Source: Octopus vulgaris (lineage: Eukaryota). From it: a stretch of DNA of 64,000 nt. Location: positions 25,296,001 to 25,360,000 of the forward strand of contig OX597839.1 in NCBI GenBank assembly GCA_951406725.2, given 5' to 3'. The position numbers and the translations under genes are program-made. This document shows, piece after piece, positions 1 through 64,000 of this stretch (positions within the stretch are counted from its first letter, which is position 1; every line of letters starts with the position of its first letter). A model generated the notes under the pieces. That model was not told where the DNA came from and searched no databases. It saw nothing but the letters and a program-made list of their open reading frames with translations.

Positions 1-193
1 TTAGCGGTATTTTGCCCGTCGCTATGTTCTGAGTTCAAATTCCACTGAGGTCGGCTTTACCGTTCATCCTTTCAGGGTTGATAAAATAAGTACCAGTTGG
101 ACACTGGGGTCGATGTAATCAACTCATCCCTTTCCCACAAAAACTGCTTCCCTTCTGGCAAAATTTGAAACCATTATTATTATTATTATTGAA

Positions 194-960
194 AGGCGGC
201 AAGCTGGCAGAATCGTTAGCACGCTGGGCAAAATGCTTAGCGGTATTTCGTCTGCCGTTACGTTGTGAGTTCAAATTCCGCCGAGGTCGACTTTGCCTTT
301 CATCCTTTCGGGGTCGATAAATTAAGTACCAGTTACGCACTGGGGTCGATGTAATCGACTTAATACCTATGTCTGTCCTTGTTTGTCCCCCTCTGTGTTT
401 AGCCCCTTGTGGGTAGTAAAGAAATAGGTATTTCATCCGCCTTGACGTTCTGAGTTCAAATTTCACCAGGGTTGACTTTGCCTTTCATCCTTTCAGGGTC
501 AATGAATTAAGTACCAGTTACACACTGGGCTCGATGTAATCGACTTAATACCTATGTCTGTCCTTGTTTGTCCCCTCTATGTTTAGCCCCTTGTGGGTAG
601 TAAAGAAATAGGTATTTCGTCTGCGTTACGTTGTGAGTTCAAATTCCGCCGAGGTCGACTTTGCCTTTCATCCTTTCAGGGTCGATAAATTAAGTACCAG
701 TTACGCACTGGGGTCGATGTAATCGACTTAATACCTATGTCTGTCCTTGTTTGTCCCCTCTATGTTTAGCCCCTTGTGGGTAATAAAGAAATAGGTATTT
801 CATCCGCCTTGATGTTCTGAGTTCAAATTTCACCAGGGTTGACTTTGCCTTTCATCCTTTCAGGGTCAATGAATTAAGTACCAGTTACGCACTGGGGTCG
901 ATTTAATCAACTTGTCCCCTCCCTGCAAATTTCAGGCCTTATGCTTTTTAGCATAAAGGG
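194..960 (+). mobile_element. SINE family B (head GGCGGTGAGCTGGCAGAA), tandem/nested run of about 4 units
   Basis: A-box-like TGGCAGAATCG, B-box-like GAGTTCAAATTCC; core GCCTTTCATCCTTTCGGGGTCGATAAA repeats about every 180-190 bp. Further degenerate copies at 1-170, 980-1190, 1311-1541, 3660-3760, 12430-12640, 13470-13610, 30253-30460, 35350-35535. Confidence 0.85.
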
Positions 961-1702
961 TTATTATTATTATTAAGATAGCAAGCTGGCAGAATTGTTA
1001 TCACACCGGACAATATGCTTAGCAGCATTTTGTCCATCTTAACATTCTGAGTTCAAATTCCATTGAGGTTGATTTTTGCCTTTCATCCTTTCGGGGCTGA
1101 TAAAATAAGAATCAGTTTGCACTGGGGTTGAGGGATTCAATTTACCCCCCATCCCTCTGAAATTGCTGGCCTTGTGCCAAAATTTGAAATCATTATTAAT
1201 TAGTAATCAGATTGGAGCCTGGTGCAGCCATCTGGTTCACCAGTCCTCACAGTCAAACCGTCCAACCCATGCCAGCATGGAAAGCGGGCGTTAAACAATG
1301 ATGATGATGTTGGTGAGCTGGCAGAATCGTTAGCACGCCGGGCGAAATGCTTAGCGGTATTTCGTCTGCGTTACGTTGTGAGTTCAAATTCCGCCGAGGT
1401 CGACTTTGCCTTTCCTTCTTTCGGGGTCGATAAATTAAGTACCAGTTACGCACTGGGGTCGATCTAATCGACTTAATACCTATGTCTGTCCTTGTTTGTC
1501 CCCTCTGTGTTTAGCCCCTTGTGGGTAATAAAGAAATAGGTATTGATTATCCCCCTAACATGAAACTTGCTGACCAGGTGTCGAAATCAGAAATCATAAC
1601 CATTCTTTCTAATTTTTGTGCAAGGCTTGCAATTTTAGGACAGGTGGTTTAGTAATAAGGATAATAAGGAACAATTCAAAGACAAATTACAATTGACTGC
1701 AA

Positions 1703-1866
1703 AGGCGCAGGGGTGGCTGTGTGGTAAGTAGCTTGCCTACCAACCACATGGTTCCGGGTTCAGTCCCACTGCGTGGCATCTTGGGCAAGTGTCTTCTGCT
1801 ATAGCCTCAGGCCGACCAATGCCTTGTGAATGGATTTGGTAGACGGAAACTGAAAGAAGCCTGTCG

Positions 1867-1901
<35 letters not shown>

Positions 1902-2330
1902 TTGTGTGTCTGTGTTTGTCCCTCTAGCATTGCTTGACAACCGATGCTGGTGTGTTTACATCCCCGTCACTTGTTTGAGCCATTTGACTGCAGCCATGCT
2001 GGAGCACCGCCTTTAGTCGAGCAAATCGACCCCAGAGCTTATTCTTTGTAAGCCTAGTACTTATTTTATCAGTCCCTTTTGCCGAACCGCTAAGTTACAG
2101 GGACGTAAACACACCAGCATCGGTTGTCAAGCGATGTTGGGAGGGGGGCAAACACACATACATATACAACGGGCTTCTTTCAGTTTCCGTCTACCAAATC
2201 CACTCACATGACTTTGGTCGGCCCGAGGCTATAGTAGAAGACACTTGCCCAAGGTGCCACGCAGCGGGCCTGAACCCAGAACCATGTGGCTGGTAAGGAA
2301 GCTACTTACCACACAGCCACTCCTACGCCT
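1703..2330. mobile_element. Two SINE family A copies joined tail-to-tail (+ 1703-1971, - 1972-2330)
   Basis: Family A: tRNA-like head AGGCGCAGGAGTGGCTGTGTGGTAAG...GGTTCAGTCCC (A and B boxes), internal (TA/TG)n, tail GAAACAAGTAAAAGAGTA. Confidence 0.85.
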
Positions 2331-2543
2331 ATATGTGAATTATTTTGGAAATTATGATAAATTTTTCGAAAAGTCCCAAATGGGGATTGCTGAAAATAAA
2401 AACATATTTATCCTTTTCTGTATCCAATTGCGATGATAAACATTTTAGTTTTTTTTGAAACTATAGACTCAAATGCGAATGTGTATGAAATATCAATGAA
2501 TGATATAGAAATGCAAAAAAACAAAAAAAGTTTTCCAAACAGT

Positions 2544-2945
2544 CAGGAGTGGCTGTGTGGTAAGTAGCTTGCTAACCAACCACATGGTTCCGGGTTCAGT
2601 CCCACTGCATGGACATCTTGGGCAAGTGTCTTCTGCTATAGCCCCGGGCCGACCAATGCCTTGTGAGTGGATTTGGTAGACGGAAACTGAAAGAAGCCTG
2701 TCGTATATATGTATGTATATATGTGTGTGTTTGTGTGTCTGTGTTTGTTCCCCTAGCATTGCTTGACAACTGATGCTGGTGTGTTTACGTCCCCATCACT
2801 TAGTGGTTCGGCAAAAAAGAGACCGATAGAATAAGTACTGGGCTTACAATGAATAAGTTCCGGGCTCGATTTGCTCAACTAAAGGCGGTGCTCCAGCATG
2901 GCCGCAGTCAAATGACTGAAACAAGTAAAAGAGAAAATAGAGAAA
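2544..2945 (+). mobile_element. SINE family A
   Basis: Near-full consensus copy. Confidence 0.9.
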
Positions 2946-4076
2946 GAAAATGATATAGAAATGCAAAAAAAAAAAGTTTTCCAAACAGCCAATATTTTTG
3001 TAGTTCAAAAATTGCGATTTACGACATAAAATGTCCTCTAGAATTAGCCAGAGCTAATAACGACAACCTTTAATTAGTAAATATTGTTAAACACACCTCT
3101 GCAAATGCAATATGCATAAGCAATCTACTTTAAATACAACAAACAACCAGCAGTGAGACTGTTTTTAGCAGACCCCCAAATGGGGCTCATGGCAGGCAAG
3201 AGGTTAATTATTGTCAGGGCATTGTATGGTTTTAAATGCTTGTGAAAATGAAGATAGAAAGGTTAGGAAAATCTGAAATACAGTATCACAAAAGTTCTGG
3301 TTACATTTCTGTTCAAATGCTGGTAAGACGTGAAGCATAATGTTGAGTATTCTTGTTTGAATTCTGTTCAAGCTGAAAACTGCAAAGTGAAATCAAAATG
3401 TTCTCACATCAAAGTCTCGGGTCGCTTGTAACAAAACTATCCCCCCTGGGGACTTAGCAGACCAAAACTTCCCATTTTACAGCTGATGAACAGACACTAG
3501 GCTAGTCCATCACGTTAAATGTATGGGTGGTCCATGCAAAAGTAAATGGATTCAACCGTTGCGTGGTGAACCAAAAATGGGTAGTTAAAAGTAAAAAGCT
3601 CCAATGTGGGCAGCTAAAGTTCAAAAGCACTAATGCTTCCTCTACAGCAGTTACATCAACTGTGGTGTTTGTACTGAAAAGATGAAAGGCAAAGTTGACT
3701 TCAGTGGAATTTGTTGCTAAGCATTTTGTCTGATGTGCTAACGATTCTGCCAGTTCGTTACCATACAAATTATAACAACGTCAGTGGTGATGATTTAGGC
3801 ACAAGGCCAGCAATTTTGAGGAGGCTGTGGGTGGGTGGGTGGGGGGGGGCTAGTTGATACCTCAGGATTTGACTGGTACTTTATTTTATTGGCCCTTAAA
3901 AGGATGAAAAGTGAAATTGACTTGGGCAGGATTTGAACTCGGAACATAAAGAGCCAGGGCAAATACCACATTCCAGCAATTTTGCCAATCCGCCGATCTA
4001 AAAGAGCAATGGAGGCACGATACTCAAAATTTTAATGGGAGGGACAAGGTGGATTACTGTATTTTACTGTCGTATA

Positions 4077-4441
4077 TCTCTCTATATATATAAACGGCAG
4101 TTTGTCTGTGTGTGTTTCTGTGTGTCTGTTAGCTTGTACCCTCACCCTGACCACGGCTTTCAACCGATTCTGATGAAACTTGACACACACATAGCCCAAT
4201 GTCATAATTCAAAACTAACGCAGCGAAAATTTTGAAAAGTTCCCCCAGTTCTGAAAAAAATCGATAAATTCGACATGGGGTCGAGAATCAGAAACACAAA
4301 CCACAGACTATCTAGGGGACGCAACTCAACCTTTTTAACTAAAAAAAAAAATTTACCATCATTTTTTTGGCTATAACTCTCTAAAAATGCTTTATAGTTA
4401 TTTCCCTTACAAACCCGAGCAACGCCGGGCGATACTGCTAG
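4077..4441 (+). mobile_element. Non-autonomous Helitron-like element
   Basis: 5' TC after A, 3' CTAG before T, subterminal hairpin CCCGAGCAACGCCGGG, no TSD. Confidence 0.8.
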
Positions 4442-5050
4442 TATATATATATATATATGCGTGTGTGTGTTTGTCTCCCTAGGATTGCTTGACAACCAAT
4501 GCTGGTGTGTTTATGTCCCCGTCACTTAGCGGTTCGGCAAAAGAGACTGATAGAATAAGTACTGGGCTTACAAAAGAATAAGTCCCGGGGTCGATTTGCT
4601 CGACTAAAGGCAGTGCTCCAGCATGGCCGCAGTCAAATGACTGAAACAAGTAAAAGAGTAATATTAGATTCCAATATAATCATAACCTGTACACTCTGAA
4701 AGGTATTACTGTATTTTATCCCCCCCTCCGCCGACCCAGATAGAAGAGGTGTACAGTTGACCTTGATGCTATTTGAAATCAGACTGTAGAGGCCCAAAAC
4801 AAATACCACCTCTTATTTTACCCCATGCTCTGATAATTTCACCAATCCACCACTCTCGTACAGTAATGAAATAAATGTGACCTACATTCATTGCTTGTTT
4901 GTTTGTTTCGTGTTTTCAAGGTTAGAATAGTTTATAAATGATTCTGTGTAAGGGTTGGCCTTCCTCTTTCATTTTGAATTCAACCCCACCCAATTAACTA
5001 TTTATATTTTCTTCCTTGTCGATCACTGCAGTCCACTGGTATAGGCATCT

Positions 5051-5290
5051 ATTAAAGGCGGTGGGCTGGCAGAAACGTTAGCACGCCGGGCGAAATGCGT
5101 AGCCGTATTTCGTCTATCGCTACGTTCTGAGTTCAAATTCCGCCGTGGTTGACTTTGCCTTTCATCCTTTCGGGGTCGATTAAATAAGTTCCAGTTACGC
5201 ACTGGGGTCGATATAATCGACTTAATCCGTTTGTCTGTCCTTGTTTGTCCTCTCTGTGTTTAGCCCCTTGTGGGTAGTAAAGAAATAGGT
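5051..5290 (+). mobile_element. SINE family B, full copy with TSD
   Basis: 13-bp TSD GGTATAGGCATCT at 5038-5050 and 5288-5300. Confidence 0.9.
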
Positions 5291-5667
5291 ATAGGCATCT
5301 CTACCCGTACGTAATCCAAAAGAGACACTCTGTGTCACATCGATTCTGCCTAGCAATTATATTAAGTGCTGCACATGGCAGTGGAATGCAGAGCTGAATT
5401 TGTTTCCTCATGCCTTGCAGAAAAATAGGTATTTTTTTTTCTTTAGTGAAATGTTCTACAAAGATGCTTCAGATGGTGGAGACTCCAATTACATCAGAAT
5501 TTGTTGAGAAAAATATTTTTCCAGGGCTGGTGGGAAGGAGTTTTTGAAAATTCCCACGAGTTCATTTTGTTTACTCATAACTTCCTGAAAAATGGGCAAT
5601 TTTTTTATGAAATTTTCTAAAAATACCTTTCAGAGTGTACAGGTTGTGATTATATTGGAATCTAATA

Positions 5668-5901
5668 TTACTCTTTTTTTTTACTCTTTTACTTGTTTCA
5701 GTCATTTGACTGCGGCCATGCTGGAGCACCGCCTTTAGTCGAGCAAATCGACCCCGGGACTTATTCTTTTGTAAGCCCAGTACTTATTCTATCGGTCTCT
5801 TTTGCCGAACCGCTAAGTGACGAGGACGTAAACACACCAGCATCGGTTGTCAAGCAATGCTAGGGGGACAAACACAAATACACACACACACACACACACA
5901 C

Positions 5902-5973
<72 letters not shown>

Positions 5974-6127
5974 GACAGGCTTCTTTCAGTTTCCGTCTAC
6001 CAAATCCACTCACGAGGCATTGGTCGGCCCGGGGCTATAGTAGAAGACACTTGCCCAAGATGCCATGCAGTGGGACTGAACCCGGAACCATGTGGTTGGT
6101 TAGCAAGCTACTTACCACACAGCCACT
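5668..6127 (-). mobile_element. SINE family A
   Basis: Consensus copy with expanded (TA)n. Confidence 0.9.
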
Positions 6128-7829
6128 GCAGAAAAAAAAATTTTTTAAATGGTAGGCTTCAGCTTGTTCATACTTCTTGAACTTGTTCACACATCACATA
6201 TATACTCTTTTACTCTTTTCAGTCATTTGACTGCGGCCATGCTGGAGCACCGCCTTTATATATATACAAAATGAAACTTGAAATTTTGTAAAAAAAAAAA
6301 AAAATGGTTTTGAGGAATATTTTATTGAGGCATTGTTTTATGGTTGAATGCCCTTCCTGTTGTTAACCCCAGTCTGTTTTTCAAGTAAAGGATCTCTTAT
6401 TTTATGAGCCTTCAAAAGCACAAAACCAGAGGACAATTTGTTGTCCAGAGACATGACAGCTGTAACACCTTGTCACTCAACAACTCTTTAAAAAGTACGA
6501 ATCTTACCCCCCCACACACACACACACACCTTTAATACATATGAAGTTTGTATCCTAGAACCAGAGACAACCCCTGGTGGGTTGGTTAAGAAATTATTAC
6601 TAAAAATAACTTTGTCGTTATCAAGTTGATGTTTGGGGCATAAATTAACCCTTTCGTTACTGTATTTCTGTTGAGATGTTCTGTGTTTCTTTCAATTCCT
6701 TTTAAATATAACAAAGAATTTAGTAAAATAACTTCGTTATCATTCAGCTAGTGTTAGGAACATAAATTGCGACTAAGGTTTGGTGGAAGATTTTAATTCA
6801 AAACTTATGAAAACAAAACATTTGTACTCAAAGCCAGAGTCGGTTTCAGCCGGGTTGGTAACGATGTGATTGTTTATTTTTAAAATGACACAATAAGGTA
6901 GCTATGAATGACCATATCTGACTAGTTTGAACATAAAATAGGTAGAATATTTTGGCCGGATATGGCCGGTTTAAACACTAAAGGGTTAAACCCTTTTAAT
7001 ATGATATTTCTGTTGAAATACACTGCAGTTGTTTCAATTAATTGTGAAGATAATTGAGAGTTTGGAACATAAATTAACCTGAAATTCTGATTCAAGGTTT
7101 TAATTTAGATTACTTTCAAACAAGACGTTTGTACCATAGAACAGGTGTAGTTTTAGACAGGTTTTGTATCCTCATCATCATCATTTAATGTCTGCTCTCC
7201 ATGCTGGCATGGGTTGGATGATTTGGCATGGAGCTGACCAGGCTCCAATTGTCTGTTCAGGTATGGTTTCTATGGCTGGATGCCCTTCCTAATGCCAACC
7301 ACTTAACTATGTTGGGATCATTTTACATGCCACCAATACGGGTGTGTTTATGCAGCATGGTTAAACACAGCAAAAACTAGTATAAGCTTTAACTTTACTG
7401 ACATGTAGCTTCTATACTGTAAAAAAATATGTGCATTCAACATAAACTGTTCCCCATTCTTTATAGTTAAAAAAGGTCTCTGAATCTCAGAAGGGTTCAT
7501 AAGTGCTTGTGGGGGTTTTTTTGTTTTTTTTTTCATGACAGATAAATCTCTCCCTGAATGAAAATTCGGCTTAATTGAAATACGAGATGAGTTAAACCCT
7601 ATCCTTCCTAGATTAGTGAGGTGAGGAATGTAAAATTAGACATTTACCCCCAAAAATGATTGCACAGGATTTGAACTCAAAGGCTTAGTATTTGATAATG
7701 TACCATGTTAATCACTCAGCTGTTTCATTTATGCAGAGAGGATGGCAGGGGTACAACATGGAGTGACAACAAATGTTCAGCTGGCCAGGAAGAAGGGGGC
7801 TGGATGACTACGTTAGGGATTTAGCCATT

Positions 7830-8420
7830 TGTAAGTGGTTAGAACAACCATATTGGGGATGTGGTCAGTTGTAAGAAGGGGTTAGAATAACTGTGTTAGG
7901 GATGTAGAGTCATTTGTAAGAAGGGATCAAAACAAGCATATTAAGGAATTGATCAATTGTAAGAAGGGATCAGAACAAGCATATTGGGGATATGGTCAAT
8001 TGTAAGAAGGGGTCAGAACAAGCATATTAAGGAATTGATCAGTTGTAAGAAAGGGTTAGAACAAGTATATTGGGGATATGGTCAGTTGTAAGAAGGGGTC
8101 AGAACAAGCATATTAAGGAATTGATCAGTTGTAAGAAAGGGTTAGAACAAGTATATTGGATATATGGTCAGTTGTAAGAAGGGGTCAGAACAAGCATATT
8201 AAGGAATTGATCAGTTGTAAGAAAGGGTTAGAACAAGTATATTGGGGATATGGTCAGTTGTAAGAAGGGGTCAGAACAAGCATATTAAGGATTTGGTCAT
8301 TTGTATGAAAGGGTTAGAACAAGTATATTGGATATATGGTCAGTTGTAAGAAGGGGTCAGAACAAGCATATTAAGGATTTGGTCATTTGTAAGAAGGGAT
8401 CTGAACAACTGTATTTGGGG
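7830..8420. repeat. 43-bp minisatellite, about 13-14 units, with 86-bp A/B dimer
   Basis: GTTGTAAGAA at 8042, 8085, 8128 and onward. Confidence 0.92.
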
Positions 8421-8814
8421 TGGTGTTAATTACAAGAGCTGATGTGAAAAACTTCGTGCAAAAAAAAAAAAAAAAAAAAAATGCTTTGCTAGAAAGTTCT
8501 GGAAATAGAAATGAAAACAAAAAAAAGAAAAGAAAAAGAGATAAAATTTTTTTCTGACTGTTTTGTGTTGACAGTAAATTTTGTCAGTGTTGTTGGTTTG
8601 ATTATTGTGTGTGTGTGTGTTTGGTGTTGGATGTAAATGTGACCTAAATTCACAGCAGATATTTTAACAACAACAACAATAATAATAATAATAATAGTAA
8701 TACGCTGAAAATGGTTTTGTGGAAAACAGTGACAGCTTTTCGACATTGCAGTGGAATTTATGTGCTGATCTCAGATGCACAAACTTCCAATTGACACTCA
8801 CAGTTTACTGCATG

Positions 8815-9286
8815 CATGCACACACACACACACACACACTGAAGCGCACAAACATACATGCACACACATACACACACAGAAGCACACAAACATACATGCA
8901 CACACACACACACACAGAAGCACACAAACATACACACACATACACACACAGAAGCACACAAACATACATGCACACACATACACACACAGAAGCACACAAA
9001 CACACACACACACACAGAAGCACACAAACATACATGCACACACATACACACACAGAAGCACACAAACACACACACACACACAGAAGCACACAAACATACA
9101 TGCACACACATACACGCACAGAAGCACACAAACACACATACACACACAGAAGCACACAAACACACACACACACACAGAAGCACACAAACATACATGCACA
9201 CACATACACACACAGAAGCACACAAAACATACACACACACACACACACACATACATGCACACACATACACACACAGAAGCACACAA

Positions 9287-9320
<34 letters not shown>

Positions 9321-9606
9321 ACACTGAAGCACACAAACATACATGCACACACACACACACACACACACTGAAGCACACAAACATACATGCACACACATAC
9401 ACACACAGAAGCACACAAACACACACACACACACACAGAAGCACACAAACATACATGCACACACATACACACACAGAAGCACACAAACACACACACACAC
9501 ACACAGAAGCACACAAACATACATGCACACACATACACACACAGAAGCACACAAACACACACACTGAAGCACACAAACATACATGCACACACACACACAC
9601 ACACAC
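8815..9606. repeat. (CA)n-based compound minisatellite (GAAGCACACAAAC units)
   Basis: Direct reading. Confidence 0.95.
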
Positions 9607-9927
9607 GAGTTACCCCACTGACCTACAATCTTCTCTAATTGGGTTGGTTTATTTTCAACACATGCAAAGGTGGATAATTTTGTTGTTGTTGTTGTCGTCT
9701 AATATGTTTATGGTGGATGGTAAGCGCCACTGAACCATCAGACAAAATACTTTTGGTATTTAATTAGTCTTTTACATTTTTTTTCCTTTTTTATTTTCGA
9801 GTTCAAATCCCACCCAGATCCACTTAAATCTTCATCCTTTTAAGATCGATAAAATAAGCCCCCAGTATTGATGTGCTTGGTTGAACTCAGGGAGATTGGT
9901 GTTCCTCATGACTGGAATCAGTGAAAG

Positions 9928-10266
9928 AAAATATTTTGTGAGGTATATTTGCTATCTCAATATGGCTAAGCACTAAGGGTGGGTGTGTGTGGAAAAACGA
10001 TATATGTATTTGCATTGGGACCCCTTTCATCGAAAACCGGTGATTGTCGTACGCTGATGACAGGTCAATACCTAGAAACTGCAGTCCATGCGTATCACTT
10101 AGGCTGACAAGGGAATGATGACCTCCCTTTGCAAATGCTTTAGGGCACAGAAAGTGTGCCTTAAGCCAGCTGGAGGAGATGTTCTCCTGGGGCTACAAGC
10201 TACAGTAACACCCACCCTTAGTGCTTAGCCATATTGAGATGGCAAATATACCTCACAAAATATTTT
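9928..10266. repeat. Fold-back element, 59-bp inverted arms
   Basis: 9928-9986 versus 10208-10266, one mismatch. Confidence 0.9.
10048..10092 (+). ncRNA. Minimal type I hammerhead-ribozyme-like motif (slightly degenerate)
   Basis: CGTACG-CTGATGA-cAGGTcaatACCTa-GAAAC-TGCA-GTC-CATGCG; palindromic helix III; inside a fold-back element. Confidence 0.6.
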
Positions 10267-10962
10267 GTGTATTGTAGAAATGTAACCAATTTGTTGCAGA
10301 TAAATTTTAGCCAAATCTTCTGTGGACCCCAGTTGAGAACCACTGGCTTAGCACCTTGACCAGCTGTCTTCTTCTATAGCCTTGCTTGACCAATGACTTG
10401 CCAGCAAAATGGCTACACAAAAGCTCAATGAAGGCATGTGTGTGTGTGTGTATGACTATTTCCCATGAGTGACAGTGATGTTGTTACTCTATCATTCTAT
10501 CAGTTTCAGCCAGAGGTTGTGGCCTAGCTGGAGCACAGCCATTAGTGTCATTGCTTTATCTTTTCTATTTTACTTGTTTTAATCATTAGACTACGGTCAT
10601 GCTGGGGCACTGCCTTGAAGAAATTTTTGGTTGAATGTACTGACCACAGTACTTTATTTTTTTCTAAACCTGGTACTTTAAGGGCTCGTAAACAGACTGA
10701 TACTGATTTTCAAGTGATGGGGGGCGGGGGCCTCACACACACACACATACGACAGGCTTTCACTTTCTGTCCTTCAAATCTACTGACATGACTTTGGCCA
10801 GCCCAAGGCTACAGTAGAAGACACTTGTCCAAGGTGTCAAGCAGTGGGACTGAACCTCCAGAACCTGGTACCGTGTGGTTGGGATACAGACCTCTTACCA
10901 CACAGCCATGCCTGCACCCTTACTCCAGAAATTTTTTTTTACACGGAAAAAAAAAAAAACCT

Positions 10963-11320
10963 GGTAGCTTGCTAACCAACCACATGGTTGCGGGTTCAGT
11001 CCCACTGCGTGGCATCTTGGGCAAGTGTCTTCTGCTATAGCCCCGGGACGACCAATGCCTTGTGAGTGGATTTGGTAGACGGAAACTGAAAGAAGCCTGT
11101 CGTATATATATATGTATGTGTGTCTGTGTTTGTCCCCCTAGCATTGCTCGACAACCGATGCTGGTGTGTTTACGTCCCCATCACTTAGCGGCTCGGCAAA
11201 AGAGACCGATAGAATAAGTACTGGGCTTACAATAGAATAAGTACTGGGCTCGACTAAAGGCGGTGCTCCAGCATGGCCGCAGTCAAATGACTGAAACAAG
11301 TAAAAGAGAAAAGAGAAAAG
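10963..11320 (+). mobile_element. SINE family A (5' trimmed)
   Basis: Consensus match. Confidence 0.88.
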
Positions 11321-11569
11321 ATCAATAACAATATCACAGCAAAACACAACAAAAACAACAACAACAACACAGTTGTACTGTAGTGTTTTTAAATATCACT
11401 TTTTATCTCTTTCATTGCTGCTATTGCTAAGCAAAAACCACCACTACCACCACCACCACCTATACTTGACGACAGCACTATCAGATGTACTTTGTAACAG
11501 CTGTACCGACTCAGAGCAAGGTTAGATTTAAAGAGAACGACCATGAATACACAAACATTCTGTTGTTCT

Positions 11570-11756
11570 TTCACTTGTTTGTCATCTGACTGCGACCATG
11601 CTGGAGCACCGCCTTTAGTCGAGCAAATCGACCCCGGGACTTATTCTTTGTAAGCCCAGTACTTATTCTATCGGTCTCTTTTGCCGAACCGCTAAGTGAC
11701 AGGGATGTAAACACACCAGCATCGGTTGTCAAGCAATGCTAGGGGAACAAACATAT

Positions 11757-11793
<37 letters not shown>

Positions 11794-12306
11794 ACAGGCT
11801 TCTTTCAGTTTCCGTCTACCAAATCCACTCACAAGGCTTTGGTCGGCCCAGGGCTATAGCAGAAGACACTTGCCCAAGGTGCCATGCAGTGGGACTGAAC
11901 CCGGAACCATGTGGTTGGTTAGCAAGCTACTTACCACACAGCCACGCCTGCGCCTATACATGAACATTCTGTTATTCTTTTACTTGTTTGGCATTTGGCT
12001 GCGGCCATGCTGGAGCGCCGCCTGAAAGGGGGTTTTGGTCAAAGAAATCGACCCTGGGACGTATTTTTTTGTAAGCCTAGCACTTATTCCGTCAGACTCT
12101 TTTTGCTGAACCGCTTTGTTATGGGGACGTGAGCACACCGACATCGGTTGTCAAGCAATAGTGGGAAGACACACACACACACAAATATACACATATACTA
12201 TGGGCTTCTTTCAGTTTCCATCTACCAGATCCATTCACAAGGCTTTTGTCACTCCAAGGCTATAGTAGAATACACTCACCTAAGGTGCCACACAGTGGGA
12301 CCGAAC
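11570..12306 (-). mobile_element. Two SINE family A copies (11570-11955 young, 11977-12306 older)
   Basis: Consensus match. Confidence 0.85.
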
Positions 12307-13168
12307 ATTGGTGTGATCGACTGTCCTCCTTTTCACCCTAAAACATCCGGGCCTTGTACCTGGATGTTTTAGGGGGAAAGGGTTGTTTATTGTTCAGAGC
12401 TGCTGTGCACCCTTAACAATCATTATTGCTGCTGGTATTGTTGTTGTTGTTAAGGGCAGTGAGCTGGGAAAACCGTTGGCTCCAGTCAAAAGCTTTCTCA
12501 GTGATTCTTCTGGCCCTCTATGGTGAGAGTTGAAATTCTGCCGGTCAAGTTTGCCTTCTGTCCTAGCAGGTTCGATAAAATAAGTACCAGTTAGACACTG
12601 GGGAACAGTATAACTGACTACCCCTTGCCTCTCCCCAAATTTCAGGCCCCGTGCCTCTAATAGAAATGACTTCTGAGGCAATGTGCTGATTTGTCAGACA
12701 AAATTCCAAGTTTTACATTCTGAGTTCAAATATCTCCAAGGGCATCTTTGTCCTTCATCTTTCTTTGCAGGGTCAATAAACATAAGTATTAGTCAAGCAC
12801 TGGGGTTGATGTAATTAACTCAGTGGGACTGAACCTGGAACCATGTGGTTGGTTAGCAAGCTACTTACCACACAGCCAATCGTTGGCATTCTGGACAAAG
12901 TGTTCAGTGGCATCTGAGTTCAGATTTCAGACCATATGCCTACAATAGGAAGGATCATTATTATTATCATTCAGCTTGACTCGGCTTTAATCATATTCCG
13001 GGTAGAATCTATGTGGGTAGCAGGTTACTACCTGTAACCTTAGACATCCACAAGCTTTCGAGTGCTCAAACGCCTTCTAATAATCTTTCTTGTTTCTATG
13101 AGACGAACTTTCTGTAGAAGCTCTGTGGGACATTCCATTCCAATCTCCCCTCAACCGTTTGTCTATAT

Positions 13169-13399
13169 CAGTGGTTCCCAAAGTGGTGGTATTGCCCCCA
13201 CCTGGGGGTGGTGGAAAGTTCCAAGGGGGCTTTGAAGAAAAGCGGGGGTGATAATTGGGTAGCGAATGGTTTCGTTGAGTTCCTTTGAATTTGCTTGATA
13301 AAGAGGTCTATGTTTGTGATGGTCAGTTGGGGTGGGGGCACTAGGAATGTGGCTTGGATGTCAAGGGGGCGGCAGCCCGAAAACGTTTGGGAACCACTG
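13169..13399. mobile_element. hAT (Charlie-like) MITE
   Basis: TIR CAGTGGTTCCCAAA/TTTGGGAACCACTG; 8-bp TSD GTCTATAT/TTCTATAT. Confidence 0.85.
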
Positions 13400-13680
13400 T
13401 TCTATATCATTACTCAGTCCCTAATGCACCAAATATCAGAGGCACAACTGTTACAGTTGTTGCTAAGACAGCAAGCTTGCTGAATCGTCAGCTCACCGAG
13501 CAAAATGCGTATCAACATGTCATCCTTGATGTTCTGAGTTCAAATTCTGCCGAAGTCAATGTAATCGATTTAACCACTCCCTTGAAGTTGCTGGCCTGGT
13601 GCTAAAAACTGGAATCCCTTGCTCCCTTTTTTTCTTTCTTTTTTTTTAAAAAATTTTATGGTGATGAGCTGGTAGAATCT

Positions 13681-14062
13681 CTTTACTTGTTTCAGTCATT
13701 TGACTGCGGCCATGCTGGAGCACCGCCTTTAGTCGAGCAAATCGACCCCGGGACTTATTCTTTTAAGCCCAGTATTTATTCTATCGGTCTCTTTTGCCGA
13801 ACCACTAAGTGACGGGGACGTAAACACACCAGCATTGGTTGTCAAGCAATGCTAGGGGGACAGACACACAAACACACACATATATGCATACATATATATA
13901 TACATATATACGACAGGCTTCTTTCAGTTTCTGTCTACCAAATCCACTCACAAGGCATTGGTCGGCCCGGGGCTATAGCAGAAGGCACTTGCCCAAGATG
14001 CCACGCAGTGGGACTGAACCTGGAACCATGTGGTTGGTTAGCAAGCTACTTACCACACAGCC
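13681..14062 (-). mobile_element. SINE family A nested in a family B relic
   Basis: Interrupts GAGCTGGTAGAATC|AATCGTTGGCA; AATC duplicated. Confidence 0.85.
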
Positions 14063-14504
14063 AATCGTTGGCATTCTGGACAAAGTGTTCAGTGGCATCT
14101 GAGTTCAAATTCCACCAGGGTTAATGTAATCAACGTAACCCTCCCTCAAAATTGCTGGCCTGGTGCCAAAATTGGAAACATCTTCCCCTCTTTTTTTTAT
14201 ATAGTGGTGAACTGGCAGAACTGTTGGCATTCTGGGCAAAATATTTTGTGGCATCTTGCCTGTGTTTTATGTTATATTCTTGTCATTCTTTTGGGCTTGA
14301 TAAAAGAGTACCAGTCAAGTACCATGGTCAAATCTTAATGGCTTCCCCTCCCCTCAAAAAGAGAAAAAGGCTGCTTGCCCTCTGCCAAAATTTAAAGCCA
14401 TCATGATTAATGGTAGTTAAATGGTTCTTCTTTTTTTTTTTTTTCTGAGATAAACATATTTAGCTTTTTATTTTTAAATTAGAATTTCATGCATTGTACG
14501 CATG

Positions 14505-14551
14505 TGTATGTGTGTGTATATATATATATATACATACATATATATAGATAT

Positions 14552-14604
<53 letters not shown>

Positions 14605-15823
14605 CATACATATATATATATATAATACATATATATATATATATATATATAAATATATATATACATACATATATATATATATATATGTGTATATATATAT
14701 ATAAATATATATATTCATACATATACATATATATATATATGTGTGTATGTATACGTACATATACATATATAGGTATGTGTGTATGTATACGTACATATAC
14801 ATATATAGGTATGTGTGTATGTATACATACATATACATATATAGGTATGTGTGTATGTATACGTACATATACATATATAAGTATGTGTGTATGTATACGT
14901 ACATATACATATATAGGTATGTGTGTGTGTATACGTACATATACATATATAGGTATGTGTGTGTGTATACGTACATATACATATATAGGTATGTGTGTGT
15001 ATACGTACATATACATATATAGGTATGTGTGTATGTATACGTACATATACATATATAGGTATGTGTGTGTGTATACGTACATATACATATATAGGTATGT
15101 GTGTGTGTATACGTACATATACATATATAGGTATGTGTGTGTGTATACGTACATATACATATATAGGTATGTGTGTGTGTATACGTACATATACATATAT
15201 AGGTATGTGTGTGTGTGTATACGTACATATACATATATAGGTATGTGTGTGTGTATACATACATATATAGGTATGTGTGTATGTATACATATATAGGTAT
15301 GTGTGTATGTATACATACATATATAGGTATGTGTGTATGTATACATATATAGGTATGTGTGCATGTATACGTACATATACATATATAGGTATGTGTGTAT
15401 GTATACATACATATACATATATAGGTATATGTGTGTGTATACATACATATACATATATAGGTATGTGTGTATACATACATATACATATATAGGTATGCGT
15501 ATGTATATACATACATATACATATATAGGTGTGTGTGTATGTATACGTACATATACATTTATAGGTATGTGTGTGTGTGTGTATACATACATATACATAT
15601 ATAGGTATGTGTGTGTGTATATATACATATATAGGTATGTGTGTGTATACATACATATACATATATAGGTATGCGTGTATGTGTACGTACATATACATAT
15701 ATAGGTATGTGTGTATGTGTACGTACATATACATATATAGGTATGTGTGTATGTATACATATATATACATATATAGGTATGCGTGTATGTATACATATAC
15801 ATATTTACATATATAGGTGCGTG

Positions 15824-15902
<79 letters not shown>
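14505..15902. repeat. (TA/TG)n compound minisatellite (GTATACGTACATATACATATATAGGTATGTGT units)
   Basis: Direct reading. Confidence 0.95.
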
Positions 15903-15905
<3 letters not shown>

Positions 15906-16475
15906 TATATGTTTTATTTCCTTATCTATTGTGAAAGTTGTCATTGCTTTGGTGTTCGCCTGTTCTATTATTAGGTTTGTACAGTCATTGCATACGACTT
16001 ACATTGTAGACACTCTACGGAATATTTGGAAAGCAGATAAATTTATTTAAGACAATTATTTTGATGTATTGTGTGTGTGAGTTGTTTTGAAATATCTCAT
16101 AATTAAGGCACCGTAAACATTACAAACATCATACCATTTCGTACATCAGCTATTGTGGCCGAACGGTATCCTAAGTCTTGCGTGACTCCTGTATTGTATG
16201 TGTTGACATCTTTGCTGATATCAAATTGAAAATAATAATAATAATAGTAATAATAATAGTAATAATTTTGAGATTGGTTCATGGATGTTGGATGTCTCCC
16301 GTAGTAATTAACAACCAAGTACTAAAGCTTATAATGTGCGGAAAGAGACCCTGTGAGATCTTTGGCAGCAGGCTCTGCTGTCTGCTCTCAGAGAATCTAC
16401 CGGAGCAAACAAGATTGAGGGCTCTGAGAAGTAAAACAACAACAACAATAATAATAATGATAATAATAATAATAT

Positions 16476-16697
16476 TCTCTTTTACTCTTTACTCTTTTAC
16501 TTGTTTCAGCCATGTGACTGTGGCCATGTTGGAGCACCGCATTTAGTCGATCAAATCAACCCCAAGACTTATTTTAGTACTTATTTTATCGGTCTCTTTT
16601 TTTGCCGAACCACTAAGTTACGGGGACGTAAGCACACCAGCATCGGTTGTCAAGCGATGTTGGGGAGACAACCACAGACATGCAAACACGTACATAC

Positions 16698-16728
<31 letters not shown>

Positions 16729-16894
16729 TACGACAGGCTTCTTTCAGTTTCCGTCTCTTAAATCCACTCACAAGGCTTTGGTCGGCCCGAGGCTATAGTA
16801 GAAAACACTTACCCAAGGTGCCACGCAGTGGGACTGAACCCGGAACCATGTGGTTCGTAAGCAAGCTACTTACCACACAGCCACTCCTACGCCT
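16476..16894 (-). mobile_element. SINE family A in an (AAT)n tract
   Basis: Consensus match. Confidence 0.88.
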
Positions 16895-16939
<45 letters not shown>

Positions 16940-17679
16940 CCTTTCTACTAAAGGCACAAGGCCTGAAATTTGGGGGAGATGAATAGTCGATTACATTGAC
17001 CCCAGTGTGTAACTGGTACTTATTTCAACAATGTAATGATGGACAAAATACTGCTAATGATTCTGCCAGCTCACCACATCTAATATTATAATAATAATGA
17101 TGGTTTCAGATTTCGGTACAAGGCTAGCAATTTTCGTGAGGAAGTAAGTTGATTACATAAACCCCACTGCTCAGCTGACCCTGAAAGGATGAAAGGCAGA
17201 GTTGATCTCGGCGGATAATAATGATGATTTCAAATTTTTACCACAGGGGCAACTCGGGGGAGGGGATTAAGTTGATTACATCAACCCCAGTGTTTCACTG
17301 GTACTTAATTTATCAACCCCGAATGGATGAAAAGCAAAGTCAACCTTGGCTGAGTTTTTACTCTAAGCATTTCGTCCATCGTGCTAATGATCCTTGCCAG
17401 TTCACCCCACCTTAGTTACCCTTGATAAAAATGATAATCCTTTCTACTAAAGGCTCAAGGGAAATTTGGGGGCAAGGAATAGTCGATTACATTGACCCTC
17501 AGTATTCAACTGGTACTTAATTTATTGACCCTGAAGGGATGAAAGGTAAAGTCAACCTTGGCGAAATACTGCTCAGCATTTTGTCCCACATGCTAACAAT
17601 TCTGCCAGCTCACCGCCTCATTTATCCTCAATAATAATAATAATAATATCGGTTCTGTCAGCTGGCTGCCTTAATAATG

Positions 17680-18265
17680 ATGATCATCATCATTCATCAT
17701 TGTTCGACCGTGGTTGAGACAATGGAATTTACCATGCTACGCCAGACATCACGGTCCATCATGGCATTATGGAGGTCCTGTTGCTGGATGCCTGTATCCC
17801 TGGAGATTACATCAGGGTAGGAGAGTGTGCGCCCTCTGGTATTGCGAGTAGATGGCTTCCAGAGGAGAAGAGCAGAAATTGCCTCGTTTTCAGCTCTACA
17901 ACAATGTCCAGCAAACTGGACTCTCCTACCTTTCACAAGAGATGACACAGGTGGTAGTTTCCCATATATTTGCATTTTGGTTGGATGGCGCTTCCACGAG
18001 AGATTTTGAGCTCTCGTAAGGAGGCGAGTGTAGGTTCCATCCAACCGCCTCTCAAGCTTCTTTGATAACGTCCAGGTTTCTGAGCCATATAGTAGAATTG
18101 GTTCGACTGTGACTTTGAAGATTTCAAGTTTGAAGTCTCTACTTAGATTTGATGACCAGATCTTATGCATGTCATTACAGGCTGACCAGGCCATACCCTT
18201 TCTAGTTAGAAAATCTTTTCCAGATGATGATATGTATGACCCAAGATATTTGTAATCAGAAACCA
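17680..18265 (-). mobile_element. RTE-clade LINE, 5'-truncated (RT C-terminus, YKYLGS...LLYGSETW...DRDVWR) with (ATG)n tail
   Basis: ORF 17697-18266; typical non-LTR post-RT motifs. Confidence 0.88.
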
Positions 18266-18359
18266 TAATAATAGGAATAATATTCCTTTAACAATTAATT
18301 CTACACCAAACTGTTTTGTGATGCTTATTTTATTCCTGTTTGTCCTCTTCTAATTTCAG

Positions 18360-18491
18360 AGCAAGTTAATCAAGCTGTTTAGTCAGCAGTTAGTCATTAA
18401 GGCCAAACTGGCTAACGATCAGCGTCTTGCTGAGTTTCCCAAGATTGAGAAATGGCTCAACATTTTTGGTATCAATGAACAAGCAATCTCT
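18360..18491 (+). CDS. ksr: KSR exon A, CC-SAM region: SKLIKLFSQQLVIKAKLANDQRLAEFPKIEKWLNIFGINEQAIS
   Basis: Polypyrimidine tract plus tttcag acceptor, gtaagt donor, phase 0-0, 132 nt. Peptide resembles KSR2 SKLVKYFSRQL...FPQLRHWF as I recall it. Confidence 0.9.
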
Positions 18492-18598
18492 GTAAGTTAG
18501 CCTCTTTATTTTATGTTCTTGTTGTTTGTATGAAAGAAATACACGCAAAAAAAGAAAGAAAAAGAAACAGCTAAAACTACTTGTATTGAAGTGATTAA

Positions 18599-18819
18599 CC
18601 CTTTCGTTACCGTATTTATTTTGAGATGGTCTGTGTTTCTTTCAATTATTTTAGATGTAACAAAGAATTTCGTAAAATAACTTCGTTATCATTAAGCTAG
18701 TGTTAGGAGCATAAATTGTGACTAAGGTTTGCTGGAAGATTTTAATTCAAAATTTATGAAAACAAGACATTTGTACTACAGAACCAGAGCCGGTTTTAGC
18801 CGGGTTGGTAACGAAAGGG
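18599..18819. mobile_element. piggyBac-type MITE, family P1
   Basis: TTAA flanks; TIR CCCTTTCGTTACC/GGTAACGAAAGGG. Other copies at about 6648-6865, 6990-7170, 25832-26058, 26149-26372, 26436-26654, 57765-57985. Confidence 0.88.
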
Positions 18820-18873
18820 TTAAAATCTTGATCAGGATTTCCTAATTTCCTAACACAAATATCTCAGGCTTAA

Positions 18874-19093
18874 CCCTTTAGTATTTAAACCGGCCATATC
18901 CAGCCAAAATATTTAATCTGTTTTATGTTCAAACTGACCAGATCCAGGCCCTCACACCTACCCTACAATGTTATTCTACCTTAAGTAATTACACCATCAA
19001 GATCTTGAAGATATGAGATAATGCATGGATTAATTCAAATCAATGGGAATCAATAAGCATTATGTTTGATAGAATAATCAGAACTCTAAAGGG
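18874..19093. mobile_element. piggyBac-type MITE, family P2
   Basis: TTAA flanks; TIR CCCTTTAG/CTAAAGGG. Other copies at about 20204-20423, 21870-22440 (interrupted), 25000-25170, 30955-31576, 35330-36100, 55945-56342. Confidence 0.85.
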
Positions 19094-20737
19094 TTAACAA
19101 CAGTCAACATCAGGCATTTTACAAAACTCCTGAAATCCCGATATCATCTCATCTTCTTTCTTCTATGTGTTTCAGTCATTAGACTGTGGCCATGCTGGGG
19201 TACTGCCTTGAAGAAATTTCAGTCGAATGAATTGACCCCATCAGTACCTTTTTTTTTTCTCTTTTTCTTCCTAAGTCCTGGCACTTATTTTGTCGGTTGC
19301 TTCTGGTGAACCGCTAGGTTATGGGGATGTAAACACACCAGCACCAGTTCAGTGGTTGGCAAGCAGCAGTTGGACAGATACACACACGTGGTTATACCTG
19401 ATAAGGCTTCTTTCAGTTTCCGTCTACCAAAGCCTTGTAAGTGGATTTGGCAGACAGAAACTGAAAAAAGCCAATTTTGTGTGTGTGTGTGTGTCACCAC
19501 CACTTGACAACCGGTGTTGGTTTGTTTATGTCCCCATAACTTAGCAGTTCAGCAAAAAGAGATCAATAGAATGAGTACTGGGCTTTAGAAAGCACTGGGT
19601 GGTGGGGTGCAATTCATTCGACTAAAAAAAGGTGGTGGCCCGAACATGGCCACAGCTTAGTGACTGAAACAAATTAAATGTTAAAGCTAAAAAGATGGAT
19701 GACCTGGCTTTAGTGAGAAAGTTTCGTGTGCTCATTATTCTAGATAGGGTGGTGTTAGACTAATTATTGAATGTCTTATTAATTAACCCATTTTTTTATT
19801 CATATTTTTTGGCTTTGCGAGGTTTCTTAGAAGTTGAAATAATATTTCATATGTGAATTATTTTGGAAAATATAAATTTTTCGAAAAGTCCCAAATGGGG
19901 ATTGCTGAAAATAAAAACATATTTATCCTTTTCTGTATTCAATTGCGATAATAAACATTTTAGTTTTTTTTTAAACTATAGACTCAAATGCGAATGTGTA
20001 TGAAATATCAATGAATGATATAGAAATGCAAAAAAAAAAAAAGAAGTTTTCCAAACAGTCAATATTTTTGTAGTTCAAAAATTGCGATTTATGACATAAA
20101 ATGTCCTCTAGAATTAGCCAGAGCTAATAACGACAACCTTTAATTAGTAACTATTGTTAAACACACCTCTGCAAATGCAATGTGCATAAGCAATCCACTT
20201 TAACCCTTTAGCATTCAGATTACTCTGTCAAATGTAAAGCCTGTTTAATTACACTATTTTAAATTAATTGTACGGCATCTTGTAACTCTGAGATTTTGAT
20301 GATGCCCCTGTTTATTTTTAGAATGACTTTGTAGGGTAGGTGTGAGAGGTCAGAGCTGGCTGGTTTGAGCATATAACAAGAAGACAATTTTGGCCTGATA
20401 TGGCCGGTTTAAACACTAAAGAGTTAAATACAACAAACAACCAGCAGTGAGACTGTTTTTAGCAGATCCCCAAATGGGGCTCATGGCAGGCAATGCGTTA
20501 ATATTCAGTGGGAGTGACAAAGGACATTGCTGAGCCACCCAGCATTCAGTCCTTGTCGAATCCGTTTCCCTGCTACACATCCACCTAATACCCCCCACCT
20601 ACCTGTGCCCACTCACATTCTCCGATCTTCAATTCACTTCACTAGGTATTCCTCTTTGGAACTTGGGCGTATGCTCTCCCCCTCATCACATCTCCACCTC
20701 CCTCACTGCAAGGCACATTTTCCTGTCCCTCAATACC

Positions 20738-20967
20738 TATTTCTTTATTACCCACAAGGGGCTAAACATAGAGGGGACAAACAAGGACAGACATAGGTAT
20801 TAAGTCGATTACATCGACCCCCAGTGCGTAACTGGTACTTAATTTATCGCCCCCGAAAGGATGAAAGGCAAAGTCGACCTCGGCAGAATTTGAACTCACA
20901 ACGTAACGGCAGATGAAATACCGGTAAGCATTTCGCCCGGCGTGTTAACGTTTCAGCCAGCTCGCCA
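20738..20967 (-). mobile_element. SINE family B, full copy with TSD
   Basis: 16-bp TSD CCTGTCCCTCAATACC at 20722-20737 and 20968-20983. Confidence 0.9.
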
Positions 20968-22560
20968 CCTGTCCCTCAATACCGTCCCCCCTCCCCTCAG
21001 CGAAGGGAGCTTTGTCTTGCAAGTTACTTGGTGACCTCACTCATGCTGGTTCCACCTAAAAAGCACCCAGTACACTTTGTAGGGGTGGCTGGCATTAGGA
21101 AGGGCATCCAACTGTAGAAACCATGCCAAGGCAGGCAGCAAAACTTGCTGCACTCATATTACTTGCCAGCCCCGTGGAAAATGTAAAACAAACTTTGCAT
21201 TGTTTTAGTCTTTTACATGTTTCAGCCCTAAGGCTGTGGCCATGCTGGAGCACTGCCAGTTATAATTATGATGATTTTTTGTGTGTGTGTGCATAGTGTC
21301 ATGGCTCTCAGCATCTTGTCATTTACCGTGGTCCTTCATCATTCAGCTCTCATATAGCCACAGGGAAAACCCAATCAACCTTGTTGCCGTTATTTAGGCA
21401 TGGTTGCCATGGCTGGATGCTCCTCCTATCAGCATGTACTGGGTGTATTTACTAGCATAAGTACTAGAGGTTGTCTCCAACAAAACTAAGTAACCCCGAC
21501 TTCCCTTTTTTGGTACAGGTTTTACAGCGTGTGGCTTAGTGGTTAGGGTGTTGGACTCATGATCATAAGATTGTGGTTTCAATTCCTGGACCGGGCGACA
21601 CATTGTGTTCTTGAGCAAAACACTTCATTTCACATTGCCCCAGTCTACTCAGCTGGTAAAAATTAGTAATCCTGTAACAGACCGGGAAACCGGCCCTCAT
21701 GAGCCTGCCATGGCTCGAGAAGGAAACTTCTTTTGCTTTTTGTTTTACAACACTGTGTAGGGCCCTACATAAACCACATTATAACATGGCTTGGCTGCAT
21801 TTTATCCTGTGTGTCCCCATTCTCAGAGAGTTGTCTTCAGCCACACTAAACGATCCACTTAGACATACATTGTTTCCATTCCAATTATTTTATGTTCATA
21901 CCAGCCAGCTCTGGCATCTCACACCTATCCTTCAATGTCATTCTAAAAATAAACACATCATCAAAATCTCAAAGCTACAAGATAATGCAGGATTAACTGA
22001 AAACTATGTGGATAAATAAGCATTAAATTAGACAGAGTAATCATCATCATCATTTAATGCCTGTTGTCCATGCTGGCATGGATTGGACATTTTGACCAGA
22101 GCTGGCAAGCTGGTAGGCTGCACCAGACTCCAGTCTATTTTGGCATGGTTTCCTACAGCTGGATGCCCTTCCTAACACCATGGGTGCTTTTATGTACCGC
22201 CTGCACAGGTGCCATTTGCGTGACACCAATATCTGCCATGACTGCAGTTCTACTTGGCTTGATGGTTCTTCTTCTCCAACACGACATCATGCCAAATGGA
22301 CTTGGTCATTGCCTCTGTTGGGCCCAATGTTCAAAAGCTGCTTTTACATGCCGCTGGCACGGGTGCCATTTGCGTGGCACTGGTATCTGCCATGACTGCG
22401 ACTTTACTTGACTTGAAGGATCTGAATGCTAAAGAGTTAAACGGTGCCTGTTTACAGCTTTGTATGGTACATTGCATATTCAGTTACCATCTTTTACATT
22501 CGTCATCATCCTCTTTTAACGTCCATTCTTCATGCTGGCATGGGTTAGATGGTTTGACCA

Positions 22561-22797
22561 AAGGCGGTGAGCTGGCAGAAACGTTAGCGCGCCGGGCGAA
22601 ATGCTTCACGGCATTTCATCAGCCGTTACACTTTCTGAGTTCAAATTCCCTCGAGGTCGACTTTGCCTTTCATCCTTTCGGGGTCGATTAAATAAGTACC
22701 AGTTACGCACTGGGGTCGATATAATCGACTTAATCCGTTTGTCTTTCCTTGTTTGTCCTCTCTGTATTTAGCCACTTGTGGGTAGTAAAGGAATAGG
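22561..22797 (+). mobile_element. SINE family B inserted into an RTE 3'UTR-type repeat
   Basis: 10-bp TSD GGTTTGACCA at 22551-22560 and 22796-22805; host repeat continues on both sides. Confidence 0.88.
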
Positions 22798-23258
22798 TTT
22801 GACCAGGGCTGGTAAGCTGAAGGGCTGCACCAGATTCCAGTCTGATTTGGCATGGTTTTCTATGGCTGGATGTCCTTCCTAACGCCAACCACTACAAGAG
22901 TGTAGTGGGGTGCTTTTACGTGCCACAGGCACAGGTGCCAGTTGTGTGACACCAGTATCTGCCACAACTATAATTTCCCTTGGCTTGATGGGTCTTCTTC
23001 TCAAGCATCACCTATTGCCAAAAATTTCAGTCATTTGTCATTACCTTCATGATGAGGCCCAACATTCGAAAGGTACCTCTTATGTGCCACCGCCGGCACA
23101 GGTGCCAGTTACGCGACACTGGCATCAGCCACTGTGCCTGTGAGGCCCAATACTTGAAAGGTGCATTCTGAATTCAAATGCCCATCTGAGGCTGATTGTC
23201 TTTCATCCTGGGGCAGAGGGTGGGGGGGCTGTAATAAAACGGATACAAGTGTGGAATT

Positions 23259-23674
23259 TACTCTTTACTCTTTTACTTGTTTCAGTCATTTGACTGCGGC
23301 CATGCTGGAGCACCGCCTTTTGTCGAGCAAATCGACCCTGGGACTTATTCTTTGTAAGCCCAGTATTTATTCTATCGGTCGCTTTTGCTGAACCGCTAAG
23401 TGATGGGGACGTAAACACACCAGCATCGGTTATCAAGCAATGCTAGGGGGACAAACACAGACACACAAACATACACACACACACACGCATATATATATAT
23501 ATACATATATACGACGGGCTTCTTTCAGTTTCCGTCTACCAAATCCACTCACAAGGCATTGGTCGGCCCGGGGCTATAGCAGAAGACACTTGCCCAAGAT
23601 GCCATGCAGTGGGACTGAACCCGGAACCATGTGGTTGGTAAACAAGCTACTTACCACACAGCCACCCCTGCGCC
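23259..23674 (-). mobile_element. SINE family A, about 95 bp upstream of exon B
   Basis: Consensus match. Confidence 0.9.
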
Positions 23675-23767
23675 TATTGTATATCGTTATTGTGTGGCTT
23701 ATGTAATGAATTGTTATTAATTATATTGACTGTTGTTATTGTTGTTGTTGTCTCTGCCCTATTTCAG

Positions 23768-23912
23768 GTGATTGTAAACAAGGGAATCCTACTAACGTCT
23801 CTCTTGAAGATGAATGAAGAGCAAGTCCGGTCTCTCTTTCGTGATAATAATGCTGAAAAGGAAGCGATTCAGGAACTTACGACGGCCTTAAAACATTTAA
23901 ATGCTTGGACAG
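23768..23912 (+). CDS. ksr: KSR exon B, SAM part: VIVNKGILLTSLLKMNEEQVRSLFRDNNAEKEAIQELTTALKHLNAWT
   Basis: tttcag acceptor, gtaagg donor, phase 0-1, in frame with exon A. LLxM.EE.V...L...L..AL..L pattern of the KSR SAM domain. Confidence 0.9.
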
Positions 23913-24006
23913 GTAAGGATTTCTCCATTCACAAAAAACTGTCTTTCATTAACTTTTTTTTTTTTTTCTTTTTTTTTAGCTCAACTTAATTGAACTCTCT
24001 CTCTCT

Positions 24007-24410
24007 CTCTTTTACTCTTTTACTTGTTTCAGTCATTTGATTGCGGCCATGCTGGAGCACCGCCTTTGGTCGAGCAAATCGACCACAAGACTTATTCTTC
24101 GTAAGCCCAGTACTTATTCTATCGGTTCTCTTTTGCCGAACCGCTAAGTTACGGGGACGTAAACACACCAACATCGGTTGTCAAGCGATGTTGGGGAGGA
24201 CAAGCACAGACACACAAATACACACATATATATATATACATATATACGACGGGCTTCTTTCAGTTTCCGTCTACCAAATCCACCCACAAGGCATTGGTCA
24301 GCCTGAGGCTATAGCAGAAGACACTTGCCGAAGGTGCCACGCAGTGGGACTGAACCCGAAACCATGTGGTTGGTTAGCAAGCTACTTACCACACAGCCAC
24401 TCCTGCGCCT
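24007..24410 (-). mobile_element. SINE family A, about 95 bp downstream of exon B
   Basis: Consensus match. Confidence 0.9.
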
Positions 24411-25268
24411 ATGGATAAATAAGCATTACTTTTGACAGAGTAATCTGAATGTTAATGGGTTAATGTTAATTATATGTATATATTGGTAATCATCACCATC
24501 ATCATCATTGTTTAATGTCCACTTTCCATGCTGGCATGGGTTGGATGGTTTGACTGAGAACTGGCAAGCCAAGACGCTGCACCTTATCTTTCACTCAGAC
24601 ATTATCAGTGAGGTGGAAAAGGGCAGAAGACCTCCATGTATGGACCACTTACCTAAACCTAACCACTCTGAGCATGGCATCAACCACACTCGAATGGCTG
24701 CTTTTTACATGCCACTGGCACAAGAGCCAGTCAGGTGGCACTGGCATCAACCACACTCGAATGGTGCTTTTTACATGCCACTGGCACGAGAGCCAGTCAT
24801 GCAGCACTGACATCAACCACACTCAAATAGTGCTTTTTACATGCCACCGGTAACGCCAATGCCCTTCCTAATGCCAATGCCCTTCCCTAATGCCAATGCC
24901 CTTCCTAATGCCAATGCCCTTCCTAACGCCAATGCCCTTCCTAACGCCAAGAGCCAGTCAGGTGGCACTGGCATTGGGCATTATATACATATATAAAATA
25001 TTCTACCTGTTTTTGTTCAAACTGATCGGATCTGGCCTCTCACAGCTACCCTATAATGCCATTCTAAAAATAAATAATCACATTATTGAAACCTCGAAGC
25101 ATAATGCAAAATTTATTCAAAGCAAAGTGAATAGATAATACGTTTGGCAGTAATCTGAATGCTAAAGGCTTAAGGCAACCTTGGAACTGAATTTAAGATA
25201 TTTAAAACTGAATGAAATGAGAAATAAGAACTTTCTAACAATGCAGAAAGTTTTAAAAACTTGCATAT

Positions 25269-25668
25269 AGGCGCAGGAGTGGCTGTGTGGTAAGTAGCTT
25301 GCTAACCAACCACATGGTTCCGGGTTCAGTCCCACTGCGTGGCATCTTGGGCAAGTGTCTTCTGCTATAGCCCCGGGCCGACCAATGCCTTGTGAGTGGA
25401 TTTGGTAGACGGAAACTGAAAGAAGCCTGTCGTATATATGTATACATATATATATGTATGTGTGTCTGTGTTTGTCCCCCCTCCCCCAACATTGCTTGAC
25501 AACCGATGCTGGTGTTTTTACGTCCCCGTCACTTAGCAGTTCAGCAAAAAGAGACCGATAGAATAAGTACTGGGCTTACAAAGAATAAGTCCCGGGGTCG
25601 ATTTGCTCGACTAAAGGCGGTGCTCCAGCATGGCCGCAGTCAAATGACTGAAACAAGTAAAAGAGAGT
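25269..25668 (+). mobile_element. SINE family A
   Basis: Full head-to-tail copy. Confidence 0.9.
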
Positions 25669-25831
25669 ATATCAAGTGTTATGGCCCTTCTTCTGGCGCA
25701 CAATATATAAAGGCTTTTTTTTAGCTTTGCTAAAAGCTTTCTTTGTTCTTAATTTCGTTCATTATTCTGTTTTACACTACAATGCTTCAAACAAACTACA
25801 ATGCTCTTTTTTCATATTTAGAAATGCTTTA

Positions 25832-26654
25832 ACCCCCTTCGTTACCATATTTCTGTTGAGATGCTCTGTGTTTCTTTCAATTCATTTTAAATATAAAAAA
25901 GAATTTAGTAAAAGAACTTAGTTATCATTAAGCTAGTTTTAGGAACATAAATTGTGACTAAGGTTTTGTGGAAGATTTTAATTCAGAACTTTTGAAAACC
26001 AGACATTTGTACTACAGAACCAGAAGCGGTTTCAGCCCAGTTGGTATCAAAATGGTTTATTTGCAGATTTTGTTTCACATAGTTGTTTGACTTGTTAGAA
26101 ATAGCAGCCAAATCTTGTGCAAACTGAAGACACATTTGACTGTCTTTAACCCTTTTGTTACCATATTTCTGTTGAGATTATCTGTGTTTCTTTCAATTCA
26201 TTTTAAATATAACAAAGAATTTAGTAAAATAACTTAGTTATCATTAAGCTAGTGCTAGGAACATAAATTGTGACTAAGGTTTGGTGGAAGATTATAATTC
26301 AAAACTTATGAAAACAAGACATCTGTACTACAGAGCCAGAAGTGGTTTTAGGCGGGTTGGTATCAAAAGGGGTTAATGACAGAAGTCCAAATACTACAGA
26401 GCCAGAGGCAGTTTCCAAAGGGTTAATGCCTTAAACCTTTTCTTACCATATTCCTGTTGAGATACTGTGTTTCTTTCAATTAATTTTAAATTTGACAAAG
26501 AATTTAGTAAAAGAACTTAGTTATCATTAAGCTAGTGTTAGGAAGATAAATTGTGACTAAGGTTTGGTGGAAGATTTTAAATGAGAACTTTTGAAAGCAA
26601 GATATTTGTACTACAGAGCCAGAGGTGGTTTCAGCCAGGTTGGTAACAAAAGGG
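25832..26654. mobile_element. Three stacked P1 MITE copies directly upstream of exon C
   Basis: Three ~220-bp direct copies, each starting TTAA(C/A)CC. Confidence 0.85.
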
Positions 26655-26734
26655 TTAATGGTGCCACAGGAGTTAATTACTCCTGTTTCAATTCTAATTT
26701 AATGACATTTACCTGTTTTTGTTTTCACTTTCAG

Positions 26735-27371
26735 ACAAGCAGATTAAAGGAGATTCTTGTGATGAAAACGATGTTGAGCTTCATTGGACTCGATACACAC
26801 CGTCTCAGTCCTCCAGTGTTGCTAACAGCAGCAGCGTCATCAGCAGCAGCAACACTGAAGCTGCTGACGGTGAAGGAAATAGTAATGGGGGTGAGGGTAC
26901 TGCGGGAAGTGGTGCCAATGAGGGGGGCAGTGGTAATAGTCGCGGCATCAGCAGCACCAGTACCACTGGAGGAGGAGGAGGAGGCGGCGGGGGGAGTAGT
27001 GGTGGTGGTGGTGGTGGTGGTGGAGGCAGTGGTAGCGGCGGCGGTGGCGGGGTTGATACCGGATCCCCGAAATATATCTCTTGCCCTTCCACGTCGTCTC
27101 TTCCCTCGGAAAGCTTTCAACCGGTCCACATCCCCACGTCCCCGCAGAGCACCCCATCGTCGCCCGTGCCGCGCAACCCAAAAGAAAGACACAGAGGCAC
27201 CCCTCCTCCGACCCCAACATTAGTCAGGGCAAAACCCATGGGCAGCAAATACCCAAGTACACCTCCCCCCAAGAAAAAGATCCAACTATTTCCAGATGCC
27301 TCATCGCTAAAGAAAAGCCGATCCTGTGAATCTCAGCTGGCGAGTCGAGTTACAAACATCGACCCTGTGAG
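26735..27371 (+). CDS. ksr: KSR exon C: Ser/Gly-rich linker, CA2 (GTPPPTP, KYPSTPPPKKK) and KSRSCESQL
   Basis: tttcag acceptor, gtgagt donor, phase 1-2; matches ORF 26719-27375. TPPPTP and SxSxESQL are KSR hallmarks (KSR1 RSKSHESQL 14-3-3 site). Confidence 0.93.
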
Positions 27372-27450
27372 GTGAGTACCTGCACTAGTTCTTACATTAT
27401 ACATCATCAGGTATGAGACAAGTCTATATTGGCTTAATGGTGCTCGCTTC

Positions 27451-28748
27451 GTCACCGAGTAATTTCTGATGAGGTTTTATAAGACTGAAAGTTGTCCAGG
27501 GTTGTTTCCCTTGTTTTGAGTATATTAACAATAACTGGACTGTAGATATTCATACTGGTTGTGTCACCGAGTAATTTCTGATGAGGTTTTATAAGGCTGA
27601 AAGTTGTCCAGGGTTGTTTCCCTTGTTTTGAGTATAATAACAATAACTGGACTGTAGATTTTCATACTGGTTGTGTCACCGAGTAATTTCTGATGAGGTT
27701 TTATAAGGCTGAAAGTTGTCCAGGGTTGTTTCCCTTGTTTTGAGTATATTAACAATAACTGGACTGTAGATATTCATACTGGTTGTGTCACCGAGTAATT
27801 TCTGATGAGGTTTTATAAGGCTGAAAGTTGTCCAGGGTTGTTTCCCTTGTTTTGAGTATATTAACAATAACTGGACTGTAGATTTTCATACTGGTTGTGT
27901 CACTGAGTAATTTCTGATGAGGTTTTATAAGACTGAAAGTTGTCCAGGGTTGTTTCCCTTGTTTTGAGTATATTAACAATAACTGGACTGTAGATTTTCA
28001 TACTGGTTGTGTCACCGAGTAATTTCTGATGAGGTTTTATAAGGCTGAAAGTTGTCCAGGGTTGTTTCCCTTGTTTTGAGTATATTAACAATAACTGGAC
28101 TGTAGATTTTCATACTGGTTGTGTCACCGAGTAATTTCTGATGAGGTTTTATAAGACTGAAAGTTGTCCAGGGTTGTTTCCCTTGTTTTGAGTATATTAA
28201 CAATAACTGGACTGTAGATTTTCATACTGGTTGTGTCACCGAGTAATTTCTGATGAGGTTTTATAAGGCTGAAAGTTGTCCAGGGTTGTTTCCCTTGTTT
28301 TGAGTATATTAACAATAACTGGACTGTAGATTTTCATACTGGTTGTGTCACCGAGTAATTTCTGATGAGGTTTTATAAGGCTGAAAGTTGTCCAGGGTTG
28401 TTTCCCTTGTTTTGAGTATATTAACAATAACTGGACTGTAGATTTTCATACTGGTTGTGTCACCGAGTAATTTCTGATGAGGTTTTATAAGGCTGAAAGT
28501 TGTCCAGGGTTGTTTCCCTTGTTTTGAGTATATTAACAATAACTGGACTGTAGATTTTCATACTGGTTGTGTCACCGAGTAATTTCTGATGAGGTTTTAT
28601 AAGGCTGAAAGTTGTCCAGGGTTGTTTCCCTTGTTTTGAGTATATTAACAATAACTGGACTGTAGATTTTCATACTGGTTGTGTCACCGAGTAATTTCTG
28701 ATGAGGTTTTATAAGACTGAAAGTTGTCCAGGGTTGTTTCCCTTGTTT
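27451..28748. repeat. 112-bp tandem array, 11.6 near-identical units
   Basis: Unit starts at 27451+112n; only a few SNPs. Confidence 0.97.
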
Positions 28749-30695
28749 TTCAAAATAATATAAGGCATTGACTAATGTCATCTTTTCCACCATGCATTAA
28801 TTATTTCTGTTTGGTTTTTTTTTTAGCGCTGAATATATGATAGGTGCAGGCTTGAGGTTAGGAAGTTTGCTTTCCAACGACATGGTTTCGAGTTCAGTCC
28901 CATTGCATGAAACCTTATACAAGTGTTTTCTACCGTAGCCGTTGGCCGACCAAAGCCTTGTGAGTGGAATTGTTTGGCGGAAACTGCAAGAAGTCCACTG
29001 TGGAAAGTAGCTGCAGCAGCTAAAGATCAGAAGTGGATGTTTGGTCTTGAGGGCAAGAGGAGGCGGCATTAGGAAGTTCAATTCTCAACCACATAATTTT
29101 GTGTTAGGTTCCGTCTCACTGTTTCAGACACTTTGGCCAAGTGTCTGTAACTTTAGCCCTAGGTCAGACACAGCTTTGTGCATAGATTTGGTTGAGAGAA
29201 CCTGAAAAAAAGCTCATCATATGTATGCCAGATAACTTGTAAGGTCTCTCATAACTGCTACTGGTAACTTGGACTCCAGTACAACCTGTTGAATGGTCGG
29301 GTCGCTGAAGAGTAAACCAGCACACCCTCTAGGCTTGCCTGGGGAGGAGGATTGCTAAAAACCCAGTAGGATGAAAAACAAGACCAATCGAAAGGAAAGA
29401 TGAACCTAGTGTAGGTTCAATGACTTTCCAGCAACAGCATAAGCCCTCAGAAATTTCAGGTTGGCGTCTGGTGTGTTGGAAAACCACCGGGAGTGAGGCC
29501 CCTCTCAGCTTTTGTTATAGCATGTCTGTAGAATGTCATTCTGATATAAAACTAGAAATGCAGGGAATGGCATGTTGGCACTTGATATCTTGCTCTGGTT
29601 TGTCTATGGATCATATTAATAGAGTGGAGAGGGTCTGTGAGGTGTTGTGCAAGCCTTATTCATCATCATCATCGTTTAACATCCGTTCTCCATGCTGACA
29701 TGGGTTGGACGGTTCGACCGGGGATCGGGAAAGCCAGAAGGCTGCACCAGGCTCCAGTCTGATCTGGCAGTGTTTCTACAGCTGGATGCCCTTCCTAATG
29801 CCAACCACTCCGCGAGTGTAGTGGGCGCTTTTTACGTGCCACCTGCACAGGTGCCAGGGGAGTCTGGCATCGGCCACGATCGGTTGGTGCTTTTAACGTG
29901 CCACCAGCACGGAAGCCAGCCATGGTGGCGCTGGCATCGGCCAGTAATTAATTAGTATATTAGAGATTAATATTTCCCAAAATATAAACTCCTGGTCCCC
30001 ATTCATTCACAGCCAGATTAACCAATGTTACACTGAGTTGAACGTATTAACAAAAAAATAATGATTACACAGTATATTAACTTATCACTTGCAGTGAGTT
30101 GGTAGTCTACTAAAACCAGTCAACCATTTAGTCTCATTCTGATGATGTGGGATGCGTGGTAAGAAATTTGCTTCCCAACCATGATTCCCTGAACTTGCTG
30201 GTCTTCTACCAAGATTTGAAACCATTATTATTGTTGTTCTTGTTGTTATTCAGGTGGTGAGCTAGCAAAATCATTAGCAATGTGGACAAAATGCTTTTAG
30301 CAGCATTTCAATTAAGTTCAAATTTCGCCAAGGTCGACTTTGCCTGTCATCCTTTCAGGATCAATAAAATAAGTACCTGTTGAATACCGAGAGTCAATGT
30401 AAGTGGCTTATCCCCCCTCCCACTCCCGAAATTGCTGGCCTTGTGCCAAAATTTGAAACCAATATTGCTTGAACTATAGTGAGATGGCTGTAAATCTGTG
30501 TTAGTCATGAATAATGATTGACTTCAACAAATGATTGTTTTTACTCAAATAAAAAATGTTTTTTCAGAAAGCATAATAGCCTTCTTGTATTTCCAGAAAA
30601 GCTCATATTTTGGTATTCAAAATTGTATTTAATTAACCTTCTCTTTCTTTCTTTCTTTCTTTCTTTCTTTTTCTTTTTTTTCCTAAAATTTCCAG

Positions 30696-30880
30696 ACAGA
30701 AAAAGAAGCCCGGGAACAGTAAGATAGGAGGCAGTTTTGAAATAATAAATCGCCGTCCTTCAACAGAAGGCTCGGAGGCCGGGGGAAACAGCCAGGGCCC
30801 TTCCCCGGTTCTCTCGCCTGCAATGAGATCTCCTCCATACAAAGCTGATCCAAATAGTTTGAAAGAATATCACAAAACAA
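30696..30880 (+). CDS. ksr: KSR exon D: QKKKPGNSKIGGSFEIINRRPSTEGSEAGGNSQGPSPVLSPAMRSPPYKADPNSLKEYHKT
   Basis: Long pyrimidine tract plus tccag, gtaagt donor, phase 2-1; open in the frame needed to join exons C and E. Confidence 0.85.
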
Positions 30881-31122
30881 GTAAGTGACCATGTTTAACT
30901 CTTCTGCTAACGAGGGGTCCCCCCGCCCTTTTTTTTTTTTTTTTTTGCTTTTAACCCTTTAGCATTTAATCCAGCTGTATCCGGCCCAAATATTCTGTTT
31001 TATGTTAAAAGTGACCAGATCCAGCCTCTCACACCTACCTTACAATGTCAGTTCTAAGAACTTACAAACACACCATTGAAATCTTGAAGCCACAAAATAA
31101 TGCAGGATTATTTCAGAATAAT

Positions 31123-31522
31123 ACTCTTTTACTTGTTTCAGTCATTTGACTGCGGCCATGCTGGAGCACCACCTTTTAGTCGAGCAAATCGACCCCGGGA
31201 CTTATTCTTTGTAAGCCCAGTACTTATTCTATCGGTCTCTTTTGCCGAACCGCTAAGTGACGGGTACGTAAACACACCAGCATTGGTTGTCAAGCAATGC
31301 TAGGGGGACAAACACAGACACAGAAACACACACACGCATATATATATATACATATATACGACAGGCTTCTTTCAGTTTCCGTCTACCAAATCCACTCACA
31401 AGGTATTGGTCGGCCCGGGGCTATAGCAGAAGACACTTGCCCAAGGTGCCACGCAGTGGGACTGAACCCGGAACCATGTGGTTGGTTAGCAAGCTACTTA
31501 CCACACAGCCACTCCTGCGCCT
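31123..31522 (-). mobile_element. SINE family A nested in a piggyBac-type MITE (about 30955-31576)
   Basis: ATAAT duplicated at 31118-31122 and 31523-31527; MITE sequence resumes and ends AAAGTTAA. Confidence 0.88.
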
Positions 31523-32081
31523 ATAATGTGAATAAATTAACAATACATTAAACAAAGAAATCTGAGTGCTAAAAAGTTAAGTCTAGTAAAAACTCTATCA
31601 GTCCCTTTTGCTGAGTTGCTAAGTTATGGGGATGTAAACACACCAACACCAATTGTCAAGTGATAGTGGGACACACACACATATCATTGCTACTATGCAA
31701 AAGTGTCTGAAGTGCAAAACGTTGCTTTTTTTTTTTTTTTTTTTTTGTTTCAGAAAAGGATAAAATAGTTTCACCCTTCCATTTCTTATTACCTTAGCAA
31801 CAGTTTCAGCTTAGCAATAATACTTTGTTGGATGTATAAAATCCTAACTCCATGCGTGTATGATATTTTCAGTCAGAAATATTTTTGCAAAACTGTCGTA
31901 TGTGGGACTTACTACACTTTTGCAAAATGCTAAATCATTGTACTACACTTTGACAATTTTCGTATCTTGGCATCTGAAGCAGCTGGAGATACGATAGTTT
32001 GACCAAAAAGAACTGGCTACTACAAGCAAAATCAAATATTGAAAAAAACGCATTTGGACATATGATAGTTTAATATAATAG

Positions 32082-32117
<36 letters not shown>

Positions 32118-32249
32118 TAAATTAGAGATAAAACCACTATTAGGCAAATCAAACAATGAAAAACTTAAGCCAATACATAAAATTAATTAATTTATATTAT
32201 TTTAAATATATATCAAAAGTATTAAAAGTTTAATAAAAGATAATGAGTA

Positions 32250-32324
32250 AAACACTACGATCGTTTCATGGCTGTCCAATTCGTAATAATTCGAGTTATG
32301 GTTACAGTCAATCTTCAGGTAATT
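32250..32324 (-). ncRNA. Minimal hammerhead-ribozyme-like motif
   Basis: Minus strand: AATTAC-CTGAAGA-tTGACTGT...ACAGCCAt-GAAAC-GATC-GTA-GTGTTT. Confidence 0.6.
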
Positions 32325-32680
32325 GAAATATTTATCTTATATATATATGTATATATAGATATATATATTTTTTACTTAATAATAATAGTAAATAATTTCT
32401 TCAATGGTTTTTCAAAAAACCAACAATTATTTACTGGTAGATTTCGGTATGTAAATATAACGATTAGCGGCAGGAACTTCTGTGAAGTTCAGTATATATT
32501 GTATATAAGTAGAAGGGGCAGGCAACAGGTTGCTTAGCCGCATACTGAAAGAATTAGAAATAGCAGTCGGGGACTGTTTATTTCTATTTTCTACAAGTGG
32601 GGCTCCACATACGACATAACCCTGCAATTCCCATATGCAAAACCGAAGGATTAACTAACGAAAACAAAGCCTAACCGTTA

Positions 32681-32743
32681 ATAGCGAACGAGTTTCTAGA
32701 TTAGAAATATGAAAATATATCTCATGTCTTTCGTCAGCGCCAT
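32681..32743 (-). ncRNA. Minimal hammerhead-ribozyme-like motif
   Basis: Minus strand: ATGGCG-CTGACGA-helix II-GAAAC-TC-GTT-CGCTAT; 6-bp helix I. Confidence 0.6.
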
Positions 32744-33196
32744 CTTCCATAGATTTATCATATTCTTTTAGATGTTTCAACCCCAAGGCTGTGTTTTACA
32801 TGTTTCAATCCACGCACACACACATGCACATGATGATCTACCGAGTTCATTCACAAGGCTTTGGTCAGCCTGAGTCTATAGTAGACTCAGATGTCACGCA
32901 GTGGGACTGAACTCGGAACCGTGTGGTTGAGAAGCAGACTTCTTAACACATGGCCATACCTGCACCTATGATGATAATTGTTTTTTTATATAAAGTTATG
33001 CCAGGTGTCAGACTAAGCATCACTGCTGCTCATACATTTGACTCCCCTGTTTTTGAGGGATAGAGTAGCAGAAGGGGGGTCTTGTTATCAAAATATTTGC
33101 TAGTTTCTAAATTACATGTGTTAACACTCACAGACACACACACACATTTGTTGACTACAAATGAAGATTTAAGTTCATGCAGAGACACATATATAC

Positions 33197-33841
33197 ATCA
33201 TCATCATCATTTAACGTCCGTTCTCCATGCTAGCATGGGTTGGACGGTTCAACTGGGGTCTGGGAAGCTAGAAGGCTGCACCAGGCCCAGTCTGATCTGG
33301 CAGTGTTTCTACAGCTGGATGCCCTTCCTAACGCCAACCACTCCGTGAGTGTAGTGGGTGCTTTTTACGTCCCACCGGCACAGGTGCCAGAGGAGGCTGG
33401 CAAACGGCCACGATCGGATGGTGCTTTTTACGTGCCACCGGCATGGGGACCAGACGAAGCTGGCAACGTTCGGATGGTTCTCTTACGTGCCACCGGCACT
33501 GGTATCACAGCTACAAATTCCATTGATGTTGATAGATTACGATTTTGATTTTCACTTGCCTCAACAGGTCTTCACAAGTGGAGTTTTGTGTCCCTAGAAG
33601 GAAAGGAATGCATAAGTGGGCTGGCTACATCCCAGGTGTAGGCCACGGGATTATGGCCTCACTTGTCCTGCCGGGTCTTCTCACGCACAGCATACTTCCA
33701 TAGGTCTCGGTCTCTAGTCATTTCCTCGGTGGGACCTAAAGTTTGAAGGTCGTGCTTCACCACCTCATCCTAGGTTTTCCTGGGTCTACCTCTTCCACAG
33801 GTTCCCTCAACCGCTAGGGTGTGGCACTTTTTCACACAGCT
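33197..33841 (-). mobile_element. RTE-clade LINE 3' end, second family: ORF end plus long 3'UTR with (ATG)n tail
   Basis: Minus strand reads SCVKKCHTLAVEGTCGRGRPRKT*DEVVKHDL...DRDLWKYAVREKTRQDK*, then the abundant GGATGCCCTTCCTAACGCCAACC repeat. UTR-only copies at 7172-7345, 22041-22415, 24491-24975, 29660-29942, 34140-34510, 37320-37490, 49170-49685. Confidence 0.82.
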
Positions 33842-34633
33842 ACCTTACAAATGCTTGAAAAGAAACTGCTAACTTCAGATGTGTACACACACACACACAC
33901 ACACGCGCACTTGTTGCCATGTGTATTTCCTGATCATAAAACCAGCTCTGGGGCCACACGTAATGCTGATCATGTGGACATGTATACACTCATTGCCTCT
34001 TGGGCCATGTATAATCGGCTGATCCTAGAACCAGCTCTAGCAGCGCTCATACTTGCTGATCTTGGGGTCACACATACACATTCTCTCTCTCTATAATCTA
34101 TCTTCATATTACATATGTGAAGTGCTATACAGATGTGGTTAAGCGAACCATCCGATCGTGGTCGTTGCCGGCGCCGCCCCGTCTGGCCTCCGTGCCAGTG
34201 GGACGTAAAAGCACCATCCGTTCATGTCCGCTGCCAGCCTCGCCTGGCCCCCATGCCGGTGGCACGTAAAAGCACCATCCGTTCGTGGCCGTTTGCTAGC
34301 TCCGTCTGGCACCTGTGCGGGTGGCACGTAAAAAGCACCCACTACACTCATGGAGTGGTTGGCGTTAGGAAGGGCATCCAGCCATAGAAACACTGCCAGA
34401 TCAGACTGGGCCTGGTGCAGCCTTCCGGCTTCACAGACCACGGTCGAACCGTCCAACCCATGCTAGCATGGAGAACGGACGCTAAATGGTGACGATGATG
34501 ATGATGATGATGTTTGTACAACTTGTAAAATATTATCTTTGAAAACCGTTGCTTTTCGTAGATAATAACAAGTTCAAACTACCTGGATATATAATCTTGC
34601 ATTGACTATATACACCTTATGTATGTACTATTC

Positions 34634-35200
34634 CTCTTTTACTTGTTTCAGTCATTTGACTGTGGCCATGCTGGAGCACCACCTTTAGTCGAGCAAATCG
34701 ACCCCAGGACATTCTTTTGTAAGCCTAGTACTTATTCTATCGGTCTCTTTCGCCGAACCGCTAAGTTACGGGGACATAAGCACACCAGCATCGGTTGTCA
34801 AGCGATGTTGGGGGGACAAACACAGACACACAAACATACACACATATACATACATATACATATATACGACGGGCTTCTTTCAGTTTCCGTCTACCTAATC
34901 CACTCACAAGGCTTTGGTTGGCCCGAGACTATAGTAGAAGACACTTGCCTAAGGTGCCACGTAGTGGGGCTGAACCCTGAACCATCAGCATCGGTTGTCA
35001 AGCAATGTTGGGGGGACAAACACATACATACATATACATATATACGACGGGCTTCTTTCAGTTTCCGTCTACCAAATCCACTCACAAGGCTTTGGTCGGC
35101 CCGAGACTATAGTAGAAGACACTTGCCCAAGGTGCCACGTAGTGGGGCTGAACCCTGAACCATGTGGGCGGTAAGCAAGCTACTTACCACACAGCCACTC
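34634..35200 (-). mobile_element. SINE family A with internal tandem duplication
   Basis: CAGCATCGGTTG...GAACCCTGAACCAT segment present twice. Confidence 0.88.
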
Positions 35201-35669
35201 ATATACGTTATATAAGCATTACAATGCTCATTAGTTCTGCTGATTTTTCTATAAGAAGGCTAAAATATTATTACATGATTAACAATCTGAATAAGCAAGC
35301 ACAGCATTGGAAAGAATAATCCGAATGCTTTTAAACTGGCCATAACCAGCCCGAAATTTTGGGGGCGGGGGCAGTTGATTAGATCGACCCCAGTAAGCAA
35401 CAGGTACTTAATTTATCGACCCCGATAAGGATAAAAGGCAAAGTCAACCTCGGTGGAATTTGAACTCAGAATGTAAAGAGAGGCGAAATACCGTATTTCG
35501 TCCAGTGTGCTAACGATTCTGCCAGCTCGCCACTTTAAACCAGTTCAAACATTCTATGCATTTTATGCTCGAACTGGTCAGATCCAGCCTCTCACACCTA
35601 CCCTACAATGTCATTCTAAAAATAAAAAAATCACATCATCAAAATCTCAAAGTAAGATAATCCATAATT

Positions 35670-35840
35670 AGGTGCAGGAGTGGCTGTGTGGTAAGTAGCT
35701 TGCTTACCAACCACATGGTTCCGGGTTCAGTCCCACTGCGTGACATCTTGGGCAAGTGTCTTCTACTATAGCCCCGGGCCGACCAAAGTCTTGTGAGTGG
35801 ATTTGGTAGACGGAAACTGAAAGAAGCCTGTCATATATAA

Positions 35841-35879
<39 letters not shown>

Positions 35880-36077
35880 TGTGTGTTTGTCCCCACCAAC
35901 ATCGCTTGACAACCGATGCTGGTGTGTTTACGTCCCCGTTGCTTAGCGGTTCGGCAAAAGAGACCGATAGAATGAGTACTGGGCTTACAAAAGAATAAGT
36001 CCCGGGGTCGATTTACCCGACCAAAGGCGGTGCTCCAGCATGGCCATAGTCAAATGACTGAAACAAGTAAAAGAGTA
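35670..36077 (+). mobile_element. SINE family A
   Basis: Full copy inside a fragmented MITE. Confidence 0.9.
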
Positions 36078-36282
36078 AGTAATCTGAATGCTAAAGGATT
36101 AAGACAGTATTTTTAAACCATTTCACTTTCATTAAGCACAGCAATTTGTCCTTCTCCTTCTTTTGCAACCCAAACTGGCCCCTCTGGGATGATCTCTCCC
36201 CCCCACCTATATCAAATATCCCCTCAATGCAGTGTCTGGTTTTTGTTTAATCACACATCTTTTATTTGTTCTATTTCTCTAG

Positions 36283-36349
36283 ATACTCTTCCAGTTCCTA
36301 AATCTCCTCTAGCCCCTGACCAGACTATTATGGTATCTACAAACCACAG
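36283..36349 (+). CDS. ksr: KSR exon E: (N)TLPVPKSPLAPDQTIMVSTNH(R), includes first His of C1
   Basis: ctctag acceptor, gtaagg donor, phase 1-2. Resembles KSR NTLSVPRWSP...IKHRF. Confidence 0.9.
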
Positions 36350-36388
36350 GTAAGGAAGGACTTCATTCACTTACATTTTATGTTTTTA

Positions 36389-37323
36389 TGCTGGTGTCAC
36401 ATAAAAAGCACCCGTGCTGGTGCCACGTGAAAAACACCTGTGCTGGTTCCACGTGAAAAACACCTGTGCTGGTGTCACATAAAAAGCACCCGTGCTGGTG
36501 CCACGTGAAAAACACCTGTGCTGGTTCCACGTGAAAAACACCTGTGCTGGTGTCACATAAAAAGCACCCATCCTGGTGCCACGTGAAAAACACTTGTGCT
36601 GGTGCCACGTAAAAAGCACCCATCCTGGTGCCACGTGAAAAACACCCATGCTGGTGCCACATAAAATGCACCCTGTGCTGGTGCCACGTGAAAAACACCT
36701 GTGCTGGTGTCACATAAAAACACCTGTCCTGGTGCCACGTGAAAAACACTTGTGCTGGTGCCACGTAAAAAGCACCCATCCTGGTGCCACGTGAAAAACA
36801 CCCGTGCTGGTGCCACGTAAAAAGCACCCATGCTGGTGCCACGTGAAAAACACCTGTGCTGGTGTCACATAAAAAACACCCGTGCTGGTGCCACGTGAAA
36901 AACACCTGTGCTGGACCCACGTGAAAAACACCTGTGCTGGTGCCACGTGAAAAACACCTGTGCTGGTGCCACGTGAAAAACACCTGTGCTGGTGCCACGT
37001 GAAAAACACCTGTGCTGGTGCCACGTGAAAAACACCCGTGCTGGTTCCACGTGAAAAACACCTGTGCTGGTGTCACATAAAAAACACCTGTGCTGGTTCC
37101 ACGTGAAAAACACCCGTACTGGTGCCACGTAAAAAGCGCCCATGCTGGTGCCACGTGAAAAACACCTGTGCTGGTGCCACGTGAAAAACACCTGTGCTGG
37201 TGTCACATAAAAAGCACCCGTGCTGGTGCCACGTGAAAAACACCCATCCTGGTGCCACGTGAAAAACACCTGTGCTGGTGTCACATAAAAAGTGCTTGTG
37301 CAGGTCCCACGTGAAAAGCACCC
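36389..37323. repeat. 26-bp minisatellite, about 36 units (GTGCTGGTGCCACGTGAAAAACACCT)
   Basis: Direct reading; runs into an RTE 3'UTR-type repeat. Confidence 0.95.
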
Positions 37324-37629
37324 AGTCCAGTACACTCTGTAATGTGGTTGGGTTTAGATAGGGCGTTCGGCCATAGAAGCCATGCCAAAACAGACAATTG
37401 GGGCCAGGTGCAGCCCTCTGGCTCACCTAGTTCCTCCTATCAAACCATCCAACCTATGCCAGTATGGAATACTAATGTTAAATGATGATATGTTGATTGG
37501 TTGATATAGGCATGTCTGATGGGGTGGGGATTGAATGCTTGTATGTACTTTGTAGCTATGTATTTTTATGTATTTTGATTTTGTCTGTTACCATGACAAC
37601 TAATTCCCAAAGGTTGAAGTCACCTACTT

Positions 37630-38340
37630 ATAATAATAATAATAATAATAATGAAATTATTGTATACAGTGCTCAGGTGCACCACAACTTGTCAGAGTAT
37701 ATGCAGTAATGTAGAAATGTCTGGGAAGTGAACAGTGTATGAGTCAGATACATGCCTGTGTGTGTATGGAGGGGAGAAAATCAGGTGTAGTGTTGGCGAA
37801 TCTCAGGAAGCATGGAAGTTTTGAAGGATGCAGTGCTCCGACAACCAACAACTGATGCCGGCAGTTTGTTCCATGCTTCAGCAACTCTCAGCGTAAAAAA
37901 ATGTTTCCTGAAGTCATGGGAGCTGTGCTGTTTTCTGACTTTGTAAACATGTCCACGGGTGTTAGACAGACGGACTCAGGAAGCATGGAAGTTTTGAAGG
38001 ATGCAGTGCTCCGACAACTAACAACCGATGCCAGCAGTTTGTTCCATGCTTCAGCAACTCTCAGCGTGAAAAAATGTTTCCTTAAGTCATGGGAGCTGTG
38101 CTGTTTTCTGACTTTGTAAACATGTCCACAGGTGTTAGACAGACGGACTCAGGAAGCATGGAAGTTTTGAAGGATGCAGTGCTCTGACAACCAACAACTG
38201 ATGCCGGCAGTTTGTTCCATGCTTCAGCAACTCTCAGCGTGAAAAAATGTTTCCTAAAGTCATGGGAGCTGTGCTGTTTCCTGACTTTGTAAATATGTCC
38301 ACGGGTGTTAGATGGGTGGAGTTTGAAAAGGTACTTCGAA
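37630..38340 (-). mobile_element. CR1/L2-type LINE 3' end with 173-bp triplication, (TTA)n tail
   Basis: TRGH.YK...RKHFFTLRVAEAWNKLP; unit starts at 37802, 37975, 38148. Confidence 0.85.
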
Positions 38341-38839
38341 GCAGGTACCTCAGCAGCGTATAGTGCAGTCCTTTCAAACAGTGGCACCACTGTAAAACTG
38401 ACGGGTGTTTCTTAAGCTTGCTCTGCTAGGTCCAGCGATCTCTCTTCCCCTTGGAAACTTCATTCTCCAGAAGCAGGACGGTTGTCTTGTTATGCCTCCT
38501 TTCACTTGTTTCGGTCATTAGTTTGTGGCCATGCTGGGGCACTGCCTTGAAGAATTTTAATCTTAACGAATCAACCTCGGTACTCTCTTTTACTATAGCA
38601 GAAGACACTTGCCCGAGATGCCACGCAGTGGGACTGAACCTGGAACCTTGTGGTTGGTATGCAAGCTATTTACCACACAGCCACTCCTGCGCCTATTTTT
38701 TATTACTTTATTTAGTACTTTATTTTTTTTTTTTTCAACCTGGTACTTTTTCAATCAGTCTCTTTTGTCGAACCACTAAGTTAATGGAATGTAACTCAAC
38801 AATTTTCAAGTGGTGTTGGGGGACAAATACAGACACAGG

Positions 38840-38885
<46 letters not shown>

Positions 38886-39279
38886 CTGCTCTCTGTTTAT
38901 GTACTTCATTTCCTGTACTTCAGTTCTGGTTGTCGAGGGCAGGAAATGTGATCTGAAGTAGACTGATAGCCTATCCAGGTTGAGATTTTATCTATCATCC
39001 GCTTCTGCTGTGGAACTAGATATCTAAGCTTCAGCTCCTAAAGGTCCCCTCAGATCTATGGAGATATTTTTCCGGTTATTTTTGTTTGTTTATTGCCTCC
39101 ATGTTCATCCTTTGCTCTGGTTTGAATCTGTGGACATGCAATAGATATTTTGATTTTTGCTGTGGTTGTATAGTAATAAATTCATTGTTGTTATTATTAT
39201 TATTATTATTATTATATAGATTTGTGCACCCTCCTCCTCCTCCTCTTCCACCAACATCTCTGTTTGTTCACTTACTTAC

Positions 39280-39885
39280 GCACACACACACTCGCTCACT
39301 CACTCACTCACACTCGCTCACACACACACACTCTCGATCGCTCACACATTTGCTCACACATACATATTTGCTCACACACACACATTCACTCACTCACATT
39401 CGCTCACTCACTCATACACACATACTTGCTCACTCACACGTACACACACACACACTTGTTCACTCTCTCACACACATTCACTCACTCACACGCATTCGCT
39501 CACACACACACACACACACACTTGCTCACTCACTCACACACACTCTCGTTCACTCTACACACACATTCACTCAGTCACACACATTCGCTCACTCACACAC
39601 TCACTCATACATGCGCACACACACACATGCTCATTCACACACACACACACACGCTCATTCTCACTCTCACACACACTCATTCATACACACACACATGCTC
39701 ATTCACACACTCACTCACACACATTCACTCACATATTCACACACACTCTCGCTCACTCTACACACACACTCGCTCACTCACACACACTCGCTCACTCATA
39801 CACACACACTCGCTCACTTACACACACACACATGCTCACTCACACACACATTCACTCACATATTCACACACACACATACACACAC
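39280..39885. repeat. (CA/CACT)n degenerate microsatellite
   Basis: Direct reading. Confidence 0.92.
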
Positions 39886-40226
39886 CCCTACCTCTCTCTC
39901 TCAACTTGAAGGATGCCTTACCAATCCAGCTAGCGCCATACCAGCAGTGAAAAACACGTGTTAGAATGTCGAAAACTGTTGCCAAAAACTGCTGCCGTTT
40001 CCTTGGCATTTGCTCAACTATTTCTCATTCATTCTAGAGTTAGATTGTAGCTACAGTTATGGTTAGTAGGCTTCACCCTTCCTTTTCTCTTCCACATCCA
40101 AACCATGGCATGGACTGGCTTTAGCAGTCTCCTCTATTTACCAAACATTTTCTGACCACTCACCAATCCTTAAAATCAGCAACAATTCCGTGTGATGGGT
40201 TTTGTTTGTTTTTTTCTGTGTTTACC

Positions 40227-40852
40227 TCTATCTATCTATCTATCCGCTCAGTCAAAGTCGACTCTCAGTCACTCGATGGATCAGAGTCCTCCAATCAGTT
40301 CTATCCTGGGCCGCTTCTTTCAGATTGGCTATGTCCATTCCGGTATCACTCTTGATGGTGTCAAGCCAGCGGGTTCTTGGTCGGCCTCTTCCTCTCTTGC
40401 CACTGACCATTCCGAGCATGATGTCCTTCTCCAGGGATTTTCTCCGCATAATATGACCAAAATATATATATACTATATCTATCTGTCTGTCTATCTATCT
40501 ATCTATCTATCTATCTATCCGCTCAGTCGATGTCGACTCTCGGTCACTCAATGGATCAGTGTCCTCCAGTCAGTTCTATCCTGGGCCGCTTCTTTCAGAT
40601 AGGCTATGTCCATTCCGGTATCACTCTTGATGGTGTCAAGCCAGCGGGTTCTTGGTCGGCCTCTTCCTCTCTTGCCACTGACCATTCCGAGCATGATGTC
40701 CTTCTCCAGGGATTTTCTCTGCATAATATGACCGAAATATACCAATCTATGCTTGGTGATCCTAGCTTCTAGCGACATTTTCGGCCTGATCTGCTTAAGA
40801 ACTTCTCCATTGGTGAGCCTCGCTGTCCATGGAATCCGTAAAAGTCTTCTCT
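40227..40852 (-). mobile_element. RTE/BovB-like LINE 3' end, third family, tandemly duplicated, (GATA)n tails
   Basis: YFGHIMQRKSLEKDIMLGMVSGKRGRGRPRTRWLD...AQDRTDWR; about 215 bp occurs twice. Confidence 0.85.
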
Positions 40853-41381
40853 AAAACCCCCATATTTCATTTCATTTCAGCTGCTGTACTGATGTTAGGT
40901 GTGTTATGTTGCATATTTTTACGTGTGTGTTAGGTTCTTATACATGACATCAGTATCTGCCATCACTAGTACACTGTGCCCCGGTTTGTTATCACAGTCA
41001 ACTAAAGCAATTGACAACAGGATCATAAAACCCTGCAGCTGCATAATCACCAGTGGACCCATGCTGGCAGGGAAATGTAGACGTAAAACTCTTTGTTGGT
41101 GGTGGTGGTGGTCGTCGTCGTTGTAGTGGCAGTGACAAGGAAGCATGGTTGCAGTCACTTTACTCATGTAACTAACGTTCAGGGAAAGGAATGAATGCCA
41201 CCACTTCCGTTTTTCTCCTTACATTGAAATCAGTGGCACTTACCACTCTAATTGCCTAATTACAATCAGTCGAGCAGCAAATACGTTCGGTCGAGTTATT
41301 TTTCACTTAAACACCGCACTTGTTGCTTTGGTCGTGCATAGAAAAGATTCCACACCACAGTTTTCGGTATATATTTTGTTG

Positions 41382-41740
41382 GAGTGGCTGTGTGGTAAGT
41401 AGCTTGCTAACCAACCACATGGTTCCGGGTTCAGTCCCACTGCGTGGCACCTTGGGCAAGTGTCTTCTACTATAGCCCCGGGCTGACCAAAGCCTTGTGA
41501 GTGGATTTGGTAAACGGAAACTGAAAGAAGCCTGTCGTATATATGTATATATATGTGTATGTGTGTGTATATGTTTGTGTGTCTGTGTTTGTCCCTCTAG
41601 CATTGCTTGGTGTGTTTACGCCCCCGTAACCTAGCGGTTCGGCAAAAGAGACCGATAGAATAAGTACTGGGCTTTATAAGTCCCGGGGTCGATTTGCTCG
41701 ACTAAAGGCGGTGCTTTTTGACTGAAACAAGTAAAAAAGT
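41382..41740 (+). mobile_element. SINE family A
   Basis: Consensus match with small deletions. Confidence 0.88.
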
Positions 41741-42391
41741 AAGATGATGGTGGTGGCGAGGCAGGGGTAATGATGATGATGATGCTTGTAGCGAAGGTGA
41801 TGGTGATTGTTGTGGCAGTTCCAAATAGTTCTGACTTGGCAGGGACCGAACCTGCGCTCTTCTCTACCATACGCACGCGCACGCACACAGTGACAAGTCA
41901 GTGTCTAACGATGTTGATAAACAGAAGAAAAAGTTGTATGATGATGGGTCGTCATTAAAACGGAGATGGTTTTGTCAGTTATGGACGATTGGTGGTGGGG
42001 GGTGGGGAGTGGTGGCGACGGCGATGGTAATGGCGATGATGATGATGATGGATGATAGATGATGACGTGTGGTGGTGGTAGTGGTGGTGGTGGTGGCGGC
42101 GGCGGCGTTGACAATGATGGAAATACTGTTGGGACCGTACATCAAATCGCGGCTCTATTTGCCCACTCACACAACAATTGATGATGGCGTGATGACGTCA
42201 AGAAGCATTGATCTGGTGCGTGTGCGTGTGTGTGTGGCGGCGGTGGTGGTTGTTGTGGTGGTGGTGGTGGCGGCGGTGGCGGAGGCGGAGCAGTAGCAGC
42301 AAACAACGGGAGGAGGAGGAGGGTGTACACACAAGCAACACATGTCAGCTGTGTGATTGGAGACTGGCGAAGCTGGCCAATGTGTGTGTGC

Positions 42392-42436
<45 letters not shown>

Positions 42437-43170
42437 CATGTAAGAGTGTGTATGTATGTATGCGTGCGTGTGTGGTAGCCGTCGTCGTCGTGGTAGTCGT
42501 CGGTTTTTTTTTGTTTTTGTTTGTTTTTTTTTTTTGATGTCATCAGCCACAGATCTCTTCTCACCCTCCCAACCCCCAACCCCCACCACCGTTTTCTCCC
42601 CGCTGCCACCATCACCTTCACCACCACCACCGTCCCCCCCCACCACCACAGATCTCTTCTCACCCTCCCAACCCCCAACCCCCACCACCGTTTTCTCCCC
42701 GCTGCCACCATCACCTTCACCACCACCACCGTCCCCCCCACCACCACAGATCTCTTCTCACCCTCCCAACCCCCAACCCCCACCACCGTTTTCTCCCCGC
42801 TGCCACCATCACCTTCACCACCACCGCCGTCCCCGCCACCACCACAGATCTCTTCTCACCCTCCCAATCCCCAACCCCCACCACCGTTTTCTCCCCGCTG
42901 ACACCATCACCTTCACCACCACCACCGTCCCCCCCCCACCACCACAGATCTCTTCTCACCCTCCCAATCCCCCCACCACCACCGTTTTTCTCCCCGCTGC
43001 CACCATCACCTTCACCTTCACCGCTGCCCTCCTCCCCCCATCACCACCACCCTCCTCCACCCAATGACGTCAAAGCCAAGACACATGACAATCGATTTCA
43101 AAGTGATGGCAGGGTCGCGCGCGCGCGTGCGCGGTGGTGGTTCGTTGTCGGGGTGGGGTGGCGGCGGGTA
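41740..43170. promoter_or_regulatory. GC/CpG-rich intronic island, candidate promoter or enhancer
   Basis: TGACGTCA at 42193-42200 and 43065-43072, CCAAT at 43061, (CG)n at about 43116-43127, many CpGs against an AT-rich background. Confidence 0.35.
42547..43030. repeat. ~99-bp C-rich tandem repeat, 5 units
   Basis: AGATCT at 42551, 42650, 42748, 42846, 42946. Confidence 0.92.
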
Positions 43171-43455
43171 CGTTATTACAGAAAAGTTTCGTTAGTTACA
43201 ATGTAGATGCGAGTGTATATATGTGTGTGTAGAGTGCGTTGTGTAAACCGTATTGTCAGCAATACAAAGTAAACTCGTTTGGTTGTAAACAACTTGATCT
43301 GACGATCAACACATGTGTGCTGCTTACTTTGCAAAACAAGAGAAACCGGGTTCAAACCCAGCTGGAGTTTGTGAAATTTATTGCGATGCAACTGTAAATA
43401 CGGCGATTTACTTGTCATTTGATACACAACTTATTTCCCTGGTGTCCATGCGTCA

Positions 43456-43962
43456 TCTATATATATAAAACTGTAGTTGTGTGAGTGTCTGTCCCCTTCG
43501 ATTTAGATTCCTAACTACTCCCACATTTTGCGGTGCAGTTTAACCAAATTCGGGTATCTTATAGTCGTGATTCATATCGAGCCCGTCTGGGTATTAGCGC
43601 GCGTCTACGATGAGTCTACGATTTTAAAAATAATTTAACATCATTTTTTATTCCATTTTAATGCATAATTTTTCGTGTGTCGATGGCGGCGGAGTTGGCG
43701 TCCATGGTCACACCTGCACCTGTTTGCTTCTCCCCCTTCTTCCCTCCCTCGTGAAGCTGTGGGGAAGGGAGTGTAAGGAAATCAACGTCGTAAAGCGTTG
43801 TCAAGGAGACCAGCGTTCTTTTAGAACAACGACTTCATGGCTTGAAGACACCAAAACAAAAATGGCTAAGAAAGCCCGAATTTATAAGGGAAGTAACTCT
43901 CTAAAAATGCTTATATAGTTATTTCCCTTACAAACCCGAGCAACGCCGGGCGATACTGCTAG
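43456..43962 (+). mobile_element. Non-autonomous Helitron-like element
   Basis: A|TCTATATATATAAA...CCCGAGCAACGCCGGGCGATACTGCTAG|T; last ~70 bp shared with the 4077-4441 copy. Confidence 0.82.
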
Positions 43963-44454
43963 TATATGATACACCCTTTTTTTCTAACCATCTAAGTGAC
44001 TTGGACCTTATGAAAGGAAAGGTTTATGTCACTCAAGACATACGAGTAATATAGCTGTATGGCCAACCAAAGCCTTGTGAGTGAATTTGGTAGGTGGAAA
44101 CTGAAAGAAGCCCGTCGTAGATGTGTGTGTGTGTGTGTCGGTGTTTGACCCAAACCATCGCTTGACAACCGATGTCGGTGTGTTTACGTCCCCGTAACAT
44201 AGCGGTTCGGCAAAAGAGACCGACAGAATAAGTACTAAGCTTACAAAAGAATAAGTCCTGGTGGTGCTACAGCGTGGGCGCAATCAAGTAAACGGGCACG
44301 GGTTTCATAAGTTTAGGACAGACAAGGTTTGAGAACAAAAAGGAAGGGCACATTAATTTAATGCTAGTCTTATTAGATTTAATGTCTGAAAGTCAGTTGG
44401 ATGGGCATGGCTGGGTTGGTTTTGATCATAATTCTGTCTTGAGGCTAAACAACA

Positions 44455-44861
44455 CTCTTTTACTTGTTTCAGTCATTTGACTGCGGCCATGCTGGAGCAC
44501 CGCCTTTAGTCGAGCAAATCGACCCTGGGACTTATTCTTTTGTAAGCCCAGTACTCATTCTATCGGTCTCTTTTGCCGAACCGCTAAGTGACGGGGACGT
44601 AAACACACCAGCATCGGTTGTCAAGCAATGCTAGGGAGACAAACACAGACACACAAACACACACACACACACATACATATATATATATACATATATACGA
44701 CAGGCTTCTTTCAGTTTCTGTCTACCAAATCCACTCACAAGGCATTGGTCGGCCCGGGGCTATAGCAGAAGACACTTGACCAAGGTGCCACGCAGTGGGA
44801 CTGAACCCGGAACCATGTGGTCGGTTAGCAAGCTACTTACCACACAGCCACTCCTGCGCCT
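44455..44861 (-). mobile_element. SINE family A
   Basis: Full copy; partial + copy at 44064-44283. Confidence 0.9.
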
Positions 44862-45542
44862 GTTCAAACTGAAAACAGGTGATGTTTTCATAGTGCGAAG
44901 TAGAATGGGTGATCGTTTCTAAGCGGGGTATGAAAAACTGGCACGAGCGTGATAACGCCCGGGGGCGGCCCTTCCGTTTGCTGCCCCCGGACCCTATAAA
45001 AAACTAAAAAAAACACATATTGCCTACAGCAGACCTCAGAGTCCGCCGTCCCGGGGCAGACCCCACCCCACAAGCTACGCTAGTGGAGATACAGGTAAAC
45101 ATCTCCCGTATGAGCAACTTGACCGTCGTTATTCTCAAGACGTGGAATTAGCTAGCAAGTTCAGGGGAGGTAACTGTGTTCGCTTTCAATTACATTCCGC
45201 GATAATTAAAACCAAAATAGAATTAGCAGTGTTGCATAATTGATAACCAAGCATAGTCTCATACAGTCAGTCAGATACTGGGTTCTATCCCTATTTGAGC
45301 CAGTGTCCTTTAATCGCTTTTTTTTTTTTTTTTTTGAGCTCTGGTATTACAGTCGTGTGGTTAGAATACGTGAGGAAAGAATTGTCAGAGTTTACAAGTA
45401 CAATAATCCCTCGCCATATCGCGCTTCACTTATCACGGTTTATTATTTAAGCCGACGTCGATTCCTCCGCAGTGGTGTTTTGCATTTATTATAAAATAAA
45501 TATATACAAATTATAAAAATAATTTTTTTAAATATATACAGT

Positions 45543-45941
45543 AGGCGCAGGAGTGGCTGTGTGGTAAGTAGCTTGCTTACCAACCACATGGTTCCGGGTT
45601 CAGTCCCATTGTGTGGCACCTTGGGCAGATGTCTTCTGCTATAGCCTCGGGCCGACTAAAGCCTTGTGAGTGGATTTGGTAGACGGAAACTGAAAGAAGC
45701 CCGTCGTATATATATATATGTATGTGTGTGTGTGTGTATGTGTTTGTCCCCCTAGCATTGCTTGACAACCGATGCTGGTGCGTTTATGTCCCCGTCACTT
45801 AGCGGTTCAGCAAAAGAGACTGATAGAATAATGACTGGGCTTACAAAAGAATAAGTCCCGGGGTCGAGTTGCTCGACTAAAGGCAGTGCTCCAGCATGGC
45901 CGCAGTCAAATGACTGAAACAAGTAAAAGAGTAAAAGAGTA
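45543..45941 (+). mobile_element. SINE family A
   Basis: Full copy. Confidence 0.9.
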
Positions 45942-46057
45942 GTTTCTACTTCCCCTATTGTGGGGAGTTTTGGAACTTAACACTCGTGATAGTCGAGGGG
46001 TTACTTGTAAATCCAACTAACAAGTGACCTAGGGGTAGACCACATGTTGGTTGGTTA

Positions 46058-46974
46058 ATCTCCATAGCCTCTAAGACAGTGAGCTGGCAGAATTGTTAGC
46101 ACATGAGGCACAAATGCTCATCCTTCTTTACATTCTGGCTTCAAATACTGCCATGGGCCACTTTGCCTTTCATACTTTCGGGGTCAGAGAAGTACCAGCT
46201 GAGCATGGGTTGATGAAATCGGCTTTGCCCCACCCTCCCCCAAACCTGCTGGCCGTGTCCCAAAATTTAGAACCCATCTCCATAGCCTCTAAGGCAGTGA
46301 GCTGGCAGAATTGTTAGCACATGAGGCACAAATGCTCATCCTTCTTTACATTCTGGCTTCAAATACTGCCATGGGCCACTTTGCCTTTCATACTTTCGGG
46401 GTCAGAGAAGTACCAGCTGAGCATGGGTTGATGAAATCGGCTTTGCCCCACCCTCCCCCAAACCTGCTGGCCGTGTCCCAAAATTTAGAACCCATCTCCA
46501 TAGCCTCTAAGGCAGTGAGCTGGCAGAATTGTTAGCACATGAGGCACAAATGCTCATCCTTCTTTACATTCTGGCTTCAAATACTGCCATGGGCCACTTT
46601 GCCTTTCATACTTTCGGGGTCAGAGAAGTACCAGCTGAGCATGGGTTGATGAAATCGGCTTTGCCCCACCCTCCCCCAAACCTGCTGGCCGTGTCCCAAA
46701 ATTTAGAACCCATCTCCATAGCCTCTAAGGCAGTGAGCTGGCAGAATTGTTAGCACATGAGGCACAAATGCTCATCCTTCTTTACATTCTGGCTTCAAAT
46801 ACTGCCATGGGCCACTTTGCCTTTCATACTTTCGGGGTCAGAGAAGTACCAGCTGAGCATGGGTTGATGAAATCGGCTTTGCCCCACCCTCCCCCAAACC
46901 TGCTGGCCGTGTCCCAAAATTTAGAACCCATCTCCATAGCCTCTAAGGCAGGGAGCTGGCAGAATTGTTAGCAC
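46058..46974. repeat. 218-bp tandem array (4.2 units) made from a degenerate SINE family B copy
   Basis: Unit starts at 46058, 46276, 46494, 46712, 46930; contains GAGCTGGCAGAATTGTTAGCAC. Confidence 0.95.
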
Positions 46975-48523
46975 AATGAACAAAAACTCTTACAGGCATT
47001 TTGTCCATCTTTATGTTCTGAGTTCAAATTCTGCCAAGGTTGACTTTGCCTTTCATCCTTTTGGGTCATCCCATAAATAATGCAGTTTTTTTATACTTCT
47101 TTTATTTTTCAAAATTAAGATAAACAAAGTTCTTTTTTAATCTAAAATATACTCTCCTTCATTTTCTACAATGCATGACATTTGTATCTGCCATGACTGC
47201 GATTTTGCTTGGCTTGATGGGTCTTCTCAAGCATAACATAATGCCGAAGGTCTTGGTCATTTCTCCCGTGAGGCCCAATGCTCAAAAGGAACTCAGCCAC
47301 CTCACCTCTGAACATACACACATAACAAGCTTCTTTCAGTTTCTGTCTACCAAATCCACTCACAAAGGCTTCAGTCTGCCTGAGGCTATGGTAGAAGAAA
47401 CTAGTTCAAGGTGCCATGCAGTGGGACTGAACCCGGCACCATGTGGTTGGGAAGCAAGCTTCTTACCACACAACCATGCCTGCCCTATGTATTTTTTCAG
47501 TCAGTGAAGGTGAATCTTTAGTCCTGCAAGTTTTCAAGTGACCCCACAGGTGCTGGTGCCATGAAATATGTGCCCAGTGCACTCTCTAAAGTGGTTGGCA
47601 TTAGGAAGGGCATCCAGCTGTAGAAAGCATTCAAAACATTGCAGCACAGTGAAGTTCTCTGACTCATTGGGTCCCTTCGCACTGTGCAACTTGCGTAATA
47701 TAGAAGACTGACATTGGATGATGATGATGATGATGATGATGATTTAAAACATCAGCTGTTGTGTGTTTAATTTTGAGCTTAAAATAGGTTTATGTAAAAA
47801 AATATCAACAAACTTTGTTGTTGTGTTTTTTCTTTTCTTTTTTTTTTGTTATTTTCTTCCTTTCGCTGTCTTATTGAAAAAAAAAAAGAAAAAGAAAATT
47901 GAAAAAGCTATCTTGCCTGTAATAAAGTTTAGTGCATCATGCTTACATATGTCCATATCTCTAAGGTCATTTTGATTTGCTGGGCCATTGAAATAACTGT
48001 TTCATGTTTGCTGTGTAACATATGGTCAAAGTACACACGTGCCCTCCACTCTCTCTCTCTCTCACACACACTCTTACTCTCTGTATTTCATACTTTTGCT
48101 CTCTCTCTCACTCTTCTGATACTTATCCCAAATCTATAATACAATATCTATTACCATTCGTTTTCCCAATTTCAAATTAACAGTGACAACTGAATACTTA
48201 ACAATAAATATTTCAATACATAAAACACTTCAAACCCCTTCTTGTGGTCCTTGTTACCAAACTGCAGTTAGACCTTGTGTTTATTCACTTGTAAAAAGAT
48301 TAGAATCTGTGGATCCCCCCCCCACCCATCACTACCACTACCAATCCTATTTTCCATTTCTCTTACTCTCCAATGTTAAATCTGTCCAGGGTCGTCACTG
48401 GCTCTGCATTTCATCCCAGCAGTGATCAATAAAGTTAGGACCAATAAACTACAAACGTCCAGTCAACTGATTGGTTCCTGCGCAAATTATGGTTTTGTAC
48501 CTAGCCCCTAAAGAACTAGTGTT

Positions 48524-49025
48524 AGCCTGGTCAGCCTGTAATGACATGCATAAGATCTGGTCATCAAATTTAAGTAGAGACTTCAAACTTGAAATCTTCA
48601 AAGCCACAGTCGAACCAATTCTACTACATGGCTCAGAAACCTGGACGTTATCAAAGAAGCTTGAGAGGCGGTTGGATGGAACCTACACTCGCCTCCATAT
48701 GAGAGCTCAAAATCTCTCGTGGAAGCGCCATCCAACCAAAATACAAATATATGGGAAACTACCACCTGTCATCTCTTGTGAAAGGTAGGAGAGTCCAGTT
48801 TGCTGGACATTGTTGTAGAGCTGAAAAAGAAGTAATTTCTACTCTTCTCCTCTGGAAGCCATCTGCTCGCAATACCAGAGGGCGCACACTCTCCCACCCT
48901 GATGTAATCTCCAGGGATACAGGCATCCAGCAACAGGACCTCCATAATGCTATGATGGACCGTGAAGTCTGGCGTAGCATGGTAAATTCCACTGTCTCGA
49001 CCACGGTCGAACAATGATGATGATG
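48524..49025 (+). mobile_element. Second copy of the same RTE-clade LINE 3' end (frameshifted)
   Basis: ORFs 48471-48788 and 48751-49017 nearly identical to the 17697 peptide. Confidence 0.88.
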
Positions 49026-49361
49026 AGTGTTAGACACACCAGCACCAGTTGTCAGTCAATGTGGGGGGGGGGGGGGTGCAGTGATTGGTGAGAACCTGGG
49101 TATGAAGAAGGGGTGGGGAAAGCAGCAATGCAGGGATGGGGAGTGGGAGATAATCATAGTTGCTTTGTGACCCGGACGGTGCTGGTGCCATGTAAAAAGT
49201 ATCCAGTCCACACTGTGAAGTGGTTGGCATTTGGAAGGGCACCCAGCAGTGAAGACCATGCCAAGACAGACACAGAAGCCTGGTGCAGCCGTCCTGCTTC
49301 CCAGTTCCTGTCAAACCGACCAACCCATGCCAGCATGGAAGGCGGGCGTTAACAATGATGA

Positions 49362-49401
<40 letters not shown>

Positions 49402-49686
49402 TAATCATCATCATCATCATCGTTTAGCGTCCGCTTTCCATGCTGGCATGGGTTGGATGGTTCAACTGGGGTCTGGGAAGCCAAAAGGCTGCACCAGGCC
49501 CAGTCTGATCTGGCAATGTTTCTACGGCTGGATGCCCTTCGTAACGCCAACCACTCCATGAGTGTAGTGGGTGCTTTTTACATGCCACTGGCACAGGTGC
49601 CAGGGGAGGCTGGCAAACGGACATGATCGGATGGTCCTTTTTATGTGCCACTGGCAATGGAGGCAGTCGGGGTGGCGCTGGCAATA

Positions 49687-49719
<33 letters not shown>

Positions 49720-49722
<3 letters not shown>

Positions 49723-49937
49723 ATTACTATTATGCAAAAGTGTCGCAAGTCCAAAGCGTTGCTTTTTCAGAAAATAAAAAAATAGTTTCACCATTCCATA
49801 GAAAAACCATTGTACTATTTTTAACAATTTTTGATATCTTGGCATCTGAAGCAGCTGGAGATAGGATTGTTCGACCGAAAGAACTGGCTATTGCTAGCAA
49901 ATTTGGACATACAACAGTTTAACGTAATAGCAACGAG
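49720..49937. mobile_element. TA-flanked TIR element; longer relative at about 31684-32087
   Basis: Imperfect 15-bp TIR CTCRTTRCTATTAYG; internal blocks (TATGCAAAAGTGTC, CTTGGCATCTGAAGCAGCTGGAGATA) shared between copies. Confidence 0.7.
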
Positions 49938-49939
49938 AT

Positions 49940-50934
49940 ATATATATATATATATACACACATACATACAATGGGCTGCTTTTAGTTTCCATCTACCAAA
50001 TCCACTCACAAGGCTTTGGTTGGTGTGAGGCTATGGTAGAAGATAAATACCCACGGTGCCACGCAGTAGGACTGAACCCAGAATCATGTGGTTGGGAAGC
50101 AAACTTCTTAACCCACAGCCACACCTGCACCTATTCTTTTGTTTGTTTGTCATTTGACTGTGGCCCCTGCTTATAAACAAACAAATCGACCCCAAGACTT
50201 ATTCTTTGTAAGCCTAGTACTTATTCTAGGAATCTTTGGCCAAATCGCTAAGTTACTGGGACGTAAACACATCATCGGTTGTCAAGCGACATGTACATAT
50301 ATATACATATATATGATAGGCTTCTTTCAGTTTCCGTCTACCAAATCCACTCACAAGGCTTTGGTCGGCCCAGGGCTATCGTAGAAGACACTTTCCCAAG
50401 GTGCCACGCAGTGGGACTGAACCTGGAACCATGTAGTTGGTAAGCAAGCTACTTAACACGCAGCCACTCCGGCACCCCTATGTATATATATGACGGGCTT
50501 CTTTCAGTTTCCGTCTACCAAATTCACTCACAAGGCTTTGGTTGGCTCGAGGCTATAGTAGAAGCCGCTTGCCAAAGGTACCATGCAGTGGGACTGAACC
50601 TGGAACCATATGGTTGGTAAGCAAGTAACTTACCACATACCTACTCCCATGCCTATATCACAGAAGTTTCAGACGTAGCAATATTTTATACTTGTGAACA
50701 GGTTACAGTTTCGAGTAATGGCAATTATGACAAACCATTTTACAAAAAGATGTTTAAGTGAAGTAAAGAGTTGCAGGAGTGGCTGTCTGGTAAGTAGCTT
50801 GCTTACCAACCACATGGTTCTGGGTTCAGTCTCACTGTGTGGCACCTTGTGCTATCGTCTTCTACTAAAGCCTTGGGCCGACCAAAGCCTTGTGAGTGGA
50901 TTTGGTAGACGGAAACTGAAAGAAGCCCGTCGTA

Positions 50935-50976
<42 letters not shown>

Positions 50977-51297
50977 TTTGTGTGTCTGTGTTTGTCCCTC
51001 TAGCATTGCTCGACAACCGATGCTGGTGTGTTTATGTCCCCGTCACTTAGCGGTTCGGCAAAAGAGACCGATAGAATAAGTACTGGGCTTACAAGAGAAT
51101 AAGTCCCGGGGTTGAGTTGCTCGACTAAAGGCGGTGCTCCAGCATGGCCGCAGTCAAATGACTGAAACAAGTAAAAGAGCAAAGGGAAAGGCTTGCTAAG
51201 AATAAGTCCTGGGGTCGAGTTGCTCGACTAAAGGCGGTGCTCCAGCATGGCCGCAGTCAAATGACTGAAACAAGTAAAAGAGTAAAAGGGTAAAGAG
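49940..51297. mobile_element. SINE family A cluster: three - strand heads (49940-50652) and one + copy with duplicated tail (50772-51297)
   Basis: Consensus matches; ends about 90 bp before exon F. Confidence 0.85.
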
Positions 51298-51385
51298 AGT
51301 CTTTGTGTGTTTCTGAATGACAAAGCTTACTGTCTTCCACACCGGAATTGCTTTTAATCCCATGCTTTCCTTTAATCCATTTCAG

Positions 51386-51466
51386 ATTTATCATTAAACC
51401 TATGTTTGAGATCTGTGATTATTGTGGGAAGCATGTTTTATTTGGAAAAATATGTAAAGATTGTAG
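51386..51466 (+). CDS. ksr: KSR exon F, C1 domain first part: FIIKPMFEICDYCGKHVLFGKICKDC
   Basis: tttcag acceptor, gtaagt donor, phase 2-2. CxxC-x9-CxxC spacing of the atypical Raf/KSR C1 domain. Confidence 0.93.
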
Positions 51467-52344
51467 GTAAGTGCCGCATGTTTTCTTCTCTCCTTCTCTT
51501 CGATAAGTTCTGTGCCGCAAACAAGTTGGTTCGTCTCTCCCCTGGGTTGTGCCACAAACTACTGCAAGTCACCACACCTGCCTCATACTGAACTGTCGCA
51601 AATTATTGCTCAATGAGCCTGTCGCAAACGGTGTCACATGCCGTTGATTAGTCATCTTTGTATCGTGCTGTCACAAACTATGTCGATATGTAACTGGCAA
51701 TCTGTGTAGTTATGACAATCGGTTTTTCCGGTCCCAGTTGATCCCGTCATCGGAACAGCCTGCTCCTGAAATTAACGTGCACGTGATTGAGTATTCCACA
51801 GATAAATCTACGCTTAATGTATTTCTCGGGGACATTCAGCGTGACACAGAATGTGACAAGGCTGGCCCCTGTGAATAACACGTACAGTTGATTTTTGCCA
51901 GCTGAGGGGACTGGAGCAACGTGAAATAAAGTGTCTTGCTCAAGGACACAACACACCACCAGTATTTGAACTCATGACCTTATGCTCATGATCCAAATAC
52001 TCCTAACCACAAAGCGACCTGCCTTCATACTCTCTTTCTTTCTCTCTTACTATATATATATAGAGAGAGAGATGTGGAGGAGCAATGGCCCAGTGGTTTG
52101 GGCAGCAGACTCGCGGTCATAGGATCGTGGTTTCGATTCCCAGACCAGGTGTTATGAGTGTTTATTGAGCGAAAAACACCTAAAAGCTCCATGAGGCTCC
52201 GGCAGGATGTCTCTCAATATGTAGGAGCCAACTAACTACATTTTACATTTGTGGGGCCGTAGCTGATTTATAAAGGAAAGAAGAAACAGTAACTTTTTTA
52301 AATGTTTTGTCTGTCGGTTCATGTTATGTGTTTATTATTTCCAG

Positions 52345-52409
52345 GTATAAATGTCATCGCGATTGTGCCAATAGAGCTCCCAATACCTGCAGCCTTCGTT
52401 TAAAGTATG
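52345..52409 (+). CDS. ksr: KSR exon G, C1 domain second part: [21 protein letters not shown]
   Basis: ttccag acceptor, gtgagt donor, phase 2-1; completes H-x2-C-x7-C. Confidence 0.93.
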
Positions 52410-52637
52410 GTGAGTCAGATACGCCACTTATGTCAACTTCATACAGCCTTATGCATTCACATATATATGTATATTGCACGAGTTCCAGGCCGGCCAAAGC
52501 CTTAGGAGTGAATTTGATAAAAGGAAACTGAAAGACACGCTTCATGTGTGTGCATGCGCGAGCGTGCGCGTGTGTGTTCACCAGCACTGCTTGGCAACTG
52601 GTGTTGGTTTCTTTACAACCCCCATAACTTTGTAGCT

Positions 52638-52959
52638 CATATATATGTGTGTATATATATGTATATATATATGTATTTGTGTATATATATATATGTATAT
52701 ATATATATGTATATATATGTGTATATGTATTTATATATGTATATATGTAAATGTATATATATGTGTATATGTATCTATATATGTGTATATATGTATATAC
52801 CTATATATCATCATCATCATCATCATCATCATATATATATGTATATACCTATATATATGTATATACCTATATATATATGTATATACCTATATATATGTAT
52901 ATACCTATATATATGTATATACCTATATATATATGTATATACCTATATATATGTATATA

Positions 52960-53007
<48 letters not shown>

Positions 53008-53280
53008 CCTATATATATGTGTATATACCTATATATATGTGTATATACCTATATATACCTATATATATGTGTATATACCTATATATATATATATATGTCT
53101 ATATACCTATATATATATATATATATATGTGTATATACCTATATATATATATATATGTATATGTATATACCTATGTGTATATATATGTATATGTGTCTAT
53201 GTGTGTATATATATATGTATGTATATGTATATAAATGTATTTATGTATGTATGTATATATGTAAATATGTGTGTGTGTGT
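52638..53280. repeat. (TA)n/TATACCTATA compound microsatellite
   Basis: Direct reading; long pure (TA)n also at 53613-53738. Confidence 0.95.
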
Positions 53281-53287
53281 GGAAAAA

Positions 53288-53902
<615 letters not shown>

Positions 53903-53998
53903 TTATACTTCAACCGTAATGGGTTTTTTTTAATATACTACCACGCTTTTTGATGGAATCCTTTTCTGTAGAGAAAGGGACTTCATTCTATATTGTTA

Positions 53999-54040
<42 letters not shown>

Positions 54041-54190
54041 ACTCGTGTGTTCCTTTTCAACCTTCTACATATATATATATATATATATAATAATAAGGGT
54101 AAAATTAATTAATTAGTAATTAATAATTTTACCAAGCAGTGTTCAGTATGTAAAAGGACCATTTACGGTATATTTAAACATTACTTTATA

Positions 54191-54385
54191 TAATTAGAGT
54201 TCAGTTAAAAAATTTACTTTACCACACACCGAACTTTTAGAAATAGCAGCCAAAGAATTTAGCTATTTCTCCTACTATAAGAAGAATCTCCCAGACAATG
54301 TAGTAGGAGAAATAGCTAAATTCTTTGGCTGCTATTTCTAAAAGTTCGGTGTGTGGTAAAGTAAATATTTTTGCTGAACCCTAAT

Positions 54386-54388
<3 letters not shown>
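54191..54388. repeat. Inverted repeat, ~85-bp arms, 23-nt loop
   Basis: TTTACTTTACCACACACCGAACTTTTAGAAATAGCAGCC...CCTACTA mirrored. Confidence 0.9.
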
Positions 54389-54444
<56 letters not shown>

Positions 54445-57164
54445 TTATGTGCGTGTATATATATATGTATACATAAGCACACACTTTTACAGGGAGAGGT
54501 TGCTGACGGTGCTTTTAATGTTTTGGGCCTGCTGGCCTTTGTCTGAGTTTGAACCTTCTAAGCTACTGTTGCCTCTCTTCCTGGAAAATTTTTTTATAAA
54601 CACGCATTTTATTAAAAAGAATTGAGTAATATTTCAGTTTAAATGCACACACGTATGCATGGGAGCATATAGTTGCAAAACTTGGTGGGGAAAATAGTAC
54701 TCGAATACCAAAGGTAGAGTAAAATAGTGTTTTATTAAAGCTAATGATAATGAGAGTTTCACGTGACTGAACCAGTGATCAAAGAGTCTGACTGCTTGAG
54801 TAAACAGCTTGTGAAGTCTTTTCAGCTTCAAAAGAATAAATGTTTATTTATCTCCTAATCCCGTACATTCTTGTGTAGCCTCATGTATTCTCATCCAAGA
54901 TGGAAGCAAGTACCACTGTTCCATGTGAAAGACTTGATATTTGCTATGAAAATTTCTCTTGGCATTAAACCAATGATAGCCTTGTCAACCCACCAATACA
55001 GTGTGTGTGTGTATGTAATTTATATGTGGATAGTTCAACCTCTGATACACATATCTACTCAGAACCCTGCTAACTAAACACACCTATTATAGTTTTAACA
55101 CAGTGCAAAACCAATTAAATTATCTTATAGCTAATTACTTTTGATGTGCATGTCAGCTAATCATCTTTAATTCCTATATTTTAGGGATGTCTCTCAATAT
55201 ATAGGAGCCAACTAACTACATTTTACATTACTAAATTTAATCTTGCATAGAATTTCTCCCCTTAAATAGGGACTAACTGACCACATATTTTAAACTAAAC
55301 TAAATATAATCTCGCTTTATGCCTCCCTTTAAACAGGGATCAACTAATCATGCTTTTAATTTCTAAATTTTGCAGATTTTATCTTTCTCAATAAATAAGG
55401 GCCAACTAACTTACATACTTTAAATTCCTAAACTTTCGGGACTGTATATCTCACAATAAATAGGGGCTGGTTTGATTAAAACCCTGATTGCATTCTGAAA
55501 CATAACACGTATCGACCGCGTGTATCTCGTGAACGCCTTCCGGCATCGGTCGTGGGTACGTCCACACGTACGTGGGCCATACCGCGAGCTTAGGTTCGTT
55601 CTATTGAATAGTTTATTACTTAACACATCCAATGAGTTGCCGTAAAAGGGATGGTTTGAGAGGCCCTAAACCTACAAAAAATGTCTTTGGTTCTAACCAA
55701 TGTTTGTATAATGTCTCATTGTAGCTCTTGTATTACAATGAAGCACTGTGAGAAATTGGTTTATAGACTTAATCTTTTCTTCCGTTTAACACCACTGTCT
55801 AGACCTTGCGTGCTTTGGTGCCTCTGTTCGAAGCATTTGGGTTTGGCCTCCAATTGGGGGTCATCTCTCCCTCCGTCCCACCAGTGTCAGAAGTCATACA
55901 AACAGTCAAAGGCACTGCTCTTCCTTTCTCACTAAAAGAATTTACCCTTTACCATTGAAAATAGTCCATCTCTGGCCTGAATAGTCTCGTGGTTTTATGT
56001 TCAAACTAGCTAGATCTGGCCTTTCATGCCTACCCAACAATGTCATTCTAAAAGTGGTCCCATTATTGAAGTCTTGAAGCTACAAGATAACGCACGGTTC
56101 ATTAAACATTACATTTGACCGAATAGATTGAGTCAGCTGTATCCAGCCCAGATATTCTGTCAGCTTCCTGTTCAAAATGGCCAGATCCAGCTTCTCACAC
56201 CTACCCTACAATGCCATTATAAAAATAAACAACCACATCATTGAAATCTCAAAGCTACAAGATAATGCATGGTTGATTCAAAACAATGTAAATAAATGAT
56301 CAATTCCATTTGATTGAGGAATCTGAAGAACTTTAAAGGGGTTAAGTGAAAAGAAAGGGGTCAAGTGAAAAGAAATTCCACTCTTGAAATGGTTGAGCAA
56401 TGGTTTATATTTTACTCGAAGCTAAAACAATGCAAATTATTGCACTTGATTATTTGTTAAGCAACAATTTGATATTTCTTGAAGTTATTTTGCTTGTTAA
56501 TTGTTTGTATTTCTTTGTTGTTGTTACTCGTGTTCTGGTTCTGTTCTCGACATATATCAGTGTCTGTGTGTCTCCATTCGTCCTCGTCTTTCAACAGCAT
56601 TTAGCAATCGTATTTTGGTGTAATGATCTTTGCTTTTTTGTCATCTCGTTCAATGTATATTATCTACTGTCTTATTTCCACTCTGTCTTCTCATCTTTCA
56701 CCAGCCTCCTCGTACTGTTTTGTTTATGTTGTTGTTGTTTTGTACATATATATATTATATATTTTTATATGTCTGTTGGAGACTTGTTCAATGTTCCTGT
56801 CCCTCGCTGTCTCTCATTCAAGCTTACTCATAACGTTGCTGTCTTATTTCTGTAGTGTATTTTCTAAATTTGTTACCATTCCATCCATTTCGAGTCTTCC
56901 TAATTCAAACCTGGTCTTTGAGTTGCATCAAATGTCCTCTTGTTGCTTGTATTCTGTGGTGACCTAATGTCCCGCATGTCCCATCCTCTCATATATCTCT
57001 TACAAATATCTTTCAGTTCTTTTCCTTAATGTAAGGTATTTAAAAATTAAAAATAGAGATTGGTGGTCAGTACCTTTGCCTAGCATTACAATATTTCATG
57101 ATTAAGACCTTAAAATATGTATGGAGAAACGGTGCTGTTTGCTGACTTCTCTGTTCTGTTATAT

Positions 57165-57565
57165 AATAATAATAATAATAATAATAATTGTGTACAGTGC
57201 TCAGGTGCACTACAACTCATCTAAAGTGTATATATAATCAGGTGAAGTTTCGGCGGATTTCGGAAAGCATGAGGGCCTTAAAAGATGCAGTGTCATGGCA
57301 GTCAACAACTGACGCAGGCAGTTTATTCCATGCTTCAGCAACTCTGAGCGTGAAAAAATGTTTCCGAAAGTCATGGGAGCTGTGTTGTTTTCTGACTTTG
57401 TAGGCATGTCCACGTGTGTTGGACACATGGAGATCAAAAAGGTGTTCAGTGTTGTTGTTGGTGAGGTGGTTGATAACTTTGTGGGTGTTTACCAAGTCCG
57501 TCGCCAAACGCCGGAGCTTCAGTGAATCCATGCCCAGGGAAACAAGGCGATGTATGGAGGGAGAT
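57165..57565 (-). mobile_element. CR1/L2-type LINE 3' end, same family
   Basis: ORF 57238-57531 SLKLRR...DL...TRGH...WNKLP. Confidence 0.85.
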
Positions 57566-58906
57566 TCTGCATTACTGTAGTAGCCAATCAGCTGTATGCA
57601 GTTCAGATATTTTGTTATACTTGTTAATTAAAATGGCATCTTTTATCCGCAAGTTCCCAGTGTTTCTTTCTGTAAACTTGGATGCCTTGGGTGTGGCATT
57701 TCTGTGTATGATTTTGTTTTGTTTTTGTTTATGGAAGTAGCATTGACACAGAAATGTTCTTTAACTCTTTCGTTACTGTATTTATTTTGAGGTGCTCTGT
57801 GTTTCTTTCAATTATTTTAAATATAAAAAAGAATTTAGTAAAATAACTTAGTTATCATTAAGCTAGTATTAGGAGTATAAATTGCGACTACGGTTTGATG
57901 GTATATTTTGATGCAAAACTTATGAAAACAAGACATTTGTACTACAGAGCCAGAGCCGGTTTTGGTCAGGTTGGTAACGAAAGGGTTAAACCCTATGTGT
58001 ACTTATCTGACAGTATTTCTGACGTAGAATTTGTTATAGGTTGTTACACATGATGTTATATACCACATAGAACTGCAGACACATCTGCTGGCCCTGGACT
58101 ATCAGGCTCTTCATTCTTTACAGTAAATTAGCAGAATTGTTAGTGTCGGTTAGGATGTTTTGTGGCATTTGTGTTGATCCTCTGATCAAGAGTTCAAATC
58201 ATGCCACAGTCAACTTTGCATTTCATCTTTTCTGGGTCGATAAACAATGTAGTGGTCCAGGGCTGTGGGCTTATAGAATTGGTAGGGAGTTGAGTGGCAT
58301 GCCTTGCCATATATGCTTCTGCTCTGTACAGTCTGAGTTCAAATCCTGCCTTTGAAATTACTTACACCTCCAACATGTTGGTAACGAGTTGGTTGTGTTG
58401 CTGTCTAATCAATTCAATCTACTAATTAATTCATCATCAATTTCTGACTAATTAGCCAGGTCTCATTAAACATTGAAATTGTTCACGTCTATAGTTTCTT
58501 GATTATTTTTGTTCTTTGCTTAGCTCCAGGCCAGCCATGATCTGGTACACCTCCTTTTGATCAAAGGTATTCCAGCCATGACCATCTATATTTTTCTAAC
58601 TTATCTTCAGTCATAGTGTATCATGGACTGCATTATCAATTTGCTCTTCTTTTTATAAGATAATGGAGTTATTTAATTGTGATTTAGCTACTATTTTCTT
58701 GTAACATCAAGTACCTACATCAGTTGTTCCATTTTTTTTTTTTTTTGTTACTTCTGGTTACCCTTGGTTACTATTTTATTCTTGTGGACCTCCATAGCCA
58801 TTCTTTGTATCAAAACTCTTTATTTTGTTTGTCACACCTGTACTTGTGTAGGTTTAATTAATCTCTGAGAGAACCTGTTTCAATGGCCGGAAACATGTTA
58901 AACTAT

Positions 58907-59292
58907 CTATGGAAGCACTCCGTCGGTTACGACGATGAGGGTTCCGGTTGATCCGAATCAACGGAACAGCCTGCTCGTGAAATTAACGTGTAAGTGGCTG
59001 AGCACTCCACAGACACGTGCACCCTTAACGTAGTTCTCGGGGATATTCAGCATGACACAGAGAGTGACAAGGCCGTCCCTTTGAAATACAGGTACAACAG
59101 AAACAGGAAGTAAGAGTGAGAGAAAGTTGTGGCGAAAGAGTACAGCAGGAATCACCACCATCCCCTGCTGGAGCCTCGTGGAGCTTTAGGTGTTTTCGCT
59201 CAATAAACACTCACAACGCCCAGTCTGGGAATCGAAACTGCGATCCTACGACCACGAGTCCGCTGCCCTAACCACTGGGCCATTGCGCCTCC
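58907..59292 (-). mobile_element. tRNA-derived SINE family C, full length with TSD
   Basis: Head GGAGGCGCAATGGCCCAGTGGTTAGGGC...GTTTCGATTCCC; 14-bp TSD ACATGTTAAACTAT at 58893-58906 and 59293-59306. Partial or related copies at 52075-52206 (+), 51710-52020 (-), 21528-21720 (+). Confidence 0.9.
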
Positions 59293-59923
59293 ACATGTTA
59301 AACTATGTTAAGTGTTAAAGAAAGAAATCTTGCTGGTTTAGCAAAACATTTTCATAGGGGCCTTAAAATACCACCATGGCTCCCCCAGTTTACTATTTTC
59401 CTTGCATGGGCCACCTTGGTTAAGAACTGCTGACCTACGTAAGACTTTGTCACTAGTTTCTCCTCTCGGTAGATGTGATTTTGAAATGTAATATTAAAAG
59501 CTAACCAAAAACTCAGGGATTACAGTTCAGACAACATCGTTAGAATAATTTGTTTGTTTAAATATTTCACCTTTGACCTTCTCCCTCCACCCCGCCCCGC
59601 CCCCCAATTGTCTTCGACGGTTTTTCATTTTGCAATCATAATTTGTTGTTGTTGTTGTTGTTGTTATATTTGTCTTGTGGTTTTCTCTATGGCGTGTTCT
59701 GTATCAGAAATCAGTTCGTTGTTGTCTGTCTGTTTGTTGTTGTAATTTCATGGCAGAAAACTTTTAAAAAAAAAAACAAAAAAAAAAAGAAGGAAAGAAA
59801 GAAACCTGAAACCAATTTGTTGTTGTTTTTGTTTTTTGATCTGGGTTTAATGCCATTCTTTTGTTTCCTGACCCCTAATGTCAAGTAATGTTTCCTCACT
59901 CCTCTGTATATCTATTTTTCTAG

Positions 59924-60136
59924 GTTCTCCCAAAAACACTCGGCGAAGCATTATAAAGCTGGTGAAGTCTGTTCCTACACTCCAACGCCAGGATTCAGGC
60001 TCCAACACATCGTCTTGTAACTCATCCACCCCATCTTCTCCTGCTCTCCCCATCACTTCCCCTGCCAGCATCACTTCTCCCTCTCCGGCTGCCTCCCCGA
60101 AGGTTGTGCCCTTACCATCTCAGTTTCCGTTCCCAG
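59924..60136 (+). CDS. ksr: KSR exon H, CA4 region: ...QDSGSNTSSCNSSTPSSPA...SQFPFP (FxFP ERK docking motif)
   Basis: ttctag acceptor, CAG|gtgagg donor, phase 1-1. DSxSNxSSxxSSTPSSPA and FxFP are KSR CA4 hallmarks. Confidence 0.9.
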
Positions 60137-61005
60137 GTGAGGACCATTATCCCGTGTCTTGCTCAACACCTACTGAACCTGCTTTCTTTGATGTTTTTTG
60201 TAGTCAGTCTGCTTATCCGTTAAACATGAATGCTAACCACCCTGCTAACCATCTAAGTGGTAAGGCCCTGCCAAATCTGAGTGCCGTCAACAAACCCTCA
60301 AGACATGGCTCCTTCCATCACTTTGGTCGGGCCTCACCGTCCTCATCACCAGTTTGCAGCACAAAGAAATCTAATTTTCACAATGTTCATTTTAAACGTG
60401 TTCCTCTTGAAAGCATCCCGTTACCATCGAGATGTGCTTGTCAGCATGTGTACGAACATGAACGAAAGCTTGGCCTCTATACGTACCCCTGTTTGAACCT
60501 AGGTTCCGCTGAATGTGTGCATTGTAGATCTATTTCGACTTTATGTTTTCCATGCTTTTCCACATCCTCTGACAAACCATGCAAACACAAGGACCACAAG
60601 GACTTCCATGCCAGCCAAGGTTTGCGTAATTGTGCCGACAAGTTGTTGCTCTCCGACCAATCTCACTCAGGTCAGTTAAAGAAAAGAGTGACGGGCATTC
60701 CGGCTGTGGCCCCGGCCGCATTGTCGCATCTCCTGCAGACTAAAGGCCCCATGCAGTCGCCTCTGGTAGCCATGTCCAAACTTCTGCCATCGTTGTCATC
60801 ATCGTCGTCATCGGAATATTCTGGTGTCAATGAACAGGTACCACATTGGCAATACACCAACTCAGGTAATCAGTTGACTCTACAACACATGCTAAGGGTG
60901 CAATTTGGTTGGCATGACGGCCGGTTCAAATTTAACTTGGCAGTTTTTAAATTTTTCTTTTCGACTTTTTTTCTTTCCTCTCGCTCTTTTGCAAATGTGG
61001 GTTAA
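60137..61005 (+). CDS. Possible alternative in-frame extension of exon H (alternative donors after 60670 or 60865, or terminal exon to TAA at 61003-61005)
   Basis: Stop-free for 289 codons past the donor in non-repetitive sequence. Two downstream CAG|GT donors are in the same phase (1) as 60136. Confidence 0.55.
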
Positions 61006-61677
61006 AAAAAAAAAAAAAAACACTTGATGTTGGGTGAACGTATTTCATATCAGGGCAAACGCACACTTGGTATACGGGGAACATACTTGCTATCAGTGAA
61101 TGTACTCTTGTCATTGGATGAACACACACTTCATATTGGGGTGAACGCATTCTTGCGATTGGGTGAATACGCAATTATTGGTAACGGGTAAACCTACTTT
61201 CAGCTTTCTTTTTACTTTTCTCTCTCTCTAATTACTTTAAGTCGTCTTCACCTTCTCTGTCTCCCTTATGCTCTCTCCTTCCTCTTCTCTCTCACTCTCT
61301 CCACTATGTATTGTGTATACTAATACATCCTTCTACCTTACTTTAGCAGCAATCTTTAATAAATATGTATGTATATATATATATATATATTAATAAATAA
61401 AACATGCATATATATATATATATATATATATTAATAAATCAAACATATGCATATATATATATATACATATATGTACGTACCTACCTCTACATGTATATAT
61501 ACACGCATATATGAGTACAGGACACCAAAAAAACATCGAACATAATGAGAAACGAAAACATAGACACAAACCCTAGGAACTGGACATTTTTTTTTAAACA
61601 ACAAAAAAATAGAGTACAGGACAATTAACACAAAGAAAAAAACCCTTCTTCAGTCGCCATGGTTTCATCTACTCTAC

Positions 61678-61734
<57 letters not shown>

Positions 61735-61837
61735 ATGATAATATAAATTCATGATTAAATTAAATTTCAGATATCAATGTACTCTTCAGGGCATGAAGTA
61801 CAAACCATAATACAATGAACTTGAGAGGGAATATATC

Positions 61838-61978
61838 AGGAAAATTGAATGTGGGAGATTCAAATTTTTATCCGTGTGAGAAAGAGATGTGAGTCATGTC
61901 GGATATTTATGGTTGTGGTTAAATATCCGACATGACTAACACGGATCAAAATATGAATCTCCTACATTCAATTTTTCT
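61838..61978. repeat. Imperfect inverted repeat
   Basis: AAAATTGAATGTGGGAGATTCA...AGTCATGTCGGATATTTA mirrored around about 61915. Confidence 0.8.
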
Positions 61979-62047
61979 TATATATACATATAGATATAAA
62001 TAAATGAAAGAATGGAGTCGAACGACGATTTAACAAAATTCCTTTAT

Positions 62048-62128
62048 TCTCGACATATGTTTCGAAGACTGCATATTCCTAATTTTGAAGGAATAAGGGG
62101 TGCATTATGCCGCCTTCTCATCAGGAAA
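62048..62128 (-). ncRNA. Minimal hammerhead-ribozyme-like motif with long helix II
   Basis: Minus strand: TTTC-CTGATGA-GAAG...TATTCCT/AGGAATA...CTTC-GAAAC-ATAT-GTC-GAGA. Confidence 0.7.
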
Positions 62129-62369
62129 GACAAGGAACTTATGTCAGCATCATGATGAACAAAAACTTTTAGATGACTGCCCACACGGTTCCATAGCGAT
62201 TCTTTCATTAATTTGTATTAAAAAAAACACAAATTTCCACACGAAAACACGTGATCTCTGCCCTTGGCATGTAGCTTCAACCGTGTTTTTCTGACGTGAA
62301 TTTGCTACCCGGGTATCGGTTAACCGAATTATCCATACTAGGATAATTCATTCAACTACTTAAATATAC

Positions 62370-62409
<40 letters not shown>

Positions 62410-62421
<12 letters not shown>

Positions 62422-62727
62422 TTCGAGACAAAACCACTATTTTGCAAAACAAACAAGGAAAGACTTAATCAATACATAAAAATTTTAATATAAAATAAAT
62501 AAACCGCCACTACAAGCGTTTCATGTCTGCTACCGACAATCTTCAGGTGGATTTCCGATCTTCTAATCAGTTTTAGAAGATCGGAAATCCACCTACAATG
62601 TCATTTGAAGACATGAAACGATTGTAGTGGCGGTTTATTTATTTTATATTAAAATTTTTATGCATTGATTAAGTCTTTCCTTGTTTGTTTTGCAAAATAG
62701 TGGTTTTGTCTCGAATTAATATTATAT
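62410..62727. repeat. Fold-back element, ~150-bp arms, between (TA)n tracts; one-armed relative at 32112-32380
   Basis: Arms mirrored around about 62568; contains a hammerhead-like motif. Confidence 0.9.
62507..62550 (-). ncRNA. Minimal hammerhead-ribozyme-like motif
   Basis: Minus strand: CCAC-CTGAAGA-tTGTCggtagcaGACAt-GAAAC-GCTT-GTA-GTGG. Confidence 0.7.
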
Positions 62728-62808
62728 AATATTTTACTATAAAATTGGATTTAATCCTAAATCTGATTTTTCCCTGTAAATTTGGATTTATTCCCTAATA
62801 TTTATTAT

Positions 62809-62855
<47 letters not shown>

Positions 62856-64000
62856 AGAGAGAGATTAAGGCTTAAATTTCTCAAATACATTGCAAGGGGC
62901 AGGCATGGCTGTGTGGTTGAATAGTTTGCTTTGCAACCGTGTGACCTCTCATTCAGTCCCATCGTGTGCTAAGTTGGGGGATGGGATTTTTCTACTGTAG
63001 TGGATGTGCACCACTCCACCGCCTCTTCAGCTGTAGTGTTTTGTCCTTTAAACAACCTCTCGTTCAAGGGTTCCATTCTGTGGCCTGTAATCCTGCGCCA
63101 AAGAATCCTTCTTCAGATTTGAAGTAGCAATTGTTTTCAAATGAGAGCTTTCACTTGTAAGTCATTAACTAGCATCCTTTTCTACCCCCCCCCCCATTTT
63201 TTTTTTTTTAATATGGGAACAGAAATATTGTTTGAATGACTAGTTTGAGAAGCTACAAGCTTGTTATTTTAATAGCCACAGTAATTGTGGAATTCAAAAA
63301 TTACTGGCGGTTGACGACCATGTGTTATAAAGTTGCTAACTACAGCCATTGAGCGAAGGAACATAACTCTGTTGTGTCTCTGAATAAAAACTGGTTTCAC
63401 TCCCCTTTCATGGTTGAACCATTTGTTCTTAATTTTCGGTACGAAGTCAGATTTTTTTTTTTTTAGGGAGGAGACAAGCTTAGTTAATACCATCAGAACC
63501 AGTACTTGACTGGTACTTTTTATCAGCCTTGAAAGGATGATAAAAGGTAAAGTTGACCATGGCAGGATTTGAACTCGGAACATAAACAGCCAGATTAAAT
63601 ACCACGTTGGATTTTTGTCTGACGGTCTGTCTAATGGGTCCACCATATTCCTGCCTTTGAATGGTCAAAATAATGCCAGTTGATATGCTCGTCTTTAACT
63701 GTTCAAATATTAAACCTGTAACCAATTTTATTGACTTTTTTGGAGCTATTAGTAATGCAGTCCCCAGCCTTACCAGCTCCTGTCAAAACTGTCCAACCCA
63801 TGCCAGCATGGAAAACAGACGTTAAATGATGACGATGTTTAATTGATTGTGTTACATTGTACATTTCTTTAGAATTCTGATATTATTAGGACCTTCATAA
63901 GCACCAATTTGAAGCAGAAGACAAATCTGGCCCCCTGAAGAGACCAGCTTTCCTCTTCTCTTATGAACCCATGCTTCTTATATCTAACATCCATCTATAT

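Follow-up and report, generated by a model that had tools for sequence, protein, structure and literature searches.

The minimal type I hammerhead ribozymes of metazoan Penelope-like elements, as far as the available text of Cervera and de la Pena (2014, PMC4209133) describes them, consist of a core with a hairpin helix II and a short helix I, carry palindromic positions 15.2-16.2, act only as dimers and weakly even then, and occur mostly as single dispersed relics. The family that we take to be the parent of the core described here is built in the same way, with the same palindromic positions and with copies that are mostly single, dispersed and heterogeneous, whereas the copy in the array has kept neither the palindrome nor helix I nor the G10.1-C11.1 pair, and in its 5-bp helix II no base bulges out behind position 9. 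Metazoan non-LTR retrozymes, in the available parts of PMC7229834 and bioRxiv 10.64898/2026.07.22.740005, resemble the array in their short head-to-tail repeats, low GC content (37% here) and single core per unit, and differ from it in that the array has no complete hammerhead per unit and occupies one locus instead of forming a dispersed family; nowhere in it do two or more neighbouring units each hold a complete type I hammerhead. Its monomer folds like shuffled sequence, unlike the self-paired circles described in the accessible part of PMC7229834.

Two further systems are close. The cryptic mutant hammerheads in repeats reported by Perreault et al. (2011, PMC3088659, as far as its available text goes) share with the array intact core letters, mispairs adjoining the core and a position inside a repeat, the difference being that the relic here appears to have been amplified again as a minisatellite. 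The hammerheads that amniotes have domesticated in their introns, the RECK ribozyme among them, likewise lie on the sense strand of a host gene, but in what is available of PMC6155905 and PMC3088659 they are single, conserved and active, in contrast to the tandem and decayed cores of the array. Taken as a whole, the array is most probably a single-locus 112-bp minisatellite holding a mutated copy of an old minimal type I hammerhead, a likely Penelope-like leftover that is predicted to be dead and was likely amplified in place.

The array and its host intron

The array was located in the window, by which we mean the whole 64-kb stretch of Octopus vulgaris DNA that was analysed, and its features are collected in Table 1. 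TRF gave a period of 112 with 11.6 copies and 98% matches, and twelve CTGATGA...GAAA cores start at 27466+112n, in agreement with the earlier note, which had counted twelve cores in a 112-bp array. Core, helix II and GAAA are contiguous in the units. The assignment of an A variant to units 1, 5, 7 and 12 and of a G variant to the remaining 8 units, made in the same note, was reproduced exactly. This A (A34) therefore occurs in 4 units including both array ends; among the other differences, an A98 variant was found in 2 units (1 and 3), and private changes once each in units 2 and 5.

Table 1. Positions in the window of the array, its parts and the neighbouring exon
Feature	Position	Strand	Remarks
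KSR-like host exon (Gly/Ser tract, proline-rich region)	26735..27371	+	donor 27372; KSR SAM pieces upstream
Tandem array, 11.6 x 112 bp	27451..28749	+	structure A(BA)11, A = 67 bp, B = 45 bp
Core and helix II, unit 1	27466..27490	+	every 112 bp, last 28698-28722; from sequence and family match
Decayed helix III palindrome and GUC	27490..27496	+	AGTTGT vs family ACATGT; GUC 27494-27496
Family-derived 3' sequence including former helix I 3' arm	27497..27517	+	matrix score 8.2 bits
60-bp spacer (B and first 15 bp of next unit)	27518..27577	+	replaces helix I 5' arm of family; GUA 27542-27544
Last core and right flank, likely the original single family copy	28698..28850	+	runs on into native family 3' sequence

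The contigs over the array in three other DNA runs had about 3.6 times (X2), 8 times (X5) and 12 times (X6) the depth of the flanks, ratios that indicate raised depth and not an exact copy number, while run X1, in which a contig over the array was absent, was uninformative. The array is real, and an assembly artefact is contradicted by the depth in X2, X5 and X6. The window holds 11 other tandem arrays with units of at least 60 bp (14 rows minus the present array and two overlapping rows), demonstrating that local amplification is common in this region. These other long-unit arrays include 242-913, 37802-38312, 42547-43016 and 46058-46975, and one of the eleven has a 218-bp unit in 4.2 copies at 99% identity. 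A description of the present array was not found in the literature listings searched; the alignments in the supplement of PMC4209133 and the tables of bioRxiv 10.64898/2026.07.22.740005 could list the family.

With regard to the host gene, the splice donor GTGAGT directly follows the exon and the array begins 79 bp into the intron, so that its placement about 80 bp past the KSR-like exon holds. A scan of 300 of the 314 candidate ORFs against Pfam gave two matches in upstream pieces on the + strand, to SAM_KSR1_N (18354-18497, E 0.0016) and SAM_KSR1 (23642-23986, E 0.0017), both of them below the curated Pfam cut-offs. In the exon itself a long Gly/Ser low-complexity tract precedes a proline-rich motif, which we take to resemble that of KSR. 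An open frame of 377 codons at 59872-61002 on the + strand had no Pfam match; it probably holds another exon of the KSR-like host gene, because its Ser/Thr-rich start presumably resembles a later region of KSR.

A dispersed hammerhead family and its probable Penelope-like relatives

The 2.8-Gb genome was searched at the DNA level, and the resulting counts are lower bounds. The 25-base core gave 51 matches at up to 2 mismatches, 39 of them outside the array (0 for the reversed control), and the sequence adjoining these matches pointed to CATGTC after GAAA; the pattern including CATGTC was found at no fewer than 105 places, again with 0 for the control. From these, 45 distinct family loci were analysed (48 were taken and 3 duplicates dropped), while the loci L057-L085, which matched a neighbouring repeat and not the core, served as controls and were not counted as family members. 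Along with the core and a 5-bp helix II, the family has a helix III made by the palindrome ACATGT, a GUC triplet and a helix I that is short, the layout of minimal type I hammerheads. For 18 loci helix III had played no part in the selection; of these, 10 keep C15.2, 12 have U16.1 in register and 4 carry the exact palindrome. At least 4 of the 5 helix I positions are paired in 14 of the 45 loci, compared with 7.9% for random arms; covariation in helix I among the family copies was not detected (p 0.155), and contiguous helix I pairs number 0 in 19 of the 45 copies as well, so that the ancestral helix I is a consensus inference.

Identity within the family averages 42% outside the search pattern, and the longest pairwise alignments are 68-77% identical; judged by sequence, the family is an old and dispersed one. 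For the array unit, the 14 positions 3' of the pattern scored 8.2 bits against the family, a score reached by 0.03% of window positions, while the 5' side scored -7.5 bits against the family matrix and is not homologous. By these comparisons the array core classes as a family member and not as a chance motif. The dispersed relatives that the earlier note had suggested looking for are thus present, and some have intact helices, but they are old, stand singly and lack the spacer. Neither for the window nor for the array did Rfam report a hammerhead. In a few family loci a second copy lies nearby, inverted at L048 and L054 and direct at L098 (354 bp apart) and L112, arrangements of the kind reported for Penelope insertions.

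Of 30 GIY-YIG loci, 18 carry a minimal hammerhead whose palindrome is likewise ACATGT, 0.7-1.3 kb downstream of the endonuclease start, with a core of the U3-A8 variant. The earlier note was right in so far as the motif in the array is a true hammerhead descendant of the Penelope-type minimal kind, and an attenuated one. No reverse transcriptase or GIY-YIG ORF was matched in the window, and among the 45 family loci (1.5 kb on each side) there was one endonuclease match, at L106. This match was considered as an ORF link between the family and Penelope and was rejected: the remnant belongs to another element, trailed by its own decayed hammerhead and other repeats. Since no family copy was found tied to a Penelope ORF of its own within this 1.5 kb, a Penelope origin of the array's hammerhead family is argued by analogy of design and is considered likely.

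Several observations were made along the way on these loci. A young Penelope-like family (L120-L145) has many intact 781-aa GIY-YIG ORFs, and its 3' repeat holds a U3-A8 minimal hammerhead with an ACATGT palindrome; at L122 the hammerhead lies about 1270 bases downstream of the endonuclease start, and at L134, near the end of the locus and on the strand opposite to its endonuclease, a further U3-A8 minimal hammerhead has a perfect 5-bp helix I together with the ACATGT palindrome. At L106, positions ~230-860 on the core strand, the GIY-YIG remnant is followed by a decayed hammerhead-like motif of a different family, and a genome search with the L106 DNA returned only another common repeat.

Predicted loss of activity in the array's copy and probable origin of the repeat

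The core CUGANGA...GAAA with a hairpin helix II is present in 12 of 12 units. Helix II can pair in both variants, as had been claimed, with 5 pairs, of which 2 (A variant) or 3 (G variant) are G-U, including the closing pair 10.1-11.1. The cleavage triplet and helix III had been called non-canonical, which is incorrect for the triplet, a GUC being present with A15.1-U16.1 in register, and correct for helix III, where position 15.2 and the palindrome are broken, as is helix I. The remaining AGTTGT makes 2 of 6 dimer pairs, with a duplex energy of +3.2 kcal/mol vs -4.6 kcal/mol in intact family copies. Helix I has 0 contiguous pairs adjoining the core because its 5' arm was replaced, and 1.1-2.1 is C-U. 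In the available text of PMC3088659 a 1.1-2.1 mispair is a criterion for rejection, most such candidates being called cryptic mutants in repeats, and weak helices III are described there as common in natural hammerheads. The wobble-rich helix I proposed by the earlier note does not stand up, as it needs CCA at the cleavage site, has no A15.1-U16.1 pair and gives a duplex energy of 0.0 kcal/mol.

When 54 NUH sites within one unit on either side were considered, the best register had 4 + 2 contiguous pairs; among 1000 shuffled units, 746 reached 3 or more + 2; in this model, no cleavage register gives helices I and III better than the shuffled controls. For a 3-unit RNA, the predicted probability of helix II was at most 0.06 and that of an unpaired GAAA about 0.05. 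The monomer fold had z values of 0.03 and 0.60 against 200 shuffles, that is, it folds like shuffled sequence and is not highly self-paired. GTCCAG and CTGGAC, which had been noted as pairing within the unit, do pair in the predicted fold, though spacer and core are no more complementary than expected by chance (p 0.23-0.54). The energy penalty for adopting the hammerhead fold was 11-13 kcal/mol for the unit, and 6.3-17.5 kcal/mol for the 5 of the genome's 6 Rfam hits that were scored, one of them possibly with the wrong GAAA; the two overlap, and the penalty was therefore dropped as a test of activity. No likeness was found between the unit and the 6 Rfam RF00163 loci of the genome. As an observation on the latter, L157, L158 and L161 (1500-1608) are related 108-nt RF00163 matches in which helix II is branched and very long and helix III is palindromic. 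On these models the array's copy of the hammerhead is predicted to be catalytically dead. The evidence favours a dead relic, which the earlier note had put forward as its own refuting case.

As for the repeat itself, the genome search, a lower bound, found neither the whole unit nor the spacer outside the array. The right flank after unit 12 aligns to the 3' sequence of L106 with a score of 64, which 0 of 200 shuffles reached (one of 12 tests), and to 30 of the 45 family loci it gives a closer fit than the sequence with which the unit itself continues. Since the right flank is native family sequence, the old copy probably occupied the site first, with the repeat then growing at its 5' end. Repeated duplication accounts for the shared variants, and for the family-type A kept by the two end units, better than a single pass around a circle would. 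With the unit found only here, the right flank, the shared variants and the 11 other arrays, the data point to amplification in place as DNA and not to a mobile retrozyme. No target-site duplication was found at the array, no TA tract at its ends and no inverted arm.

The spacer is the part that simple duplication does not account for, being absent from both flanks (12 and 13 of 45 positions match), and no source for it was found within 10 kb on each side or in the family. Two candidate derivations were tried and rejected: an inverted copy of part of the core, which was not above chance, and an inverted or direct piece of the family flanks (best p 0.05 among 12 tests). The left flank was tried as native family 5' sequence and this, too, was rejected (p 0.13). 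The proposed course of events is that a family hammerhead copy would have inserted in the KSR-like intron long ago and then decayed, that the 60-bp spacer would have taken the place of its 5' arm, that spacer and core may have been duplicated repeatedly via slippage or unequal exchange, and that the pre-mRNA would now traverse the array uncut.

Competing explanations and what the array means

Two of the alternatives keep the ribozyme alive. An active and unusually short non-LTR retrozyme, in which the tandem cores would cleave in dimeric form and free circles of 112 nt from the intron of KSR, could draw on the tandem cores on the sense strand of the gene, the full set of intact core letters and the retained GUC. 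Units of 51-972 bp have moreover been called retrozymes computationally (bioRxiv 10.64898/2026.07.22.740005, in its available part), a range that includes 112 bp, so that among such calls this unit is not unusually short. With the dimer helix III and the core-adjoining helix I broken as given above, self-pairing of the monomer equal to that of shuffles, a single locus and no likeness to the six RF00163 loci, we regard such activity as very unlikely; the related proposal of a retrozyme or pLTR unit placed to cut or be released is not supported, given the same single locus and registers that do not beat the shuffles. A hammerhead rebuilt by the spacer, in which GTCCAG/CTGGAC would make a long helix III, cleavage would be at a GUA and helix I would be bulged, of type I within the unit or type III across units, is the best-scoring constrained fold (GUA at +77, or at -35), spans the whole unit and allows three core-adjoining pairs (G-U, A-U, G-U). 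It is nevertheless a highly improbable structure: helix III has just 1 contiguous pair and helix I has 2, folds as good arise in 17% of 150 shuffles, spacer and core resemble each other in inverted form no more than chance predicts, and the preferred fold buries GAAA. The corresponding biological proposal, that a dead Penelope hammerhead was turned by a new spacer into a GUA-cutting monomeric ribozyme whose 112-nt unit cuts the KSR pre-mRNA or yields tiny intronic circles, is held to have equally slender prospects.

The remaining alternatives concern how the array came about. It might have been written in one event by a Penelope reverse transcriptase circling a 112-nt RNA circle, or from a small DNA circle, for which present-day cleavage is not needed. 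The structure A(BA)11 with a spacer in neither flank, the 98% likeness of the units and the existence of intact 781-aa GIY-YIG ORFs in the genome are in keeping with such copying, and since the spacer has no source in the flanks, within 10 kb or in the family, it keeps low odds. The right flank, which continues old family sequence, the variants that are common to several units and not private, and the lack of a second locus, TA tract, target-site duplication or inverted arm all tell against it, and we consider it improbable. A chance origin of the core, or an assembly artefact behind the array, is extremely unlikely: Rfam scores nothing here and run X1 had no contig over the array, as either would have it, but the family matches with a control of 0, the homology outside the search pattern and the raised depth in X2, X5 and X6 contradict it.

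The preferred reading, a relic amplified in place, makes the array one more remnant of a transposon that has ended up in a local tandem repeat; the genome is rich in both, and as it stands the array matters little. Were cleavage demonstrated, the array would offer a rare example of a ribozyme re-formed from a relic within a signalling gene. The array also calls for caution in that retrozyme calls made from a tandem repeat and a hammerhead core can count passive minisatellites; dispersed whole units, the continuity of the flanks and the helix III palindrome are the checks that separate retrozymes from such minisatellites.

Follow-up and report, generated by a model that had tools for sequence, protein, structure and literature searches.

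An octopus KSR gene with two splice donors at its FxFP exon: a real and selected, probably coleoid-wide, 243-codon extension ahead of the kinase domain

The KSR gene and the open frame after its FxFP exon

The window, by which we mean the whole 64,000-nucleotide stretch of Octopus vulgaris DNA analyzed here (contig OX597839.1, positions 25,296,001 to 25,360,000 of the forward strand), carries part of a gene for KSR (kinase suppressor of Ras), a scaffold protein in Ras-ERK growth signaling. The exons in the window and in the next 26 kb reproduce residues 55-941 of the Octopus KSR2-like protein P0007 in 19 exact-match blocks, and they continue to ~89820 (window numbering) in the order typical of KSR, that is, the C1 domain of CA3, CA4 with its FxFP motif, and a C-terminal kinase domain. 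The O. sinensis protein P0001 has the Pfam domains SAM_KSR1_N, SAM_KSR1, C1_1 and kinase (E 2.5e-50 for the last); the two SAM_KSR1 families, which represent the CA1 or CC-SAM region of KSR, exceed their cut-offs and C1_1 falls slightly below its curated cut-off (E 2.2e-5). P0001 was mapped to the window from residue 54 onward, and no counterpart of its residues 1-54 was found within the window. The KSR exons up to and including CA4 are as follows.

18360..52409, forward strand: upstream KSR coding exons in seven blocks (part of CC-SAM, the proline-rich CA2, and C1/CA3), exact peptides of P0007 residues 55-492
59924..60136, forward strand: CA4 exon, 71 codons in 213 nt, both boundaries in phase 1, preceded by AG at 59922-59923 and ending in FPFP (FxFP, ERK docking)

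The next KSR exon lies 9 kb downstream of 60136, with its acceptor beyond the window at 69158 in window numbering (L002:5158). Within the CA2 exon, 26734-27371 encodes a long Gly/Ser low-complexity region with small indels relative to P0001. Several intron frames (17697-18287, 38082-38411, 40548-40850, 48471-49017, and 57238-57627) resemble C-terminal remnants of reverse transcriptases, which we take to be of LINE type. Neither P0008 (isoform X2 of O. sinensis) nor P0010 contains any of the 71-codon FxFP exon, and from these two predicted proteins it seems that there may be a third form in which the exon is skipped and FxFP is lost, perhaps a conserved one.

A preliminary description of this DNA had noted that the reading frame stays open for 289 codons past 60136 and that two further donors share the phase of the first, and both statements proved accurate. 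The frame 59872-61005 is free of stops up to the TAA at 61003-61005, and CAG|GTGAGG (60136), CAG|GTCAGT (60670), and CAG|GTAATC (60865) are all in phase 1, the latter two adding 178 and 243 codons, respectively. The elements concerned are listed here, with donor scores calculated on the gene's own donor profile.

60137..60865, forward strand: in-frame extension of 729 nt (243 codons), included with the distal donor according to X21 and X8 junctions, P0009, pN/pS, and P0149/P0150
60668..60676, forward strand: consensus-like in-phase donor 60670, score 7.2, use not seen
60863..60871, forward strand: distal donor 60865, used, weak (score 0.7, vs 7.15 for 60136)

Across 60137-61005 each of the remaining five frames contains 11-21 stops, and none of 3000 dinucleotide shuffles kept the frame open (mean 9.5 stops). 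As a within-gene control, read-through was followed from the other 17 mapped donors; it extended for 0-52 codons in 16 of them and for 244 codons in one, after a kinase-exon donor, where the sequence is a simple CA/CT repeat (L003:3939-4670, ~77939-78670 in window numbering). The read-through stretch after 60136 is single-copy in the genome (G000), as the description of it as unique sequence had implied. A match of the Cys-rich part of the insert to another locus (L024:1501-1761, G000:C4:119484621-119484881) was set aside as probably due to chance, having an E value of 0.02, 29% identity and two stops.

Use of the two splice donors

RNA evidence was drawn from eight of the 24 listed runs, aligned over 59801-61600. 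Runs X1, X2, X6, and X12 represent organism A, with 0-1 differences per kb from the window, and runs X8, X21, X22, and X23 represent organism B, a second, related octopus species that is ~2% divergent from it. X21 is a raw RNA run, and the contig runs (X1, X2, X6, X8, and X12) were presumed by guess to be RNA. Splicing of the CA4 exon onto its upstream neighbor was seen in X1, X6, X8, X12, and X23, and splicing from 60136 onto the exon that follows in X6 and X22. A high-copy repeat at 61481-61600, to which numerous reads and contigs align in most of the runs, has no bearing on the isoform.

The two donors were found to join one and the same acceptor. In X22, three reads pass from 60136 into the next exon, and insert depth is zero beyond the 60101-60160 bin; in X21, four reads leave at 60865 and enter the first 30 letters of that same exon (L002:5158 onward) with two differences, these small junction counts coming from the ~6/100 of each raw run that was read. 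The X8 contig runs gap-free, with 19 differences, from the upstream exon through 59923..60865 to the next exon, with the reservation that a contig may combine several molecules. Among the four X8 records examined, the long form was the sole contig path across the CA4 exon. Both donors are thus used in organism B, on the strength of the X22 reads at 60136 and the X21 reads and X8 contig at 60865. The suggestion that alternative 5' splicing inserts a large module was therefore upheld for the +243 form, for which the P0009 junction, purifying selection and the end point of P0150 (see below) also speak.

In organism A, the 60136 splice was present in X6 at a depth of 9.94, with insert contigs at 2.4-2.5, and the exon was covered to 60136 in X12 at a depth of 7.6, with an insert piece at 3.7. 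The X1 contig, spliced upstream, passes 60865 unspliced and reaches 60992, and the X2 contig is unspliced from 59874 to 60941, upstream intron included. The 60865 junction was seen in none of these four runs, the closest to the window, and the insert was covered in all four; we consider it highly probable that the junction also occurs in the window's own species. In X23, much of the insert was covered up to the 60821-60880 bin, with zero depth afterwards. The differences between samples, which come to 3-7 reads, incline us toward the view that donor choice is regulated, and the weak score of 60865 fits both regulated use and slow splicing.

The third donor, 60670, has the best score of the three, yet it was not seen in use in any of the eight runs, and the contigs of X1, X8, X2, X6, and X12 cross it unbroken; the proposed +178 form therefore found no counterpart in these data. 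Organism B carries an A>G change at position -2 of this donor.

Selection on the insert and conservation of its end point

The protein sequence of the insert is under purifying selection. Of the 18 differences between X8 and the window across 60139-60864, 10 are synonymous and the other 8 non-synonymous, a pN/pS of 0.24-0.37 (p 0.003-0.03 over kappa values of 1-8). The bias is stronger over 60139-60669, the first 177 insert codons (7 synonymous and 2 non-synonymous, p 0.0006-0.006), and clear selection is absent from the last 65 codons, which appear near-neutral (3 synonymous and 6 non-synonymous).

Searches of proteins for the insert by size found no insert-only homolog among 307 candidates of 133-424 aa, and six proteins of 630-2000 aa, none of which covered the insert. 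P0009 (O. bimaculoides, UniRef100_A0A0L8HAC8), at 592 aa, lies between these limits. It begins at insert residue 30, is identical to the insert at 205 of 213 residues, and crosses the 60865 junction straight into the kinase exons; it shares all eight residue changes of X8 and may derive from the same data, hence the two are perhaps dependent. A search of 1.84 billion representatives returned two matches to the insert, P0149 and P0150. P0149 has 95% identity in one half of the insert and 92% in the other.

P0150 (E 1.5e-23) consists of an FQFP exon and 231 read-through residues ending in G-N-Q, as would result from translation through donor 60865, and from this ending its donor would be placed at the equivalent position. 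Its similarity to the octopus sequence extends to the donor, a result that none of 2000 shuffles matched, and is absent past it, where for the tail 1311 of 2000 shuffles matched, with 17 of the last 65 insert codons identical. In the FxFP part, P0150 is identical to Octopus at 47 of 58 residues, against 52 for Argonauta vs Octopus and 31-34 for other molluscs vs Octopus, and because this distance falls between those of Argonauta and the other molluscs we infer that P0150 is likely from a coleoid outside the Octopus-Argonauta group. Argonauta is itself represented by the short-form protein P0002 alone, and a scan of JGI metagenomes for the DNA of P0150 gave 144 pattern matches, none confirmed. 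The strongest conservation falls in the following core.

60445..60588, forward strand: conserved core, insert residues 103-150, rich in Cys/His and aromatic residues, 36 of 48 identical in P0150 (75%) and 46 of 48 in P0149

Taken with the junctions, these data indicate that the long-exon isoform of KSR is real and selected, and is probably coleoid-wide. That the insert is translated seems to us very likely, given pN/pS and its conservation in a distant sequence. A functionless product of leaky splicing, or an open frame due to chance, could account for the weak distal donor, the low read counts, and the near-neutral last 65 codons. It accords poorly, however, with the shuffles, the synonymous bias, the core and the end point that P0150 preserves, and the long form being the only path across the exon in the X8 records; selection and the P0150 conservation largely refute it, and we give it scarcely any credence.

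It is also conceivable that the insert is part of a short transcript of its own, starting inside the exon, with an N-truncated protein of insert and kinase initiated at an internal Met. P0009 has just this form in starting at insert residue 30, and N-terminally truncated KSR2 is described for mouse and human (PMC4050188). The X8 contig, however, ties the upstream exon through the entire insert to the next exon, P0149 and P0150 show a similar open frame that begins at the proximal donor, and P0150 has no Met at the position where P0009 starts; this explanation we regard as very improbable.

A further alternative is that the gene deliberately makes a kinase-less KSR of 851 aa, ending at the TAA at 61003 with a hydrophobic tail by intronic polyadenylation, which would act as a dominant-negative or membrane-anchored scaffold. 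The features in question, noted in outline in the preliminary account and confirmed, are a TAA at 61003-61005, a run of 17 A at 61004-61020, and AATAAA starting at 61358, 61392, and 61433.

60866..61020, forward strand: start of the intron, with 46 open T-rich codons, TAA and the genomic A17, likely an internal-priming site
61358..61438, forward strand: three AATAAA amid TA repeats, at zero depth in 8/8 runs, although 61353-61488 was skipped as repeat

Such a form would agree with the weakness of donor 60865, the AATAAA motifs downstream of the TAA, the X1 contig spliced upstream and extending to 60992, the X2 contigs extending to 60941, and frames that remain open past 60865 in the window (46 codons), P0149 and P0150 (longer), each with a Phe-rich tail. 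Against this, the X1 contig stops ~10 letters beyond 60992 at the A17, the pattern of internal oligo-dT priming, and ends at genomic A-runs are discarded as internal priming in 3'-end studies (PMC6821429). X2 keeps the upstream intron (from 59874), as would pre-mRNA or DNA, and shares one study with X1. An open run of 46 codons in T-rich DNA has a chance of ~0.1. The P0149 tail has an insertion, its stop is not at the window's position, and it has only 36 of 46 identities (78%), compared with 92-99% in the sequence upstream; in P0150 the tail shows no relationship. Depth was zero over 61001-61480 in all eight runs, a weak negative because the repeats 60993-61029 and 61353-61488 were skipped in alignment. 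Ends lying 15-30 nt past a signal and off the A-run were not found, this too being a weak test as contigs do not show true ends. The proposal of a kinase-less isoform thus did not hold up in the runs examined, and we consider it unlikely.

Possible workings of the long form and its place among KSR proteins

Our preferred reading, which we hold with reasonable confidence, is that the CA4 exon has two working donors, of which 60865 adds 243 aa and leaves the kinase that follows intact, and that the added segment is likely translated and likely serves as a regulatory arm, largely unfolded, with predicted roles in ERK docking and feedback. When the distal donor is chosen, 243 aa would be placed in frame between FxFP and the kinase domain as a flexible, poorly folded arm that may hold the kinase at a greater distance from the membrane anchor formed by C1, YTYP would offer a predicted second DEF-like docking site for ERK on the arm, and motifs resembling phosphorylation sites may add feedback control. 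The motifs concerned are as follows.

60301..60372, forward strand: RHGS, SSPV, and KKS, candidate basophilic and proline-directed phosphorylation sites plus the first residues of a candidate D-motif-like stretch, kept in 4/4 sequences
60478..60489, forward strand: YTYP, candidate second DEF-type (aromatic-x-aromatic-Pro) motif, present in the window, P0009, P0149, and P0150

RS[IV]STL and LCFPCF are likewise kept in all four sequences. In YTYP, which is conserved, the first and third positions are aromatic and the fourth is Pro, and Tyr is accepted at both aromatic positions of DEF sites. When the insert was shuffled 20000 times, a motif of this type arose by chance in 1887 cases (~9%). The usual distance from a DEF docking site to its target Ser/Thr-Pro is 6-20 residues; YTYP lies ~44 residues downstream of the nearest conserved Ser-Pro, within the Cys-rich core that could be folded. 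Active ERK binds the FxFP of CA4, and feedback phosphorylation is supported by this site (PMC12566612, PMC10605237); for DEF sites, a preference for aromatic residues at the first and third positions is described (PMC6514807). It is because of the conserved motifs, the lack of a confident fold, this docking role of the CA4 FxFP, and the aromatic preference of DEF sites that we propose an arm with a second DEF-like site and phosphorylation sites, distancing the kinase from C1. The proposal is tentative, and the assignment of YTYP as an ERK-docking motif, made from its sequence, is equally so.

The insert had no match in Pfam, PDB sequences or the ESM Atlas, and its AlphaFold models (pLDDT 33.6 and 34.6) were not good enough to be searched for similar folds, although such low values obtained from 1-4 sequences are not proof of disorder. 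The same splicing model would also accommodate a core that is a small folded module, possibly zinc-binding or lipid-modified, an interpretation that bears only on the functional part. The core of P0150 is 75% conserved, almost level with its FxFP exon part (47/58), and H103, C126, H128, C136, C139, C148, and H150 (insert numbering) are kept in 4/4 sequences; on the other hand, C99, C101, C118, C129, H153, and C165 are not kept, and the missing database matches and the lack of a confident fold also argue against it. We regard a folded or zinc-binding core as doubtful, and nearly as likely as the flexible ERK-docking arm. A zinc finger of B-box, ZZ or UBR type was considered and rejected; such a finger would have a conserved set of seven or eight Cys/His ligands, and the B-box-like pattern fails because its ligands are not kept, P0150 showing the loss of C118, C129, H153, and others, and Pfam and PDB gave none at E values up to 10.

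More speculatively than for the arm itself, one may imagine a three-way KSR switch in coleoids, in which the skip, short, and long forms would have 0, 1, and 2 DEF sites, the long form carrying a coleoid-specific 243-aa module recruited from an intron, and in which the choice, made by tissue and possibly in neurons, would retune Ras-ERK feedback. Alternative splicing in octopus is reported to peak in neural tissue and to be otherwise ordinary (PMC9699675). The term KSR does not occur in the main text and three supplement files of that paper, but the isoform may be included in data file S1, its long-read annotation.

The insert of B-KSR1, a mammalian variant, is short, about 14 aa. Similar to the octopus long form, B-KSR1, the brain variant of mammalian KSR1, is a splice variant with a lengthened CA4 region (PMC4050188, PMC5778607). 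The octopus insert differs in its length of 243 aa, its origin from an alternative donor, and its matching only three cephalopod-like proteins. Other known variants change KSR domain content by removal, whereas the octopus form adds to it: T-KSR2 lacks CA1-CA2, a C. elegans ksr-2 variant has a shorter CA4, and hKSR2-deltaCA1 also belongs here (PMC4050188, PMC5778607). A precedent for the kinase-less reading is provided by the Raf family, but a supported kinase-less transcript was not found in the octopus runs examined. DA-Raf1 has no kinase domain. This protein is a dominant-negative splice isoform of A-Raf (PMC2064279).

P0001, P0002, P0007, and further KSR2-like proteins annotated in Octopus, in Argonauta, and elsewhere among invertebrates have the same CC-SAM, C1, FxFP, and kinase with a shorter spacing, and P0009 shares the insert and its junction, but is without CA1-CA4 and is named merely a serine/threonine kinase. 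The long form is thus partly present in that model, which is not recognized as an alternative KSR isoform, and our literature search, judged by titles and the starts of abstracts, found no paper on a cephalopod KSR isoform. The degree of surprise is limited, because an alternative donor is an ordinary mechanism and KSR variants in CA4 length are already known. The long form nevertheless corrects gene models, provides a dated example of a large coding gain at the 3' end of an exon that has been kept under selection, and, with isoforms of differing ERK-docking content, offers a simple test of how a scaffold affects signaling in animals with large nervous systems.

What makes a conserved 243-aa insert at this position unusual is that the distance between FxFP and kinase is held so closely across the invertebrate KSR proteins examined. 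Among 148 proteins, a set made up of the best 120 of 234 matches plus cluster members, near-duplicates included, it ranged from 50 to 117 aa with a median of 76 in 142; in the other six (P0008, P0009, P0010, P0027, P0084, and P0142) one of the two marks, FxFP or kinase, was missing. No full-length long form occurred among these 148. In the octopus long form the spacing would be 317 aa, and the predicted KSR lengths are 941 aa for the short form and 1184 aa for the long. Two proteins in other molluscs depart from the usual arrangement at the FxFP-exon junction: P0005 (Elysia chlorotica) has an FNFP unit repeated three times, and P0006 (Solemya velum) has a G-E read-through past FQYP.
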